64,000 nucleotides of DNA, from assembly GCA_028379895.1 (NCBI GenBank), contig JAOEKQ010000002.1:56620-120619 (forward strand), read 5' to 3'. The translations under genes were made by a program, and so were the position numbers. The notes beneath the pieces were generated by a model that ran no database searches, was not told the DNA's origin, and saw nothing but the letters and a program-made list of their open reading frames with translations. Positions 1 to 64,000 of the stretch are shown here, piece by piece (position 1 is the first letter of the stretch; the number at the start of each line of letters is the position of its first letter). This stretch comes from Burkholderiales bacterium. Its GTDB lineage: Bacteria; Pseudomonadota; Gammaproteobacteria; Burkholderiales; Eutrophovitaceae.

Positions 1-1460
1 GTCATAAAAACTGCTGTGCCTGACACTCTTTGGGGAGGGTATGCCGCTAAACTAGTCAGGAAGGGTTCTAGTTCCAGTGCATCAGGGGCCAACTCTTTTG
101 CGAGCCCTTGGCGTCCTTTGTACCAAGTCGTGAATAGTGTGAACAGTATTAATCCGATCGTGAATGGAAACCAGCCACCATGAAGAATTTTGACAGAATT
201 TGCTGAGAATAAAATTAAATCGAATGTCAGAAAAATCACCGCTATTGGTAAGGCATACCACCGACGCCAGCCCCACAGGTGAGTGACCACAAAGTAGGCC
301 ATTACAGTATCGATAGCCATCATCCCCGTAACAGCTACGCCGTATGCTCCTGCCAGATTGCTAGATGATCCGAAGGAAAGAATCAGCAATAAAACAGCGG
401 CTAAAAGCATCCAGTTTATCCATGGCATATAAATTTGCCCAATTTCGCTCTCAGATGTATGAAATACGTCGAGTCTCGGGCAATACCCCAACTGAATTGC
501 TTGTCTTGTCAATGAATAGGTACCTGAAATAACCGCTTGTGAGGCAACTACCGTCGCGATAGTCGTCAAGCCTATTAGCGGATAAAGTCCCCATGTAGGA
601 ACCATGTTGTAAAAGGGATGAGATATTGTCTCTGGTTGCGCTAGGATGAGTGCTCCTTGGCCAAAATAATTAAGTAATAAATTAGGCCAAACCCATAACG
701 TCCATGCAATTCTAATTGGTTTTCGACCAAAGTGACCCATATCGGTATAGATACCCTCAGTTCCGGTGACGGCTAATGCGATAGCCCCGATGGCCAAAAA
801 TCCAAAGATTTTATTCGTAATGAAAAACTGGACTGCATAGGTTGGGTTTAGCGCCTTGAAGATCGAGAGATCTAACCCAAGATTAATTAAGCCTAAAAAC
901 CCAAGGACGCCAAACCAAATGACGGTTACTGGACCAAAGAGGGCGCCAACTCCGCCGCTCCCACGTTGTTGCAACATAAAAAGTAAAATCACTATTACGA
1001 TTGTGATTGGTATAACGTAGGGCTGAAGAGTGGGGGTTGCGACTCCTAGACCTTCGACCGCAGATAACACCGATATTGCAGGAGTTATAATCCCGTCGCC
1101 ATAGAAAAGTGCCGCACCAAATAGCCCGAGCGCGATCAAAAAAAAGCGTTTTTTGGGTTTCTTTTCTGTTGCCTTCAGCACAAGCGCTAGTAGCGCCATC
1201 ATGCCGCCTTCGCCACGATTGTCAGCTCTAAGCATGAAGAATACGTACTTGATCGAGACAACCAAGGCGAGAGCCCAAAATATAAGGGATAAACATCCCA
1301 AAATATTATCTGCGCTGGGAGTTATACCGTATCTTGGACTAAACACCTCCCGAATTGTATATATCGGACTAGTGCCAATATCTCCAAAAACGACGCCAAT
1401 CGCTGCGATTGTGAGGGCGGCTATATTTTGTTTATGAGTATCTTGGGAGTTAATATGCAT
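1..1460 (-). CDS. kup: KUP-family K+ uptake transporter, N-terminal 486 codons (3' end lies beyond the left window edge)
   Basis: My own minus-strand translation from the ATG (complement of 1458-1460) reads MHINSQDTHKQNIAALTIAAIGVVFGDIGTSPIYTIREVF ... FYGDGIITPAISVLSAVEGL ... TGTEGIYTDMGHFGRKPIRIAW ... NYFGQGALIL and stays open down to position 3. It is missing from the ORF track because no stop codon falls inside the window. Track ORFs 82..276(-) and 1153..1437(+) lie inside it, out of frame or antisense. Confidence 0.9.
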   Translation of the reverse strand, partial: MHINSQDTHKQNIAALTIAAIGVVFGDIGTSPIYTIREVFSPRYGITPSADNILGCLSLIFWALALVVSIKYVFFMLRADNRGEGGMMALLALVLKATEKKPKKRFFLIALGLFGAALFYGDGIITPAISVLSAVEGLGVATPTLQPYVIPITIVIVILLFMLQQRGSGGVGALFGPVTVIWFGVLGFLGLINLGLDLSIFKALNPTYAVQFFITNKIFGFLAIGAIALAVTGTEGIYTDMGHFGRKPIRIAWTLWVWPNLLLNYFGQGALILAQPETISHPFYNMVPTWGLYPLIGLTTIATVVASQAVISGTYSLTRQAIQLGYCPRLDVFHTSESEIGQIYMPWINWMLLAAVLLLILSFGSSSNLAGAYGVAVTGMMAIDTVMAYFVVTHLWGWRRWYALPIAVIFLTFDLILFSANSVKILHGGWFPFTIGLILFTLFTTWYKGRQGLAKELAPDALELEPFLTSLAAYPPQRVSGTAVFM

Positions 1461-1609
1461 ATAGGATCTTAGGACTTATTCGCACGTCTCTATAAATCTG
1501 CTATTTTTAAAACAAAAACCATATTTGACGCGTTGCTCATTCGAATTTGAAGGGTTTTGGTCCTGCATCCATTTTTTGTGCTGCACAATACTATACCTAG
1601 GAGGACTTT

Positions 1610-1990
1610 ATGGCGAATCGAACAATTCAAACGGATAGCGCGCCGGCTGCTATGGGCGCTTATTCGCAAGGGGTGCAGTCGGGCTCAACACTCTATATCT
1701 CAGGCCAGTTGGGCCTAGATCCTAAGTCAGGACTGTTGCTACCTACTTTTTCAGCACAAGCAGATCAGACCTTTACTAATATTCGGTTTATTTTGGAAGA
1801 GGCGGAGTTTAATTTAAATGATGTTGTCAAAGTTACAATTTTCATGACTGACTTAGCTGATTTCGGCGTACTCAATAAACTTATGGGTAACTTATTTGCA
1901 TCAGATTACTATCCCGCTCGCTCAACGGTTCAAGTATTGGGTTTGCCAAAAGGCGGCTTGATTGAAGTAGATGCAATCGCCATTCGTTAG
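1610..1990 (+). CDS. ridA: RidA/YjgF/L-PSP family reactive-intermediate deaminase
   Basis: 126 aa with the typical family pattern APAAMGAYSQGV..GSTLYISGQLGLDP ... ARSTVQVLGLPKGGLIEVDAIA. AGGAGG Shine-Dalgarno sequence sits just upstream. Confidence 0.85.
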   Translation: MANRTIQTDSAPAAMGAYSQGVQSGSTLYISGQLGLDPKSGLLLPTFSAQADQTFTNIRFILEEAEFNLNDVVKVTIFMTDLADFGVLNKLMGNLFASDYYPARSTVQVLGLPKGGLIEVDAIAIR

Positions 1991-2019
1991 ATTTTTCTCG
2001 AAATAATCTTTGGAAATAT

Positions 2020-4098
2020 ATGAAAAATCGTGCCATTAATTCCCCTGATCAATTTAGTAATCTTGAGAAAGTTGCTACGCCAGCCGTTCGCGCAAAGCTG
2101 ATTAAGCTGGGAATATCACGCGCAGAAGACCTACTAACTTTTTTCCCCATTCGATATGAAGATGAGACCCACGTATTTAAAATTAATGAGGCACCAGAGC
2201 GTGAGTCTATCCAAATCGAGGTCACTGTAATTCAGGCCAAAGTTGAATTTCGTCCGAGACGACAATTAGTGGTTTCAGTCGAAGATACAACTGGTATCGC
2301 TTCGCTTCGCTTCTTAAATTTTTATCCTAGCCAACAAAGAATGTTAGAGGCTGGAGTTCGTATAAGAGTGGTCGGTGAGTTTAGATTGAATCGCCAACAC
2401 GTAAAAGAAATGGTGCACCCGCGTTACAAAAAAATAATTGCTGACGATGAGCTACCAACAACCTTGACTCCGGTTTATGCGACCACTAAGGGACTAGGCC
2501 AAGCATCGATTCGCAAAACGGTCACACGTGCATTTGCTGTTGCAGACCAAAGTGATACGCTTTTACCCTTTCATTTGCGTGACCTTGGATTGCCGAGTTT
2601 TTGTGACACCGTCAATACCCTCCATCGGCCTCGTGCTGATGTGGATCCAGCCTTGCTCAAAGATCGTAGTAGCAGGTTTTGGGCACGACTGAGTTTCGAC
2701 GAACTATTAGCTCAGCAGCTGATCATGCGAAAGAATTACGATAAGCGTGAGCTGTATTCGGCACCAATAATGTCTGTGGTTAACTCGCGAATAGAGTTAT
2801 TTTTATCTCGATTGGGTTTTAAGCTTACTAATGCTCAAGAGAGAGCTCTTTCTGAAATTCAGTCAGATATATCTGAAAAATTCCCAATGCGGCGCTTACT
2901 ACAAGGTGATGTTGGAAGCGGTAAGACGGTAATTGCCGCTTTGGCGGCATTACAGACTATTGACGCAGGATATCAGGTGGCCCTAATGGTTCCTACCGAG
3001 ATTTTATCTGAGCAACATTTTAAGAAAATAGAAGGTTGGTTAACGATTCTGGGTATAAGCGTTGAGCGCTTAACAGGAAGCCTTACGAAATCGGAGCGAA
3101 ACCAAACGATCGAAAAGATCAAATCTGGAGTTGCCCATATTGTTGTTGGAACACACGCTCTTTTTCAGAGTGATGTTGCATTTAAAAAATTAGGGTTAGT
3201 TATTGTTGATGAACAACATCGGTTTGGCGTCAAACAAAGGTTAGCGTTAGTCGATAAAGGGGCTGACAAATTAAACCAAACTCACCAGCTGATGATGAGT
3301 GCAACGCCTATCCCTAGGTCGTTAGCTATGAGTTTTTTCGGGGACTTAGATGTTTCGGTGATTGATGAGTTACCACCAGGCCGCATTCCTATCACGACTA
3401 AGCTTGTTAGTAACAGCCGGCGAGGAGAGGTGTTTCAGCGGATTCAAGATACGTGCCAATCGGGACAACAAGTGTATTGGGTCTGTCCCCTTATTGAAGA
3501 GTCTGAGGCGTTACAATTGGAAACGGCTATTCAAACTCACGAGTTAATTCAAGCTCAATTTCCAAGTCTTAATATTGGCATTGTGCATGGTCGACTGAAG
3601 AGCCAAGAAAAAACTAGAATCATGGGTGAGTTTACTCACGGCGATATCCACTTATTAGTTGCGACTTCAGTGATCGAGGTCGGAGTTGATGTACCGAATG
3701 CCACGGTGATGGTTATTGAAAATGCAGAGAGGATGGGCCTATCTCAATTACACCAATTGAGGGGACGTATTGGCCGTGGGTCTGGTGCCAGTACATGTAT
3801 TCTTTTATATAGCTCAAAGTTGACAGATGCTGCGCGATCTCGATTAAAGATTATTTATGAAAACATAGATGGCTTTGAGGTTGCTAGGGCGGACCTGCAG
3901 CTTAGGGGGCCTGGAGAAATATTAGGTGCTCGACAGTCTGGGTTGCCGATGCTCCGCTATGCTGATCCAGAAAGAGATGTGCTGCTTTTAGAAAAAGCCA
4001 AGCATTTTGCGCCGGATTTTTTAACGAACCACACTGAGTTGGCGGAACGACATATTGATCGGTGGTATGGTTCCCGGGAAAAATTCTCCGAGGTGTAG
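2020..4098 (+). CDS. recG: ATP-dependent DNA helicase RecG
   Basis: 692 aa. Walker A GDVGSGKT, DEQH box (VIVDEQHRFG), MSATPIPRS, motif VI QLHQLRGRIGRG, and an N-terminal wedge/OB region. Confidence 0.95.
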   Translation: MKNRAINSPDQFSNLEKVATPAVRAKLIKLGISRAEDLLTFFPIRYEDETHVFKINEAPERESIQIEVTVIQAKVEFRPRRQLVVSVEDTTGIASLRFLNFYPSQQRMLEAGVRIRVVGEFRLNRQHVKEMVHPRYKKIIADDELPTTLTPVYATTKGLGQASIRKTVTRAFAVADQSDTLLPFHLRDLGLPSFCDTVNTLHRPRADVDPALLKDRSSRFWARLSFDELLAQQLIMRKNYDKRELYSAPIMSVVNSRIELFLSRLGFKLTNAQERALSEIQSDISEKFPMRRLLQGDVGSGKTVIAALAALQTIDAGYQVALMVPTEILSEQHFKKIEGWLTILGISVERLTGSLTKSERNQTIEKIKSGVAHIVVGTHALFQSDVAFKKLGLVIVDEQHRFGVKQRLALVDKGADKLNQTHQLMMSATPIPRSLAMSFFGDLDVSVIDELPPGRIPITTKLVSNSRRGEVFQRIQDTCQSGQQVYWVCPLIEESEALQLETAIQTHELIQAQFPSLNIGIVHGRLKSQEKTRIMGEFTHGDIHLLVATSVIEVGVDVPNATVMVIENAERMGLSQLHQLRGRIGRGSGASTCILLYSSKLTDAARSRLKIIYENIDGFEVARADLQLRGPGEILGARQSGLPMLRYADPERDVLLLEKAKHFAPDFLTNHTELAERHIDRWYGSREKFSEV

Positions 4099-4102
4099 TG
4101 AT

Positions 4103-4978
4103 ATGTGGAACATGTTATCCAAGCGTTTATCTGCTTACGGGAGGTTAATCCGTATTGATAAACCAGTAGGTATTTTTTTACTTCTCTGGCCGACTTTATG
4201 GGCGCTGTGGATGGCATCAGAAGGCGTGCCAGATACCAAGATTTTTTTTACTTATGTACTCGGGACTATTTTCATGCGATCTGCGGGATGCGCTATCAAC
4301 GATTATGCCGATCGAAATTTTGACTCGAAAGTAAAACGAACGGCCAGTCGACCGCTAGCCTGCGGGGAAATAACGCCGTGGGAGGCTTTATTTATTGCTT
4401 CCTTATTTTCGATAATGGCTTTTTGCTTAGTGCTGACGCTTAATATACTGACAATTAAGTTGTCATTTTTAGCATTATTTCTAGTTATCAGTTATCCGTA
4501 TGCGAAGAGATTTATCTCAACGCCGCAGGCTCACTTAGGCGTGGCATTTGGCTTTGGAATCCCAATGGCTTATGCGTCTACTGTAAACCATGTTCCGTTA
4601 GTGGCTTTAGTTACTATGTTAGGTACTGTTTTTTGGGTACTTGCTTACGATACGCAATATGCCATGGTAGATCGTGATGATGATTTGAAAATAGGAATAA
4701 AAACGACAGCAATACTCTTTGGGAAGTTGGATACTCTATGGATTGTCTTTTTTCAATTTGCCTTCGCTTCTGTTATGTGTGTCGTCGGAATTATGAGCGG
4801 CTTTGGTTTACTTTATTTTATGGGTTTACTCTTTGCGGTAATCGCGATGGCGTTGCAATATCCTTTGATAAAGTCGCGATCTCGAAAGGGGTGTTTTAGA
4901 GCATTTCGGCAAAATAATTCCGTAGGCGGCATTATTTTTTTAGGTTTACTACTGGATCTTTTATTTACCGTCGATTAG
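4103..4978 (+). CDS. ubiA: 4-hydroxybenzoate polyprenyltransferase (UbiA)
   Basis: UbiA prenyltransferase Asp-rich motifs NDYADRNFD and YDTQYAMVDRDDDLKIG, multiple TM helices. The track ORF starts at 4055 and overlaps recG by 44 nt. I prefer ATG 4103 (MWNMLSKRL...), 4 nt after the recG stop. Confidence 0.9.
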   Translation: MWNMLSKRLSAYGRLIRIDKPVGIFLLLWPTLWALWMASEGVPDTKIFFTYVLGTIFMRSAGCAINDYADRNFDSKVKRTASRPLACGEITPWEALFIASLFSIMAFCLVLTLNILTIKLSFLALFLVISYPYAKRFISTPQAHLGVAFGFGIPMAYASTVNHVPLVALVTMLGTVFWVLAYDTQYAMVDRDDDLKIGIKTTAILFGKLDTLWIVFFQFAFASVMCVVGIMSGFGLLYFMGLLFAVIAMALQYPLIKSRSRKGCFRAFRQNNSVGGIIFLGLLLDLLFTVD

Positions 4979-5157
4979 AAGCCTATTGTGTTGGTATTTA
5001 ACGATAATTGGGTGGTACAATTGAGCTAGGTTAATTTAATATTTTGAGCAATAAGAAATTTATTGTGTGTTGGTTAATTTAGAGAATGGTTATGGTGTTT
5101 TTGCGGCAAAACCGGATGATTAATTAGCTTGCAGCGAACGGAAGGGAGAGGATCAAA

Positions 5158-5475
5158 ATGAAGAAAGTTGTTGTAACTTGCCTTGTTGCTTTTGGCTTGA
5201 GTTTCATTTCGAGCGTGCAGGCGAATGAAGCTGAGGCGCTAGCAAAAAGTAAAAATTGTTTAAGTTGTCACGCGATAGACAGAAAATTGGTAGGTCCTGC
5301 TTATAAGGAAGTTGCCAAAGGAAAAGATCCAAAAGGCGGGGAGATAACCGTAGAGAGACTTGTTAAGTCTATAAAAAATGGAGGTATGGGTAAGTGGGGT
5401 CCGATCCCGATGCCGCCTATGCCTGTTACTGATGATGAAGCCAAGCTACTTGCTGAGTGGATCATGTCCATGTGA
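5158..5475 (+). CDS. Class I c-type cytochrome, c551/c552 type
   Basis: 105 aa with a signal peptide and a single haem site CLSCH. AIDRKLVGPAYKEVA ... GKWGPIPMPP ... DDEAKLLAEWI closely follows the Pseudomonas cytochrome c551 pattern. GGAGAGG Shine-Dalgarno upstream. Confidence 0.85.
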   Translation: MKKVVVTCLVAFGLSFISSVQANEAEALAKSKNCLSCHAIDRKLVGPAYKEVAKGKDPKGGEITVERLVKSIKNGGMGKWGPIPMPPMPVTDDEAKLLAEWIMSM

Positions 5476-5490
5476 GAGATAGGAACTCCA

Positions 5491-5518
5491 AAAAACCGGC
5501 TGATAGCCGGTTTTTTTT
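5491..5518 (+). terminator. Rho-independent terminator after the cytochrome c gene (A-tract/T-tract flanked, potentially bidirectional)
   Basis: aaaaaCCGGCtgataGCCGGtttttttt: 5-bp GC stem (5496-5500 / 5506-5510), 5-nt loop, T8 run at 5511-5518. Confidence 0.8.
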
Positions 5519-5549
5519 CGGTTACTTGGTTTGTTTTTAAAATCAAAAA

Positions 5550-5577
5550 TTGACACGGTGCTTCCCACTGTTAGTAT
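5550..5577 (+). promoter_or_regulatory. Predicted sigma70 promoter of the liv/bra-type operon
   Basis: Perfect -35 TTGACA (5550-5555), 16-nt spacer, -10 TAGTAT (5572-5577), about 60 nt upstream of the ATG at 5638. Sequence prediction only. Confidence 0.5.
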
Positions 5578-5637
5578 TAACTTGGGTCTGTAAGGCAATA
5601 GGGTTCTCGATTGAGATAAAAATTAGGAGACGAGAAA

Positions 5638-6792
5638 ATGATAAGGAAACGTTCATTTGCGATATTTATCGCCGCATTAATCGTTGCAGGTTGTGGTGCA
5701 GAGACAGAGACCAGAGACGGAAAAAAAATTGTGAATATTGGACATGTTGGGCCGCTTACTGGTTCTATTTCTCATCTGGGAAAGGATAATGAGCGAGGAG
5801 CTGAAATAGCCGTTGATGAGGCTAATGAGTTGAATCTGGTCATTGCTGGGGTGCCAGTTCAATTTAGGTTGCTATCGGAGGATGATGAAGCTAATCCTCA
5901 AAAGGCGACCGTTGTCGCTCAGAAGTTGGTCGACTCAAATATAGTAGGCGTTGTTGGGCATCTAAACTCTGGAACAACTATTCCCGCTTCAACTATATAT
6001 TTTGACTCCGGGATACCACAAATTTCCCCTTCTGCAACAGCCATTACTTATACCCACCAAGACTACGAAACAGCCCACCGAGTTATGGCGAACGATGAGC
6101 AGCAGGGTAAAGTTTTAGGTGATTATGCAGTCAAGACGCTTGGCGCTGAGGGTATAGCAATTATTGATGATCGAAGCGCTTATGGAAAAGGTTTGGCTGA
6201 TGAGTTTGAGTCAGCTATTAAAAGTGCTGGCGGTCAGATTTTGACTAGGGAATTTACTGATATTACAAAAACCGACTTCACAGCAATTTTGACGAAAATA
6301 AAAGGGTTAAATCCAGACTTGATTTTTTATGGTGGAATGGACTCGCAAGCTGGCCCTATGATGAAGCAAATTAAAAATCTCGGCCTAACGAGTCTGTTCT
6401 TGGCCGGAGACGGAGTACAGACTAAACAATTCATGGTTTTGGCGGGTGCTGAAGGTGAAGGTGCATATGCGTCATCTCCTGGTTTACCTTTAGATCAAAT
6501 GGCTGGGGGTAAAGAATTTCGGGAAAAATTTAAGCAAATTTATCGAGAAGATATTCAGCTTTACGCTCCGTATGCTTATGACGCGACGTTTGTCATGATT
6601 AACGCAATGATGCGTGCGAACTCAACAGATCCAGTAACTTACTTACCGTTTCTTCGAAATACCGATTTCCCAGGCGTTACGGGCCGAATACGTTTTGATG
6701 AACGCGGAGATCTTAAGGGTGGCAGCATAAGCCTTTATCAGGTTGTTAATGGAAAGTGGCAATATGTTGAGACAATTGGCGGCGCTGATTAA
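5638..6792 (+). CDS. Branched-chain amino-acid ABC transporter substrate-binding protein (LivK/BraC family), predicted lipoprotein
   Basis: 384 aa. N-terminus MIRKRSFAIFIAALIVAGCGAE carries a lipobox (VAGC). Type-I periplasmic-binding-fold pattern (IGHVGPLTGSISHLG, GVVGHLNSG). First gene of a five-gene LivKHMGF-like operon. Confidence 0.85.
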   Translation: MIRKRSFAIFIAALIVAGCGAETETRDGKKIVNIGHVGPLTGSISHLGKDNERGAEIAVDEANELNLVIAGVPVQFRLLSEDDEANPQKATVVAQKLVDSNIVGVVGHLNSGTTIPASTIYFDSGIPQISPSATAITYTHQDYETAHRVMANDEQQGKVLGDYAVKTLGAEGIAIIDDRSAYGKGLADEFESAIKSAGGQILTREFTDITKTDFTAILTKIKGLNPDLIFYGGMDSQAGPMMKQIKNLGLTSLFLAGDGVQTKQFMVLAGAEGEGAYASSPGLPLDQMAGGKEFREKFKQIYREDIQLYAPYAYDATFVMINAMMRANSTDPVTYLPFLRNTDFPGVTGRIRFDERGDLKGGSISLYQVVNGKWQYVETIGGAD

Positions 6793-6849
6793 TTCACTAA
6801 TGCTTTTTTTTGTTTGAGTTGAATTTGCTCAAGGTAGCAAAGTAACGCG

Positions 6850-7779
6850 ATGGATATATTCGCTCAACAAATTTTAAATGGATTAGTTCTAGGTAGCGTA
6901 TATGCTTTGGTAGCCCTAGGCTACACAATGGTGTACGGCATACTTGGACTAATTAATTTTGCGCATGGCGAAGTAGTAATGATTGGTGCCATGATCGCAC
7001 TCGCCGTTGTATCCATACTGCTATCAGCATTCCCCGAAATGCACCCACTATTGACGATCTTATTAGCGGGCGTTTCGGCAATACTTGTGTGTATGGCGCT
7101 GGCTTTTTTAATTGAGCGGTTAGCCTACAGACCGCTAAGAAATGCTCCTCGACTCGCACCTTTGATAACCGCAATCGGAATATCAATTCTGCTGCAAAAT
7201 ATTGCCATGATAATTTGGGGTCGTAAATACAAAACAGTACCTCAAATATTCCCTACTGAGACATTCGAATTGTTTGGTGCGAGCATTACCAGCGTTCAGA
7301 TATTTATTATTACGATATCAGCGGTGCTTATGACTGGGCTACTCGTTATCGTGCATTTTACAAAGTTGGGACGCGCTATGCGTGCCACTTCTGAGAGTCA
7401 GCGCGTGGCAGGATTGATGGGGATTAATGTTAATAAAATAATTTCTGTAACGTTCATGATGGGGGCGGGATTAGCTGCAGTAGCTGGAATTTTGATCGCG
7501 GGTAACTACAGTGTGGTTCATTATTCGATGGGCTTCATGCTGGGACTTAAAGCCTTTACCGCAGCGGTGCTTGGCGGCATTGGTAATCTGGGAGGTGCAG
7601 TTCTTGGGGGACTGTTGTTGGGGTTAATTGAAAGTATTGGCGCTGGTTATATCGGCGATTTGACCGGCGGATTTTTAGGTAGTCACTATCAGGATGTTTT
7701 TGCATTTGTTGTTTTGATTGTTGTTTTGGTTTTTAGGCCTACGGGAATTATGGGTGAGCGAGTATCGGAGCGTGCATGA
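6850..7779 (+). CDS. livH: Branched-chain amino-acid ABC transporter permease LivH/BraD
   Basis: 309 aa polytopic membrane protein. INFAHGEV, LAYRPLR and GGIGNLGGAVLGG motifs typical of LivH. Confidence 0.9.
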   Translation: MDIFAQQILNGLVLGSVYALVALGYTMVYGILGLINFAHGEVVMIGAMIALAVVSILLSAFPEMHPLLTILLAGVSAILVCMALAFLIERLAYRPLRNAPRLAPLITAIGISILLQNIAMIIWGRKYKTVPQIFPTETFELFGASITSVQIFIITISAVLMTGLLVIVHFTKLGRAMRATSESQRVAGLMGINVNKIISVTFMMGAGLAAVAGILIAGNYSVVHYSMGFMLGLKAFTAAVLGGIGNLGGAVLGGLLLGLIESIGAGYIGDLTGGFLGSHYQDVFAFVVLIVVLVFRPTGIMGERVSERA

Positions 7780-8876
7780 AGCATTTTGTACAAGATTTAT
7801 GGCGTAAATTTACAGGTAATAAAAGAGCGTTATTTTTTGGGTATATTTTTCTATTCGTGGCGTTAGCAGTTTTGCCTTTTTTGCTGAGTAATACCGTGGG
7901 CCTAACGTGGGTACGTATCCTTGATTTTGCGCTGATTTACGCCATGTTGGCTCTGGGTTTAAATATAGTTGTAGGTTTCGCAGGCTTGTTGGATTTAGGG
8001 TATATCGCGTTTTATGCTGTAGGCGCATATACGTGGGCACTTCTGGCTTCTCCGCAGTTTGATTTGCACCTTCCTTTCTGGGCGATATTACCTATCGGCG
8101 CCGGCATGGCCGCTCTTTTCGGCGTGTTACTCGGCGCGCCGACACTGCGGTTAAGAGGAGACTATCTCGCTATCGTTACTTTGGGGTTTGGGGAAATCAT
8201 TCGAATTTTTTTGAACAATCTCGACCATCCAATCAATGTAACTAATGGACCAATTGGCATTAATAAAATTGATCCGATAAGCATCGGAGGAGCTGACCTG
8301 ACTAGAACTCATGAGCTATTGGGAGTTTCATTTTCAGGTGCTCATACTTATTATTACGTCTTACTTACTCTTTTGTTTATGACGGTTGTTATCTGTGTTC
8401 GGCTTGAGAAATCAAGAATTGGTCGCGCGTGGTTAGCAATAAGAGAAGATGAATTAGCAGCTCAGGCTATGGGTATTAATACGCGCAATGTGAAGCTTTT
8501 GGCATTCGCCTTAGGGGCAATGTTTGGCGGCATTGCAGGCGGTCTGTTTGCGAGTCTTCAAGGTTTTGTAAGTCCAGAAAGTTTTGGGTTGCTAGAGTCG
8601 ATAATGGTCTTATGTATGGTTGTGCTGGGCGGTATGGGGCATGTTTATGGGGTATTACTTGGCGCAATTTTACTTACGGTACTACCAGAAATTTTGAGGT
8701 CAACGGCGTCGCCGATTCAAAGCACCCTATTTGGAGATGTTTATATTGATCCTGAGGCGCTTCGAATGTTGCTTTTCGGTTTAGCATTGATTCTGGTAAT
8801 GCTGATACGTCCGACAGGCCTTTGGCCGTCGCCAAAACGTCGTACATCTGTAGATCCAGACATCGCTAAAGATTAG
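7776..8876 (+). CDS. livM: Branched-chain amino-acid ABC transporter permease LivM/BraE
   Basis: 366 aa. LDLGYIAFYAVGAY and LRLRGDYLAIVTLGFGEI motifs. Its start overlaps the livH stop by 4 nt. Confidence 0.9.
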   Translation: MKHFVQDLWRKFTGNKRALFFGYIFLFVALAVLPFLLSNTVGLTWVRILDFALIYAMLALGLNIVVGFAGLLDLGYIAFYAVGAYTWALLASPQFDLHLPFWAILPIGAGMAALFGVLLGAPTLRLRGDYLAIVTLGFGEIIRIFLNNLDHPINVTNGPIGINKIDPISIGGADLTRTHELLGVSFSGAHTYYYVLLTLLFMTVVICVRLEKSRIGRAWLAIREDELAAQAMGINTRNVKLLAFALGAMFGGIAGGLFASLQGFVSPESFGLLESIMVLCMVVLGGMGHVYGVLLGAILLTVLPEILRSTASPIQSTLFGDVYIDPEALRMLLFGLALILVMLIRPTGLWPSPKRRTSVDPDIAKD

Positions 8877-8888
8877 ATTATTATTCAT

Positions 8889-9653
8889 ATGCCGCTATTA
8901 GAGCTAACAGGAATCAATAAAAATTTTGGCGGAATACAAGCGTTGAATGATGTCTCATTAACAATTAACAAAGGTGAAATATATGGTTTGATTGGGCCTA
9001 ATGGTGCAGGAAAGACTACGTTATTTAATGTTATTACTGGTGTTTATTTACCGGATAACGGTGGGATTAAATTTGGCACACGATCTATTGTTGGACGGAA
9101 ACCTCACCAAGTTGCCACGGCAGGTATAGCGCGAACATTTCAAAATATTCGACTGTTCCAAAATATGACTGTAATGGAGAATGTCATGGTTGGTATGCAT
9201 GCCAAGACATCGACGGGATCATTCGGTGCGATCTTCAATACGAAATCGGCTAGGCTGGAAGAAAAAATGATTCAGATCCAATCAATGAAGTGGTTAGACT
9301 ATGTTGGCATTTTGAAGGAAGCTGATAATCTTGCGTGTAATTTATCTTATGGCGATCAGCGGAGATTAGAGATTGCACGAGCTCTCGCTACTCGGCCAAA
9401 ATTACTTGCTTTGGATGAGCCGGCGGCCGGGATGAATGCTACTGAGACGGGAGAATTGAAAGCTTTGATTCAGACAATAAGAACTGACGGGGTATCGGTA
9501 CTATTGATTGAGCATGACGTCAAGCTCATCATGAATTTGTGTGATCGAGTTGCCGTTTTGGACTATGGTCAAAAGATAGCTGAAGATGTACCAAAACTTG
9601 TTCAGACAGACCCTAAGGTTATACAAGCTTATATTGGTGGAGAGTTGCCATGA
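8889..9653 (+). CDS. livG: Branched-chain amino-acid ABC transporter ATPase LivG/BraF
   Basis: Walker A GPNGAGKTT, signature LSYGDQRRLEIARAL, Walker B LLALDEPAAGM. Confidence 0.92.
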   Translation: MPLLELTGINKNFGGIQALNDVSLTINKGEIYGLIGPNGAGKTTLFNVITGVYLPDNGGIKFGTRSIVGRKPHQVATAGIARTFQNIRLFQNMTVMENVMVGMHAKTSTGSFGAIFNTKSARLEEKMIQIQSMKWLDYVGILKEADNLACNLSYGDQRRLEIARALATRPKLLALDEPAAGMNATETGELKALIQTIRTDGVSVLLIEHDVKLIMNLCDRVAVLDYGQKIAEDVPKLVQTDPKVIQAYIGGELP

Positions 9654-10363
9654 GTTTCTTGGAAACTCATGCGCTGGGAGTAAGGTACGGCGGTATTCGT
9701 GCAGTGAGAGGTGTTGACATAAGTGTTGAAGAAGGTGAAACAGTCGCTTTAATTGGCGCGAATGGCGCAGGCAAGAGCTCTATGCTCAATGCCATAGCTG
9801 GTGTGCTCCCACATACAGGACGCGTGTCTTTTGACAATGAAGACCTCACTAACAGGCCGGTCTTTGATCGTGTAAGGCTTGGTATTTCAATGGTGCCAGA
9901 GGGTAGAGGTGTTTTTGGTCGTTTGACGGTCGAAGAAAATCTCCTTATGGGCGCCTACCTTGGTAACAGTCAGAAGGACCAAGATTTGGACTTGAAACAG
10001 ATGTACGACTTTTTTCCGAGGCTAAAGGAGCGACGGCGTCAAACAGGTGGGACGTTATCGGGCGGTGAGCAGCAAATGTTGGCAATCGGCCGGGCTTTGA
10101 TGTCGAGACCAAAATTACTATTGTTGGATGAGCCCTCGATGGGTTTGGCACCGATTATGGTTGAAAAGATTTTTGAAGTTATTCGAGGTGTATCCAAAAC
10201 AGGAGTTACAATTTTATTAGTCGAGCAAAATGCTCGTTTAGCTCTACAGTCGAGTCAAAGAGCTTACGTGATGGAAAGTGGGGAGTTGTCGATAACTGGT
10301 GAATCCAACGAGTTACTCTACAGCCCGAAAATACGTTCCTCTTATCTGGGCGAGGGTGACTGA
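9650..10363 (+). CDS. livF: Branched-chain amino-acid ABC transporter ATPase LivF/BraG
   Basis: Walker A GANGAGKSS, signature LSGGEQQMLAIGRAL, Walker B LLLLDEPSMGLAP. 4-nt overlap with livG. Confidence 0.92.
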   Translation: MSFLETHALGVRYGGIRAVRGVDISVEEGETVALIGANGAGKSSMLNAIAGVLPHTGRVSFDNEDLTNRPVFDRVRLGISMVPEGRGVFGRLTVEENLLMGAYLGNSQKDQDLDLKQMYDFFPRLKERRRQTGGTLSGGEQQMLAIGRALMSRPKLLLLDEPSMGLAPIMVEKIFEVIRGVSKTGVTILLVEQNARLALQSSQRAYVMESGELSITGESNELLYSPKIRSSYLGEGD

Positions 10364-10408
10364 CTTAAATTTCAGTAATATATGAATATATTGTGTCAAC
10401 TCCTATAT

Positions 10409-11308
10409 CTAGACCCAATCTTTACCAATCAAATATTTTTCATATAGCGCTCTTTCGGCGGTATTGCTATCTGGACGCCAGTTATAACGCCATTTCACCC
10501 GAGGTGGCATAGACATCAAGATTGATTCAGTTCGCCCACCGGATTGAAGTCCGAACAGGGTTCCGCGATCAAACACTAAATTAAATTCTACGTAACGACC
10601 TCGCCTATACGCTTGAAAATCTTTTTCTTTATCGCTAAATGGTATCCCTTGTCGCTTCCTAACAATTGGCATGTAGCCAGCTAAAAAATGTTGACCTACA
10701 CTACGAGTCATTGCAAAGCACGTATCAAAATCAGGTGTTGATAGATCGTCAAAAAATATACCACCAACACCTCTGGGTTCCTGGCGATGTTTTAAATAAA
10801 AGTAGCTATCACACCATTTTTTAAATTTGGGGTGCAGTGCTTTATCAAAAGGGTCGAGTGCGGCCTTACAGGTCTTATGAAAGTGAACACAATCCTCGTC
10901 AAACCCGTAGTATGGGGTTAAGTCCATACCACCGCCAAACCACCAAACTGGCTCTTCAGATTCTTTCGCTGCAAAGAAAAAGCGAACATTCATGTGCACG
11001 GTTGGCACATAAGGATTATTGGGATGTAGTACGACTGAGACGCCCATAGCCTCGAAAGATCGACCTGTTAACTCAGGTCGCGCTGTGGTGGCAGATGGTG
11101 GTAACTGGTCCCCAAAGACATGAGAAAAGTTGACTCCAGCCCGTTCGAACAAGTTACCATCTTCCAAGACTTGGCTAGTACCTCCGCCGCCAGACTCTCG
11201 ATCCCATGTATCGGTAATAAAGGACTTACCATCAAGTTCCTCTATTTCTTGAACAATATTATCTTGAAGTGCTGTGAGAAATTGTTTTACTGAGTCAACT
11301 TCTATCAT
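10409..11308 (-). CDS. hemF: Oxygen-dependent coproporphyrinogen-III oxidase
   Basis: 299 aa. [23 protein letters not shown] and [18 protein letters not shown] are typical HemF blocks. Confidence 0.93.
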
Positions 11309-11313
11309 AGCTA

Positions 11314-12582
11314 TTAATTTTTGATTACTCTGTAACCAATATCGGTCCGATATTGTTTATCAGCGAAGGAGATTCGGTTTGAGGCCTCTAGGGCTAACTC
11401 ACGGGCTTGAATTGCGTTATCTCCTATGGCTGTTACACACAAGACTCGGCCACCACTAGTGACGAGTTGATCGTCAATTAGAGCAGTGCCCGCATGAAAT
11501 ACATGCACGTCTGCGTTGTCCTTCGGTGGAATCGTGATGATATCGCCTTTTCGCGGTGACTGAGGATAGCCTTTAGCTGCAAGTACAACACCTAATGCAG
11601 TTCTTTGGTCCCAATTTGGTTCGACTTCGTTTAATGTGCCCGTTAGCGCATGCTCCACCAAAGTGACTAAATCGCTTTTTAGGCGCATCATGATTGGCTG
11701 GGTTTCCGGGTCACCAAGCCGACAATTAAATTCAAGGACTTTCATCGTTTGATCGGGGGCAATCATTAGTCCTGCATATAGAAATCCAATAAAAGGTGTT
11801 CCTGCCTCCTTCATGCCATTAAGGACAGGCTCAATTACATCCTTCATGGCTTTATCATGTAGCTCCGGGGTCACTATCGGAGCTGGTGAGTAAGCACCCA
11901 TACCCCCGGTATTAGGTCCTTTGTCATTATTAAGTAATCTTTTGTGATCTTGGCTCGTCGCAAGTGGAAGAATATGTTCTCCGTCGATCATCACAATAAA
12001 GCTGGCTTCCTCACCTATTAAAAACTCCTCTATGACGACTTTCGCTCCCGCGACACCCATGCCGTTATCTACGAGCATCATATCTACTGCTTCGTGCGCC
12101 TCCTGTTCGGTCATAGCCACAACGACACCTTTGCCGGCTGCTAAGCCATCAGCCTTAACAACGATCGGTGCTCCTTTGGCAGAGATGTATTTGTGGGCTT
12201 CAGTCGGCGCGGTAAATGTGCTGTATTCAGCAGTTGGGATATCATGATCTGCCATGAATTGTTTAGCGAAATCTTTTGAGCTCTCAAGTTGTGCCGCCGC
12301 TGCTACCGGCCCAAAAATCATAAGTTCTCTGGCTTTGAACGCATCAACGATACCCTCGCTTAATGGCGCTTCAGGGCCGACTATAGTCATATCAATTTTT
12401 TCTGAGATCACGAAATCGATTAAATCGTCAATTTCGCTCAAGGGTACGTTTTCTATGCCGTCCTCAAGGGATGTCCCTGCGTTTCCCGGTGATACAAACA
12501 CTTTGCTTGCTCGTGGAGATTGAATAAGGCGCCAGGCAAGTGCATGCTCCCTGCCGCCGCTTCCAATAACGAGGATCTTCAT
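11314..12582 (-). CDS. purD: Phosphoribosylamine-glycine ligase
   Basis: [18 protein letters not shown]-terminus and ATP-grasp body. The track ORF extends 10 codons further upstream (to 12612). I prefer the ATG at 12582, which gives the canonical N-terminus. Confidence 0.93.
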
Positions 12583-12639
12583 AACGACTTCTTCCCTGTA
12601 TGGAATCGGCAAAGTATGTTTTGAGCGCGATCATTCATC

Positions 12640-14205
12640 TTAGTGTCTGAAGTGACGAGTACCAGTTAAAACCATAGCGATTCCTTGTTCGTTTGCCGCA
12701 GCAATAACTTCGTCATCTCTTACGCTGCCGCCAGGCTGGATAACCGCATTAGCTCCAGCGGTTTTCAGGACATCTAGACCGTCTCGAAATGGAAAAAATG
12801 CATCTGATGCAACGACTGAGTTCGAGAGATTTAGATTTGCATTCTCTGCTTTAATACAGGCTATTCTTGCAGAGTCTACGCGACTCATTTGACCAGCCCC
12901 TACCCCTAAGGTCATACCGTTCCCACAGAATACTATGGCATTAGATTTGACGAATTTCGCTACGCGCCAAGCGAATATTAAATCTGTCATTTGTTTTATA
13001 GAGGGTCTGATTTCTGTGACAATTTTTAGGTCTTCCTCTAATACGTTCTTCGTATCAGAATTTTGCACTAAGACGCCGCCGCCAACACGTTTATAGTCAA
13101 ATTCATTTACGATACGATCTAAGTCTATTTGGAGTAATCGAACATTCTTCTTTTCGGAGAAATAAGTTTTAGCTTCATCAGAAAAGCTCGGCGCTATTAC
13201 CACCTCAACGAACTGGTTGCCAATTGCACAGGCGGCATGTTCATCTACGGCAATATTGAAGGCAATAATGCCACCAAATGCAGAAGTAGGATCAGTGCTA
13301 AAAGCTTTTTGGTATGCCTTCAGTGCATTTTCTCCTATGGCTACTCCACATGGGTTCGCGTGTTTGACAATAACGCAAGCGGGATCGCTAAAACTTTTGA
13401 CGCATTCCCAAGCGGCGTCAGAGTCCGCAATGTTGTTATATGAGAGTTCTTTACCTTGAATTTGATTGTAATTTGCTATTGCTCCGGGAAGGACAGTTAA
13501 GTCTTGATAAAAGGCCGCTTGTTGATGAGGGTTTTCGCCATAGCGAAGGTCTTCGCCTTTACGAAAATTGAGATTTATCTGTTGTGGAAACTTCGTTTGT
13601 TTTCCTCGTATATCTATCGCCGAAAGGTAGTTGCTTACGTTAGAATCGTAAGCCGCAGTGTGCGAGAATGCCTTCCGGCAAAGTGCGAAACGCGTTTCTC
13701 GAGAAAGGCTTCCTGTGGCTGAAGAAGTTAGCTCACTCAGTACCGTGTGGTAGTCCTCTGGGCTAGTAATTACTCCTACATGTTCCCAGTTTTTAGCGGC
13801 TCCTCTGACCATTGACGGTCCGCCTATATCAATATTTTCTATAGCATTTTCAAGAGTGCAGTTTGGCATGGCTACTGTTGAGGCAAAAGGGTACAGATTG
13901 ACGACAACCAGTTCAATTGTCGGTATATCATGTTCTTTTAATGATGCAGCATGTTGCGAGAGGTTACGTCTTGCTAAGATGCCAGCATGGACTTTTGGAT
14001 GGAGTGTCTTTACTCGGCCATCCAACATTTCGGGGAACCCAGTGTAGTCGCCTATTTCGGTTACTGCGATATCCGCTTCCGATAGTGCCTTAGCTGTTCC
14101 GCCGGTGGATAGAATCTTGTAACCAATCTTTTCCAGCGATCGAGCAAATTCGATCACCCCGGTTTTGTCGGAGACACTTATTAGGACTTGTTTTGATGAT
14201 GACAT
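12640..14205 (-). CDS. purH: Bifunctional AICAR formyltransferase / IMP cyclohydrolase
   Basis: 521 aa. N-terminal MGS-like domain ([10 protein letters not shown]...GGTAKAL...[10 protein letters not shown]), C-terminal AICARFT domain ending GTRHFRH. Confidence 0.95.
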
Positions 14206-14236
14206 TTATCGTTTAATAAAGTTGATTTCGTATTGT

Positions 14237-14473
14237 TCAAAGGAATTTAAATTTTTTCATTTTTGCTCTTAGCGTATTGCGGTTAATCCCAAGCATATGC
14301 GCTGCCTCACTCTGATTGCCTTCCGTGCGTTTCAGGATTTCCTCGATTAGCGTTTTTTCGACCGACTCAATCACCATGCCATAGACTCCCTGTGCACCTT
14401 CGCCCGCTAGGTCCTCAAAATAAGTTTCTATTGAATATTTTACAGCGTCCGTAATATCGGATGGTTTGCTCAT
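14237..14473 (-). CDS. fis: DNA-binding protein Fis (short betaproteobacterial-type)
   Basis: 78 aa. C-terminal HTH GNQSEAAHMLGINRNTLRAKMKKF. Immediately downstream of dusB with a 4-nt overlap, the conserved dusB-fis operon. Confidence 0.9.
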   Translation of the reverse strand: MSKPSDITDAVKYSIETYFEDLAGEGAQGVYGMVIESVEKTLIEEILKRTEGNQSEAAHMLGINRNTLRAKMKKFKFL

Positions 14474-15471
14474 GCTGCAATCTCGTCGCTAATCAGATCT
14501 TGGTTAAACGCCACACGATCTAGAAATTCAGTTACTGCACTCATTTGTGTTTTTCCACTTTCGAGTACATTAAATATTGCACGAAATTCTCTTGATTCTG
14601 GAAGATCACTGAGATACCAACTCACATGTTTACGAGCCAGTCGAACAGCTCTTTGTTCTCCGTAAAAGTTATATAGTTCGCCTAGGTGCCCTAGAAGAAT
14701 ATTTTTTTGCTCACTAATTGTTGGAGGTGGCAGCTCTTCATTAGATCTTAGGTAGTGGGCTATTTCTCGAAAAATCCAAGGACTTCCTTGCGCTGCTCGA
14801 CCGATCATGACTGCATCAGCCTGTGTCCACTGAAGTACTTTAAATGCTTTTTTTGGTGAATCTATATCACCGTTAGCAATAATAGGAATTTCGACTGCAG
14901 ATTTGACTTGAGCGATCGTTTCATACTCGGCGATTCCATTAAAAAAATCATTTCTGGTTCTCCCGTGAATTGTGAGAGCTTGTATTCCACAGTCTTGCGC
15001 GATCTTGGCGATTTGTAGTGCATTTTTTGACTCCTCACTCCATCCAGTTCGGATCTTTAAGGTGACTGGAATATCCACCGACGAAACCACAGCTTGGAGT
15101 ATCGAAGCAACGAGCTTTTCGTCTTTCAGCAATGCCGACCCCGCCGCAGCCTTGCACACCTTCTTTGCAGGGCAACCCATATTGATGTCTATTATTTCCG
15201 CTCCTAGCTCCGAGTTAAGTTTAGCCGCTTCTGCCATTTGTGAGGGATTAGTCCCGGCGATTTGTACCGCTATTGGGGCATCTTCACCGCCGTGATTTAG
15301 TCGGAAACGTGTTTTTTTCGAACTCCATAGTTTGGTATTTGATGTAACCATTTCAGAAACAGCGAGTGCCGCACCTAATTTTCTGCAAAGATTTCTAAAA
15401 GGCTGATCGGTCACTCCTGCCATCGGGGCAGCAATTACGGGCGATTCTAATAAGTGAGGGCCGATTTTCAT
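14470..15471 (-). CDS. dusB: tRNA-dihydrouridine synthase B
   Basis: 333 aa. APMAGVTD, DINMGCPAKKV (catalytic Cys) and TIHGRTR motifs of the Dus family. Confidence 0.92.
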   Translation of the reverse strand: MKIGPHLLESPVIAAPMAGVTDQPFRNLCRKLGAALAVSEMVTSNTKLWSSKKTRFRLNHGGEDAPIAVQIAGTNPSQMAEAAKLNSELGAEIIDINMGCPAKKVCKAAAGSALLKDEKLVASILQAVVSSVDIPVTLKIRTGWSEESKNALQIAKIAQDCGIQALTIHGRTRNDFFNGIAEYETIAQVKSAVEIPIIANGDIDSPKKAFKVLQWTQADAVMIGRAAQGSPWIFREIAHYLRSNEELPPPTISEQKNILLGHLGELYNFYGEQRAVRLARKHVSWYLSDLPESREFRAIFNVLESGKTQMSAVTEFLDRVAFNQDLISDEIAA

Positions 15472-15530
15472 AAGGTGTTTTATCTTTTCAATCCTAGATT
15501 TTATAGGATCTAAAGAAATTTACGAAGTAC

Positions 15531-16709
15531 TTATAACTTCGGCCCAAAAATTAATTGTCGAATAATTACTTTCTTTGCAATAGGTATCAAATCTAACCCT
15601 AATAGTCCTAGGCCTCGCACACCTAATATGCTAGATAATTTACTGGAAAAAAGTCGATTAAGCCCTGTGCTGAAGAGAGTTGTTTGAAGTCGATCCCATC
15701 GACGCTTTTTACGATAGTTATTGACCGTATCTTCATTGGCGAGGTTCTCACTTTTGGTGGTGTCGCACACTTCTGCAAGATCCCATGCATCTCGAAGGCC
15801 TAAATTTAGACCTTGAGCTGCTATCGGATGCAGTGCTTGCGAGGCATTTCCGATAATGACAATACCGCCGTCCGAGGGCTGCTCCGCGATACGAGTCGCC
15901 AAACTATATGATCTTTTTTCGCGAATAGAGGTGAATCGCCCACATCGGTCTCCAAAGGCAGTTTGGAAAGCATTTAAAAATCGAATCTCTGGTTGATTCA
16001 ATAAGTCACCGCTCTCAGAACTCGGCACCGACCAAACAAATGCATACTCATTGCCTCGCGGCAAAAGTGCGATAGGTCCTGAATCGGTAAATCTTTCGTA
16101 GGCCATATCGCTAGGCTTGGAATCGCTGGTAATAATTCCCACAATTGCATCGTGACCGTGGTCGACTGTTTTTGTGAGTTTGAGCCCAGCCATATTTAAA
16201 GAGTGTCCGCCATCGGCCATCACGACTAAACGGGCGGCAATCTCCGAGCTAGCACCATTGATATCGAGTGTAATTTTAGAGTGATCATTATGTTTTTCTA
16301 TAGATGTGGCTGAAGCTTGGAAAAGTGTTTTAACTTTTTGCTCGCTTAGCTGTTTTCTGAGCCGAATCAATAGATCTTTAAATCGAACTACAAACCCCAA
16401 TTTAGGTAATTGGACATCTGATGCTGATACTACGCTCTGCCCGAAATGCCCGCGATCTGAGATCTGAATTCTATTAATTGGAAATTGTTCCTCCTTAGAA
16501 GACCAAATATTAAGTCGCTTAAGAATTAGGTAGCTATTCCAGGAGAGCGCCAATGTCCGGCCATCTGGTATTTCGGATTGTTCTGGCTGCACCTCTAAGA
16601 CTGCTGTGGATAATCCAATTTGGTTCATAGCAAGCGCCGCAACACACCCTACAGGCCCCGCACCAATTACTACTACGTCGTAACAAGTCTCTGACATCAT
16701 CCGATTCAA
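15531..16709 (-). CDS. ubiH: FAD-dependent ubiquinone-biosynthesis hydroxylase (UbiH/UbiF/VisC family)
   Basis: 392 aa. Rossmann motif DVVVIGAGPVG, ADGGHS, and the GNASQALHPIAAQGLNLGLRD FAD-binding block. Translationally coupled downstream of pepP as in the pepP-ubiH arrangement. Only one paralog is present here. Confidence 0.8.
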   Translation of the reverse strand: MNRMMSETCYDVVVIGAGPVGCVAALAMNQIGLSTAVLEVQPEQSEIPDGRTLALSWNSYLILKRLNIWSSKEEQFPINRIQISDRGHFGQSVVSASDVQLPKLGFVVRFKDLLIRLRKQLSEQKVKTLFQASATSIEKHNDHSKITLDINGASSEIAARLVVMADGGHSLNMAGLKLTKTVDHGHDAIVGIITSDSKPSDMAYERFTDSGPIALLPRGNEYAFVWSVPSSESGDLLNQPEIRFLNAFQTAFGDRCGRFTSIREKRSYSLATRIAEQPSDGGIVIIGNASQALHPIAAQGLNLGLRDAWDLAEVCDTTKSENLANEDTVNNYRKKRRWDRLQTTLFSTGLNRLFSSKLSSILGVRGLGLLGLDLIPIAKKVIIRQLIFGPKL

Positions 16710-18004
16710 GCTGACATGAGCAACTCGATGTCTTTGATTGTTTTGGGTACCCCAGATGTAATGATTTCACATCCGGAATCATGATTCACGATTGCATCAT
16801 CCTCGATACGGATTCCTATGTTCCAAAATTGCTCTGGTATATCGGGGGCGCTGCGAATGTAACATCCTGGTTCTATAGTCAAAACCATTCCTGGCTCGAG
16901 GTCCCTCCATTGTCCTTGATTTTTATAGTTACCTACATCGTGGACGTCTCTTCCAAGCCAATGTCCGGTTCTGTGCATATAATATTTAGCGTATTCGCGT
17001 TTTTCCAATACTTCGTCGAGAGAGCCATGGCAAAGCTTCAAGTCAATGAACCCTTGCGCGAGGACTTTAGTTGCTGCATGGTGAGGCGCTTGCCAACTAT
17101 TACCGCGAGAGGTGGCTTCGATCGCTGCTCGCTGCGCATCCAACACGAGTTCGTATAGTGCTTTCTGTGGCCCAGAAAACTTACCGTTAACAGGAAAGGT
17201 ACGGGTAATATCGGAAGCATAGCCATCAAGTTCGCACCCAGCGTCGATAAGCAGTAAATCACCATCATTCAGAACGGCATTATTTTCGATATAGTGCAAA
17301 ACACAGGCATTACGTCCCCCTGCAACGATAGAGGTGTAGGCAGGAAACTGGGAACCATTTTTTTTGAAATGGTATAGCAGCTCAGCTTCAATTTCATATT
17401 CGTATTTTCCAGGCGCAGAGGACGTCATTGCGGATATATGAGCCTCAGCTGATATCTTTGCTGCTCGTCGCATAGTATTAAGTTCCTCTGAATCTTTAAT
17501 GAGTCTCATTTCATCGAGTATTTCTCTGACGTCAACGAGACTTGCTGGCGCAACGATACCTTCTCGCGCTCGCGACCTTGTCTTGTTTAACCAACCCATC
17601 ATTCTTTTATCCCAGTTTGGTGCAATTCCAATGGGTGTGAAGATCGTATTTTTATTTTCAATGAGCTGGGGAAGGATTGTATCTATTTCATCAATTTCAA
17701 AAGCATCATCAAAGTGAAAGTGGTTGCTTGCTACTTCGGGGCCATGACGAAAACCATCCCATATTTCTCGTTCTTCATTTTTCGCACGACAAAAGAGAAT
17801 GGATCGAGAAGACTCGCCGCCGATTACGACGACAACGGAATCGGGTTCGTTGAATCCAGTCAGGTAGTGAAAGTAGCTGTCAAACCTATAAGGGAAGTGT
17901 GCATCTTTGTTTCTGATGACCTCAGCAGCGGTCGGAATTATAGCAACCCCAGATTTTATTGCCGTTCCAAGCTCGTGCCGTCTACGTGCAAATTGAGTTT
18001 TCAT
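16706..18004 (-). CDS. pepP: Xaa-Pro aminopeptidase (M24B)
   Basis: 432 aa. LLIDAGCELDGYASDITRTFP, HRTGHWLGRDVHD, LTIEPGCY and IRIEDD metal-ligand blocks. Confidence 0.92.
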   Translation of the reverse strand: MKTQFARRRHELGTAIKSGVAIIPTAAEVIRNKDAHFPYRFDSYFHYLTGFNEPDSVVVVIGGESSRSILFCRAKNEEREIWDGFRHGPEVASNHFHFDDAFEIDEIDTILPQLIENKNTIFTPIGIAPNWDKRMMGWLNKTRSRAREGIVAPASLVDVREILDEMRLIKDSEELNTMRRAAKISAEAHISAMTSSAPGKYEYEIEAELLYHFKKNGSQFPAYTSIVAGGRNACVLHYIENNAVLNDGDLLLIDAGCELDGYASDITRTFPVNGKFSGPQKALYELVLDAQRAAIEATSRGNSWQAPHHAATKVLAQGFIDLKLCHGSLDEVLEKREYAKYYMHRTGHWLGRDVHDVGNYKNQGQWRDLEPGMVLTIEPGCYIRSAPDIPEQFWNIGIRIEDDAIVNHDSGCEIITSGVPKTIKDIELLMSA

Positions 18005-18014
18005 ATCAGTTCGT

Positions 18015-18647
18015 TTAACCTATTTTTTGTTGATCATTTAGTTCTTGTTCCATTAAATCAGCCAATTTCTCGTCCGTACTGGTTCCACGTATCCGAAGAG
18101 TGGCGATTAGTTTCTCAACATCTGAGCTTTGCTTATTCTGGGATAACTTGAATTTAGCATTAACACTTTTAATTTTAGCTTGAAAACAAATTATTCCTTT
18201 AGCTGTGCGCTTGATTAATTCCAAGTATTGCTGTGACTTGTTAAACAGCGAAAAATTCCGATCAAAGTTTTTTGTAAATTTATTGAGCAGTTCAACCGTC
18301 AATTTTTGATCCTCCACCAAAATAACTTCAGCCTTGACTTCAACGACTGCATAATTCCATGTGGGCAAGTGTGGGCTGGTGACGTACCAAGCGGGCGAAA
18401 TATATCCGTGTGGACCTTGGAAGAGAAAAGTTGCAACATTAGATTCTTGGAAATTTCGCCAAATATTGTTTTGCCGAGCAAAGTGGCCCTCCAATTGATG
18501 TTGCTCTTGATTTATTAGAACCGGGATTAGTGCAATCTCCGGGTCCACCGTAGACGCAGCAACCACCGTAGCCAATGGATTTTGTTCAATCACTTGTAAT
18601 GATCGTTTGTAGCTTTTCGATCGAAAATATTTTGGTCGATAGATCAT
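18015..18647 (-). CDS. PaiB-like FMN-binding putative transcriptional regulator
   Basis: 210 aa. Length and N-terminal pattern (YRPKYFR...NPLATVV...LEGHFARQN...F.GPHGYISPAWY) match my recollection of the PaiB/split-barrel family. Not verified by search. Confidence 0.6.
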   Translation of the reverse strand: MIYRPKYFRSKSYKRSLQVIEQNPLATVVAASTVDPEIALIPVLINQEQHQLEGHFARQNNIWRNFQESNVATFLFQGPHGYISPAWYVTSPHLPTWNYAVVEVKAEVILVEDQKLTVELLNKFTKNFDRNFSLFNKSQQYLELIKRTAKGIICFQAKIKSVNAKFKLSQNKQSSDVEKLIATLRIRGTSTDEKLADLMEQELNDQQKIG

Positions 18648-19327
18648 TGATTACGTGCCGACACAATTCGATCGATTTGCTCTAGCCGCTCCGGAGTACC
18701 CGCATCCGACCAAAATTCTGTTACGAGCTCTCCTAACATCCGGTTACGTTTAATTTCACAGTTGAGGATGGGCGCAAGCGCAATTGATGTGTTTTCGGAT
18801 ATCCCAGTAAAAATCGACGCTCGGTAGATGCCAATTCCGCTAAAGGTCAGTTTTTTTTCTCCACCAGATATTAGCGATTTATCGGCTAGATGAAAGTCAC
18901 CATCTAAGTTGTGTTCTGGATTGGGAACCATAAAAAGATACCCTGTTCGTTCTGAGTTAATTTTTAATGTGTGTGTTGCTTCGGCCAAACGTTGAAACGG
19001 AAGCTCAGAGTATATGTCAGCATTAATGACTGGGAAGATATCGCGTTTGATGTACTTTAACGCATTAGCGATACCCCCGGCCGTCTCAAGCGGAGTCTTT
19101 TCCTCTGAGATCACAATGTCTAGTCCCAAGTTATGTTGATTAGCGATAAATTGTTTAATTTGAGTCGCTAGATGACTTACATTAATGACGATTCGACTAA
19201 ACCCAGCTTCACGTAATTTATCGATGTGATACTGAATGAGTGGGGTGCCATTTACTTTCAGAAGGGCTTTTGGATATTTTTCTCCTAACTCACCCATTCG
19301 TGTTCCTCGTCCTGCTGCGAGGATCAT
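18644..19327 (-). CDS. murU: N-acetylmuramate alpha-1-phosphate uridylyltransferase-like nucleotidyltransferase (MurU)
   Basis: Nucleotidyltransferase signature MILAAGRGTRMGEL..KALL. It lies directly downstream of the AmgK-like kinase and beside lptD-surA, as amgK-murU does in Pseudomonas. The track ORF runs to 19375 (32-nt overlap with amgK); ATG 19327 gives the canonical N-terminus. Start is uncertain. Confidence 0.75.
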   Translation of the reverse strand: MILAAGRGTRMGELGEKYPKALLKVNGTPLIQYHIDKLREAGFSRIVINVSHLATQIKQFIANQHNLGLDIVISEEKTPLETAGGIANALKYIKRDIFPVINADIYSELPFQRLAEATHTLKINSERTGYLFMVPNPEHNLDGDFHLADKSLISGGEKKLTFSGIGIYRASIFTGISENTSIALAPILNCEIKRNRMLGELVTEFWSDAGTPERLEQIDRIVSARNQ

Positions 19328-19343
19328 TGCAGTGCGTTCGTGA

Positions 19344-20381
19344 TTACCCACCATCAGCGTAAAAGGTATGCCCAACTTTTGGGGCTTTACCCTCTAGTTG
19401 GTCAATAATCTTCAATAGAGGTTTCAGAACGCCATATCGTTGAGCTACATTTCGAACATAAGTCAAAAATCGGGGCGCATCTTCAATGTAATGATGCTTA
19501 CCATCTCTATATTTCAGCCTGGAAAATATCCCCAGCACTTTAAGATGTCGGTGCAAACCCATCCATTCGACATCTGTGTAAAAGTCTCCAAAATCGGCGG
19601 GGACGGGTAAGGATGCTTTACGTGCTTTTTCCCAATAACGAATAGTCCAATCAATTATTTGTTCTTCTTCCCAGCTAATAAAAGCATCTTTAAATAACGA
19701 GATCACATCGTAACTTATCGGACCTATTATGGCATCTTGAAAATCTAAAATACCAGGATTGTCATTACAGACCATCAGGTTTCTCGGCATAAAATCTCGA
19801 TGTACTAGAACTTCGGATTGGCTTGCACATCGCGTTGTGATGAGCTTCAGGATGTCTTGCAAGGATTGTTGGGTTGCAGTGTCAAGTATTATATTTAAAT
19901 GTTTTTGGATATACCAATCGCTAAACAATGTGAGTTCATGATTCATAAGGTCGGCGCTGTACCTATGCAATTCACTTACTTCCCCGATTGTTTGGATTTT
20001 TATGAGCGCGGTCGTAGCGTCATTAAATAACTGATCTGCATTTTCCTTTCTAAGTGCTTTCAGGTAGGTTTGGTCGCCTAGGTCGGATAAAAGCAGCAAT
20101 CCGTCTTGAAAATTAGAATGCGCAATAGTCGGAACGTTGATTTTCTTTGAAGCCAATAAATCGGCTATTAAAGCGAATTGCTGATTATCGTTATGAGCGG
20201 TGGGAGCATCCATTAACACGAGAGGGCTCTCATTGGCCGAAGTGATTCTAAAGTATCGCCGCGCTCCCGCGTCTGCTGCTAGGTCGGTTAAGGTAAAATC
20301 ATGTCCTTCGAGTACTAAATGCAACCAATTGTTAATAAGCTCAAGTCTGGATGATTCGAAAATTGTCTTATTTATTGTCAT
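19344..20381 (-). CDS. amgK: Anomeric MurNAc/GlcNAc kinase-like phosphotransferase (AmgK, APH fold)
   Basis: 345 aa. Aminoglycoside-phosphotransferase/choline-kinase-like catalytic loop LVHRDFMPRNLMV and ILDFQDA. Conserved position divergent from lptD. Confidence 0.75.
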   Translation of the reverse strand: MTINKTIFESSRLELINNWLHLVLEGHDFTLTDLAADAGARRYFRITSANESPLVLMDAPTAHNDNQQFALIADLLASKKINVPTIAHSNFQDGLLLLSDLGDQTYLKALRKENADQLFNDATTALIKIQTIGEVSELHRYSADLMNHELTLFSDWYIQKHLNIILDTATQQSLQDILKLITTRCASQSEVLVHRDFMPRNLMVCNDNPGILDFQDAIIGPISYDVISLFKDAFISWEEEQIIDWTIRYWEKARKASLPVPADFGDFYTDVEWMGLHRHLKVLGIFSRLKYRDGKHHYIEDAPRFLTYVRNVAQRYGVLKPLLKIIDQLEGKAPKVGHTFYADGG

Positions 20382-20417
20382 GATTTGAGCATTAAACTTA
20401 TTTTTACGAATAATTTG

Positions 20418-22649
20418 ATGAGTGTCCTAAAGCTTCATTATACGAAGTTACAGTTCATATTTATTTCTTGGGCTTCGGTTTTTGCGTGCGCTGGTGTTTC
20501 ATGGGCTCAAGTTGAGGATTATCATTGGCCGACCGTAAATGGTGGCCAATTAACCCTAGAGTCACAACCTAGCGAATTCATTACAGGTTTGCCACCTACA
20601 TCAGTAGAGGCCGACCGACTTACTGGGGTGCGCGATGAATATATGGAGGCAGAGGGCAATGCAGTCATCATTCGGGGTGATCAAGAAATAAGGGGTAACT
20701 ACTTATATTATGATCAAGTCAATGATGAGGTGACAGCTAAAGAAGATGTGTCGGTTAAAATGCCGGGAGTCTTTATAAGCGGTGATGAGCTAAAGTATTC
20801 ACCAAGCCGTGAGATAGGTGAAATATCAGCTGCCCGATATATTTTAAGCGAGACAGGCGCTCGTGGCGAAGCGACAAAATTAATTTTTCAAGGACCCCTC
20901 CGAAAAACAGCTATAAACGCTACTTACACCTCTTGTGATGTAAACCAAGAGGACGTTTATCTCAAAACAGATTTGCTTAATTTGTATCAAGATAAAGAGT
21001 ATGGTGTTGCGAGAAATGCCACCGTATGGTTTAAAGGGGCACCTATTTTGTATACCCCTTACATATCGTTCCCCCTGACAGATAAAAGAAAGACTGGGTT
21101 ATTGACTCCATCTTACGGTCAGAGCGTTCAAAATGGATTTGAAGTAACCGTGCCTATGTACTTGAATATCGCACCGAACTTTGACTCCACAGTAGCTTTA
21201 CGAACTATGTCCGAGAGGGGTGGACTCCTGGCTTCGCATTCGCGTTACTTAGGGAAGTCGTTTTCTGGAGAATTTACATATGACTATATAGGCGACGACA
21301 AGAAATTTGGAAAAGAGCTCATTCAAGGTGAATCGAGATCATATTATGCTCTATCGCATCGACAGCGATTTGGATCGCAGTTTAGCGGGCACCTTAATTT
21401 ACAGGGTATTTCCGACGATACGTATTTTAAAGATTTGAGTAGTGACCTAGCTAAAACGTCATTGGTGCATTTGCCACGCGAAATTGGCGTTACTGCTGGC
21501 GGCACAGATTGGAATGGCTCTGCGCGTATGATTCATTACCAAACGTTAAACTTTGCAGCGCCGCCAGTACAGCTAAACCCTCAGATCAATCTAGGAATTA
21601 CACCAAGTTTTGGATATGGTTTTGAATCGGAATCAACGCTGCAGATCAGCAATTTTGATAAACAAAATCAAGATGGTGCGTTCAGAACAATTCTATATCC
21701 TGGAGTGAGGTATGTTTATGAAAATGATTATTTGACATTGAGCCCCAAAGTCGGACTTCACTACACAAACTACGACTTAGATACAGGGGTCACTGAAGAC
21801 CGCACCTTACCGGTTTATTCTCTTCGTGCTTCGCTCGCTTTCGAAAGAGATGTGAGTTTAGGAAATGCTGATTTAACTCAAACGCTGGTACCACAAATTT
21901 TCTATGTACATGTGCCATTTGAGGATCAAAGTAATTTGCCTCTATTTGATTCCGGATTGTCGAGCTTTAGCTTATTGCAGGTATTTTCGGAAAACATTTT
22001 TTCAGGAGGAGATCGAATCAACGATGCTGACCAGTTAACCGTGGGATTAACCAGTCAATTTTTAGACGCAGAAAGTGGCGTTGAGCGATTCAAAATTACT
22101 GCGGCCCAACGCTTTCATTTTGATGAGGAGCTTGTTGTTATTAAGTCCACTGATGCACCAAGAACGGGCAACCGGTCTGATATTCTTTTGGGTGGTGATG
22201 GCCGCATAAATCAATCATGGAGTGCTAATACGCTATTACAATATAGCGGCGTACTTGATGAGATCATCAGCCATGATCATCGAATTCAGTATAAACCGGA
22301 ACAGGGAAAAGTGCTTAGTGTCGGGTATCGCTATACGCGCGACGTGAACGAACAGTTCGACTTGTCCGGGCAATGGCCGATCAAGGGAAACTGGAGTACT
22401 GCCGCACGTTGGAATTATGCGAAAGATTCTGGAAAATTAATCGAAGGGCTCTTAGGCCTGGAGTACAAAGTAGGTTGTTGGGCATTTAGGATGGTGGCTA
22501 ATCGATTTATAACTGGCCAAGATTCTGCTAATCGAAATTTGTATTCAACGAGCTTCTTTGTCCAGCTGGAATTGCGGGATATTACTCGGATTGGTAGCGA
22601 TGCAGTTGGTGTTTTGAAGCAAAATGTGAGCGGGTTTTCTGATAATTAA
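20418..22649 (+). CDS. lptD: LPS-assembly outer-membrane protein LptD
   Basis: About 743 aa from ATG 20418 (MSVLKLHYTKLQFIFISWASVFACAGVSWA/Q signal peptide; the track uses TTG 20385). OstA-like N-domain, large beta-barrel ending in aromatic-rich strands, followed by surA. Confidence 0.92.
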   Translation: MSVLKLHYTKLQFIFISWASVFACAGVSWAQVEDYHWPTVNGGQLTLESQPSEFITGLPPTSVEADRLTGVRDEYMEAEGNAVIIRGDQEIRGNYLYYDQVNDEVTAKEDVSVKMPGVFISGDELKYSPSREIGEISAARYILSETGARGEATKLIFQGPLRKTAINATYTSCDVNQEDVYLKTDLLNLYQDKEYGVARNATVWFKGAPILYTPYISFPLTDKRKTGLLTPSYGQSVQNGFEVTVPMYLNIAPNFDSTVALRTMSERGGLLASHSRYLGKSFSGEFTYDYIGDDKKFGKELIQGESRSYYALSHRQRFGSQFSGHLNLQGISDDTYFKDLSSDLAKTSLVHLPREIGVTAGGTDWNGSARMIHYQTLNFAAPPVQLNPQINLGITPSFGYGFESESTLQISNFDKQNQDGAFRTILYPGVRYVYENDYLTLSPKVGLHYTNYDLDTGVTEDRTLPVYSLRASLAFERDVSLGNADLTQTLVPQIFYVHVPFEDQSNLPLFDSGLSSFSLLQVFSENIFSGGDRINDADQLTVGLTSQFLDAESGVERFKITAAQRFHFDEELVVIKSTDAPRTGNRSDILLGGDGRINQSWSANTLLQYSGVLDEIISHDHRIQYKPEQGKVLSVGYRYTRDVNEQFDLSGQWPIKGNWSTAARWNYAKDSGKLIEGLLGLEYKVGCWAFRMVANRFITGQDSANRNLYSTSFFVQLELRDITRIGSDAVGVLKQNVSGFSDN

Positions 22650-22669
22650 TTTTTTACCGAGATATTGAT

Positions 22670-23947
22670 ATGAATGTTTTCTTGAAGTGTATTTTGTTTT
22701 GTCTCATTACTATGCCGGCATTCAGTGCGGAATTGCTACCAATTGATAAGGTGGTCGTGATTGTTGGGGAGGGTGTAATAACCGAATCAGAGCTGGATAA
22801 CGAGATATCGCTAGCCCGAACTAATATTGAGAATTCAGGTTCGTCAGTGCCTGATTTAACTTATTTACGTCAGCAAGTTCTGGAGCGAATGATTACTCGT
22901 AAGGCGCTTGAGGATTTGGCAAATAGCACAGGAATTCGAGTGTCTGATAACGAAGTTCGCCGAGCTCTACAAAGACTTGCTCAACAACAAAATTTATCGG
23001 TTACAGATTACTTGAATGCAGTGGAGCAAAACGGTATGACGGTTAACGAGCTGAGGAATAGTATTCTCACTGAAACAAAGATTATGAAGTTACGACGCAG
23101 GGAAGTAGAAGCGAAATTGATTGTTAATGAATCAGAGATCGAGTCATACTTGAAGAAGTTAAGTGCGGAAGCTACTAATGATGAATCATTAGTAGCACAC
23201 ATCTTGATTGCCATTCCAGAGAATGCCACTTCTGAAGACTTGGAAACTGCTAAAGGCAGGGCAGCGGAGGCTATTTCCAGGATTGATGATGGGGTTGACT
23301 TTCGGCAAGTTGCAACAGAATTATCGGATGCTAGCGATGCGCTTGAGGGCGGGATTATGGGTTGGAGAGACGCCTCGAATCTTCCAGATTTGTTTTTAAA
23401 CGAGTTGAAAGTCATGAGAATCGGTCAGAGAAGTGAAGTGCTGCGCAGCCCGAATGGTTTTCATATACTTTATTTGTTAGATAAAAGAGGTCTTGATGCG
23501 CAAATAATAGTGCAGCAAACCTTAGCACGACACATACTTTTTAGAGTTGATCGCGCAGTTTCTGAAAATGATGCGCTGGTTAAGGCGAGCGATATTCGCA
23601 AAAGAATATTGATTGGTGGGGAGAATTTTGAAACATTAGCTAAGGCCACTTCTGATGACACCAGTGCTGCAAAAGGTGGTGTGCTCGGTTGGTTGATGCC
23701 TGGCGAGACAGTGCCTGAGTTTGAGCGAGAGATGGATAGCTTGGCCCCTGGAGAGCTCAGTGAACCAGTGAGAACTCAATTCGGTTATCACTTGATTGAG
23801 GTCATCGATAGGCGGGATTCGGATGTTTCTAGTGAGCGTCAAAGATCAGTCGCGCGGCAAGCAATATTGCAACAGAAATTAGAATTTAGATTTGAGGAGT
23901 GGGTGCGTCAGGTTCGAGATACAACTTTCATTAAATACGTTAACTGA
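22670..23947 (+). CDS. surA: Periplasmic chaperone / peptidyl-prolyl isomerase SurA
   Basis: 425 aa. Signal peptide, SurA N-domain, two parvulin domains (...SPNGFHILYLL... and ...TQFGYHLIEVIDRR). Confidence 0.92.
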   Translation: MNVFLKCILFCLITMPAFSAELLPIDKVVVIVGEGVITESELDNEISLARTNIENSGSSVPDLTYLRQQVLERMITRKALEDLANSTGIRVSDNEVRRALQRLAQQQNLSVTDYLNAVEQNGMTVNELRNSILTETKIMKLRRREVEAKLIVNESEIESYLKKLSAEATNDESLVAHILIAIPENATSEDLETAKGRAAEAISRIDDGVDFRQVATELSDASDALEGGIMGWRDASNLPDLFLNELKVMRIGQRSEVLRSPNGFHILYLLDKRGLDAQIIVQQTLARHILFRVDRAVSENDALVKASDIRKRILIGGENFETLAKATSDDTSAAKGGVLGWLMPGETVPEFEREMDSLAPGELSEPVRTQFGYHLIEVIDRRDSDVSSERQRSVARQAILQQKLEFRFEEWVRQVRDTTFIKYVN

Positions 23948-23955
23948 TCATTTGG

Positions 23956-24732
23956 ATGGCCTCTCCCGTAGCGAAGAGAAGGTTCAGTCAGAATTTTCTT
24001 CGTGACGCACGTGTCATTGAGGAAATTATTGAAGCGGGCGACTTCTCCTCACCTGATGCGGTGGTTGAAATTGGCCCAGGGTATGGGGCACTCACGCATG
24101 TGTTGCTAAAAAAAATCTCTGCATTAACTGCAATAGAGGTGGATCGCGATGCCGTACATTATTTGCGGTCCAACTTTACGGCGGACCGCTTGACGGTGAT
24201 AGAGGCCGATTGTTTAGATGTCAGCTTGTCTCGATTCGGGGTTTCGATAAGACTATTAGGAAATTTACCGTATCACATATCTACGCCGATTTTGTTTCAT
24301 TTTGATGCTCAAATTGAGTTTATTCAAGATGCAATATTTATGCTTCAGCGAGAAGTCGTTGACCGAATTGTGGCAACGCCTGGATCAGCTGAATATGGGA
24401 AGTTAAGTATCACATTGCAGTTAGGTTGGGAGCTTGAGAAGCTTTTTGATATTCCACCTGAGGCGTTTCAGCCGAGACCTAAAGTTTGGTCTTCAATTTT
24501 GTATTTAAAGCCAAGGTCGACGCCGTATCGAGTAGACCGAGCCACCTTCCGACGTATTGTGTTCGGAGCGTTTTCCAAAAGACGTAAAACCTTGCGAAAC
24601 GCCTTAAAAGGGCTTGTTTCCATTGAGCAATTTACTGCGGCGAATGTTGACCCATCGCAAAGACCTGAAACACTATCTGTAGACGATTATGTTCGATTAT
24701 CCAACATAATTTCTCATGATGAGAAATTTTAA
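23956..24732 (+). CDS. rsmA: 16S rRNA (adenine1518/1519-N6)-dimethyltransferase
   Basis: 258 aa. FSQNFL, SAM-binding [25 protein letters not shown]. Confidence 0.93.
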
Positions 24733-25112
24733 CTTTTCTCGATAAGTTCTATCTTATACCCATCAGGGTCTTCGACAAACGCTATTACGGTTGAGCCATG
24801 TTTCATAGGGCCAGCCTCACGGGTAACTCGACCTCCTCGTAGCTTCACTCGTTCGCAAGCTGCGCCAGCATCGCTTACGCCTATAGCCACATGACCATAC
24901 CCGTTCCCTAAATCATATGTGGCTGTGTCCCAATTATGTGTGAGTTCCATAACTGTTGTATCAGACTCCAAGCCATAGCCTACAAAAGCATTGGTGAATC
25001 GACCGCCGGGGTAGTCAACCTTACGAATCAAGTTCATTTCTAGAACCTCCGTGTAGAAGGCTATTGATCGGTCTAAATCGCCAACCCTAATCATGGTGTG
25101 CAACATTCGCAT
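24729..25112 (-). CDS. gloA: Lactoylglutathione lyase (glyoxalase I)
   Basis: 127 aa. [26 protein letters not shown] ... GYGHVAIGV ... [13 protein letters not shown], a classic small GloA. Confidence 0.92.
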
Positions 25113-25123
25113 TTTAAATATCC

Positions 25124-25312
25124 TTAAATTTCGACCAGCTCAAAATCTTCTTTTCTTGCGTCGCATTCTGGACAAACCCAATTAACGGGCACATCATCCC
25201 AACGAGTTCCTGGCTTCAATCCTTCATCTGGCCAGCCGGCTTCCTCGTCATAGATAAAGCCGCAAATTAAACACATGTAGGTCTTAAGGTCGTTGTTATT
25301 TTCTTCAGTCAT
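25124..25312 (-). CDS. Rubredoxin
   Basis: 62 aa. Two CxxC pairs in canonical context: [12 protein letters not shown] ... [17 protein letters not shown]. Confidence 0.93.
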
Positions 25313-25394
25313 TAGTTATTTTTTCACAAACAAGGTTAAAAACGGATCTACTTCAAGTAGCATTCTAAATCAAAGATAAGTAAACCATATATTT

Positions 25395-26204
25395 ATGACT
25401 AAAAGTAAACCAGTGGTTTTGGTGTTTTCTGGCTCTGACCCAACAGGCGGTGCGGGGCTGCAGGCTGACGTCCTCACGTTGGCCAGCCTTAATTGTCATC
25501 CATTGACCGTTGTCACATCAATTACAAGTCAGGATACGAGCAGGGTCCATAGCGTGACGCCTTTGGCTTCCGAGTTAATTCGTGAACAAGTAAACGTTTT
25601 GATGGAGGATATTGAGATAGATATAATCAAGGTCGGAATGATTCCGAGTATTGATGTACTTCAAGAAATTATTTCGGTTTTACAAAGATTTCCAACTAAG
25701 CCGGTAGTGCTTGATCCGGTGCTGAGTTCGGGGGCGGGCTACACTTTTGGTTCGAAGCTGTTGATTGAAAAAATAGTCGAAGACTTACTTCCTCGATGTC
25801 TTATCATCACGCCAAATACGAATGAACTTATTGCCTTGTCAGGCGCGATCCAGGTAGTTTCGGCAAACTTGCCAGAGAACTCGGACCCGGACGTATCTAC
25901 ATTGATTAATCGTGGCTCAGAATTCGTCCTATTGACGGGGACGCATGCTGAACGAAAAGATGTCGAAAATATTCTGTTTGATCAGTCAGGCTTTGTGGAG
26001 TCATGGGTTTGGCCTCGTCTTTCAAACGAATATCATGGATCGGGATGCACTCTAGCCTCCGCCATCGCAGCTTTCATAGCGAATGGATCGTCGGTGCTTG
26101 AGGCGGCAGACAGAGCGCAGGAGTTTACTTGGAAAAGCCTCAAGGACGGCTTTGGTATAGGTGGCGGTCAACTGATACCTGACAGGATTAGTGGCCGACG
26201 ATGA
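25395..26204 (+). CDS. thiD: Hydroxymethylpyrimidine / phosphomethylpyrimidine kinase
   Basis: 269 aa. VLVFSGSDPTGGAGLQAD, KVGMI and GSGCTLASAIAA blocks. Confidence 0.92.
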   Translation: MTKSKPVVLVFSGSDPTGGAGLQADVLTLASLNCHPLTVVTSITSQDTSRVHSVTPLASELIREQVNVLMEDIEIDIIKVGMIPSIDVLQEIISVLQRFPTKPVVLDPVLSSGAGYTFGSKLLIEKIVEDLLPRCLIITPNTNELIALSGAIQVVSANLPENSDPDVSTLINRGSEFVLLTGTHAERKDVENILFDQSGFVESWVWPRLSNEYHGSGCTLASAIAAFIANGSSVLEAADRAQEFTWKSLKDGFGIGGGQLIPDRISGRR

Positions 26205-26860
26205 AAGCTAAACTCGCAAAGGTTTTCGAGTCAGGGATCTATGCTATTACCCCTGATACTGATAATTTGAGTTCGTTGATTTCTCACGTTGAGCGAGCTT
26301 TAAGAGGGGGTATACGGTTATTTCAATTTCGAAATAAAGTCAGTTCTCCGGATCAAAAAATAATCGCTGCTAAACTTATTAAAGACTTGGTTCATTCGTC
26401 AGACGGGTTGTTAATCATTAATGATGATCCATACTTGGCGAAAATGGTTGATGCATGTGGCGTACATATTGGTAAGCATGACCAAAAGCTTGATCACGTG
26501 CGTGCTATTTTGGGGCCTGAGAAGATAATCGGAGTGTCATGTTACGATGACATACCTTTAGCATTGAGAATGCAAGACCAAGGAGCTGATTACATTGCTT
26601 TTGGGGCGTTTTTCCCCTCATCCTCTAAATCATCCGCTACGCCTGCTCCACTGAATGTGCTCCGGCAGGCCAGTGCCAGTGGAATTACAATTCCTGTTGT
26701 CGCGATTGGTGGGATAACTCTCAATAATGCCGAAGATTTATTGAATTGTGGTCCGTGTGTATTAGCCGTTATAAACAGTTTATTTGGTTTAGACGATGTT
26801 GAGTCAAGAGCGCGCGAATGGGTGAACTTTTATGGTCAATTTAAATCAAGATTAAGTTAG
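26201..26860 (+). CDS. thiE: Thiamine-phosphate synthase
   Basis: 219 aa TMP-TENI fold (LFQFRNK, GVHIGKHD, IGVSCY, VVAIGGI). 4-nt overlap with thiD. Confidence 0.88.
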   Translation: MKAKLAKVFESGIYAITPDTDNLSSLISHVERALRGGIRLFQFRNKVSSPDQKIIAAKLIKDLVHSSDGLLIINDDPYLAKMVDACGVHIGKHDQKLDHVRAILGPEKIIGVSCYDDIPLALRMQDQGADYIAFGAFFPSSSKSSATPAPLNVLRQASASGITIPVVAIGGITLNNAEDLLNCGPCVLAVINSLFGLDDVESRAREWVNFYGQFKSRLS

Positions 26861-26876
26861 GTAAAAAGGGTGGTCT

Positions 26877-28154
26877 ATGTCGAGTAATACGCGTTCGTTT
26901 GAACGAGCAAAAAAGGTGATTCCAGGAGGAGTGAATTCACCGGTTAGGGCGTTTGGCTCGGTGGGTGGGGTGCCTAAAACGATCGCAAGAAGCGAGGGCA
27001 GCAGAATTTTCGATGTCGATGGCAACGCGTATATTGATTACGTTGGTTCATGGGGCCCGATGATTGCGGGTCACGCACATCCAAAAATTGTAAAGGCGGT
27101 AAAAGATGCCGCGGATGGCGGACTAAGTTTTGGCGCACCAACACCGGGTGAGGTGACATTGGCCGAGCGCCTGACAGCCACATTCCCGGCTATGGAACAA
27201 GTGCGGTTAGTCAGTTCGGGCACGGAGGCAACTATGAGCGCGATAAGGTTGGCCCGCGGTTATACCGAAAAACCTAAAATTATAAAATTTGAAGGCTGTT
27301 ACCACGGTCACTCGGATTCTTTACTGGTTAAGGCCGGTTCTGGTGCTTTGACGTTCGGATCGCCTAGTTCGGCGGGCGTGCCGCCGGACTTGGTTGCACA
27401 GACTGTTGTATCAGATTACAACGTAGTTAGTAACCTTGAGGAAACTTTTGATTACTTAGGTAAAGATGTCGCTGCAGTTATTATTGAGCCAATCGCAGGT
27501 AACATGAATCTCGTAAAGGGGAATGCGCAATTTTTAGGACGGCTGCGAGAATTATGTACGCACTACGGCGCTTTATTGATTTTTGATGAAGTGATGACGG
27601 GCTTCAGGGTCGGGCCTCAGGGTGCGCAAGGGCTATATGGAATCGAGCCTGACATCACGACTTTAGGTAAGGTGATTGGCGGCGGCCTACCGATGGGTGC
27701 TTTTGGTGGTCGACGAGAAGTCATGCAAAAATTAGCTCCAACGGGTCCGGTTTATCAAGCGGGAACGTTATCTGGAAATCCAGTTTCAGTTGCTGCCGGA
27801 CTAGCTACTTTAGATTTGATAAGTGAGGATGGTTTCTTCGAGTCTTTATCCAATACAACTAAAGAGTTAGTTGAAGGAATCGAGGAGCGCGCAAAACGAG
27901 CAGGTATTCCGTTTTGCGCCGCTCATGTGGGCGGTATGTTTGGTATGTATTTCACCGAGAAGGTACCAGATACTTATGAGGCCGTCATGAATTGTGACCG
28001 AGAAAGGTTTAATCGATTCTTTCATTCCATGTTAGATCAAGGAATAAATTTTGCTCCATCAGCATTTGAAGCGGGTTTTGTGTCATCTGCGCACAGCGAA
28101 CAAGATATACAGGATACGCTTGATGCGGCAGGTGAGGCCTTTAAGGTTTGTTGA
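26877..28154 (+). CDS. hemL: Glutamate-1-semialdehyde 2,1-aminomutase
   Basis: 425 aa. [37 protein letters not shown] (PLP lysine). Confidence 0.95.
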
Positions 28155-28265
28155 CGGTAACAAGAGGGTTGTTTGAAAACATTGCACCGTATTTCATATC
28201 ATTTTGGTGATTATCTGGCTATTCGGTTACCATTTCACGCTCTGAAATTGTTCTAGAAAATTGTT

Positions 28266-29919
<1,654 letters not shown>

Positions 29920-29938
29920 TGGCGTCGATCGCTCCTGG

Positions 29939-32209
29939 TTAAAACATTGCTCCAGAATCGGTACGCGGAGCATTTTCTTCGTAAAAATACTCGACAACCC
30001 CCTCTTCATTTGGCAGACCAGTCTTTGGATCAATTAATATTTGTTGTATTCCCTCTGGGCGGCCTGGGGGCTTTTCTTCTGGGATTCCCTTGAGAGCCGT
30101 TTTCATATAGTCGATCCAGATCGGCAGAGCTGCTCTGGATCCGGTTTCCTTGTCACCAAGCGGTCCGGGCTGATCTTTGCCGACCCAAGTAATGGCCACA
30201 ACGCGTCTTTGGAAGCCAGCGAACCAAGCATCAATGTTGTCATTCGTTGTGCCAGTTTTCCCTGCTAAATCTTTTCGCCCTAGGGATTTGGCACGAATCC
30301 CGGTGCCAGTCTGTATTACATTTCGAAGTAAAGAACCCATAGTGAATACATTCCTAGTGTCAAGCATTTGGTCTGCTGTTGTTCTCTTCCGTTGCGATTT
30401 CGTTTTGAATATCAGATTACCCTCAATGTCCTCAATATGAGAAATAAAAAATGGTTCTACCAGGTAGCCGCCGTTAGCAAATACAGCATAGCCTCGAGCC
30501 ATTTCCAGAGGGGTAGTTGAGCCAGCGCCAAGCGCCATGGTCAGGTATGGTGGGTGATGTTTTGGGTTGAACCCGAATCGAGTTAAATAGTTTCTTGCGT
30601 AATCTGGCGTTATAGCTTGAAGTATCCGAATGGCGACTAGGTTTTTTGATTTAGCTAATGCATATCGGAGGCTGATAGGCCCTGCGAATTCCTGATCATA
30701 ATTTTGTGGGTTCCATACTTCGAAACCTGTTTGACTCTCATGTATTTCGAAGGGCGCATCGTCGATAATCGTTCCTGGAGTAAAGCCACGCTCTAACGCC
30801 GCGGAGTAAATGAAGGGCTTGAAACTGGACCCAGGCTGCCTTTTTGCTTGCGTTACGTGATTAAACTTGTTGCGATAAAAGTTATACCCACCTACTAAGG
30901 CGTTGATAGCACCAGTATCTGCATCAATGGAGATAACTGCGCCTTCGGCGATGGGCAGTTGACTCAAAACCCAATCCTTTTTGGATGTTTTTCGAACATA
31001 AATTAACGCACCATTTTTCAGCGGCGTAAGCAACTCAGACCCAATAGTCAGATCTGTACCCCCGTAAACAACCTGCTCATTCATCATCACAACAGGCCCT
31101 GTGCCCTTTACATAGGCCTCTATGGCGCCAGACTTTATACTTAAGACGACAGCTGGACTCAAGTCCTCGTATGGATCTAAGTCTTGTAGAGAATCTTCTA
31201 ACCATTCGTCGTCAATTTTGGCAGGCAAATCAATAGTTCCTAAAGGCCCACGATAGCCTTGCCTTTCATCATGTAATTCCAGTCCTTTTTTAAGGGCTAG
31301 AAATCCCGCTTCTTGATTTGTGACCAACAAAGTGGTGTGGACATTGAGCCCTTTCGTGTAGGCCTCATCTCCATATCTTTCCGTTAAAGCCTGGCGAACC
31401 ATTTCTACAAAAAATTCAGCGTGTCTACTTGGGTTTTTCCGCACAGAGGAAAGTTTGAGTATTACATTTTTTGTTTGTTCGAGCTCTTGTTCCGAGATGA
31501 ACCCAAGGCTATACATACGATTTAGAACGTAACCTTGTCTTTGTTTAGCTCGCTTTAGATTAACAACAGGATTATATTTTGAGGGCGCTTTAGGTAATCC
31601 GGCCAACATTGATACTTCCGCTAGTGAAGCTTGCGCGAGGGGCTTACCAAAATAAATTTTGGATGCTGCTGCGAAACCGTAAGATCGTTGCCCAAGATAA
31701 ATTTGGTTGATATAAAGTTCGAGGATTTGATTTTTCGTAAGGTTGCGTTCAATCTTTATCGCAAGGAGAGCTTCGTTAAATTTCCGCGTAAATGTCTTCT
31801 CTGATGAGAGAAAAAAGTTGCGTGCTACTTGCATCGTTATAGTACTTGCTCCTTGCCTGACGCCTCTCGCTGAAACATTGGCGATAGCTGCCCTGCCGAT
31901 ACCGATAAAATCAATACCATGATGCTCCCAAAAGTGTTCGTCCTCAGCGGCTACAATTGCGTTTTTGAGTGAATTAGGTACTGAGTCAATGCCAATGAAT
32001 TCTCTATGCTCTCTACCGAACTCTCCGATAAGGGTACCGTCACGACTGTATATACGCAGTGGTAACTTAGGCTTGTAGTCAGTTAACGCGTTGACAGGCG
32101 GTAATTGTGGGTATGCTGTGACAAAGGCGAAGGTCCCTGCCAGTATGCCAATAATGCCAAGGCTTGTGCAAAGTAATAAAAATTTAGAAAAAAGGCTTCT
32201 TATGCGCAT
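29939..32209 (-). CDS. mrcA: Penicillin-binding protein 1A (bifunctional glycosyltransferase/transpeptidase)
   Basis: 756 aa. N-terminal TM anchor, GT51 motifs EDEHFWEHHGID / GASTITMQ / RKFNEALLA, and transpeptidase motifs SSFKP (SxxK), SKN, KTGTT. Confidence 0.93.
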   Translation of the reverse strand: MRIRSLFSKFLLLCTSLGIIGILAGTFAFVTAYPQLPPVNALTDYKPKLPLRIYSRDGTLIGEFGREHREFIGIDSVPNSLKNAIVAAEDEHFWEHHGIDFIGIGRAAIANVSARGVRQGASTITMQVARNFFLSSEKTFTRKFNEALLAIKIERNLTKNQILELYINQIYLGQRSYGFAAASKIYFGKPLAQASLAEVSMLAGLPKAPSKYNPVVNLKRAKQRQGYVLNRMYSLGFISEQELEQTKNVILKLSSVRKNPSRHAEFFVEMVRQALTERYGDEAYTKGLNVHTTLLVTNQEAGFLALKKGLELHDERQGYRGPLGTIDLPAKIDDEWLEDSLQDLDPYEDLSPAVVLSIKSGAIEAYVKGTGPVVMMNEQVVYGGTDLTIGSELLTPLKNGALIYVRKTSKKDWVLSQLPIAEGAVISIDADTGAINALVGGYNFYRNKFNHVTQAKRQPGSSFKPFIYSAALERGFTPGTIIDDAPFEIHESQTGFEVWNPQNYDQEFAGPISLRYALAKSKNLVAIRILQAITPDYARNYLTRFGFNPKHHPPYLTMALGAGSTTPLEMARGYAVFANGGYLVEPFFISHIEDIEGNLIFKTKSQRKRTTADQMLDTRNVFTMGSLLRNVIQTGTGIRAKSLGRKDLAGKTGTTNDNIDAWFAGFQRRVVAITWVGKDQPGPLGDKETGSRAALPIWIDYMKTALKGIPEEKPPGRPEGIQQILIDPKTGLPNEEGVVEYFYEENAPRTDSGAMF

Positions 32210-32364
32210 TTAAAGCGAGAATAATTAAGTTTATACAGATAAAGTTGATTATAGTACGCATGAATTGAGAACAATTCGTTTATCGCTTTTTGAGAGTAAT
32301 TTTTATTCCTTAGAAAAGCTGCAGGAACTCGGACAGGATTGAGACTAATAGGTAAAATTTGGGT

Positions 32365-32937
32365 ATGGAACACACAAATGAGCATAGAACTGAAAACCTA
32401 AACAATTTATCTTCTTTTAAAGGCAATATTTATCTTGTTGGGATGATGGGGGCGGGAAAGACATCTGTAGGGCGGCTGCTCGCAAAGCGAGCTCGCAAAA
32501 GCTTTTTCGACTCAGATCAGGTTATTGAAGAGCGAACAGGCGTGTCGATCCCTACAATTTTTCATCATGAGGGCGAGACTGGGTTTCGTGCTCGGGAGCA
32601 GGCTGCAATTTCCGATTTAACGAAACTCGATGATATTGTGCTCGCGACTGGCGGAGGCGCGGTTCTCTTAGAAGAAAACCGAAAATCTTTGGGAGCTACA
32701 GGGTTCGTTGTATACCTTAAAGCCCAAGTTGAACAGTTATGGAGGCGCACTCAGGCAGATAAAAATAGACCGCTGTTAGATACTGAAGATCCTATAGCGA
32801 AATTAGAAGATTTATTTCGTGTCAGAGATCCTATTTATACTGCTCTGGCAGATTTGGTAATCGAAACTGGGGATCCGAATTTACAGGTTTTTTTGGGTAG
32901 ATTAGAGAGCGAACTTGTTGAAGCCCGGGTGCAATAG
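32365..32937 (+). CDS. aroK: Shikimate kinase
   Basis: Walker A GMMGAGKTSVGR, DSD, GGGAV. The track starts at TTG 32359; ATG 32365 is more likely. Confidence 0.9.
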   Translation: MEHTNEHRTENLNNLSSFKGNIYLVGMMGAGKTSVGRLLAKRARKSFFDSDQVIEERTGVSIPTIFHHEGETGFRAREQAAISDLTKLDDIVLATGGGAVLLEENRKSLGATGFVVYLKAQVEQLWRRTQADKNRPLLDTEDPIAKLEDLFRVRDPIYTALADLVIETGDPNLQVFLGRLESELVEARVQ

Positions 32938-32946
32938 CTTAAATCT

Positions 32947-34038
32947 ATGAATAACAGACAAATCATTGTGGGGCTCGAAGAGCGGTCTTATCCAATTATT
33001 ATCGGACAAGATCTTTTTAAAACTAGGAATGCATTAGATGACATTGGGTTGCGAGGCCAGCGTTTTGTTTTTGTAACGAACGATGTCGTTGGCCCGATTT
33101 ATCTTTCTGCAGTCGCTGAGTGTTTCTTAAGCTCGGGAAAAAGTATCGAGAGCATAATTATTCCGGATGGAGAACAATTTAAATCGCAAGATACATTAAT
33201 TTCCATATACGATCAGTTAATAGCTAAACGAATTGATCGTTCAACAACTGTTGTGGCTCTGGGTGGAGGTGTGGTTGGGGATGTTGCTGGGTTCGCGGCG
33301 GCAACTTATCAGCGTGGAATACCGTTTATTCAAATCCCTACGACGTTACTCGCTCAGGTGGATTCCTCCGTCGGAGGTAAGACTGCGATTAACCATCCTG
33401 CTGGAAAAAATATGATTGGCGCTTTTTATCAGCCAAAAGCCGTGTTCATCAGTTTAGATATGTTGCGTACGCTCCCGGATCGTGAGTTTAAGGCTGGCTT
33501 GGCCGAGGTTGTGAAGTATGGCGCGATAATGGACTACACTTTTTTTATCTGGCTTGAGCATAATATGCGAGCACTTCTAAACCGTGAGTATGATGCTTTG
33601 GCTTATGCGGTTGAGCGGTGCTGTTTGAATAAGGCGAAGATTGTGGAGGATGACGAGACCGAGTCGGGGTCAAGAGCTTTATTGAATTTTGGACATACTT
33701 TTGGTCATGCTGTTGAGGCTGGCCTCGGCTACGGTAAGTGGTTGCATGGTGAGGCCGTTGCGGTTGGTATGCTTATGGCTGCAAGCTTATCTGTTCTAGC
33801 GGGAGAGTTGGAGCAATCAGATTGGGTTCGGATACAAAAACTCTTAATTCAAGTCGGACTGCCCGTTGAGGCGCCAGATTTAGGTTGTAATCGATATTTA
33901 GAGTTGATGGGATATGACAAGAAAGTGTTGGATGGAAAGTTGCGATTAGTGTTATTAAAAAATCTTGGTACGGCTTATGTCACACCTGATTTTTCAGAGG
34001 AATTATTGATTGAGGTGCTAATAGGAGTTAAACAATAG
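32947..34038 (+). CDS. aroB: 3-dehydroquinate synthase
   Basis: 363 aa. ALGGGVVGDVAGFAAATYQRGIPFIQIPTTLLAQVDSSVGGKTAINH and FGHTFGHA metal-site blocks. Confidence 0.95.
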   Translation: MNNRQIIVGLEERSYPIIIGQDLFKTRNALDDIGLRGQRFVFVTNDVVGPIYLSAVAECFLSSGKSIESIIIPDGEQFKSQDTLISIYDQLIAKRIDRSTTVVALGGGVVGDVAGFAAATYQRGIPFIQIPTTLLAQVDSSVGGKTAINHPAGKNMIGAFYQPKAVFISLDMLRTLPDREFKAGLAEVVKYGAIMDYTFFIWLEHNMRALLNREYDALAYAVERCCLNKAKIVEDDETESGSRALLNFGHTFGHAVEAGLGYGKWLHGEAVAVGMLMAASLSVLAGELEQSDWVRIQKLLIQVGLPVEAPDLGCNRYLELMGYDKKVLDGKLRLVLLKNLGTAYVTPDFSEELLIEVLIGVKQ

Positions 34039-34040
34039 CG

Positions 34041-35168
34041 ATGTCGAGTGGTTATCTTGCGGATTACGCGGTTCCGACGGATGCTACCCTCGGCCGTCAG
34101 CATGACGAAAAGAAAGCGGTTGGTCGTTCTGAATTTCAACGTGATCGAGATCGTATTATTCATTCAACCGCATTTCGTAGGCTAGAATATAAAACCCAGG
34201 TTTTTGTTAACCATGAAGGGGATCACTTTAGAACCCGTCTAACCCATAGCCTAGAAGTGGCGCAGATCGCGCGATCTGTGGCGTTTAGCCTCGGTTTAAA
34301 TGTTGACTTGGTTGAGGCGGTCGCGTTAGCCCACGACCTAGGACACACTCCTTTTGGTCACAGCGGCCAAGATGCCCTAAATGAGAGCATGGAGGCATTT
34401 GGTGGCTTTGAGCATAATCTTCAATCCTTGCGTGTTATTGATCATCTCGAACTCAGATATGCTCAGTTTGATGGCCTAAATCTCTGTTTTGAGACGCGAG
34501 AGGGTATCTTAAAACATTGTTCATTGAAAAATGCGCGGGAGTTGGGAGAGGTTGGTAAACGATTTATTGAAAACCGCCGGCCCTCTTTGGAGGCTCAGTT
34601 GGCGAACGTTGCCGATGGACTGGCTTACAACAACCACGATATTGATGATGGATTACGGTCTGGCTTGTTGAATTTGACCCATATGAGTGATTTACCAGTT
34701 TTTGGGCAGCACCTGAAGGCGGTGGCTAACGAATATCCAAACATTGAAGAGCCACGACGTGTGAGCGAGGCGATACGACGGACTGTTAATAGCTTTGTTA
34801 TTGATTTAACTGAAGAAAGTGCACGTTTGATTCGTGAGGCTAAACCTACCTCGCTTGATGATGTTCGCAAATTACCAGAGTTGATTTGCTTTAGCGAAAG
34901 GATGCATCGAAACCATGAGGAGCTAAAGCAGTATCTGCATCAATATTTGTACAGACACTTTAAAGTACAGCGTATGGCTGATAAAGCTAAACGCGTAGTC
35001 AGTAGTTTGTTTAAAGCCTTTAAAAAGGACGTAGGGTTACTTCCTCCTCGGTATCAAGTTCAAGCGAAGATTGATGCCCCCCGAGCAATATCGGACTATA
35101 TTGCTGGAATGACAGATCGATACGCGATGAAGGAATATCGACAGATATTTTTAGTCGATTCAGTGTGA
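34041..35168 (+). CDS. dgt: dGTP triphosphohydrolase-like HD-domain protein
   Basis: 375 aa. FQRDRDRIIHS..FRRL..KTQV, HD motif THSLEVAQIARS ... LAHDLGHTPFGH. Conserved aroK-aroB-dgt order. Confidence 0.88.
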   Translation: MSSGYLADYAVPTDATLGRQHDEKKAVGRSEFQRDRDRIIHSTAFRRLEYKTQVFVNHEGDHFRTRLTHSLEVAQIARSVAFSLGLNVDLVEAVALAHDLGHTPFGHSGQDALNESMEAFGGFEHNLQSLRVIDHLELRYAQFDGLNLCFETREGILKHCSLKNARELGEVGKRFIENRRPSLEAQLANVADGLAYNNHDIDDGLRSGLLNLTHMSDLPVFGQHLKAVANEYPNIEEPRRVSEAIRRTVNSFVIDLTEESARLIREAKPTSLDDVRKLPELICFSERMHRNHEELKQYLHQYLYRHFKVQRMADKAKRVVSSLFKAFKKDVGLLPPRYQVQAKIDAPRAISDYIAGMTDRYAMKEYRQIFLVDSV

Positions 35169-35321
35169 ACAAATCTCGGCTATATTGATCAAACGGGTTC
35201 TAACGCGGTACCATAGTGGGTCGTACCTACATCCGGTAGACAGCTGGATTTAGCGTCCATAGAGAGACGATTAATTCCTAGAAATTTTTATTGAATTAAT
35301 TTCAGAGTGAGAGGCAAGATT

Positions 35322-38300
35322 GTGACTAAGTTTGTAAAACCCGCCGCCCAAGGGCTGTATAACCCCGCAAATGAACATGACGCGTGCGGTGTAGGATTTA
35401 TAGCGCACATCAAAGGCGAAAAAAGTCATCGTATAGTGGATCAAGGACTACAGATTCTAGACAACTTGACTCATCGTGGTGCAACTGGGTTCGATCCATT
35501 GCTTGGAGATGGTGCTGGTATTTTGGTGCAAATTCCAGATGATTTTTTTCGAAATTTGAAAGACTTAGTGTTTGATTTGCCTCTTCCCGGAGACTACGGG
35601 GTTGGGATGGTTTTTTTACCCCAAGATAAAAAAAGTAGATCGAAAATTCAAAAAACCCTAGAGGAGTTTACAACGGCCGAAGGCCAAGAGGTCCTTGGAT
35701 GGCGAGACGTGCCAGTTGATAATTCAGGAATTAGTCAGACCGCGCGAGACGTTGAACCCGTTATTCGACAAGTGTTTATACGCCGCGGAACAAATTGCCA
35801 GACGGTACAAGAGTTTGAGCGGAAACTTTTCGTAATTCGTAAGCAGGCAGAGCATCGGGTTTCCAGTTTCACTGACATAGGAGCGGGGGGTTTTTATCTA
35901 TCGTCGATGTCCGCAAGAACTATTGTCTATAAAGGAATGTTACTCGCAAGTCAGGTCGGTGATTATTACTTAGACCTATCTGAAAAAGCTTTCGCTTCTT
36001 CCTTGGCTCTTGTCCACCAACGCTTTTCTACGAACACGTTTCCCAGTTGGGAGCTTGCCCATCCATTCAGAATGATTGGACATAACGGTGAATTTAATAC
36101 TTTGCGCGGAAATGTTAATTGGATGAGGGCTAGACAACAAGCGTTATCTTCGCCAGTTCTTGGAGAGGATCTCAGCAAATTGTGGCCCTTGATAGACGAA
36201 ATACAGTCTGATTCGGCTTGTTTTGATAACGCGCTGGAGTTATTAGTGTTGTGCGGATATTCTGCTGCGCAAGCCATGATGTTGTTGATCCCTGAGGCGT
36301 GGTCGGGTAACGCATTAATGAGCCGTGATCGTAAGAATTTCTTCGAGTACCATGCTCCAGCAATGGAGCCATGGGACGGTCCTGCTGCGGTCGCATTCAC
36401 GGATGGAATTCAAATTGGTGCGACGCTGGATCGAAATGGATTAAGGCCCGCGCGTTACGTTGTGACCAAAGACGATTTAGTCATTATGGCTTCCGAAGTC
36501 GGCGTGTTGCCCGTAGAAGAAAAAAACGTTGCTCACAAGTGGCGGTTAGAGCCCGGTAAGATGCTGCTGATCGATACGAAGCAGGGACGGATTATTGGGG
36601 ACGAGGAAATAAAAGAAACCTTGATTGCTGAGCGTGATTATGGTGCGTTATTACCAGATTCTAAAATAGTTCTGTCTGATTTGCCGATAGCTGCTGAGCA
36701 GCGCCCGGTTAGAAATACTAAAGCCTTGCTCGACATGCAGCAGTCCTTTGGCTTTACTCAAGAGGATATTAAGTTTGTTTTGATGCCAATGGGTGAGTCC
36801 GGCCAAGAAGGCACCGGGTCAATGGGTAACGATTCACCGTTAGCTGTGCTATCAGACAAAAACAAGTCACTTTATAATTATTTCAAACAATTATTTGCCC
36901 AAGTTACAAATCCGCCAGTTGATCCAATACGAGAAGAGCTTGTGATGTCTTTAATCTCGTACGTGGGACCAAAGCCTAACCTGCTTGGGATTGACTATAA
37001 GACTGTAGTGAAATGTTTGGAGCTTTCACAACCGATTTTAAATTTCGATGAATACGACACGCTTGTTAATATTTCTAAGTCTACCCGCGGAACGTTCGAT
37101 AGCGAGATCATTGATATTACGTTCCCTCAGGCTCATGGGCCTGAGGGTCTAGAAAAGCGGTTAGGCGCGATATGCGATCAAGCGGAAAGTGCGGTACAAA
37201 ACGGTAAGACGATACTGATCCTCTCAGATAATACGGTCAATTCAGAGCGGGTCGCAATTCCAGCCTTGTTAGCCACCAGCGGTGTACATCATCATTTAGT
37301 CCGACTCGGTCTGAGAACAAAAACCGGGCTAGTTGTCAGTACCGGTTCGGCAAGGGAGACCCATCACTTCGCCTTGCTGGCGGGTTATGGTGCAGAGGCG
37401 ATCCATCCATGGTTGGCCATGGAAACGCTATCCTCAGTATCAGACGAATTAAAACAAGATGGGGCGGCAGCCCACAAAAATTATGTGAAGGCGATTGGTA
37501 AAGGGCTAAACAAAGTTATGTCGAAAATGGGCATATCAACATACCAGTCGTACTGCGGTGCTCAGATTTTTGAGGCGATAGGTTTAAATACTGAGTTTAT
37601 TGACCGCTTCTTTACGGGGACGTCAAGCAACGTCGAGGGCATAGGTATTCAAGAGGTTGCGATTGAATCTATTAATGAGCACACTCGAGCCTTCAGTGAA
37701 AAAGATCCCACCCTCATTGATTCCCTTGATGCCGGTGGCGAGTATGCTTTTAGAGTGCGCGGCGAAGCGCATATGTGGACTCCGGACTCAATTGCGACTT
37801 TGCAGCGGGCTACTCGGACAAATGAGTATTCAACCTATAAAGAATATGCCGAGATGATTAACCAGCAAAGCCGACGTCATATGACGTTACGAGGGTTATT
37901 CGAAATAAATCCACTGGGTGAGCCTGTCTCGATTGAAGAGGTAGAACCCTGGACAGAAATCGTTAAACGATTTGCTACTGGGGCTATGTCGTTAGGGTCT
38001 ATCTCTACAGAAGCACACACTACCCTTGCAATCGCGATGAATCGTATCGGGGGCAAATCGAATACGGGTGAAGGTGGAGAGGACCCTGGACGATTCCAAC
38101 CTGTAACAAAAAAAACAAGCACTAAAAATGTGCTGGGGTCTGTGGTTGTTACTGATGTTGACCTCGAAGAGGGCGATACGCTCAGGTCGAAAATCAAGCA
38201 AGTAGCTTCCGGCCGATTTGGCGTGACCGCTGAGTACTTAGCAAATGCTGATCAAATTCAAATCAAAGTAGCTCAAGGCGCTAAACCAGGTGAGGGCGGT

Positions 38301-39959
38301 CAATTGCCAGGCCATAAGGTGTCCCAATATATTGCTAAGTTGAGATTTTCTGTACCTGGAGTTGGTCTTATTTCGCCTCCACCGCATCATGATATTTATT
38401 CCATTGAGGATTTAGCGCAACTTATTCATGACCTTAAAAATGCGAATCCTAAGGCCACGATCAGCGTCAAATTGGTGTCTGAAATTGGTGTTGGTACCGT
38501 AGCCGCTGGCGTTTCGAAAGCGAAATCAGACCATGTTGTAATAGCAGGGTATGACGGGGGAACGGGCGCTTCGCCATTGTCGTCCATCAAGCATGCAGGC
38601 GCGCCTTGGGAGCTAGGCTTGTCTGAAACCCAGCAAACTCTGGTCCTCAATCAGCTTCGAGGCCGTATCATTGTTCAAGTCGATGGCCAAATGAAAACAG
38701 GTCGTGATGTTATTGTTGGGGCGTTGCTAGGTGCAGATGAATTTGGATTCGCTACGGCGCCTTTAGTGGTTGAGGGGTGCATAATGATGCGTAAATGCCA
38801 TTTGAATACGTGTCCGGTGGGTATTGCGACTCAGGATCCTGTGCTTCGAGAGAAATTCTCAGGTAAGCCTGAACATGTGATTAATTATTTCCATTTCGTC
38901 GCGCAGGAAATTCGGGAGATTATGGCGAGTATGGGTGTTCGTAGCCTAAACGAAATTATCGGTCGGTCTGATTTGCTTGATACTCGAGGCGGAGTTAATC
39001 ATTGGAAAGCTAAGGGACTAGATTTTTCCAAGATCTTTTATCGGCCAGATATGCCAGAAGAAGTTGCCAGGCGCCACCTCGAGCATCAAGACCATGGGCT
39101 TGAAAAAGGTTTAGATAATAGGCTGATCGATCAGGCAAAAGAGGCTCTGGCAGATCAGGTGCCCGTGCGAATCGAAAGTAAAGTAAAAAATGCTAATCGT
39201 AGCGTAGGGGCGATGCTATCCAATCAAGTGGCAACACGCTATGGACATGCTGGGCTTCCGGATGAAACTATCACAGTAGATTTCGAAGGTACTGCGGGAC
39301 AAAGTTTCGGAGTTTTTCTTGCAAAAGGAATTACATTTAATCTTCGGGGTGATGCAAACGACTATGTAGGAAAGGGGCTGTCTGGCGGACGTATTGTCAT
39401 TCATCCATCAGATGATTTTAGTGGTGCGTCCTCGAATAATATTGTGGTCGGTAATACCGTTTTGTATGGCGCTGTTGAGGGAGAAGTTTACTTCTCTGGG
39501 GTCGCTGGAGAGCGGTTTGCGGTTAGAAATAGCGGAGCTTCTGCGGTCGTTGAAGGAGTTGGAGATCACTGTTGCGAGTATATGACGGGCGGTACAGTTG
39601 TGGTACTCGGTGACACGGGTAGAAACTTTGCAGCTGGTATGAGCGGAGGTATCGCCTATGTTTACGACCCGAAAGGAAATTTCGAGCTTCGTTGTAATCC
39701 CTCTATGGTAGGTTTGGAGAAGCTGCTCCCGATGGATCAGCAGGCGCCTGTAAATCTGCATTGCGGTAAATTTGACGAGGAACTCTTGAGGCATTTAGTG
39801 TTAGAGCATCATAAACGTACTGGTAGTTCGGTCGCAGAAGAGGTTCTCGCCGACTGGAATTTGGCAAGGAGTAAGTTTGTTAAAGTGTTTCCGCACGAAT
39901 ATCGTCGTGCATTAACTGAACTTGCTCAAAGTAACAAAAGTGAACGGGAGGCAGCATAA
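35322..39959 (+). CDS. gltB: Glutamate synthase (NADPH) large subunit
   Basis: About 1545 aa. Ntn-amidotransferase Cys in [10 protein letters not shown], central and FMN domains (..GEGGEDP.., [31 protein letters not shown]), C-terminal GXGXG beta-helix domain. The track starts at GTG 35307; GTG 35322 has a GAGAGG Shine-Dalgarno 7 nt upstream. Start is uncertain by 5 codons. Confidence 0.95.
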
Positions 39960-39960
39960 G

Positions 39961-41439
39961 ATGGGAAAACCAACCGGTTTTTTAGAGCATGAGCGGGTGA
40001 ACGAATCAAGTGTACCTGTCGACAACAGACTTAAAAATTACAATGAATTTGTAATAACGCACTCAGATGATGAAGCCTCTCGCCAGGGCGCGCGTTGCAT
40101 GGATTGCGGGATTCCATTTTGCCAAAGCGGTTGTCCAGTGAATAATATAATTCCCGATTGGAATGATCTGGTGTACCGCCAAAACTGGCAATCCGCGCTA
40201 CAAACATTGCATTCTACAAATAATTTCCCTGAATTTACCGGTCGCATCTGTCCGGCACCGTGTGAATCCTCTTGTACATTGAACATAAATGATTCGGCCG
40301 TGGCGATTAAATCGATTGAGCATGCCATTGTTGATAAAGGTTGGAATCAGGGTTGGATCGTACCTCGAGTCTCTGCGCAAAAAACTGGTAAGCGGGTAGC
40401 TGTAGTTGGCTCAGGTCCAGCGGGGTTAGCGTGCGCTCAGCAGTTAGCGAGAGTTGGACACGACGTTGTTGTTTTTGAAAAGAACGACCGAATTGGAGGC
40501 CTGCTTCGTTACGGAATTCCAGATTTTAAGATGGAAAAAACCCATATCGACCGTCGCGTTTTACAAATGGAGCAAGAGGGCGTGGAATTTAGAACTAGTG
40601 TGTGCGTCGGGGCCCCTGGTGAACCCATTGTTGGCGTTAACAACTTATCACAAAAATTTGTTGCTCACGACGAGCTATTAAAAGAGTTCGACGCAATCGC
40701 ATTGACGGGAGGCTCTGAGGTTCCAAGAGATCTTGCAGTAGATGGAAGGGATTTGAAAGGTGTGCACTATGCTATGGAATTCTTGCCTCAGCAAAATAGA
40801 GTGGTTGCTGGAGACAAATTGGATAGCCAGATTATGGCTACAGGTAAGCATGTTGTAGTTATAGGGGGCGGCGATACAGGATCTGATTGTGTGGGAACGT
40901 CTAACCGACAAGGAGCGGCTTCAGTCACCCAATTTGAATTGATGCCCATGCCCCCAGAGCAGGAGAATCGACCGCTTACTTGGCCCGATTGGCCTATTAA
41001 GTTAAGGACATCCTCTTCACATGAAGAGGGTTGCTCTCGTGACTGGTCGGTTACAACAAAGCGCTTCGAAGGCGAGGGAGGCAAAGTTACGAAATTGATA
41101 GCGGCTCGATTAGAGTGGCAAAAAGGCGACGATGGACGCATGCAAATGAGAGAAATGCCGAACAGTGAATTTGAAATGAAGGCCGACTTGGTACTTTTCG
41201 CTATGGGGTTCGTTAACCCTGTTCGCGAAGGCTTGTTAGCCTCATTAGGCGTCAAACTTGATGGCCGAGGTAATGTGGACGCAAGTACGGAGGATTATCA
41301 AACCTCTCACGATAAAGTCTTTGTTGCTGGCGACATGCGACGAGGTCAATCGTTAGTCGTTTGGGCCATTCGAGAAGGCCGACAATGTGCCCGTTCAATA
41401 GATGAGGTGCTTATGGGCCGATCGGAACTTCCACGATAA
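39961..41439 (+). CDS. gltD: Glutamate synthase small subunit
   Basis: [10 protein letters not shown]-terminus at ATG 39961, 1 nt after the gltB stop. The track's 39922 start is an in-gltB extension. Fe-S cysteines [14 protein letters not shown] ... CPAPCESSC, and [14 protein letters not shown] dinucleotide fold. Confidence 0.95.
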
Positions 41440-41486
41440 GTGCGGGGTTCGTGTAATTTCAATTAGTTTTTAGAAGGAGGCGCCAA

Positions 41487-42551
41487 GTGGCTCAGCTTCA
41501 AAATGATGTTTTTTTACGGGCGCTACTTCGACAACCAACTCCTTATACGCCTGTCTGGATTATGCGTCAGGCGGGACGCTATCTTCCGGAGTACAACAAG
41601 ACTCGTACTCAAGCAGGATCGTTTCTTAGTCTTTGTAAAAATCCAGATCTAGCCACAGAGGTAACGCTTCAGCCGTTAGCTCGATTTAATCTTGACGCTG
41701 CAATTTTATTTTCGGATATATTAACTATCCCAGATGCCATGGGGTTAGGGCTTTATTTTGCCGATGGAGAAGGCCCGAAGTTTGAGCGCCCCTTAAGGGA
41801 AGAAAAACAGATTCAACTACTTTCAGCCATTGAGCCAGAGGAACAATTAAAGTACGTGATTGATGCCGTTCGGTCAATTAAGATAGCGTTGAGCGACCGT
41901 TTGCCACTTATCGGTTTTTCAGGTAGCCCATTTACTTTAGCGTGTTACATGATTGAAGGCAAAGGCGGAACAGATTTTCATCGTGTCAAAAAAATGGCAT
42001 ATGAACGCCCTGATTTATTCAATAAAATTTTAGAAGTCACATCTGCGTCTGTAATTGCTTATTTGAATGCTCAGATACTGGCCGGCGCCAATGCAGTCAT
42101 GATATTTGATACTTGGGGTGGCAGCTTAACGTCTAAAGCTTTTAAACAGTTCTCACAAAAGAATCTAAATCAAATATGTTCTTCTTTGATAAGAGAGGTT
42201 GAAGGGAAGCTGATCCCGCGTGTCGTATTTACTAAGGGTGGTGGACAGTGGCTTGAAAGTCTTGTGGAAACCGGAGCAGATGCTTTGGGTTTAGATTGGT
42301 CTACCGATATAGCTGATGCTCGCAACAGAGTAGGGGATCGTGTAGGCCTACAAGGCAACATGGACCCGGCGATATTGCTCACAAATCCAGATGTAATTCA
42401 AAAAGAAGTTGGTGAAGTCCTCTCAGGATTTGGAGAGGGCTCTGGCCATGTGTTTAACTTGGGTCATGGTGTTTCCCAATTTACTCCACCTGAAAATGTC
42501 CTTGCGCTCGTTGAAGCCGTTCACGACCAAAGCCCTAGGTATCATCGCTGA
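41487..42551 (+). CDS. hemE: Uroporphyrinogen decarboxylase
   Basis: 354 aa, GTG start. [23 protein letters not shown] and FNLGHG blocks. GGAGG Shine-Dalgarno upstream. Confidence 0.94.
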
Positions 42552-42626
42552 CCAAAATAGCGTTTCGCGTGTGCTGTATAGTCAATGCGGATTTTTCGTT
42601 TCTTAATGTCCTTAAACGCTTAAGTT

Positions 42627-44825
42627 ATGCTTTTTGCTCAAGTTCAACTCGACGTTCCGTTAGACGGACCTTTTGATTACCGAATTGGTTTGCATGATGT
42701 AGCGAGAGGCGCGATAGTTGTCGTGCCATTCCGAAGAAAGAAAATAGTCGGGATTGTAGAGAACGTCTCAGATGAGACTGAAGTAGATGAGCATAAACTT
42801 AAGACAATCGAATCAGTATTTAATCTCGACCTGTTGCCTGCGTCGTATTTTGCTTTTTGCCAATTTGTCGCCCGATATTATTGCGCTCGTTTTGGGCAGA
42901 TTCTTTTTTTAGGTTTGCCACTGGCGGTTCGTCGCGCCAATTTTTCAGAGCGATATAGCGAAACGGTGTTTTGTTTGAGCCATAAAGGCCGCCGGGAGAT
43001 TTCTGACTCAATTAGTCCGCGTGCGTTTGGTAAGAAAAAATTATTCAACCTGTTTCAGGATGAAAAAAATATTACTTTATCGCAGGCGCAATTTGTTTAT
43101 TCAACCGCGAGAGCGGAGTTGGCCAATTGGTTAGATAAGGGATGGGTTGCAACCAGTCAAAGAAACCAAAATTACAAATCTGCTCAAACTGCAAAGTTCA
43201 CTGACTATCAGGAAGATACTATAGGTATTAAATTAACAGGACCTCAGGAGGCGGCGGTTGAGGCTGTTTCCGCTAATCTGGATGCGCATCAGACCTGGTT
43301 ACTCCAGGGGGTGACTGGAAGCGGGAAGACAGAGGTATATTTCGAGGTCATGGCAAAAACTCTTGGTCTCGATCGACAGGTCTTGGTACTGGTGCCAGAA
43401 ATAAATTTAACGCCTCAGTTTGAGTCACGACTACGCTCACGATTTCCTAGAGAACAAATTGTTACATTAAACAGCAGTATGAACGATAAGGAGCGGGTAC
43501 AAGCTTGGATATTAGCGCGCTCGGGTTTCGCGACTATTGTGTTGGGTACTCGGCTTGCAATATTCGCATCGTTGCCTAAATTGGGTTTAATTATCGTGGA
43601 TGAGGAGCACGATATGTCATATAAGCAAGTTGAGGGTGTGCGGTATAACGCGAGAGACTTAGCTATTTATATGGCTAGAGAAAATGACATACCTATCATC
43701 TTGGGGTCAGCAACCCCATCGTTAGAAACATACTTTAATTTTGTCCAGGCTAAATACCAGCGCCTAACGTTGAATGAGCGACCCCATGGCCCACTCCCTA
43801 ATATTGAATTGATCCCTGTCGACCGAGCCCATGGACGAACAATTGCAACTGAAATAATTAACTCGATACAAGCGTGTTTGAGTCGGGGCGAGCAAGCGCT
43901 AGTATTCCTTAATCGACGCGGATATGCGTCAGCTTTATTTTGCTCCTCCTGCAATTGGGTGGCTATGTGTGGTCGTTGCTCAGCTCGTCTAACAATACAT
44001 AAGCACGCTGCTCAATTGCGCTGTCATTATTGTGGCTATCAAAGTAACGTACCGGATCAATGCGCTGAGTGCGGGAACCATGATTTAATTGATTTAGGTC
44101 AGGGAACGCAGCGCATTGAAGACGATCTGAGAACCCAATTTCCAGGGGCGTCTATCTTACGTATCGACAGTGATACGACAAAGCGTAAAGGCGCGTTTAA
44201 GGCGATGAGAGGCATCATTGAAAACTCTGACGTCGACATTATCGTAGGTACTCAAATGCTAGCTAAAGGACATGACTTCCCTAACCTCTCGCTAGTTGTC
44301 GTTTTAGGGACCGATCAGTCATTATTTAGCGCGGATTTCAGAGCAACAGAGAGACTCTATCAACAGCTATTACAGGTCTCCGGTCGACCGGGGCGGGGCG
44401 AGAAAAAAGGTCGGGTCATGCTCCAAACGGAGTTTTCACAACACCCCGTTTATCAGTCGTTAATCCATCAGACATTTGACGAATTTGCGCAAAATCTTTT
44501 GTTAGAACGTGAAGAATCGACGTTCCCTCCCTTTTGTTATCAAGCCTTGTTAAGGGTGGCTGCCAAAAAAGAATCGCAAGTATGGAAGTTTTTATCACTG
44601 GCCCAGAGGGAAGCGATCAAAATTAAGGTACCGGGGATAGAGGTGTATGATGCGGTGCCCTCTCCACTTTTTAAAATGGCGGGTCTTTATCGTGGCCAGC
44701 TTTTAATCCAGGCAGCTTCGAGAAAGTCTATGAGGGGTTTTTTGCGAATTTGGAGTATGAATATAGACGTATTAAGAGATGGTGCTGTGCGGCATGTGCT
44801 TGACGTTGACCCTTTGGACGTGTGA
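42627..44825 (+). CDS. priA: Primosomal replication-restart helicase PriA
   Basis: 732 aa. Walker A GVTGSGKTE, DEEH box (IIVDEEHD), Cys-rich Zn-binding insert CSSCNW..CGRC...CHYCG...CAECG. Confidence 0.94.
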   Translation: MLFAQVQLDVPLDGPFDYRIGLHDVARGAIVVVPFRRKKIVGIVENVSDETEVDEHKLKTIESVFNLDLLPASYFAFCQFVARYYCARFGQILFLGLPLAVRRANFSERYSETVFCLSHKGRREISDSISPRAFGKKKLFNLFQDEKNITLSQAQFVYSTARAELANWLDKGWVATSQRNQNYKSAQTAKFTDYQEDTIGIKLTGPQEAAVEAVSANLDAHQTWLLQGVTGSGKTEVYFEVMAKTLGLDRQVLVLVPEINLTPQFESRLRSRFPREQIVTLNSSMNDKERVQAWILARSGFATIVLGTRLAIFASLPKLGLIIVDEEHDMSYKQVEGVRYNARDLAIYMARENDIPIILGSATPSLETYFNFVQAKYQRLTLNERPHGPLPNIELIPVDRAHGRTIATEIINSIQACLSRGEQALVFLNRRGYASALFCSSCNWVAMCGRCSARLTIHKHAAQLRCHYCGYQSNVPDQCAECGNHDLIDLGQGTQRIEDDLRTQFPGASILRIDSDTTKRKGAFKAMRGIIENSDVDIIVGTQMLAKGHDFPNLSLVVVLGTDQSLFSADFRATERLYQQLLQVSGRPGRGEKKGRVMLQTEFSQHPVYQSLIHQTFDEFAQNLLLEREESTFPPFCYQALLRVAAKKESQVWKFLSLAQREAIKIKVPGIEVYDAVPSPLFKMAGLYRGQLLIQAASRKSMRGFLRIWSMNIDVLRDGAVRHVLDVDPLDV

Positions 44826-44876
44826 AATTTTAATTTATAGACAAAAGATAACGATGTTTTGTGTTGATAGAGTGCT

Positions 44877-46625
44877 ATGTTAATGGATTATACGAACGAC
44901 CTAATTAATCAACTAAAAGCTGCGATTGTTGCGGTGTTAACCGAAATGGGAATTGTTGTCTCTGAAAAGAGGATTACTTTAGAGCGTCCAAAGTCCAGCG
45001 ATCATGGAGACTATGCCTGTAACATCGCGATGCAGCTTGCCCGCGAACTAAAACAAAATCCTAGGGAAATTGCGACGCAGGTGACTACCAAATTAACCGA
45101 TCATAAACTGGTAAAAGTATCGGAGGTAGCTGGTCCGGGATTCGTTAATATTTTTCTAAGTGATGAGTGTCATCAAGAAGTGATTCACAATGTGATTAAG
45201 TTGGGACCTGAGTTTGGCCGTAGTAATGTCGGACAGGGTAACCGCGTCCAAGTCGAGTTTGTTTCGGCGAACCCAACTGGACCTCTTCACGTAGGTCATG
45301 GGCGCGGCGCTGCCTATGGCGCAAGTATCGCTAACCTACTCGATGCGGTGGGCTATGAAGTAACCAGAGAATATTATGTCAATGATGCTGGTCGTCAGAT
45401 GGATATTTTGACAGTGTCAACATGGTTAAGGTATCTGGAGCTATTCGGACATGAGATTCAGTTCCCAGCAAAAGGATATCAGGGCGATTACGTGCGTGTT
45501 ATGGCAGAAGCGTTGAAGGAGCAAGCTGGTGATCGTTATAACCCAGGCCCAGGCCTATTGAATTTTCAAAAAACTCAGTCTGTCGACGAAGAGCAGATAC
45601 TCGACCAACTAATTAGTGCGGCAAAAAAACACTTACGCTCAGGTTATCAGGTAGTCCACAATGAGGTGCTAAGGCAACAGTTAGGGGCGTGTAAAGCGGA
45701 ATTAACCTCATTCGGAGTAGATTTTGATTGCTGGTTTTCGGAGCAGTCCTTGTTTACCGGAGGAAAAATCGAGACCGTAGTAAACGAGCTGAAGCAAAAG
45801 GGTCACTTATACGTTGAGGATGGCGCCACATGGTTTAGGTCGACCGAATTTGGTGACGAGAAAGATCGTGTTGTCCAGAGAGATAACGGGGCTTATACCT
45901 ACTTCGCATCTGACATCGCGTACCACGTAGATAAATTTGAAAGAGGATTTAATACAGTCATAAATATCTGGGGAGCAGACCATCATGGTTATATACCCCG
46001 AGTACGTGCTGCGCTATCCGCACTGGGTGTATACGATGATTCGAGTCAATTACGAATACCGTTAGTGCAGTTTGCGGTGTTATACCGAGACGGTGAGAAA
46101 GTAGCAATGTCAACGCGCTCGGGGGAGTTTGTGACCTTAAAAGAATTGAGGGACGAGGTTGGAAGAGATGCAGCTAGATTCTTTTATATCTATCGGAAAA
46201 GCGATCAACATTTGGACTTTGATTTGAATCTTGCTAAAGCTCAAAACAATGAGAATCCTGTTTATTATATTCAGTATGCTCATGCACGTTGCGCTAGTAT
46301 ACTTGCTAAATCAGAGCAAAATATAACCGATATTTCCGGTATAGATTTAAGCGGCTTAACGCAGCGCAATGAGTTTGATCTGATGCGCGCATTAGCTGAC
46401 TTCCCAATTTTAATTGAGTCTGCATCGCAAGAGCTATCGCCACACATTGTAGCGTTCTACCTTAAAGATCTTGCGGGGTTATTCCATAGCTACTACAACT
46501 CGACTCAAATATTAAGCGGTGATGCGCTTCTAATTCAATCGCGGCTTCTTTTGCTTAGAGCGGTCAAACAAGTGATCAAAAATGGTTTAGGACTAATTGG
46601 GGTCAATGCTCCTGAACGCATGTAG
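44877..46625 (+). CDS. argS: Arginine-tRNA ligase
   Basis: 582 aa. SANPTGPLHVGHGRGAA (HIGH-type), MSTRSG (KMSKS-equivalent), C-terminal DALR anticodon-binding domain ending ...APERM. Confidence 0.95.
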   Translation: MLMDYTNDLINQLKAAIVAVLTEMGIVVSEKRITLERPKSSDHGDYACNIAMQLARELKQNPREIATQVTTKLTDHKLVKVSEVAGPGFVNIFLSDECHQEVIHNVIKLGPEFGRSNVGQGNRVQVEFVSANPTGPLHVGHGRGAAYGASIANLLDAVGYEVTREYYVNDAGRQMDILTVSTWLRYLELFGHEIQFPAKGYQGDYVRVMAEALKEQAGDRYNPGPGLLNFQKTQSVDEEQILDQLISAAKKHLRSGYQVVHNEVLRQQLGACKAELTSFGVDFDCWFSEQSLFTGGKIETVVNELKQKGHLYVEDGATWFRSTEFGDEKDRVVQRDNGAYTYFASDIAYHVDKFERGFNTVINIWGADHHGYIPRVRAALSALGVYDDSSQLRIPLVQFAVLYRDGEKVAMSTRSGEFVTLKELRDEVGRDAARFFYIYRKSDQHLDFDLNLAKAQNNENPVYYIQYAHARCASILAKSEQNITDISGIDLSGLTQRNEFDLMRALADFPILIESASQELSPHIVAFYLKDLAGLFHSYYNSTQILSGDALLIQSRLLLLRAVKQVIKNGLGLIGVNAPERM

Positions 46626-46636
46626 AATTGCAACTT

Positions 46637-47176
46637 ATGGCGAAGCATAGAAATAAAACAGGTAGGGCAGGCGCTCCGAAGCGAAGGATGGGACTAGGGC
46701 TTTTCCTAGGAACTTTCATCGGGCTTAGCGTTGCTATCGCAGTAACTTTTTATGTGAATCAAGCAACACAACGGATCGGTGATAATCATGATGTAGTTGT
46801 TTCAAACGATCAGCTAAGTCAGGACCTGGTGGACGATGAAGTCGATTTTGATTTTTATAAACTGTTACCAGGGGAGGGTAGAGCTCCAGACCTTTCAAGA
46901 GAGACGCGAGAGCGGAATCCTATTCGACGCGGCATACTGTATTACATACAGGTTGCGGCCCTATCAAATGCGACAGAGGCTGACAACTTAAAAGCGAGGC
47001 TGGCTATGAACGGTTTTGAGTCACGCATACAATTTTTTGAGACTCCGGAAGGAAAATTGTTGCATCGTGTTCGTATTGGTCCTTACGAAACAGTAAGTGA
47101 GGCAGAAAAGATTGAGGCGGAAATGGCGGAATTTAACTTTGACGTGACAGTCATAAAGGTTAAAGACGATAATTAA
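46637..47176 (+). CDS. SPOR-domain septal peptidoglycan-binding protein (FtsN/DedD-like)
   Basis: N-terminal basic segment plus one TM (GLGLFLGTFIGLSVAIAVTFYV). C-terminal SPOR domain (YYIQVAALSNATEADNLKARLAMNGFESRIQ...HRVRIGPYETVSEAEKIEAEM). The track starts at TTG 46628; ATG 46637 is preferred. Confidence 0.8.
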   Translation: MAKHRNKTGRAGAPKRRMGLGLFLGTFIGLSVAIAVTFYVNQATQRIGDNHDVVVSNDQLSQDLVDDEVDFDFYKLLPGEGRAPDLSRETRERNPIRRGILYYIQVAALSNATEADNLKARLAMNGFESRIQFFETPEGKLLHRVRIGPYETVSEAEKIEAEMAEFNFDVTVIKVKDDN

Positions 47177-47198
47177 AAACAAACAGACGGATAAGCTT

Positions 47199-47831
47199 AT
47201 GAAAAATTTATTAATTATATTTATGGTGTTTTTGTCCCATTTAAGTTTGCAAGTGTCGGCTCAAGCAATTACTGAGGGTAAAGAATATCAAGTTATCCAA
47301 GCGCAAGGTGATAAGGGAGATGTTGTACAGGTATATGAGTTTTTTAGTTATGCGTGCGGTCACTGTTATGAATTCCAGCCTTTAATTGAGTCTTGGGCAG
47401 AGAGCCCCCCCGAGGGCGTTCAGTTTAACTATATGCCAGCTGTTTTTAATGAGCGAATGATACCGCTAGCGAAGTTATTTTTTACACTTGAGGAAATGCA
47501 GTTATTAAAGTCTGTACATTATCAAGTATACGAAGCAATCCATGAAAAACGAATAAACCTTCTCACTGAGAAGAGAATTCTCAGTTGGGCTGAGGATAAT
47601 AAATTAATTAAATTTAATGAATTTGAGAAGTTATATAAATCTTTTAGTGTGGACTCAAAAGTAAAAAAAGCGGTTCAGTTGGTCAGGTCTTACCGACTTC
47701 CTGGAACGCCATATGTCACGGTTAAAGGTAAGTACATTACCGGACCGTCAATGGTATTGCGGTCAGAGGGTGGCGGAGTAGATGTGGTTCGTTTTATTGC
47801 GACATTGAATACGCTCATTGAAAAAGATTAA
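47199..47831 (+). CDS. dsbA: Periplasmic thiol:disulfide oxidoreductase DsbA (CGHC active site)
   Basis: 210 aa. Signal peptide, EFFSYACGHCYEF active site, cis-Pro loop LPGTPYV. Conserved argS-SPOR-dsbA context. Confidence 0.88.
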   Translation: MKNLLIIFMVFLSHLSLQVSAQAITEGKEYQVIQAQGDKGDVVQVYEFFSYACGHCYEFQPLIESWAESPPEGVQFNYMPAVFNERMIPLAKLFFTLEEMQLLKSVHYQVYEAIHEKRINLLTEKRILSWAEDNKLIKFNEFEKLYKSFSVDSKVKKAVQLVRSYRLPGTPYVTVKGKYITGPSMVLRSEGGGVDVVRFIATLNTLIEKD

Positions 47832-47844
47832 TTAGTACTGGCTG

Positions 47845-48495
47845 ATGCTGCTGGTGAGTATTTACCTTCATTGCTTGCCATTAATATTTTTGTTTGTTAC
47901 CGAGTCTGCAAGTGCTGACCCGATACTAAACAGGGATTACGCTCAATTCGGTTCTCGTATTGGACCTGCTCGCGACCGCATAGAATTGATCGAGTATTTT
48001 TCTTACAGTTGTTTAGGCTGTTATCACTTTGGTCCCGACGTAGACCAGTGGTACCTTGGTGCTCCTGAAACTGTTGATCTGGTTCTTATGCCAATCATCA
48101 ATAGTAAGCAATCTGAGTCGTTGGCACGTTTATATTACGCTCTAGAAGCTTTGCAGAAACTACTGTACCTCCATTATCATGTCTTCAGTGCGATACATAA
48201 TGACAAGCAGAGATTGTGGGAGCTTGATGCGCAACTAAAGTGGGTTAATGAACATGGTATTGATCCTGAAGAGTTTAAAAGACAATTAAATTCTAAATGG
48301 GTTAATACACGCGTAAACGAGGCGTATCAGTTTGCTAAACGTTATCCTGTTTCTGTAACGCCTACGTTAATTATTGACGGTACTTATTGGACCACTGCAT
48401 CAATGGTAGAGTCCGCAAGTCGACTCGCCCCTCTACTTGATTTTTTAATTGATAAAGCGACTTTGAAGCGAGAAATGTTGATGGACGTCAAGTGA
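47845..48495 (+). CDS. Second DsbA-family thiol:disulfide oxidoreductase (CLGC active site)
   Basis: 216 aa. Signal peptide, EYFSYSCLGCYHF active site, cis-Pro loop VSVTPTLII. Same overall architecture as the upstream dsbA but highly diverged. Confidence 0.8.
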   Translation: MLLVSIYLHCLPLIFLFVTESASADPILNRDYAQFGSRIGPARDRIELIEYFSYSCLGCYHFGPDVDQWYLGAPETVDLVLMPIINSKQSESLARLYYALEALQKLLYLHYHVFSAIHNDKQRLWELDAQLKWVNEHGIDPEEFKRQLNSKWVNTRVNEAYQFAKRYPVSVTPTLIIDGTYWTTASMVESASRLAPLLDFLIDKATLKREMLMDVK

Positions 48496-49250
48496 ACAAG
48501 ATTTTCATTACAGGCGCCTCGAGTGGTATAGGTATGGCTTTGGCGAGGGAGTTTTCTCATGAAGACGTTAGACTTGGCCTTATTGCAAGACGGAAAGATT
48601 TATTAGACCGCTTCGCGAACGATCTTGCTGCGGACGTTTACGTCTATCCCGCCGATGTTGGTGATTCTTTAGTCATGAGATGTGCAGCGGAGGCATTTAT
48701 TCAGTCGGTAGGTGTGCCCGACGTGGTGATCGCAAATGCAGGGATTTCGTCAGGTACGCTTACCAGCGAGGTTAAAGATCAGGTTATTTTTGAACAGATC
48801 ATGCGGACTAATGTTCTGGGTATGGTGCATACGTTTCAACCTTTTGTTGAGGCTATGAAAAATCGTGGCTCCGGGACTTTAGTGGGTATTTCAAGCATTG
48901 CAGGGTTTAGGGGTATTCCTGGCTCTGGCGCTTATTCCGCCTCTAAAGCGGCAGCAACTGCGTATTTAGAAAGTCTCCGTGTTGAGTTATCTTCAAGCGG
49001 CGTGAACGTGCTAACCGTATGTCCAGGTTATATTAAAACACCGATGACTGACCTAAATCCGTTTTACATGCCGTTTCTCATGGATGCGGACCGAGCAGCT
49101 CTTTCAATTAGGAAGGCCATCATCAACAGAAAGCATTTTCATGTTTTGCCATGGCAAATGAGCATAGTGGGGTTTTTCTTACGTCTAATGCCAAGATGTA
49201 TATACGATTTGCTTATGAGGTGGGCGCCTCGTAAACCTAGATCTTTATGA
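48492..49250 (+). CDS. Short-chain dehydrogenase/reductase family oxidoreductase
   Basis: 252 aa. TGASSGIGMALA cofactor motif and catalytic YSASKAA. GTG start overlaps the preceding stop by 4 nt. Confidence 0.88.
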   Translation: MNKIFITGASSGIGMALAREFSHEDVRLGLIARRKDLLDRFANDLAADVYVYPADVGDSLVMRCAAEAFIQSVGVPDVVIANAGISSGTLTSEVKDQVIFEQIMRTNVLGMVHTFQPFVEAMKNRGSGTLVGISSIAGFRGIPGSGAYSASKAAATAYLESLRVELSSSGVNVLTVCPGYIKTPMTDLNPFYMPFLMDADRAALSIRKAIINRKHFHVLPWQMSIVGFFLRLMPRCIYDLLMRWAPRKPRSL

Positions 49251-49270
49251 CGCGTATTGGGTCTGATTTT

Positions 49271-49906
49271 TTAGCTCGAATTAAGAACGGCTTCCAATGA
49301 ATTAATAGCTTGCTGCGCACTGGTTACTTTTATGGTGGTCATGCCCATGTTGCGCGCAGGTTTTAAATTACTTCCAATGTCATCAAGAAAAACGGCCGAG
49401 CTTGGCTTGACGCCGATGACATCACATGCAGTCAAGAAGAATTGCTCCTCGGGTTTTCGAGATCCAACTTTTGCGGACTCAATGACATGTGAAAACGTGT
49501 CAAATACGTTTTGCCATTCGTTTAACCGAGTCGTACCTATTAAATTCGCTAGCGTCGGTGTTTTCGGAAAATTATTCGTCAAGCATGCAACCTGATAATT
49601 ATGTTTATATTTTTGTATGGCCGATATCATCGAGGGTCTTAAAGGTGTATATACTAATTTAAGAATTTCTAAACCACTGACGTCGTAGCCCCTATTAATT
49701 GCTTCTCGCCGGAATAATTCGTCAAATTCATCAGGAGATATTTCGCCACGCTCAAGTTTCGCCCAAGCGTTTTTATCGTGTTGGTCACTATTCAGGTTTC
49801 GGATAAAATTTTCGGGTAGATCCCGTTCACGCTCGAATACGTTGAATGCGTCGAAGGGGCTTTCGGTGATGACTCCACCAAAATCGAAAAGGATCGCCTC
49901 GATCAT
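49271..49906 (-). CDS. HAD-superfamily hydrolase (subfamily IA, epoxide-hydrolase-N-terminal-like phosphatase type)
   Basis: 211 aa. Motif I ILFDFGGVI, motif II ACLTNN, motif III/IV K..........FLDDIGSNL. Confidence 0.8.
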   Translation of the reverse strand: MIEAILFDFGGVITESPFDAFNVFERERDLPENFIRNLNSDQHDKNAWAKLERGEISPDEFDELFRREAINRGYDVSGLEILKLVYTPLRPSMISAIQKYKHNYQVACLTNNFPKTPTLANLIGTTRLNEWQNVFDTFSHVIESAKVGSRKPEEQFFLTACDVIGVKPSSAVFLDDIGSNLKPARNMGMTTIKVTSAQQAINSLEAVLNSS

Positions 49907-49951
49907 GCTTGACGCTCCTTAATTAGTAGCACGCGTAATGATTGGTTCTCA

Positions 49952-50257
49952 TACAGTTACTTCCTTGCACGAAATCGAAGAGTAAATGTGTTTTAAGTTC
50001 TTTAATTGATTTTCAGACTTACTCAAATCTCGCCGTTCGTTGGAGGTCTTCCCCAGTTTTTTCAACATACTCTTGTGATCTGACTTGCTGTTGAATCCGA
50101 ATTCATAGTGCCCCAGAGTCTTATCTAAATTTATGGACTTCCGATATTCATATTTCCAACATTTTCTTAGTTCAGCAGGTCCAAAGGAATCTTTGGGAGC
50201 TCTCTCAAAAAGTATTATGGCGCTTTCCCAGTCTTCTTGTCGAAACGTTATATTTAA
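49952..50257 (-). pseudogene. Start-less 102-codon open frame, possible 3' remnant of a decayed gene
   Basis: My minus-strand translation between in-frame stops (50258-50260 and 49949-51) reads LNITFRQEDWESAIILFERAPKDSFGPAELRKCWKYEYRKSINLDKTLGHYEFGFNSKSDHKSMLKKLGKTSNERRDLSKSENQLKNLKHIYSSISCKEVTV. The only ATG/GTG/TTG is 36 codons from the end, so it is absent from the track. No family recognised. Confidence 0.3.
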
Positions 50258-50361
50258 TCAAAAGCTTGAATATGATGCAATGAAGTCTTTTGATGGAGGC
50301 CGATTATGTAACTTAAGTATAAGCGGACTTACAATCAGATGTTAGTGTCTTCAGCGGCTTT

Positions 50362-50868
50362 CTACTGCGGACACATTTCTGTTAGATAGTGCGTTACGCT
50401 TCTGAGCCAGGGCACGTCGAGACCTTTGGCACTTACAAATTCATCCTGTAATTGGTAAGCCTGTACTTCCCGTTTGATCCAACTTTTACAGTCTGGATTC
50501 CTCCCAAAGTTATGAAATTGAAGAATGTGTACGAGTTCATGATAAAGAATGCCTTCCCCTTCAACCGTGCTCACGTCTAATCCGTTGACTAAAAAAACTG
50601 TTGCGTCTTTGGTCGCGGCCTCTGCGTTACAATTTCTGTTTTTACAAACCATGCCGTTAAGGAATTGTTGCGTAACGAAAACAACATTCGGGAAGTTTGG
50701 GTCTCCCACTTTTGGCACGCTCATTCCGGTCTTTTGGTAGATCCTTAAGAGAAGCTCTTTTAAGTGTTCGTTTTCGAGCCTATCCGCTGCTACGACCGAT
50801 GAGGGCAAAATAACAGAATTTGAAAGCCAAACAAACGCAAGTGTGGCAAAGAAGTGAAGACTTTTCAT
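50362..50868 (-). CDS. Secreted 4-Cys HExxH-motif protein, putative small Zn-metallopeptidase (family not recognised)
   Basis: 168 aa. Signal peptide MKSLHFFATLAFVWLSNSVILPSSVVAA/D. HELVH at residues 110-114 (nt 50527-50541), Glu134 exactly 20 residues after the second His. Cys75, 80, 127 and 166. Confidence 0.6.
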   Translation of the reverse strand: MKSLHFFATLAFVWLSNSVILPSSVVAADRLENEHLKELLLRIYQKTGMSVPKVGDPNFPNVVFVTQQFLNGMVCKNRNCNAEAATKDATVFLVNGLDVSTVEGEGILYHELVHILQFHNFGRNPDCKSWIKREVQAYQLQDEFVSAKGLDVPWLRSVTHYLTEMCPQ

Positions 50869-51000
50869 TTTTACCTAATTTAATGGTGGTAATATTCTTA
50901 CGATACATTAATTAATGAAAAGTTCTTAAATACTATATGTTCTGTTGCTTTGTGATGATTCCTTTTAATTACACATATGTGTGTAAAATAATTGAGAGTG

Positions 51001-51772
51001 ATGGTGGGGTTTAAGTCTGCGGTAGCGCGTCTCGTTCGTTCTCGTTTTGGCGCTAGTAGGGACCTTGGAAATATGGCGTTCGGAAGAAATTCTGAAATTG
51101 ATAACGACATCAAAGAAAAGTACGGCTTCGATGGTGAGTTACTCAGATTATTTTCGTCCAACCAAGGGTCGCCAGTACACAAGTGGCACCATTACATTCC
51201 ATTGTATGACCAGTATTTTTCTCGTTTTCGTAATTCTCCCGTACGATTTTTAGAAATTGGCGTGTTTAGGGGGGGTAGCTTACAAATGTGGCGTAAGTAT
51301 TTCGGAGGTAGTGCCGTTATTTTTGGTGTCGATAGCGACCCAGCTTGTGGTGAGCTGAATGGCCAATCCGGACAGGTAAGGATTGGATCCCAAGATGACC
51401 CCAATTTTTTGGAGCATGTGATTGACGAAATGGGGGGGGGTGGATGTCGTCTTGGATGATGGGAGCCATCAGGCCAAACATCAAATTGAATCTTTTAAGT
51501 TTTTATTCCCAAGGATGAGTAAAGGCGGAACCTATATGGTTGAAGACCTTCATACTTCATTCTGGCGCGGCTACGGTGGTGGGTATGGTCGTAGCTCAAA
51601 CTTTTTTGGATTTTCGACGGACATGATAAACGATATGCACCATTGGTGGCACTCTAATCGATTGAAGTATCCATCTTTGAAAAATATGTGCTCTGGTATC
51701 CACATACATGATTCGATCGCAGTGTTTGAGCGAGGATTGGCTTTCGAGCCCACTCACTCATTAGTCCCGTGA
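51001..51772 (+). pseudogene. Class I SAM-dependent methyltransferase (glycan/natural-product O-methyltransferase-like), frame-disrupted at a G9 tract: phase-variable OFF state, sequencing error or pseudogene
   Basis: Track ORFs 50992..51459 and 51422..51772 are the N and C halves of one protein. N half: HKWHHYIPLYDQYFSRFRNSPVRFLEIGVFRGGSLQMWRKYFGGSAVIFGVDSDP. C half: VDVVLDDGSHQAKHQIESFKFLFPRMSKGGTYMVEDLHTSFWRGYGGGYG. Deleting one G of the run 51432-51440 fuses them into a 256-aa ORF. Confidence 0.75.
51432..51440 (+). repeat. Homopolymeric G9 tract inside the methyltransferase coding sequence
   Basis: gaaatGGGGGGGGGtggatgtc, counted directly. The longest other G or C runs I noticed in the window are 6-7 nt. 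Confidence 0.95.
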
Positions 51773-51798
51773 CATTCTATTAAACAACGTATTCGATT

Positions 51799-51996
51799 AT
51801 GAGAATAATATTATTAACGATGGGCGGTATTATAATCGGGTGGTTATTAGTTCAGATTTTGAAAGGACGAAATGAACCGCTTAGCCGAACTGCATCGATT
51901 GGTGTCACTGTCATTCGGCTCATTAGTTATATGATTATTGGCGCTGTGGTGGTTTTTTTAGTGTTTCTTGCATGGCAAGAGCTAACTAGGCATTGA
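51799..51996 (+). CDS. Hypothetical small membrane protein (two predicted TM helices)
   Basis: 65 aa: MRIILLTMGGIIIGWLLVQIL...IRLISYMIIGAVVVFLVFLAW. It starts 27 nt after the methyltransferase. Its stop and the stop of the convergent gene form the palindrome TGAATTCA (51994-52001). No family recognised; could be spurious. Confidence 0.35.
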   Translation: MRIILLTMGGIIIGWLLVQILKGRNEPLSRTASIGVTVIRLISYMIIGAVVVFLVFLAWQELTRH

Positions 51997-51998
51997 AT

Positions 51999-52376
51999 TC
52001 ACTGTGCACAGATATACTTCACCACATGAAAACCTAATGAATTAGATGAGGCCTGATCCCATTGATCAGAGCGTTTTGGCATGCCCGATTCTCCTTCCCC
52101 CATTGATTCGGCGAAGGTGTTGACCGAGAGCATTTTGTATCTATTTTCCTTGCAGTCAATTTGAAACAGTACTTTTGCTGAACGGTACCCCTCCGGTTGC
52201 TGGTCGATGAAATCGTACAGCGCCCAAGCATATACTCCCTCAGGTTGAGCATTCAGGGATTTGACATCTGTGTATGTATAGAAAATCTTACCTTCGTCTA
52301 TTTTAGTCCACTCAGCGCAGGCTAATAAAGGGAATGCTAAGAGTAAACGGAGCGCCGTTGAGAACATTTTTTTCAT
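51999..52376 (-). CDS. Secreted protein resembling the surface-adhesin E (Haemophilus protein E-like) family
   Basis: 125 aa. Signal peptide MKKMFSTALRLLLAFPLLACA/E. The pattern W.KI....IFYTYTD.KS ... RSAKVLFQIDC...Y ... W......S......KYIC, with a Cys pair, matches my recollection of that family. Not verified. Confidence 0.5.
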   Translation of the reverse strand: MKKMFSTALRLLLAFPLLACAEWTKIDEGKIFYTYTDVKSLNAQPEGVYAWALYDFIDQQPEGYRSAKVLFQIDCKENRYKMLSVNTFAESMGEGESGMPKRSDQWDQASSNSLGFHVVKYICAQ

Positions 52377-52405
52377 ATTGATACTCGGTCGGGTGATGTT
52401 CTTTT

Positions 52406-52711
52406 TTAAGAAATAATTTCTTTTGAAATATTATCTATAACAATTGGATTGTTATAGAAGTTGATTTCTGGCTTTGAATATCTTTGGGTCAGCCAATCTA
52501 TTCGTTCGTCATCAAACCATTTTTGCGCATTCTCTAATGTATCGAAATGGTAAACGCCGCCGGCAATATTATTTTTTATATCGGAGAGATAGTTTTTACG
52601 AGTTAGTCCCTGGGTATTTTTATACAGCTCTGAGGATTCCATAAATTTTTCTTTTAATTTTGTTTCGGTTATGTCCAGAGATATCTTAAAAGTGACGATT
52701 ACAATAATCAT
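52406..52711 (-). CDS. YdhR-like putative monooxygenase (Dabb/ABM-type small protein)
   Basis: 101 aa, the same length as E. coli YdhR and a similar pattern (…AGGVYHFDTLENAQKWFDD… versus [20 protein letters not shown] in YdhR). Confidence 0.55.
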   Translation of the reverse strand: MIIVIVTFKISLDITETKLKEKFMESSELYKNTQGLTRKNYLSDIKNNIAGGVYHFDTLENAQKWFDDERIDWLTQRYSKPEINFYNNPIVIDNISKEIIS

Positions 52712-52763
52712 ATTAGAAACCTTTTACTTTTTTAAAAACATAAAATTGTAAGCGTCTGACGCT

Positions 52764-54593
52764 TTACTCCACCGTTACAGACTTTGCTAAATTTCGTGGT
52801 TTGTCGACGTCGGTTCCTTTAGCTAATGCCACATGGTACGCAAGTAACTGTAGTGGAATAGAATGAAGAATTGGACTAAGGTGACCGAGGTGTTCAGTCA
52901 TTTTTATAATATGTAGGCCTTCGGTTTCATCCAAATTTGAGCCAGCGTCAGCGAACACATAAAGCTCACCTCCGCGCGCATGAACTTCCGATAGGTTGGA
53001 CTTTAGTTTTTCAAGTAATGTATCGTTAGGTGCTACTGCTACCACTGGCGTGTCACCATCAACAAGTGCTAGAGGACCGTGTTTTAATTCGCCCGCCGGA
53101 TACCCTTCCGCATGAATATAGGAAATCTCTTTAAGCTTCAATGCGCCTTCAAGTGCGATGGGGTAGTGAATACCTCGACCTAAAAATAATGCATTTTGTT
53201 TCCTGGCTATTACACTTGCCCAATTTATAATTTTCGGTTCCATTTTTAGTGCAAGAGTGATGGCTGCAGGCAAGTGTCTTAGCCCAGTCAACAGCGAATG
53301 CTCCAGGTTCTGTTGGAGTCTCCCTTTGAGCTTTGCAATTACTAGGGTAAGTAAATATAAAGATGCCAGTTGGGTTGTGAACGCTTTAGTTGATGCCACA
53401 CCAATTTCAGGACCCGCTCGTGTTAAAAATTTAAGTTTTGAGCCTCTAATGATGGAAGATTCTGGTACGTTACAAATACCGAGCGTTTTCTCTTGACCAA
53501 GCTGCTTTGCATAATCTAATGCCGCAATAGTATCTGCTGTCTCCCCTGACTGGGAGACAGCGACGATAAGTGTGTTGGGGTTTGCAATCGGTTTGCGATA
53601 GCGGTATTCAGAGGCAATCTCTACGAAGACTGGTAATTGCGCAAGTTCCTCTAGCCAATACTTTGCCGTCAGGCCGGAGTGGTAACTCGTGCCACACGCG
53701 ATAATAGTTATTGAGTCGATGGTTGATAAAATTGAGGAAGCTTCCGTGCCAAAGAGCTCTGGGGCGATGGCACTGGAGCCAGTTACCATCTCTAGGGTCG
53801 CTGCTAATGCACCTGGTTGCTCAAAAATTTCTTTCTGCATGTAGTGATCAAATCGACCTAACTCGACTTGATCTGAAGATAATTCGCTCTCGTAGATTTC
53901 TCTTTTTACGGTTTTACCATGGGAATCAAAAAAAGTTGGACCATTAACCGTAACATCTGCGATGTCACCATCTTCCATGAAAATCATGCGTCTGGTGCAT
54001 TGTAAAAGTGCTGAGGCATCACTCGCACAATAAACTTCGTTTTCTCCTAAGCCGACTAATAATGGAGCGCCTCGTCGAGCGAGAATAATTCTCTTGTTAG
54101 ATTGCTCGCTAATAACCGCCAGCGCGAAAGCGCCCACCAATTCCGAAACTGTATGACGCACCGCTGTGAGTAGGTCAGGCGAGTTTTCTAAATGTTTATG
54201 TATGAGGTGTGCGATGACCTCACTGTCCGTATCCGAAGTGAATTCATAGCCTTGCTCGGACAGTGTTTGTCTAAGAGACTCATGGTTTTCGATGATGCCG
54301 TTGTGTACGAGCGCCAGACCATCTCGACTGATATGAGGATGCGCATTGCGTTCTAGGGGTGCGCCGTGAGTAGCCCAGCGTGTATGAGCAATACCAAGTT
54401 TAGATTTTACATTGAGAGATCGTACTTTTTCAGACAGTTCGCTCACGCGGCCGCTATTTCGAACTCGATTTAATTTTTCATTAATGACTGCGAGTCCGGC
54501 GGAGTCATAGCCGCGATATTCGAGTTTCAGGAGTCCGCCAATTAAAAAGGGGACTATGTCTTTGTCGGAGACGGCGGCAACGATTCCACACAT
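52764..54593 (-). CDS. glmS: Glutamine-fructose-6-phosphate aminotransferase
   Basis: 609 aa. MCGIVAA Ntn Cys, two SIS domains (IIACGTSYHSG, SQSGETADT), C-terminus DKPRNLAKSVTVE. Confidence 0.96.
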   Translation of the reverse strand: MCGIVAAVSDKDIVPFLIGGLLKLEYRGYDSAGLAVINEKLNRVRNSGRVSELSEKVRSLNVKSKLGIAHTRWATHGAPLERNAHPHISRDGLALVHNGIIENHESLRQTLSEQGYEFTSDTDSEVIAHLIHKHLENSPDLLTAVRHTVSELVGAFALAVISEQSNKRIILARRGAPLLVGLGENEVYCASDASALLQCTRRMIFMEDGDIADVTVNGPTFFDSHGKTVKREIYESELSSDQVELGRFDHYMQKEIFEQPGALAATLEMVTGSSAIAPELFGTEASSILSTIDSITIIACGTSYHSGLTAKYWLEELAQLPVFVEIASEYRYRKPIANPNTLIVAVSQSGETADTIAALDYAKQLGQEKTLGICNVPESSIIRGSKLKFLTRAGPEIGVASTKAFTTQLASLYLLTLVIAKLKGRLQQNLEHSLLTGLRHLPAAITLALKMEPKIINWASVIARKQNALFLGRGIHYPIALEGALKLKEISYIHAEGYPAGELKHGPLALVDGDTPVVAVAPNDTLLEKLKSNLSEVHARGGELYVFADAGSNLDETEGLHIIKMTEHLGHLSPILHSIPLQLLAYHVALAKGTDVDKPRNLAKSVTVE

Positions 54594-54616
54594 TGTGATT
54601 ATTTACCTAAAAGTTT

Positions 54617-55978
54617 TTACTCTGTTGTTTTTGTTGGTCGCTTCCAGTCGGCGATAAACGTTTGTTTGGTACGAGACAATGCTAGCCCCCCAGGAGGAAC
54701 ATCTTTGGTGATCGTGCTTCCAGCGGCGATAGTGCTTCCGGCCCCAACGGTTACTGGTGCCACAAGTTGAGTATCTGACCCTATGAATACGTTATCCTCT
54801 ACGACCGTTTGGTGTTTCCTCGCGCCATCGTAGTTACATGTAATGGTTCCCGCACCTACGTTTACGGAAGCGCCAATTGTGGCATCACCAATATATGAAA
54901 GGTGATTAGCTTTCGCGTCTGGTCCGAGCGTCGCGGCTTTAATCTCAACAAAGTTTCCTACCTTAACGCGCGTATGCGATTCCGTTCCAGGCCGAATTCT
55001 GGCATAAGGCCCGATATCATTAAAGCTTCCGATTGACGCACTATCAACGTGAGAGAACGCTCTTATCGTGGAATTATCCTTAACGATGGAGTTGCGGATT
55101 ATCACATTAGATTCTATTGAAACATTTTTCCCTAGCGTCACGTTGCCCTCAAAGATGCACCCCACATCAATTGAAACATCAGCGTCGCACGTGAGTGTTC
55201 CGCGTATATCAATTCGCCTTGGATCTAGAATTGTTACGCCGGCCCTCATGAGCCGGTAGGCAGATTCTAGTTGGAAGTCTCTTTCTAATTCAGCGAGTTG
55301 TTGTTTGCTATTCACACCTTTTGCTTCGAAGTCTAGCGACGGCGTAACCGTATCAATCGATAGACGCCTATTCGCTGCGTATTTAACGATGTCGGTTAAA
55401 TAATATTCCTCATTCGCGTTGTCATTTGTTAACGTATCTAGAAATGTTTTAAGAAGCGGTGTTTTAACGCAAAAAATACCCGTATTAATTTCTCGAGTTT
55501 GTTTCTCTTTTTGGTCAGCATCCTTTTCTTCAATGATCATGCAGGGACTGCCATCATCGCGTCTGATAATTCGGCCGTACCCTGTCGGGTTTTCGAGCAT
55601 TTGCGTTAATACGACTATATCTGCAGGACAGTCCGTAAGGCTTTTGATCGAATCAGGCCGAATGCACGGAACATCGCCTAGTAAAATAAGGGTTTTTGAT
55701 GAAGTTAGGTGTTCGCTGGCTTGCGATACGGCGTGTCCCGTGCCTAGTTGCGTTTTTTGAGATACAAATGTGAACGGTGCTTGTGCGTAATGTTTGCGAA
55801 TAGTCGCCTCTTCATGGCCTACGACGACAATTATTTCCTTTGGCTTTAGAGTTGTTGCGGTATCAATGACGTGGTCCAGAAGTGGTTTACCAGCGAGCTG
55901 GTGCATCACTTTAGGTTGTGTTGATTTCATCCGAGTGCCTTTTCCTGCAGCAAGGATAACCACATCAATATGATTCAT
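54617..55978 (-). CDS. glmU: Bifunctional UDP-GlcNAc pyrophosphorylase / GlcN-1-P acetyltransferase
   Basis: 453 aa. VILAAGKGTRM, YYLTD, C-terminal left-handed beta-helix hexapeptide repeats (NYDGARKHQTVVEDNVFIGSDTQLVAPV). Confidence 0.95.
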   Translation of the reverse strand: MNHIDVVILAAGKGTRMKSTQPKVMHQLAGKPLLDHVIDTATTLKPKEIIVVVGHEEATIRKHYAQAPFTFVSQKTQLGTGHAVSQASEHLTSSKTLILLGDVPCIRPDSIKSLTDCPADIVVLTQMLENPTGYGRIIRRDDGSPCMIIEEKDADQKEKQTREINTGIFCVKTPLLKTFLDTLTNDNANEEYYLTDIVKYAANRRLSIDTVTPSLDFEAKGVNSKQQLAELERDFQLESAYRLMRAGVTILDPRRIDIRGTLTCDADVSIDVGCIFEGNVTLGKNVSIESNVIIRNSIVKDNSTIRAFSHVDSASIGSFNDIGPYARIRPGTESHTRVKVGNFVEIKAATLGPDAKANHLSYIGDATIGASVNVGAGTITCNYDGARKHQTVVEDNVFIGSDTQLVAPVTVGAGSTIAAGSTITKDVPPGGLALSRTKQTFIADWKRPTKTTE

Positions 55979-56058
55979 ATAGGCAACTTAATTTAAGGTG
56001 TTCGGCCGATTATCGCATAGGAGCTTCGACTTAGCTCTAATAGTGGGCCGATACTCTG

Positions 56059-57450
56059 CTAGTTTGTTTTGTATAAATGTTGAACAAGGTTTTCCATTGT
56101 CTTTGAAGTTTTAGTGAGTGACTCGTGATTCATTATGATCACAATAGAAAGTGTACGACCTTCAGGTAAATGCAGGTAACCAGCTACGGAACGAACACCC
56201 TCAAGGTAACCGGTTTTAAGATGGGCTCTGGCTTCTACCGGACTACGACCATAACGTTTGCCGAGTGTGCCATCGACCCCCGGAACAGATAAAGATGAAA
56301 CAAATTCGGGCATAGAAGGATCCGCCCATGCTAATTTTAAAATTTCGGAGATGAATGAGGCGGTAGTTCGACCATCGCGTGATAGTCCAGCTCCGTTGTC
56401 GATGACCAGCCCTCTGGTGTCGAGTCCCCGACCTTTCCCCCAGTTCTCGATGATCAACCTCGACTGTGCTATGTCGCCGGTTTTATTCTCTTGCGCCGAT
56501 AAGGTTAAAAAAATATTTCTGGCGGCTAGGTTACTACTCCACTTGTTACTTACACGGAGAGCTGATGCTAGCGGTTCAGATTTTGTTGTTAATAAAAGTT
56601 GGGCTGACTTTGGAGTTTTATCTTCTAGAATTTTTCCTGTTAAAGCTCCCCCGAGTGCAGACCATTGGGACACGAATGCATTTTTAAAGTACAACGAGTG
56701 CGATAAGAAATTATATTGACGTTCTTTGATCCCGCACGTCTCGGGATAAGAACCACGGAAAATAATGTGCTGATTTTCGATGATGGGGTTTTTAGGCCAT
56801 CGCGTGCAGGGTCTATCCACTAACTTAAGCTGATTGGTAATCGGGGCATTGAGTGGTGAACTTATTAAAGCTACCGTCCTTTTTTCTTGGTCGGGGATAA
56901 ATTGGATGTCGAAGACATTTGCATTAATCGGCAGTGCATCCGCTCCAACGTTGTAGGGTCTCAATGGCTCTTCATCAAATTGTGAGGGATCATGAGGTGC
57001 AAGCGAGAATCTCGATCGATCGACATAAATGTTACCTTCGATCGATTGAATGCCCATATCGTAAATTTTCTTCAGGAGCTTATGAAATCTTGGGAGGTCA
57101 AGTGTGGGGTCACCGCTACCTCGGAAGTATAGATCTCCGATTAGCGCTTTATTTAAGGCCGTACCAGTTATTAAAATATCGGTTTCCCAACGGAACCCTA
57201 AGCCAAGTAGATCGATTGCCGCTTTTGTGGATATCAACTTCATTACGGAGGCTGGATTAAGCGGTGTGTTTTCATTTCCCGCGTAAATTGTGTTGTTATG
57301 AGTGATGTCGTCAATTAGAACAGCAAAGCCTGTCGGGTAGTTTTTGACTAAATGGTCCAGGCGGATTTGAAGCGTATCGGGTAGCTTGAGGTCCTCTCCA
57401 AAAGAGACCAGCGGAATGAGTAACAACAATATCAATAAAAATCGCGCCAT
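56059..57450 (-). CDS. dacB: D-alanyl-D-alanine carboxypeptidase/endopeptidase (PBP4, S13 family)
   Basis: 463 aa. Signal peptide MARFLLILLLLIPLVSFG, SxxK in NPASVMKL, SNN-like NKWSSN, KTG in HLKTGYLEGV. Confidence 0.88.
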   Translation of the reverse strand: MARFLLILLLLIPLVSFGEDLKLPDTLQIRLDHLVKNYPTGFAVLIDDITHNNTIYAGNENTPLNPASVMKLISTKAAIDLLGLGFRWETDILITGTALNKALIGDLYFRGSGDPTLDLPRFHKLLKKIYDMGIQSIEGNIYVDRSRFSLAPHDPSQFDEEPLRPYNVGADALPINANVFDIQFIPDQEKRTVALISSPLNAPITNQLKLVDRPCTRWPKNPIIENQHIIFRGSYPETCGIKERQYNFLSHSLYFKNAFVSQWSALGGALTGKILEDKTPKSAQLLLTTKSEPLASALRVSNKWSSNLAARNIFLTLSAQENKTGDIAQSRLIIENWGKGRGLDTRGLVIDNGAGLSRDGRTTASFISEILKLAWADPSMPEFVSSLSVPGVDGTLGKRYGRSPVEARAHLKTGYLEGVRSVAGYLHLPEGRTLSIVIIMNHESLTKTSKTMENLVQHLYKTN

Positions 57451-57587
57451 AATCAGAAATTATTATTTAGAGAGCAAAAAGGAGTTATAAATTTTAAATT
57501 TGTTTTAAAAAATAAATAAATATAAAAGTGAGTACTTACTTTTGTAATATTTTTTAGGTAATATGTGTCCGTTTTTTCAGTTTACCA

Positions 57588-57616
57588 CTTGAAAAGCTAC
57601 AGTTTAATCCCATATC
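57588..57616 (+). promoter_or_regulatory. RpoH (sigma32)-type heat-shock promoter of groESL
   Basis: CTTGAAA (57588-57594), 14 nt spacer, CCCATATC (57609-57616). This matches the consensus CTTGAAA-N13-15-CCCCATnT. Confidence 0.7.
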
Positions 57617-57617
57617 A

Positions 57618-57644
57618 TTAGCACTCATTGATGTCGAGTGCTAA
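57618..57644. promoter_or_regulatory. CIRCE operator (HrcA binding site)
   Basis: TTAGCACTC-attgatgtc-GAGTGCTAA is a perfect match to the 9-N9-9 CIRCE consensus. It starts 2 nt after the sigma32 -10 element and lies about 95 nt upstream of groES. Confidence 0.9.
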
Positions 57645-57739
57645 TAATATCACTCGACTGAAGGTTTTTTTTAGTTGCTGAGTTTAGGCGACTGGATTTA
57701 TTTTAATTGTAAACATTTAAGTATTAGGAGACACCACAC

Positions 57740-58027
57740 ATGAAAATTCGTCCCCTGCACGATCGAGTGATCGTCAAGCGACTCGAAGAAGAGCGTACAA
57801 CTGCGTCAGGTATCGTCATTCCTGATTCCGCAGCTGAAAAACCAGATACCGGTGAGGTCGTTGCCATTGGAACCGGCAAAGTTCTTGATGATGGAAAGAA
57901 TAAGGCGCTAGATGTAAAGCCTGGCGACAAAGTTATATTCGGTAAGTACTCAGGTCAAACCGTTAAAGTTGATGGTGAGGAGCTCCTCGTAATGCGCGAG
58001 GAAGACATTATGGGCGTTCTTGAGTAA
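57740..58027 (+). CDS. groES: Co-chaperonin GroES
   Basis: 95 aa: [42 protein letters not shown]. Confidence 0.97.
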
Positions 58028-58073
58028 GAACTGGTCCTAAATACATCGAATAATTAAAGTTTTAAGGAGCTAA

Positions 58074-59732
<1,659 letters not shown>

Positions 59733-59761
59733 GTCGTTTGCCACATATTGCTTCAATGAAA

Positions 59762-59790
59762 ACGCCAGATTTTACATCTGGCGTTTTTTT
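59762..59790 (+). terminator. Rho-independent terminator of groESL
   Basis: ACGCCAGAT-tttac-ATCTGGCGT: 9-bp stem (59762-70 / 59776-84), 5-nt loop, then a T run to 59790. Preceding A-tract makes it potentially bidirectional. Confidence 0.9.
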
Positions 59791-59899
59791 ATCTCTCATT
59801 AAAGTCGAACAGTTTGCATCCGTAGTGTTATCATCGTTACACAATAAAAAAAAGAAACATTAAATAACTATAACGTTGTGATAGATATGTGGGGGAGAA

Positions 59900-60151
59900 A
59901 TGAAAAGTGCTCAGGATTATTGGCGAGCAAATGTAAGCATTTTATTAAAATGCCTGGTCGTATGGTTTGTTTGTTCTTATTTATTCGGAATTATTCTTGT
60001 TGACCAACTCAATTCGATTTCGATTGGTGGATATCAGCTAGGGTTTTGGTTCGCCCAGCAGGGGTCAATTTACGTCTTCCTCATTTTAATTTTTTACTAT
60101 GTCAAACGCATGAATCGCTTAGATCGTGAATTTGATGTGGACGAGCAATAA
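59900..60151 (+). CDS. DUF4212 small membrane protein (putative solute-symporter accessory subunit)
   Basis: 83 aa, two TM helices. The YWRANV...GFWFAQQGSIYVF..L...Y...MN..D pattern is typical of DUF4212. It sits immediately upstream of an SSS transporter. Confidence 0.8.
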   Translation: MKSAQDYWRANVSILLKCLVVWFVCSYLFGIILVDQLNSISIGGYQLGFWFAQQGSIYVFLILIFYYVKRMNRLDREFDVDEQ

Positions 60152-60162
60152 GGGGCGATAAA

Positions 60163-61938
60163 ATGGATCTTACGACGATTACTTATATTATTGTTGGGCT
60201 TACCTTTGCTCTTTATATTGGGATTGCAGTTGCGGCCCGAGCAGGCAGCACTAGTGAATTTTATGTGGCGGGCAAGGGCGTTAATCCTATTTTAAATGGA
60301 ATGGCAACCGCTGCTGATTGGATGTCGGCAGCTTCATTTATCTCATTGGCAGGCTTGATAGCGTTCAAGGGTTACGACGCGTCTGCTTATCTAATGGGAT
60401 GGACTGGAGGGTATGTCCTTCTAGCTTTATTGCTAGCACCTTATTTAAGAAAGTTCGGAAAATTTACTGTTCCTGAATTTATCGGTGATCGATTTTACTC
60501 ACGAACTGCTCGTATCATTGCTGTTATTTGTCTGATCGTCGCGTCAATAACTTACGTTATTGGTCAGATGAAGGGCGTCGGTGTCGCTTTTTCAAGGTTC
60601 TTGGATGTCGGCTACGATACCGGTCTTTTAGTGGGGATGTTGATCGTTTTCTTCTATGCTGTTCTCGGTGGCATGAAGGGGATCACCTATACGCAAATTG
60701 CTCAATATGTCGTCTTGATCTTTGCTTATACTGTGCCTGCTGTCTTTATTTCACTGCAGATTACGGATAATCCATTTCCTCAACTAGGGCTTGGAAGTTC
60801 AGTGGCTGACGGGACCCCTTTACTTGCGAAACTTGACCAAGTATTAGCTGAAATTGGATTTGCAGAATACACTCTGCAGCAAGGAACGACTCTTAATATG
60901 ATTGCGCTTACGCTATCGTTAATGATCGGAACTGCGGGATTACCACATGTGATCGTCCGGTTTTTCACGGTGCCCAAGGTTAAAGATGCCCGTTCTTCTG
61001 CGGGTTGGGCTTTGGTATTTATAGCGATTCTCTACACGACAGCTCCAGCTGTTGGCGCAATGTCATTTTTTAATTTGATTAATACGATTCAACCTGGAGA
61101 AACTGGTCAGCCGGAAAGTAATTTGGTTTACGAGGAGCGACCAGAATGGTTTAAAAAATGGGAGACCACAGGCCTACTTCAGTTTGAAGATAAAAATGGC
61201 GATGGTCGCATTCAGTATTACAACGATAAAAATGCTGACTTTGCAGAAACGGCAAAGGAGTATGGTTGGAATGGGAATGAATTGGTAAAAGTTGATAGAG
61301 ATATCATGGTGCTTGCAAACCCAGAAATCGCTAATTTACCGAATTGGGTAGTAGCGTTGGTCGTTGCAGGTGGTCTCGCGGCTGCATTGTCAACAGCTGC
61401 CGGCTTGCTCCTAGCAATTTCTTCTGCAGTGTCTCACGACCTAATGAAGGGAGTATTTGCGCCCAATATTTCTGAAAAGACTGAATTGAGGGCTGCTAGA
61501 ATCTCCATGGCTGTTGCAATAGGGGTGGCAGGTTATCTGGGGCTAAATCCCCCTGGATTTGCCGCCCAAGTTGTCGCTTTAGCATTTGGTTTAGCAGCTG
61601 CATCTATATTCCCAGCGTTAATGATGGGCATTTTTTATAAACGTATGAATAGTCAAGGAGCCATTGTTGGGATGGTGATCGGCCTTCTGAGTACATTAAC
61701 GTATATCTTTGTATTTAAAGGCTGGTTCTTCGTTCCTGGAACAAATAACTTGGCAAATACGCCAGAAAATTGGTTGTTTGGTATTCAGCCAGAAGCTTTC
61801 GGTGCGGTTGGGGCGTTGCTTAATTTTGGTTCCGCTTGGCTTGTATCTAAAGTCACTGCTCCTCCCCCGGCGCACATTCAAGCTCTGGTTGAGGATATAC
61901 GTGTGCCTCGCGGTGCTGGGGCCGGATCTAGCCACTAA
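60163..61938 (+). CDS. Sodium:solute symporter family transporter (DUF4212-coupled, acetate/monocarboxylate-permease-like)
   Basis: 591 aa, about 13-14 TM helices. SSS-family blocks (AADWMSAASFISLAG, GGMKGITYTQIAQY, GTAGLPHVIVRFFT). Substrate cannot be inferred from the sequence. Confidence 0.85.
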   Translation: MDLTTITYIIVGLTFALYIGIAVAARAGSTSEFYVAGKGVNPILNGMATAADWMSAASFISLAGLIAFKGYDASAYLMGWTGGYVLLALLLAPYLRKFGKFTVPEFIGDRFYSRTARIIAVICLIVASITYVIGQMKGVGVAFSRFLDVGYDTGLLVGMLIVFFYAVLGGMKGITYTQIAQYVVLIFAYTVPAVFISLQITDNPFPQLGLGSSVADGTPLLAKLDQVLAEIGFAEYTLQQGTTLNMIALTLSLMIGTAGLPHVIVRFFTVPKVKDARSSAGWALVFIAILYTTAPAVGAMSFFNLINTIQPGETGQPESNLVYEERPEWFKKWETTGLLQFEDKNGDGRIQYYNDKNADFAETAKEYGWNGNELVKVDRDIMVLANPEIANLPNWVVALVVAGGLAAALSTAAGLLLAISSAVSHDLMKGVFAPNISEKTELRAARISMAVAIGVAGYLGLNPPGFAAQVVALAFGLAAASIFPALMMGIFYKRMNSQGAIVGMVIGLLSTLTYIFVFKGWFFVPGTNNLANTPENWLFGIQPEAFGAVGALLNFGSAWLVSKVTAPPPAHIQALVEDIRVPRGAGAGSSH

Positions 61939-61963
61939 GGGAGCTAATGGATCTTGAGCAATC

Positions 61964-61992
61964 GGGGGCAGCGATATTCTGCCCCCTTTTTT
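61964..61992 (+). terminator. Rho-independent terminator after the symporter
   Basis: GGGGGCAG-cgatatt-CTGCCCCC: 8-bp GC-rich stem (61964-71 / 61979-86) followed by T6 (61987-92). It lies inside the track's 61954-start ORF, which argues for the downstream ATG 62020 start. Confidence 0.9.
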
Positions 61993-62019
61993 ATATTTTT
62001 AGATCAAAAGGAAAGGTCG

Positions 62020-63309
62020 ATGACTAAGTTGTTAATACATCTGGCTGAACTTCGTGCCGATCCGATGAATTGGCTCGCTGTCTTAGTCTTTTTTACCGCT
62101 GCTTTTTTTCTGACCCTTAAAGGTACGGCCACCACCAGCTTGTTCTTAATGTTTTTGATTTGTAGTTGGTCGATTATCAAAACCCCCAGACATTACTTTG
62201 CTGCTCGAGGATCTCAATTTTGGGTGCTAATTTTATGTTTATTATCCCCTTTTCTTACTGAATTACTTGCCCAAATTGGGCGGGGAAGTTTTATAGGCTC
62301 GAGCCTCGATGGCCCATCTAGGGCGATCTTGGCGGCGGGTGTATTTGTCTATCTTTCAAAAAAAGACTGTACAAATTTGCTTTCTGCATTGAGCATTGGT
62401 TCTGCTGTTGGCATCGTGCTGGTGTTCATGTACTTGCAGGTTTTCCCTGAATACTATTGGAGTGGTCGGGCCGCCACGTATTTTGTAGACCCTATTACGC
62501 TGCCGTGCTATGTGGTTGTTTTGCTAGGGCTTTATTTGTTTGGAGATTATTCAAAGATCCCTAAAAAAATTAGCTATTTCGTAACGTTGCTGATTTCCAT
62601 ATTAACGATATATATCGTGATTGAATCTCAGTCGCGTAGCGCTTGGGTTGCCGGAATTGTTTTGGCCGAAGTCTATCTTTTGTATGTGTTCAGAGCCTCG
62701 TTAATGAAACAGATTCTAGTTTCGCTGGCGCTAGCGCTCGGTGTTTTTGCAATTTTTACTTTTTCTGATGTTGTTAACGGTAGATCATCAGAGGCTTTAG
62801 AAGGGCTGGTTGCCTTCTTGGAAGAAGGCGGAGGGCAGCAATCGTCTACCGGTCAACGGATGGTATTGCTGTTAATCGATTTTGAACTTATAAAAGACAA
62901 TCTTTTTTTTGGCGTTGCCGATGGTGTCATGCCTACGTACGAATATTTACAATCGAGAATCCCATCAATAAATGAAGGGATATATGGGATTAAAGCTCTT
63001 GCAGGCTCTCATTCTGAGGCGTCTGCGCAATTGGTTCGTAAGGGTCTATTTTTAGGTGGATTTGCTTTGTGGGGCTTATTCCTATACCCACTTTATTTGG
63101 TTAGCTGTAAACTCAGGGCGTGGTCGACGGCAGACCTGGGACTTTCTGCGGGGATTTATGGATTAATTGTTCCCATATTTTTTTCTGGCCTTACGATTCA
63201 GGTGTTTAATTTGAAAATGACGATGTCATTTTATATGCTGTGCCTTGCAATCCTTCTGGCTTATTGTTTGCCTAGGATTGAGGTCAGCGAGCATGGGCTT
63301 AAAAACTAA
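62020..63309 (+). CDS. O-antigen ligase / O-glycosylation ligase family (Wzy_C-type) polytopic membrane protein
   Basis: About 429 aa from ATG 62020 (AAAGGAAAGG Shine-Dalgarno region upstream), about 10-12 TM helices. The central ...ESQSRSAWVAGIVL... block followed by a large loop is typical of the WaaL/PglL/Wzy_C domain. Function is assigned by family resemblance only. Confidence 0.7.
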   Translation: MTKLLIHLAELRADPMNWLAVLVFFTAAFFLTLKGTATTSLFLMFLICSWSIIKTPRHYFAARGSQFWVLILCLLSPFLTELLAQIGRGSFIGSSLDGPSRAILAAGVFVYLSKKDCTNLLSALSIGSAVGIVLVFMYLQVFPEYYWSGRAATYFVDPITLPCYVVVLLGLYLFGDYSKIPKKISYFVTLLISILTIYIVIESQSRSAWVAGIVLAEVYLLYVFRASLMKQILVSLALALGVFAIFTFSDVVNGRSSEALEGLVAFLEEGGGQQSSTGQRMVLLLIDFELIKDNLFFGVADGVMPTYEYLQSRIPSINEGIYGIKALAGSHSEASAQLVRKGLFLGGFALWGLFLYPLYLVSCKLRAWSTADLGLSAGIYGLIVPIFFSGLTIQVFNLKMTMSFYMLCLAILLAYCLPRIEVSEHGLKN

Positions 63310-63346
63310 TGTTTGTCACTTAAGGATTTTTTTGGCGAAAATCTAA

Positions 63347-63374
63347 TTTTGATGTAAAATCCAGCCCCTATAAT
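63347..63374 (+). promoter_or_regulatory. Possible tRNA-Phe promoter
   Basis: Perfect -10 TATAAT (63369-74) followed by a GC-rich discriminator (gactgcggg), 40 nt upstream of the tRNA. The -35 is poor (TTTTGA with a 16-nt spacer, or TTGATG with 14 nt). Confidence 0.35.
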
Positions 63375-63413
63375 GACTGCGGGTTGCAGCGAATGTTGCG
63401 CCCAACGGTTGAT

Positions 63414-63489
63414 GGCCTGGTAGCTCAGTCGGTAGAGCAGAGGATTGAAAATCCTTGTGTCGGTGGTTCGATTCCGCCCCGGGCCACCA
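63414..63489 (+). tRNA. tRNA-Phe (anticodon GAA), CCA encoded
   Basis: GGCCTGGTAGCTCAGTCGGTAGAGCAGAGGATTGAAAATCCTTGTGTCGGTGGTTCGATTCCGCCCCGGGCCACCA folds by hand into a 76-nt cloverleaf: 7-bp acceptor stem with one G-U, anticodon loop cuGAAaa, TTCGATT T-loop. Near-identical in layout to E. coli tRNA-Phe. Confidence 0.95.
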
Positions 63490-63671
63490 GTATTTAAGAG
63501 CAGCCGTTTTCGTGATAAAGTTAGTGTCTATATCGAATCTTTTGGATTGTTTTAATAAGTTAGTCCAGGGGAAGGGAAGCTAAAATATGTGCCCTGCTAT
63601 CCTAGTAGGGTGCGGCGGTAGCCGACCCAAACCTACGACCCACGCTTGAATTCCAGGGTACGAGATAACCA

Positions 63672-63979
63672 TTGCTAATTCATCCCCGAGAAATAAGTTC
63701 AAGGCCGCAGGTCCTGAGGCCGCTGCAGAAAAATCCTGATATTACCCAGCGCAAATTCGCGGTGGCGCTTGGGGTTGGCATGGGGCCAGCAAGAACACGT
63801 TTGGATATAGCTCCCTGCTTGCACCAGCAGGCGTTTCCGAGAAGTCTAGGCTCACCGCCGCATTCATTGCGCGTAAGTTGGATGAGTATAATGCGCGGTA
63901 TGACGATATTAACGGCAGGGATGTTGAGGTCGGCCAATTGCTTGTCGTGCGTTCTGGTAGTCTCGATAATGGGTTTTAG
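63672..63979 (+). pseudogene. Decayed MarR-family EPS-associated transcriptional regulator (internal deletion plus frameshift)
   Basis: Frame A (from 63672) reads ..RPQVLRPLQKNPDITQRKFAVALGVGMG, matching the family N-terminus (..LRLLE.NP..SQRELA.ELGVSLGK). Frame B (from about 63785 to the TAG at 63977-79) reads ASKNTFGYSSLLAPAGVSEKSRLTAAFIARKLDEYNARYDDI, matching NS.NKLAYAYLLTPRGIEEKA.LT.RFL.RK..EYE.L. The roughly 20 residues normally between them (NYCL.ALI.KGLVK..NF) are missing and the two parts are in different frames. Confidence 0.55.
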
Positions 63980-64000
63980 CGGGCTTGTCTAAGTTATCTG

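What the first reader, a model, noticed from the sequence alone, without database searches (positions are those of the whole stretch)
50992..51772. G9 homopolymer splits a glycan-type SAM methyltransferase: candidate slipped-strand phase switch
Two track ORFs (50992..51459 and 51422..51772) are clearly the two halves of one class I SAM-dependent methyltransferase. The frame change falls exactly inside a run of nine G (51432-51440). With eight G the sequence reads ...IDEMGGVDVVLDDGSH... and gives one uninterrupted 256-aa ORF from ATG 51001.

A 9-nt G run stands out in this AT-leaning window; the other G/C runs I saw are no longer than 7. Poly-G/C tracts inside surface-glycan modification genes, methyltransferases included, are the classical contingency-locus mechanism in Campylobacter, Haemophilus and Neisseria. 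As far as I know that mechanism is not an established feature of free-living streamlined betaproteobacteria, so a real ON/OFF switch here would be notable.

The neighbours (secreted proteins, an adhesin-E-like gene) fit a surface-variation theme. Equally plausible alternatives are a homopolymer sequencing or assembly error, or a fixed pseudogene.
Basis: partly seen in the sequence, partly recalled or inferred. Interest (0 to 1): 0.6.

Follow-up and report, generated by a model that had tools for sequence, protein, structure and literature searches.

The report
One extra G splits methyltransferase gene
A run of nine Gs, one more than in a sister strain of the same uncultured marine bacterium, cuts a well-conserved sugar-methylating enzyme gene in two; this looks like an ordinary one-base slip, biological or technical, at an accidental repeat, not an evolved on/off switch.

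Summary
G9 at 51432-51440 is the only G/C run of 8 or more in the window. It splits one 256-aa class I SAM methyltransferase, and G8 restores the EMGG-VDVVLDDGSH motif that 80+ homologues share.

The protein is closest to the Mg-dependent deoxysugar O-methyltransferases MycE and SpnK. Its catalytic Asp/His/Asp residues lie downstream of the frameshift, so G9 gives a null product.

The source is an NCBI MAG (locus tags N8Z26_01440/01445). A contig from the same species (97.5% identical, run SRR21474778) carries G8 and an intact gene. Sister-clade loci have an interrupted G6-A-G.

The gene is a syntenic core gene under strong purifying selection (dN/dS about 0.06). The window's own branch shows no relaxation. 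An old pseudogene is therefore refuted: the extra G is very recent or not real.

Nothing indicates an evolved contingency locus. The tract arose by a synonymous GGA>GGG change, G8 is near the composition expectation, and no relative has a longer tract.

My estimates:
- 0.45: a genuine recent +1 slip at an accidental mutation-prone tract.
- 0.35: a consensus miscall.
- 0.15: true phase variation.

Read-level tract counts would decide between these, and no reads were available.

The parts
51001..51772 (+). Frameshifted gene for a 256-aa (as repaired) MycE/SpnK-like SAM-dependent sugar O-methyltransferase. The start is ATG 51001; GTG 51004 is the start used by relatives.
   Evidence: Pfam Methyltransf_24. 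PDB hits to MycE 3e-25 and to 8IA9 1.4e-24, which is SpnK. Foldseek top hits are SpnK and MycE at about 1e-16. It is 92-94% identical to intact orthologues.
51432..51440 (+). G9 homopolymer, which is G8 (ATG GGG GGG GTG) plus one G. It is the site of the +1 frameshift, at the Met144-Gly-Gly-Val147 motif at the start of strand beta-4.
   Evidence: The conspecific L096 has G8. The sister clade has G6-A-G or GGGAGGAG. The model places the beta strand at residues 147-153.
51001..51459 (+). N-terminal fragment as encoded: 152 aa ending ...EMGGGGCRLG*. It keeps SAM motif I (LEIGVFRGGS) but lacks the catalytic half.
   Evidence: Identical to NCBI MDC1311104.1, 'hypothetical protein N8Z26_01440'.
51452..51772 (+). 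C-terminal fragment as annotated in the source MAG: 106 aa from TTG 51452. The mechanical ORF starts at 51422. It contains DDGSH and EDL, equivalent to MycE Asp275, His278 and Asp304.
   Evidence: Identical to MDC1311105.1, N8Z26_01445. Residue mapping comes from the alignment and the residue list in PMC9275233.
51269..51275 (+). Second G run (G7) in the same gene: AGG GGG GGT, in frame. It was created on this strain's branch by a synonymous GGT>GGG change.
   Evidence: L096 has AAG GGT GGT and the relatives have AGG GGT GGT.
50869..51000 (.). Divergent promoter/leader region between the DUF4157 (eCIS_core) gene and the methyltransferase gene. It contains an 18-nt near-palindrome (50969-50986) made by a 12-nt insertion found only in this species.
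   Evidence: Alignment A5. The consensus promoter scan was uninformative.
51799..51996 (+). Co-oriented 65-aa hydrophobic ORF 26 nt downstream. It is conserved in all relatives and is probably co-transcribed (inference), so it may suffer polarity from the frameshift.

Best explanation
The run is a one-step (+1) expansion of a species-specific G8 run. That G8 arose by neutral synonymous drift (GGA>GGG) in the invariant Met-Gly-Gly-Val motif of a conserved, syntenic MycE/SpnK-like sugar O-methyltransferase gene.

I commit to the extra G being a genuine, very recent replication-slippage allele. During replication, nascent-strand misalignment in the G8 run adds one G. Translation then leaves the frame after Gly146 and stops 6 codons later. 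The product is a 152-aa fragment with the SAM-binding motif but without the Mg/substrate-binding Asp153, His156 and Asp182, so it is a null allele. A -1 slip could restore it.

This is an 'accidental mutation-prone tract' of the kind described for siaD 7C or mga 8C. It is not an evolved contingency switch.

**Shown:** the anatomy, G8 in a conspecific, the origin of the tract, strong purifying selection, and the absence of any other lesion.
**Inferred:** that G9 is real in the DNA, that the cause is slippage, that the fragment is inactive, and that the substrate is a sugar.
For: - **Anatomy.** G9 and the repaired ORF.
- **Motif conservation.** EMGG(V/I/L)D is invariant in 80+ homologues, and none has a run of 8 or more at this site.
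- **Conspecific state.** Contig L096 (97.5% identical) has G8 and an intact 255-aa gene.
- **Sister clade.** It has G6-A-G, so a single A>G change made the G8.
- **Selection.** dN/dS is 0.06-0.07, similar to GlmS at 0.05. The window branch has 13 synonymous and 5 nonsynonymous changes, no worse than its intact neighbours. Since the split from L096 the window gained 7 synonymous and 2 nonsynonymous changes, against 7 and 3 in the intact copy. Downstream of the shift the window gained 3 synonymous and 0 nonsynonymous changes.
- **Assembly quality.** 37 homopolymers of 7 nt or more (ten of them 8-mers) lie inside intact ORFs, and the other overlapping ORF pairs are separate complete genes. The assembly is therefore not generally indel-prone.
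- **Gene loss happens here.** The adjacent TPR gene is a decayed pseudogene.
- **Expected direction.** G8 tracts in C. jejuni mutate mostly by +1 insertion, with G8>G9 at 6.9e-4 per division (PMC3401435).
- **Category.** PMC11868660 defines 'accidental' mutation-prone tracts.
- **Null product.** The catalytic residues map downstream of the shift.
Against: - No reads were available, so a consensus miscall at the single longest G run cannot be excluded.
- This is the only frameshift among about 54 genes, and it sits exactly where technical errors also concentrate.
- A null allele of a gene with dN/dS 0.06, intact in every relative, should be rare as the majority allele of a large free-living population unless selection or a clonal bloom favoured it.
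- The sequencing platform and coverage of the MAG are unknown.
- The mismatch-repair status of the organism is unknown, so the real slippage rate cannot be estimated.
Confidence: 0.45

Rival explanations
1. Technical artefact. The organism has G8 and an intact gene, and the MAG consensus miscounts the homopolymer by one through a sequencing, assembly or polishing error.
For: - Every evolutionary signal says the gene is functional. It is intact in 9 relatives, including a conspecific with G8.
- dN/dS is about 0.06, with no relaxation on the window branch or downstream of the shift.
- There is no second lesion.
- The error would sit at the longest G/C run in 64 kb. [quoted passage not shown]
- The source is a MAG from samples that hold at least two co-occurring strains.
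- A related public contig (L086) shows how error-prone assemblies shatter genes.
Against: - The window shows no other frameshift. 37 homopolymers of 7 nt or more, ten of them 8-mers, are in frame, so a generally indel-prone assembly is unlikely.
- Majority-rule short-read consensus rarely miscalls an 8-mer (my own knowledge, not tested here).
- The platform and coverage are unknown.
Confidence: 0.35
2. Evolved slipped-strand phase variation (a contingency locus). G8 is ON and G9 is OFF, and the population switches the sugar methylation of a surface glycan at high rate, for example under phage or grazer pressure.
For: - G8 and G9 alleles exist in sequences of one species from the same set of runs.
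- G8 and G9 are the typical working lengths in C. jejuni, where tract conservation between strains is also weak (PMC3401435).
- The enzyme family acts on sugars and sits next to glycosyltransferases in some genomes.
- The G8 run is shared by two alleles that differ by 3.8%.
- The promoter-MT-orf65 segment is a local divergence peak between the two strains, at 4.3% against 0.9% in the flanks.
- A second G run (G7) arose in the same gene.
- Homopolymer phase variation is known in the Burkholderiales genus Bordetella (PMC1891110).
Against: - The two alleles belong to different strains, not to one clone.
- The tract is at the minimum length and near the composition expectation (about 0.5 runs of G8 or more per window).
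- It was made by one synonymous change and is absent from all relatives.
- Retention of G8 over dS of about 0.12 is expected neutrally (my estimate is about 0.77).
- The tract lies mid-gene in a strongly constrained syntenic core gene.
- No other tract of 8 or more exists in 64 kb.
- Reversibility and switching rate, the defining criteria of phase variation (PMC11868660), are untested.
Confidence: 0.15
3. Fixed, decaying pseudogene. The gene was lost some time ago and the frameshift is one of its lesions.
For: - The neighbouring TPR gene in this genome is such a pseudogene: 43% identity, stop codons and no start.
- The two halves are annotated as separate hypothetical proteins in the source record.
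Against: - There is a single lesion only.
- dN/dS is 0.06.
- Window-branch changes are 13 synonymous to 5 nonsynonymous, and 3 synonymous to 0 nonsynonymous downstream of the shift since the split from the intact conspecific copy.
- The start codon, the ribosome-binding region and all family-invariant residues are intact.
Confidence: 0.02
4. Recoding. G9 is the genomic state, and full-length enzyme is made by +1 ribosomal frameshifting on GGG GGG G or by RNA-polymerase slippage on the G run.
For: - tRNA-Gly can re-pair perfectly after a +1 shift within the run, which the sequence shows directly.
- Polymerase slippage on long homopolymers is known (my own knowledge).
- Low-level leaky expression is therefore plausible.
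Against: - No homologue uses a frameshift here; all are in frame without a tract.
- No stimulatory element or slow A-site codon is present. The next codon is GGT, the commonest Gly codon.
- A conspecific is simply G8.
Confidence: 0.03

Closest known systems
'Accidental' mutation-prone homopolymers in otherwise conserved genes: N. meningitidis siaD 7C, group A Streptococcus mga 8C>7C, and M. tuberculosis homopolymer indels (as discussed in PMC11868660)
   Same: A short (7-9 nt) G/C run inside an ORF, near the length expected by chance. Single-base slips give loss of function that is reversible in principle. There is no evidence that mutability was selected.
   Different: Those cases rest on cultured isolates with observed variants. 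Here there is one MAG consensus (G9) and one conspecific contig (G8). Neither the phenotype nor the reality of G9 has been verified.
Campylobacter jejuni poly-G contingency loci, such as cj1139c (G8) and cj0031 (G9) (PMC3401435)
   Same: A G8/G9 run on the coding strand inside an ORF. ON and OFF differ by one G, and G8 is biased towards +1 insertion. cj1139c is a glycan-modifying gene (a galactosyltransferase, from my own knowledge; the paper text I read does not state its function), as this gene is likely to be.
   Different: C. jejuni has 11-29 tracts of 7 or more per genome with a mode of 9-10, a dearth of intermediate lengths, measured rates of 1e-4 to 1e-3, and no MutS/MutL mismatch repair (the last point is my own knowledge). 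Here there is one tract in 64 kb at the minimum length, in a core gene under strong constraint, with rate and repair status unknown.
Homopolymeric-tract polymorphism in Bordetella (order Burkholderiales) (PMC1891110)
   Same: The same bacterial order. C/G tracts longer than 8 are polymorphic between close relatives, and orthologues often carry an interrupted version of the tract (for example C5GC3 against C9), just as G6-A-G stands against G8/G9 here.
   Different: Bordetella is a host-restricted pathogen with many such tracts, mostly in promoters or cell-envelope genes, and some were verified within single cultures. This organism is an uncultured marine planktonic bacterium with one unverified tract.
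MycE, SpnK and TylE: SAM- and Mg-dependent deoxysugar O-methyltransferases of macrolide and spinosyn pathways (PDB 3SSM, 8IA9)
   Same: The catalytic domain is homologous: E = 3e-25 by sequence, about 1e-16 by fold, and roughly 30% identity. The Asp/His/Asp triad (MycE 275/278/304) is conserved as D153/H156/D182.
   Different: This protein lacks the roughly 150-aa N-terminal auxiliary domain and the loop that carries MycE Tyr208. It does not sit in a natural-product cluster. It belongs to a widespread family of about 255 aa (5,587 hits) whose substrate is unknown.
Listeria monocytogenes inlA 5' poly(A) tract (PMC2831843)
   Same: A homopolymer frameshift that truncates a protein and reverts at about 1000 times the point-mutation frequency. 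The authors propose it as a general way of inactivating genes.
   Different: That tract is A/T and lies at the extreme 5' end, truncating the protein at 8 aa, and it was verified experimentally. Here the tract is G and lies mid-gene at codon 145.

Membership tests
SSR-mediated phase-variable locus (criteria of PMC11868660) | Expression change is caused by length variation of a repeat at a single locus | tested here: met
   G8 gives an intact 255/256-aa ORF and G9 gives a 152-aa truncation. Both lengths are seen in sequences of one species, although in different strains.
SSR-mediated phase-variable locus (criteria of PMC11868660) | Switching is reversible, with both directions observed without selection | not testable with these tools
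   This needs cultures or clone-resolved deep sequencing. Only two consensus sequences exist.
SSR-mediated phase-variable locus (criteria of PMC11868660) | Switching rate is above about 1e-5 per division, seen as within-population length heterogeneity | not testable with these tools
   No reads were available. Exact look-ups of G8- and G11-repaired proteins and of fragment variants found only the MAG's own two fragments.
SSR-mediated phase-variable locus (criteria of PMC11868660) | The tract is longer or more frequent than chance, which would be evidence of evolved mutability | tested here: not met
   A G run of 8 or more is expected about 0.5 times per window from composition. One synonymous change created it. 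No run of 8 or more occurs in 9 relatives or about 78 homologues, and there is no other such tract in 64 kb. Only 64 kb of the genome could be examined.
MycE/SpnK/TylE-type metal-dependent sugar O-methyltransferase | Class I Rossmann SAM-binding fold with a Gly-rich motif I | tested here: met
   Pfam Methyltransf_24 at 31.3 bits against a cut-off of 26.3. The AF2 model has pLDDT 79. The top 13 Foldseek hits are all SpnK or MycE, at E = 1e-16 to 7e-14, and the next class is at 6e-7.
MycE/SpnK/TylE-type metal-dependent sugar O-methyltransferase | Metal-binding and catalytic residues Asp275, His278 and Asp304 (MycE numbering; PMC9275233) | tested here: met
   They align to D153, H156 and D182, which are invariant in alignment A1.
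MycE/SpnK/TylE-type metal-dependent sugar O-methyltransferase | Active-site Tyr208 and the N-terminal auxiliary (tetramerisation) domain | tested here: not met
   The 7-residue loop that carries Tyr208 is absent: the alignment reads EIGV.......FRGGS. Only about 60 residues precede the catalytic domain, against about 180 in MycE. The protein is therefore a homologue of the catalytic domain, not a MycE orthologue.
MycE/SpnK/TylE-type metal-dependent sugar O-methyltransferase | Methylates a sugar hydroxyl group | not testable with these tools
   This is inferred from homology and from glycosyltransferase or Wzx neighbours in Propionivibrio and Phaeobacter homologues. No glycosyltransferase is adjacent in this clade.
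Decaying pseudogene | Relaxed selection and multiple disabling lesions | tested here: not met
   dN/dS is 0.06. The window branch has 13 synonymous to 5 nonsynonymous changes, and 3 synonymous to 0 nonsynonymous downstream of the shift. There is a single lesion.
Programmed frameshift or transcriptional-slippage gene | The shift site is conserved among orthologues, which all need the shift | tested here: not met
   All orthologues are in frame with no tract, and the conspecific has G8.

The most novel reading that the evidence does not exclude
The tract is a working slipped-strand ON/OFF switch of a sugar O-methyltransferase in an uncultured, free-living marine Burkholderiales bacterium. G8 (ON) and G9 (OFF) states would coexist in the same waters. 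The elevated divergence of the promoter-MT-orf65 cassette would reflect long-term selection on a surface-glycan decoration, for example by phages. This would extend contingency-locus biology from host-adapted pathogens to planktonic bacteria.
Probability: 0.15. Interest if true: 0.55.

Novelty: new member of a known kind. Interest (0 to 1): 0.25.

Why it matters
If G9 is real, it shows a conserved glycan-modifying enzyme knocked out by the most mutable site in its gene, in a natural population of a free-living marine bacterium. That is a small, testable entry point into whether homopolymer slippage produces surface variation outside host-associated pathogens.

If it is an artefact, it is a useful caution. 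The public record annotates the two halves as separate 'hypothetical proteins' (MDC1311104.1 and MDC1311105.1) rather than as one methyltransferase.

Either way the case is cheap to settle. Four SNPs within 20 nt of the tract allow tract length to be phased to strain within single short reads.

Tried and rejected
**Searches for same-strain sequence**
- Exact-protein look-ups for same-strain contigs covering the tract found nothing. I tried the DUF4157 gene, orf65, GlmS and the N-terminal fragment.
- The SDR gene gave two 99.8%-identical Logan contigs that stop short of the locus.
- Only the YdhR look-up reached the tract, and that contig came from a different strain.
- Look-ups of ten repaired or fragment protein variants (G8 and G11 repairs, alternative starts) found only the MAG's own C-terminal fragment.
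- P0191 contigs end before the tract. L098 ends at the 51414 SNP, so that break reflects strain SNPs and not tract heterogeneity.
- The genome-collection scan did not contain the source genome.

**Ideas tested and dropped**
- A GC3 or GGG-codon shift as the cause of the tract: there is no shift.
- Other split genes in the window: the overlapping ORF pairs are RecG/UbiA, GltB/GltD and a nucleotidyltransferase/kinase pair, all complete.
- The consensus promoter and terminator scan was uninformative.
- Rfam and tRNA scans found nothing near the locus.
- NCBIfam has no model for the protein.
- An old pseudogene and a recoding mechanism were both considered and rejected (see the rival explanations).
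Full report
**1. Observation**

Window 51432-51440 is a run of nine G. ORFs 50992..51459 and 51422..51772 overlap at the run on the + strand. With G8 the sequence gives one 256-aa ORF from ATG 51001 reading ...IDEMGGVDVVLDDGSH.... G11 also restores the frame but adds a glycine, and G10 does not restore it.

G9 is the only G/C run of 8 or more in the 64-kb window. The next longest are G7 at 51269 in the same gene and C7 at 47405. Composition alone predicts 0.12-0.14 G runs of 9 or more per window, and about 0.5 runs of 8 or more. G runs of 6 or more are nevertheless depleted (3 seen, about 9 expected), and GGG-GGG encodes only 1 of 126 other Gly-Gly pairs. The run is real and mildly unusual, but not statistically extraordinary.

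**2. What the gene is**

The repaired protein matches Pfam Methyltransf_24 and no NCBIfam model. Its best solved relatives are MycE (3SSM, E = 3e-25) and 8IA9 (1.4e-24), over residues 62-248.

An AlphaFold model built on alignment A1 has pLDDT 79 and pTM 0.80. Its 13 best Foldseek PDB hits are all SpnK or MycE, at E = 1e-16 to 7e-14 and about 30% identity. The next fold class (FtsJ/Spb1, fibrillarin, COMT) starts at 6e-7. MycE and SpnK methylate hydroxyl groups of 6-deoxyhexoses.

MycE's Asp275, His278 and Asp304 (PMC9275233) align to D153, H156 and D182, which are invariant across the family. MycE's Tyr208 loop and its large N-terminal domain are absent. The protein is therefore a homologue of the catalytic domain in a widespread family of about 255 aa (5,587 hits at E <= 1e-10).

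In some genomes the homologue lies next to a Wzx-type flippase and GT4/GT2 genes (Propionivibrio) or a GT61 gene (Phaeobacter). In Microcystis it stands alone. 'Glycan-type' is a reasonable inference, not a demonstrated fact.

The frameshift falls after Gly146, at the start of strand beta-4 (model strand 147-153). The 152-aa product keeps SAM motif I but loses all three catalytic residues, so I infer it is a null allele.

**3. Source and relatives**

Exact look-ups identify the source as an NCBI MAG named 'Burkholderiales bacterium', on a contig of 193,666 bp. The two halves are annotated as separate hypothetical proteins: N8Z26_01440 (MDC1311104.1, 152 aa) and N8Z26_01445 (MDC1311105.1, 106 aa).

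Nine loci come from a sister clade or beyond: L001, L002 and L082-L087, at roughly 85% nucleotide identity across the region, and L003, at 72% protein identity. All nine carry the gene intact.

At the tract position the sister clade reads ATG GGG GGA GTG (L001 reads GGA GGA) and L003 reads GGA GGG ATT. Among about 78 more distant homologues fetched as DNA, none has a run of 8 or more there, although the peptide EMGG(V/I/L)D is invariant.

The gene order ArgS-SPOR-DsbA-DsbA-SDR-HAD-TPR-DUF4157-MT-orf65-adhesinE-YdhR-GlmS-GlmU is conserved out to L003. The methyltransferase is thus a syntenic core gene of this lineage, not part of a variable island.

**4. A conspecific with G8**

The exact YdhR protein of the window occurs on Logan contig SRR21474778_79552 (L096, 2,845 bp). 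L096 is 97.5% identical to window 50307-53151. It carries the methyltransferase as an intact 255-aa gene with ATG GGG GGG GTG GAC, which is G8.

The in-frame G8 state therefore exists in the species, and the window differs from it by exactly +1 G. Contigs 99.75-99.82% identical to the window (L094, L095) occur in SRR21474778 and SRR21474777 over 46257-49555. L096-like contigs occur in SRR21474777, SRR21474778 and SRR21474779. At least two strains therefore co-occur in these samples.

L098 stops at window 51413, which is the position before the 51414 G/A SNP. That contig break reflects strain SNPs, not tract heterogeneity.

**5. Age of the lesion**

Pairwise dN/dS of the repaired gene against four relatives is 0.06-0.07. 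That is as low as GlmS (0.05) and lower than most neighbours.

Changes polarised with L003 put 13 synonymous and 5 nonsynonymous substitutions on the window branch. The intact neighbours show 17:10, 17:9, 25:16 and 19:11.

Against L096 there are 29 substitutions in 768 nt (19 synonymous and 7 nonsynonymous codons). Window-derived changes number 7 synonymous and 2 nonsynonymous, and L096-derived changes 7 and 3. Downstream of the frameshift, the unambiguous window-derived changes are 3 synonymous and 0 nonsynonymous.

The start codon, the leader and all family-invariant residues are intact. An old pseudogene is refuted. The extra G is younger than almost all of the strain divergence, or it is not real.

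By contrast, the adjacent TPR gene is a genuinely decayed pseudogene (about 49922-50345, minus strand). It shows 43% identity where orthologues share 93%, the N-terminus and start codon are lost, and it has in-frame stops. The remnant region also aligns with L097, a contig of the L096-like strain. Gene loss next door is real and older.

**6. Real or technical?**

The window is not generally indel-prone. 37 homopolymers of 7 nt or more (ten of them 8-mers) lie in intact ORFs. The other overlapping ORF pairs are separate complete genes. For contrast, the related contig L086 has GlmS in three pieces and GlmU in two, as an error-prone assembly would.

However, all of those in-frame controls are A/T runs apart from one C7. 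The single frameshift sits at the single longest G run, where both biology and technology fail first (PMC8808543). Without reads the question cannot be closed.

I put a real recent slip at 0.45 and an artefact at 0.35.

**7. Evolved switch or accident?**

The criteria for phase variation are a single-locus mechanism, observed reversibility, and a rate detectable without selection, about 1e-5 (PMC11868660). Only the first is met here.

*Against an evolved switch:*
- The tract was created by one synonymous change in a motif (M-G-G-V) that becomes G8 whenever both glycines use GGG.
- It is at the minimum working length and near the chance expectation.
- No relative has it.
- It lies mid-gene in a strongly constrained core gene.
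- No other long G/C tract exists in 64 kb.

*For an evolved switch:*
- G8/G9 are the working lengths in C. jejuni. G8>G9 occurs at 6.9e-4 and G9>G8 at 2.1e-4 per division, G8 is biased towards insertions, and tracts are only weakly conserved between strains (PMC3401435).
- Homopolymer polymorphism with interrupted orthologous tracts is documented in Bordetella, a member of the Burkholderiales (PMC1891110).
- The G8 run is shared by two alleles that are 3.8% apart.
- Strain divergence peaks over the promoter-MT-orf65 segment, at 4.3% against 0.9% in the flanks.

The best-fitting category is the 'accidental mutation-prone tract' that the review describes for siaD 7C and mga 8C. I give evolved phase variation 0.15.

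**8. Verdict**

The feature is a one-base length change at a young, accidental G8 run in a conserved MycE/SpnK-like methyltransferase gene. It is either a very recent null allele or a consensus miscall.

It is a new instance of a well-known kind of event and has modest interest. Four SNPs within 20 nt of the tract make the decisive read-level test straightforward.

Noticed in passing
window 49922-50345 (minus strand), between the HAD hydrolase and the DUF4157 gene: Decayed remnant of a 150-aa TPR protein gene that is intact in all sister-clade loci and in L003. It shows 43% identity where orthologues share 93%, its N-terminus and start codon are lost, and it has in-frame stops. The remnant region is also covered by a contig of the conspecific L096-like strain (L097), so the loss looks species-wide and old.
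   Followed up: yes
window 50869-51996 versus L096: Divergence between the two conspecific strains is concentrated in the promoter-MT-orf65 segment: 49 differences in about 1.1 kb, or 4.3%. The flanks differ by 0-1.4% (DUF4157 gene 1.4%, adhesin-E 0.8%, YdhR 0%, GlmS 1.0%). Most differences are synonymous, and the derived changes are symmetric between the two alleles. This suggests an older coalescence or a recombination import of this cassette.
   Followed up: partly
window 50969-50986: An 18-nt near-palindrome, TTACACATATGTGTGTAA, lies just upstream of the methyltransferase start. It was created by a 12-nt insertion present only in the window and in L096 (which reads TTACACGTACGTGTGTAA) and absent from the sister clade. 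It could be an operator or a leader hairpin.
   Followed up: partly
window 51269-51275: A second G run (G7; AGG GGG GGT) lies in the same gene. It arose on this strain's branch by a synonymous GGT>GGG change. L096 has AAG GGT GGT. Two of the three G runs of 6 or more in the window are in this one gene.
   Followed up: yes
window 51001-51459 and 51452-51772: The public record annotates the two halves as separate 'hypothetical proteins' (MDC1311104.1 and MDC1311105.1) rather than as one frameshifted methyltransferase.
   Followed up: yes
L086 (JGI 3300046170, contig Ga0494229_00143, 533 kb), locus coordinates 4761-11575: This related contig has GlmS in three pieces, GlmU in two, and the DUF4157 and TPR genes split. 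It looks like an indel-prone, probably long-read, assembly. Its methyltransferase is intact, with G6-A-G at the tract position.
   Followed up: partly
window 47845-48495: The second of two tandem DsbA-like genes evolves much faster than the first. It shares 61-65% protein identity with the sister clade against 87% for the first, and its dN/dS is 0.16 against 0.06.
   Followed up: partly
window 50362-50868 (minus strand): The divergently transcribed neighbour is a 168-aa DUF4157/eCIS_core-domain protein. It has an N-terminal hydrophobic leader and an HExxH motif (YHELVHILQ), so it may be a secreted metallopeptidase-like protein. It is conserved and syntenic in all relatives.
   Followed up: no
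window 61954-63309: A Wzy_C (O-antigen ligase/polymerase-like) membrane protein gene lies about 10 kb downstream of the methyltransferase. It is the nearest clearly glycan-related gene apart from glmS and glmU.
   Followed up: no
L084 8812-9114: One sister-clade contig carries a second, diverged YdhR-like copy (59% identity) between YdhR and GlmS. The window lacks it.
   Followed up: no
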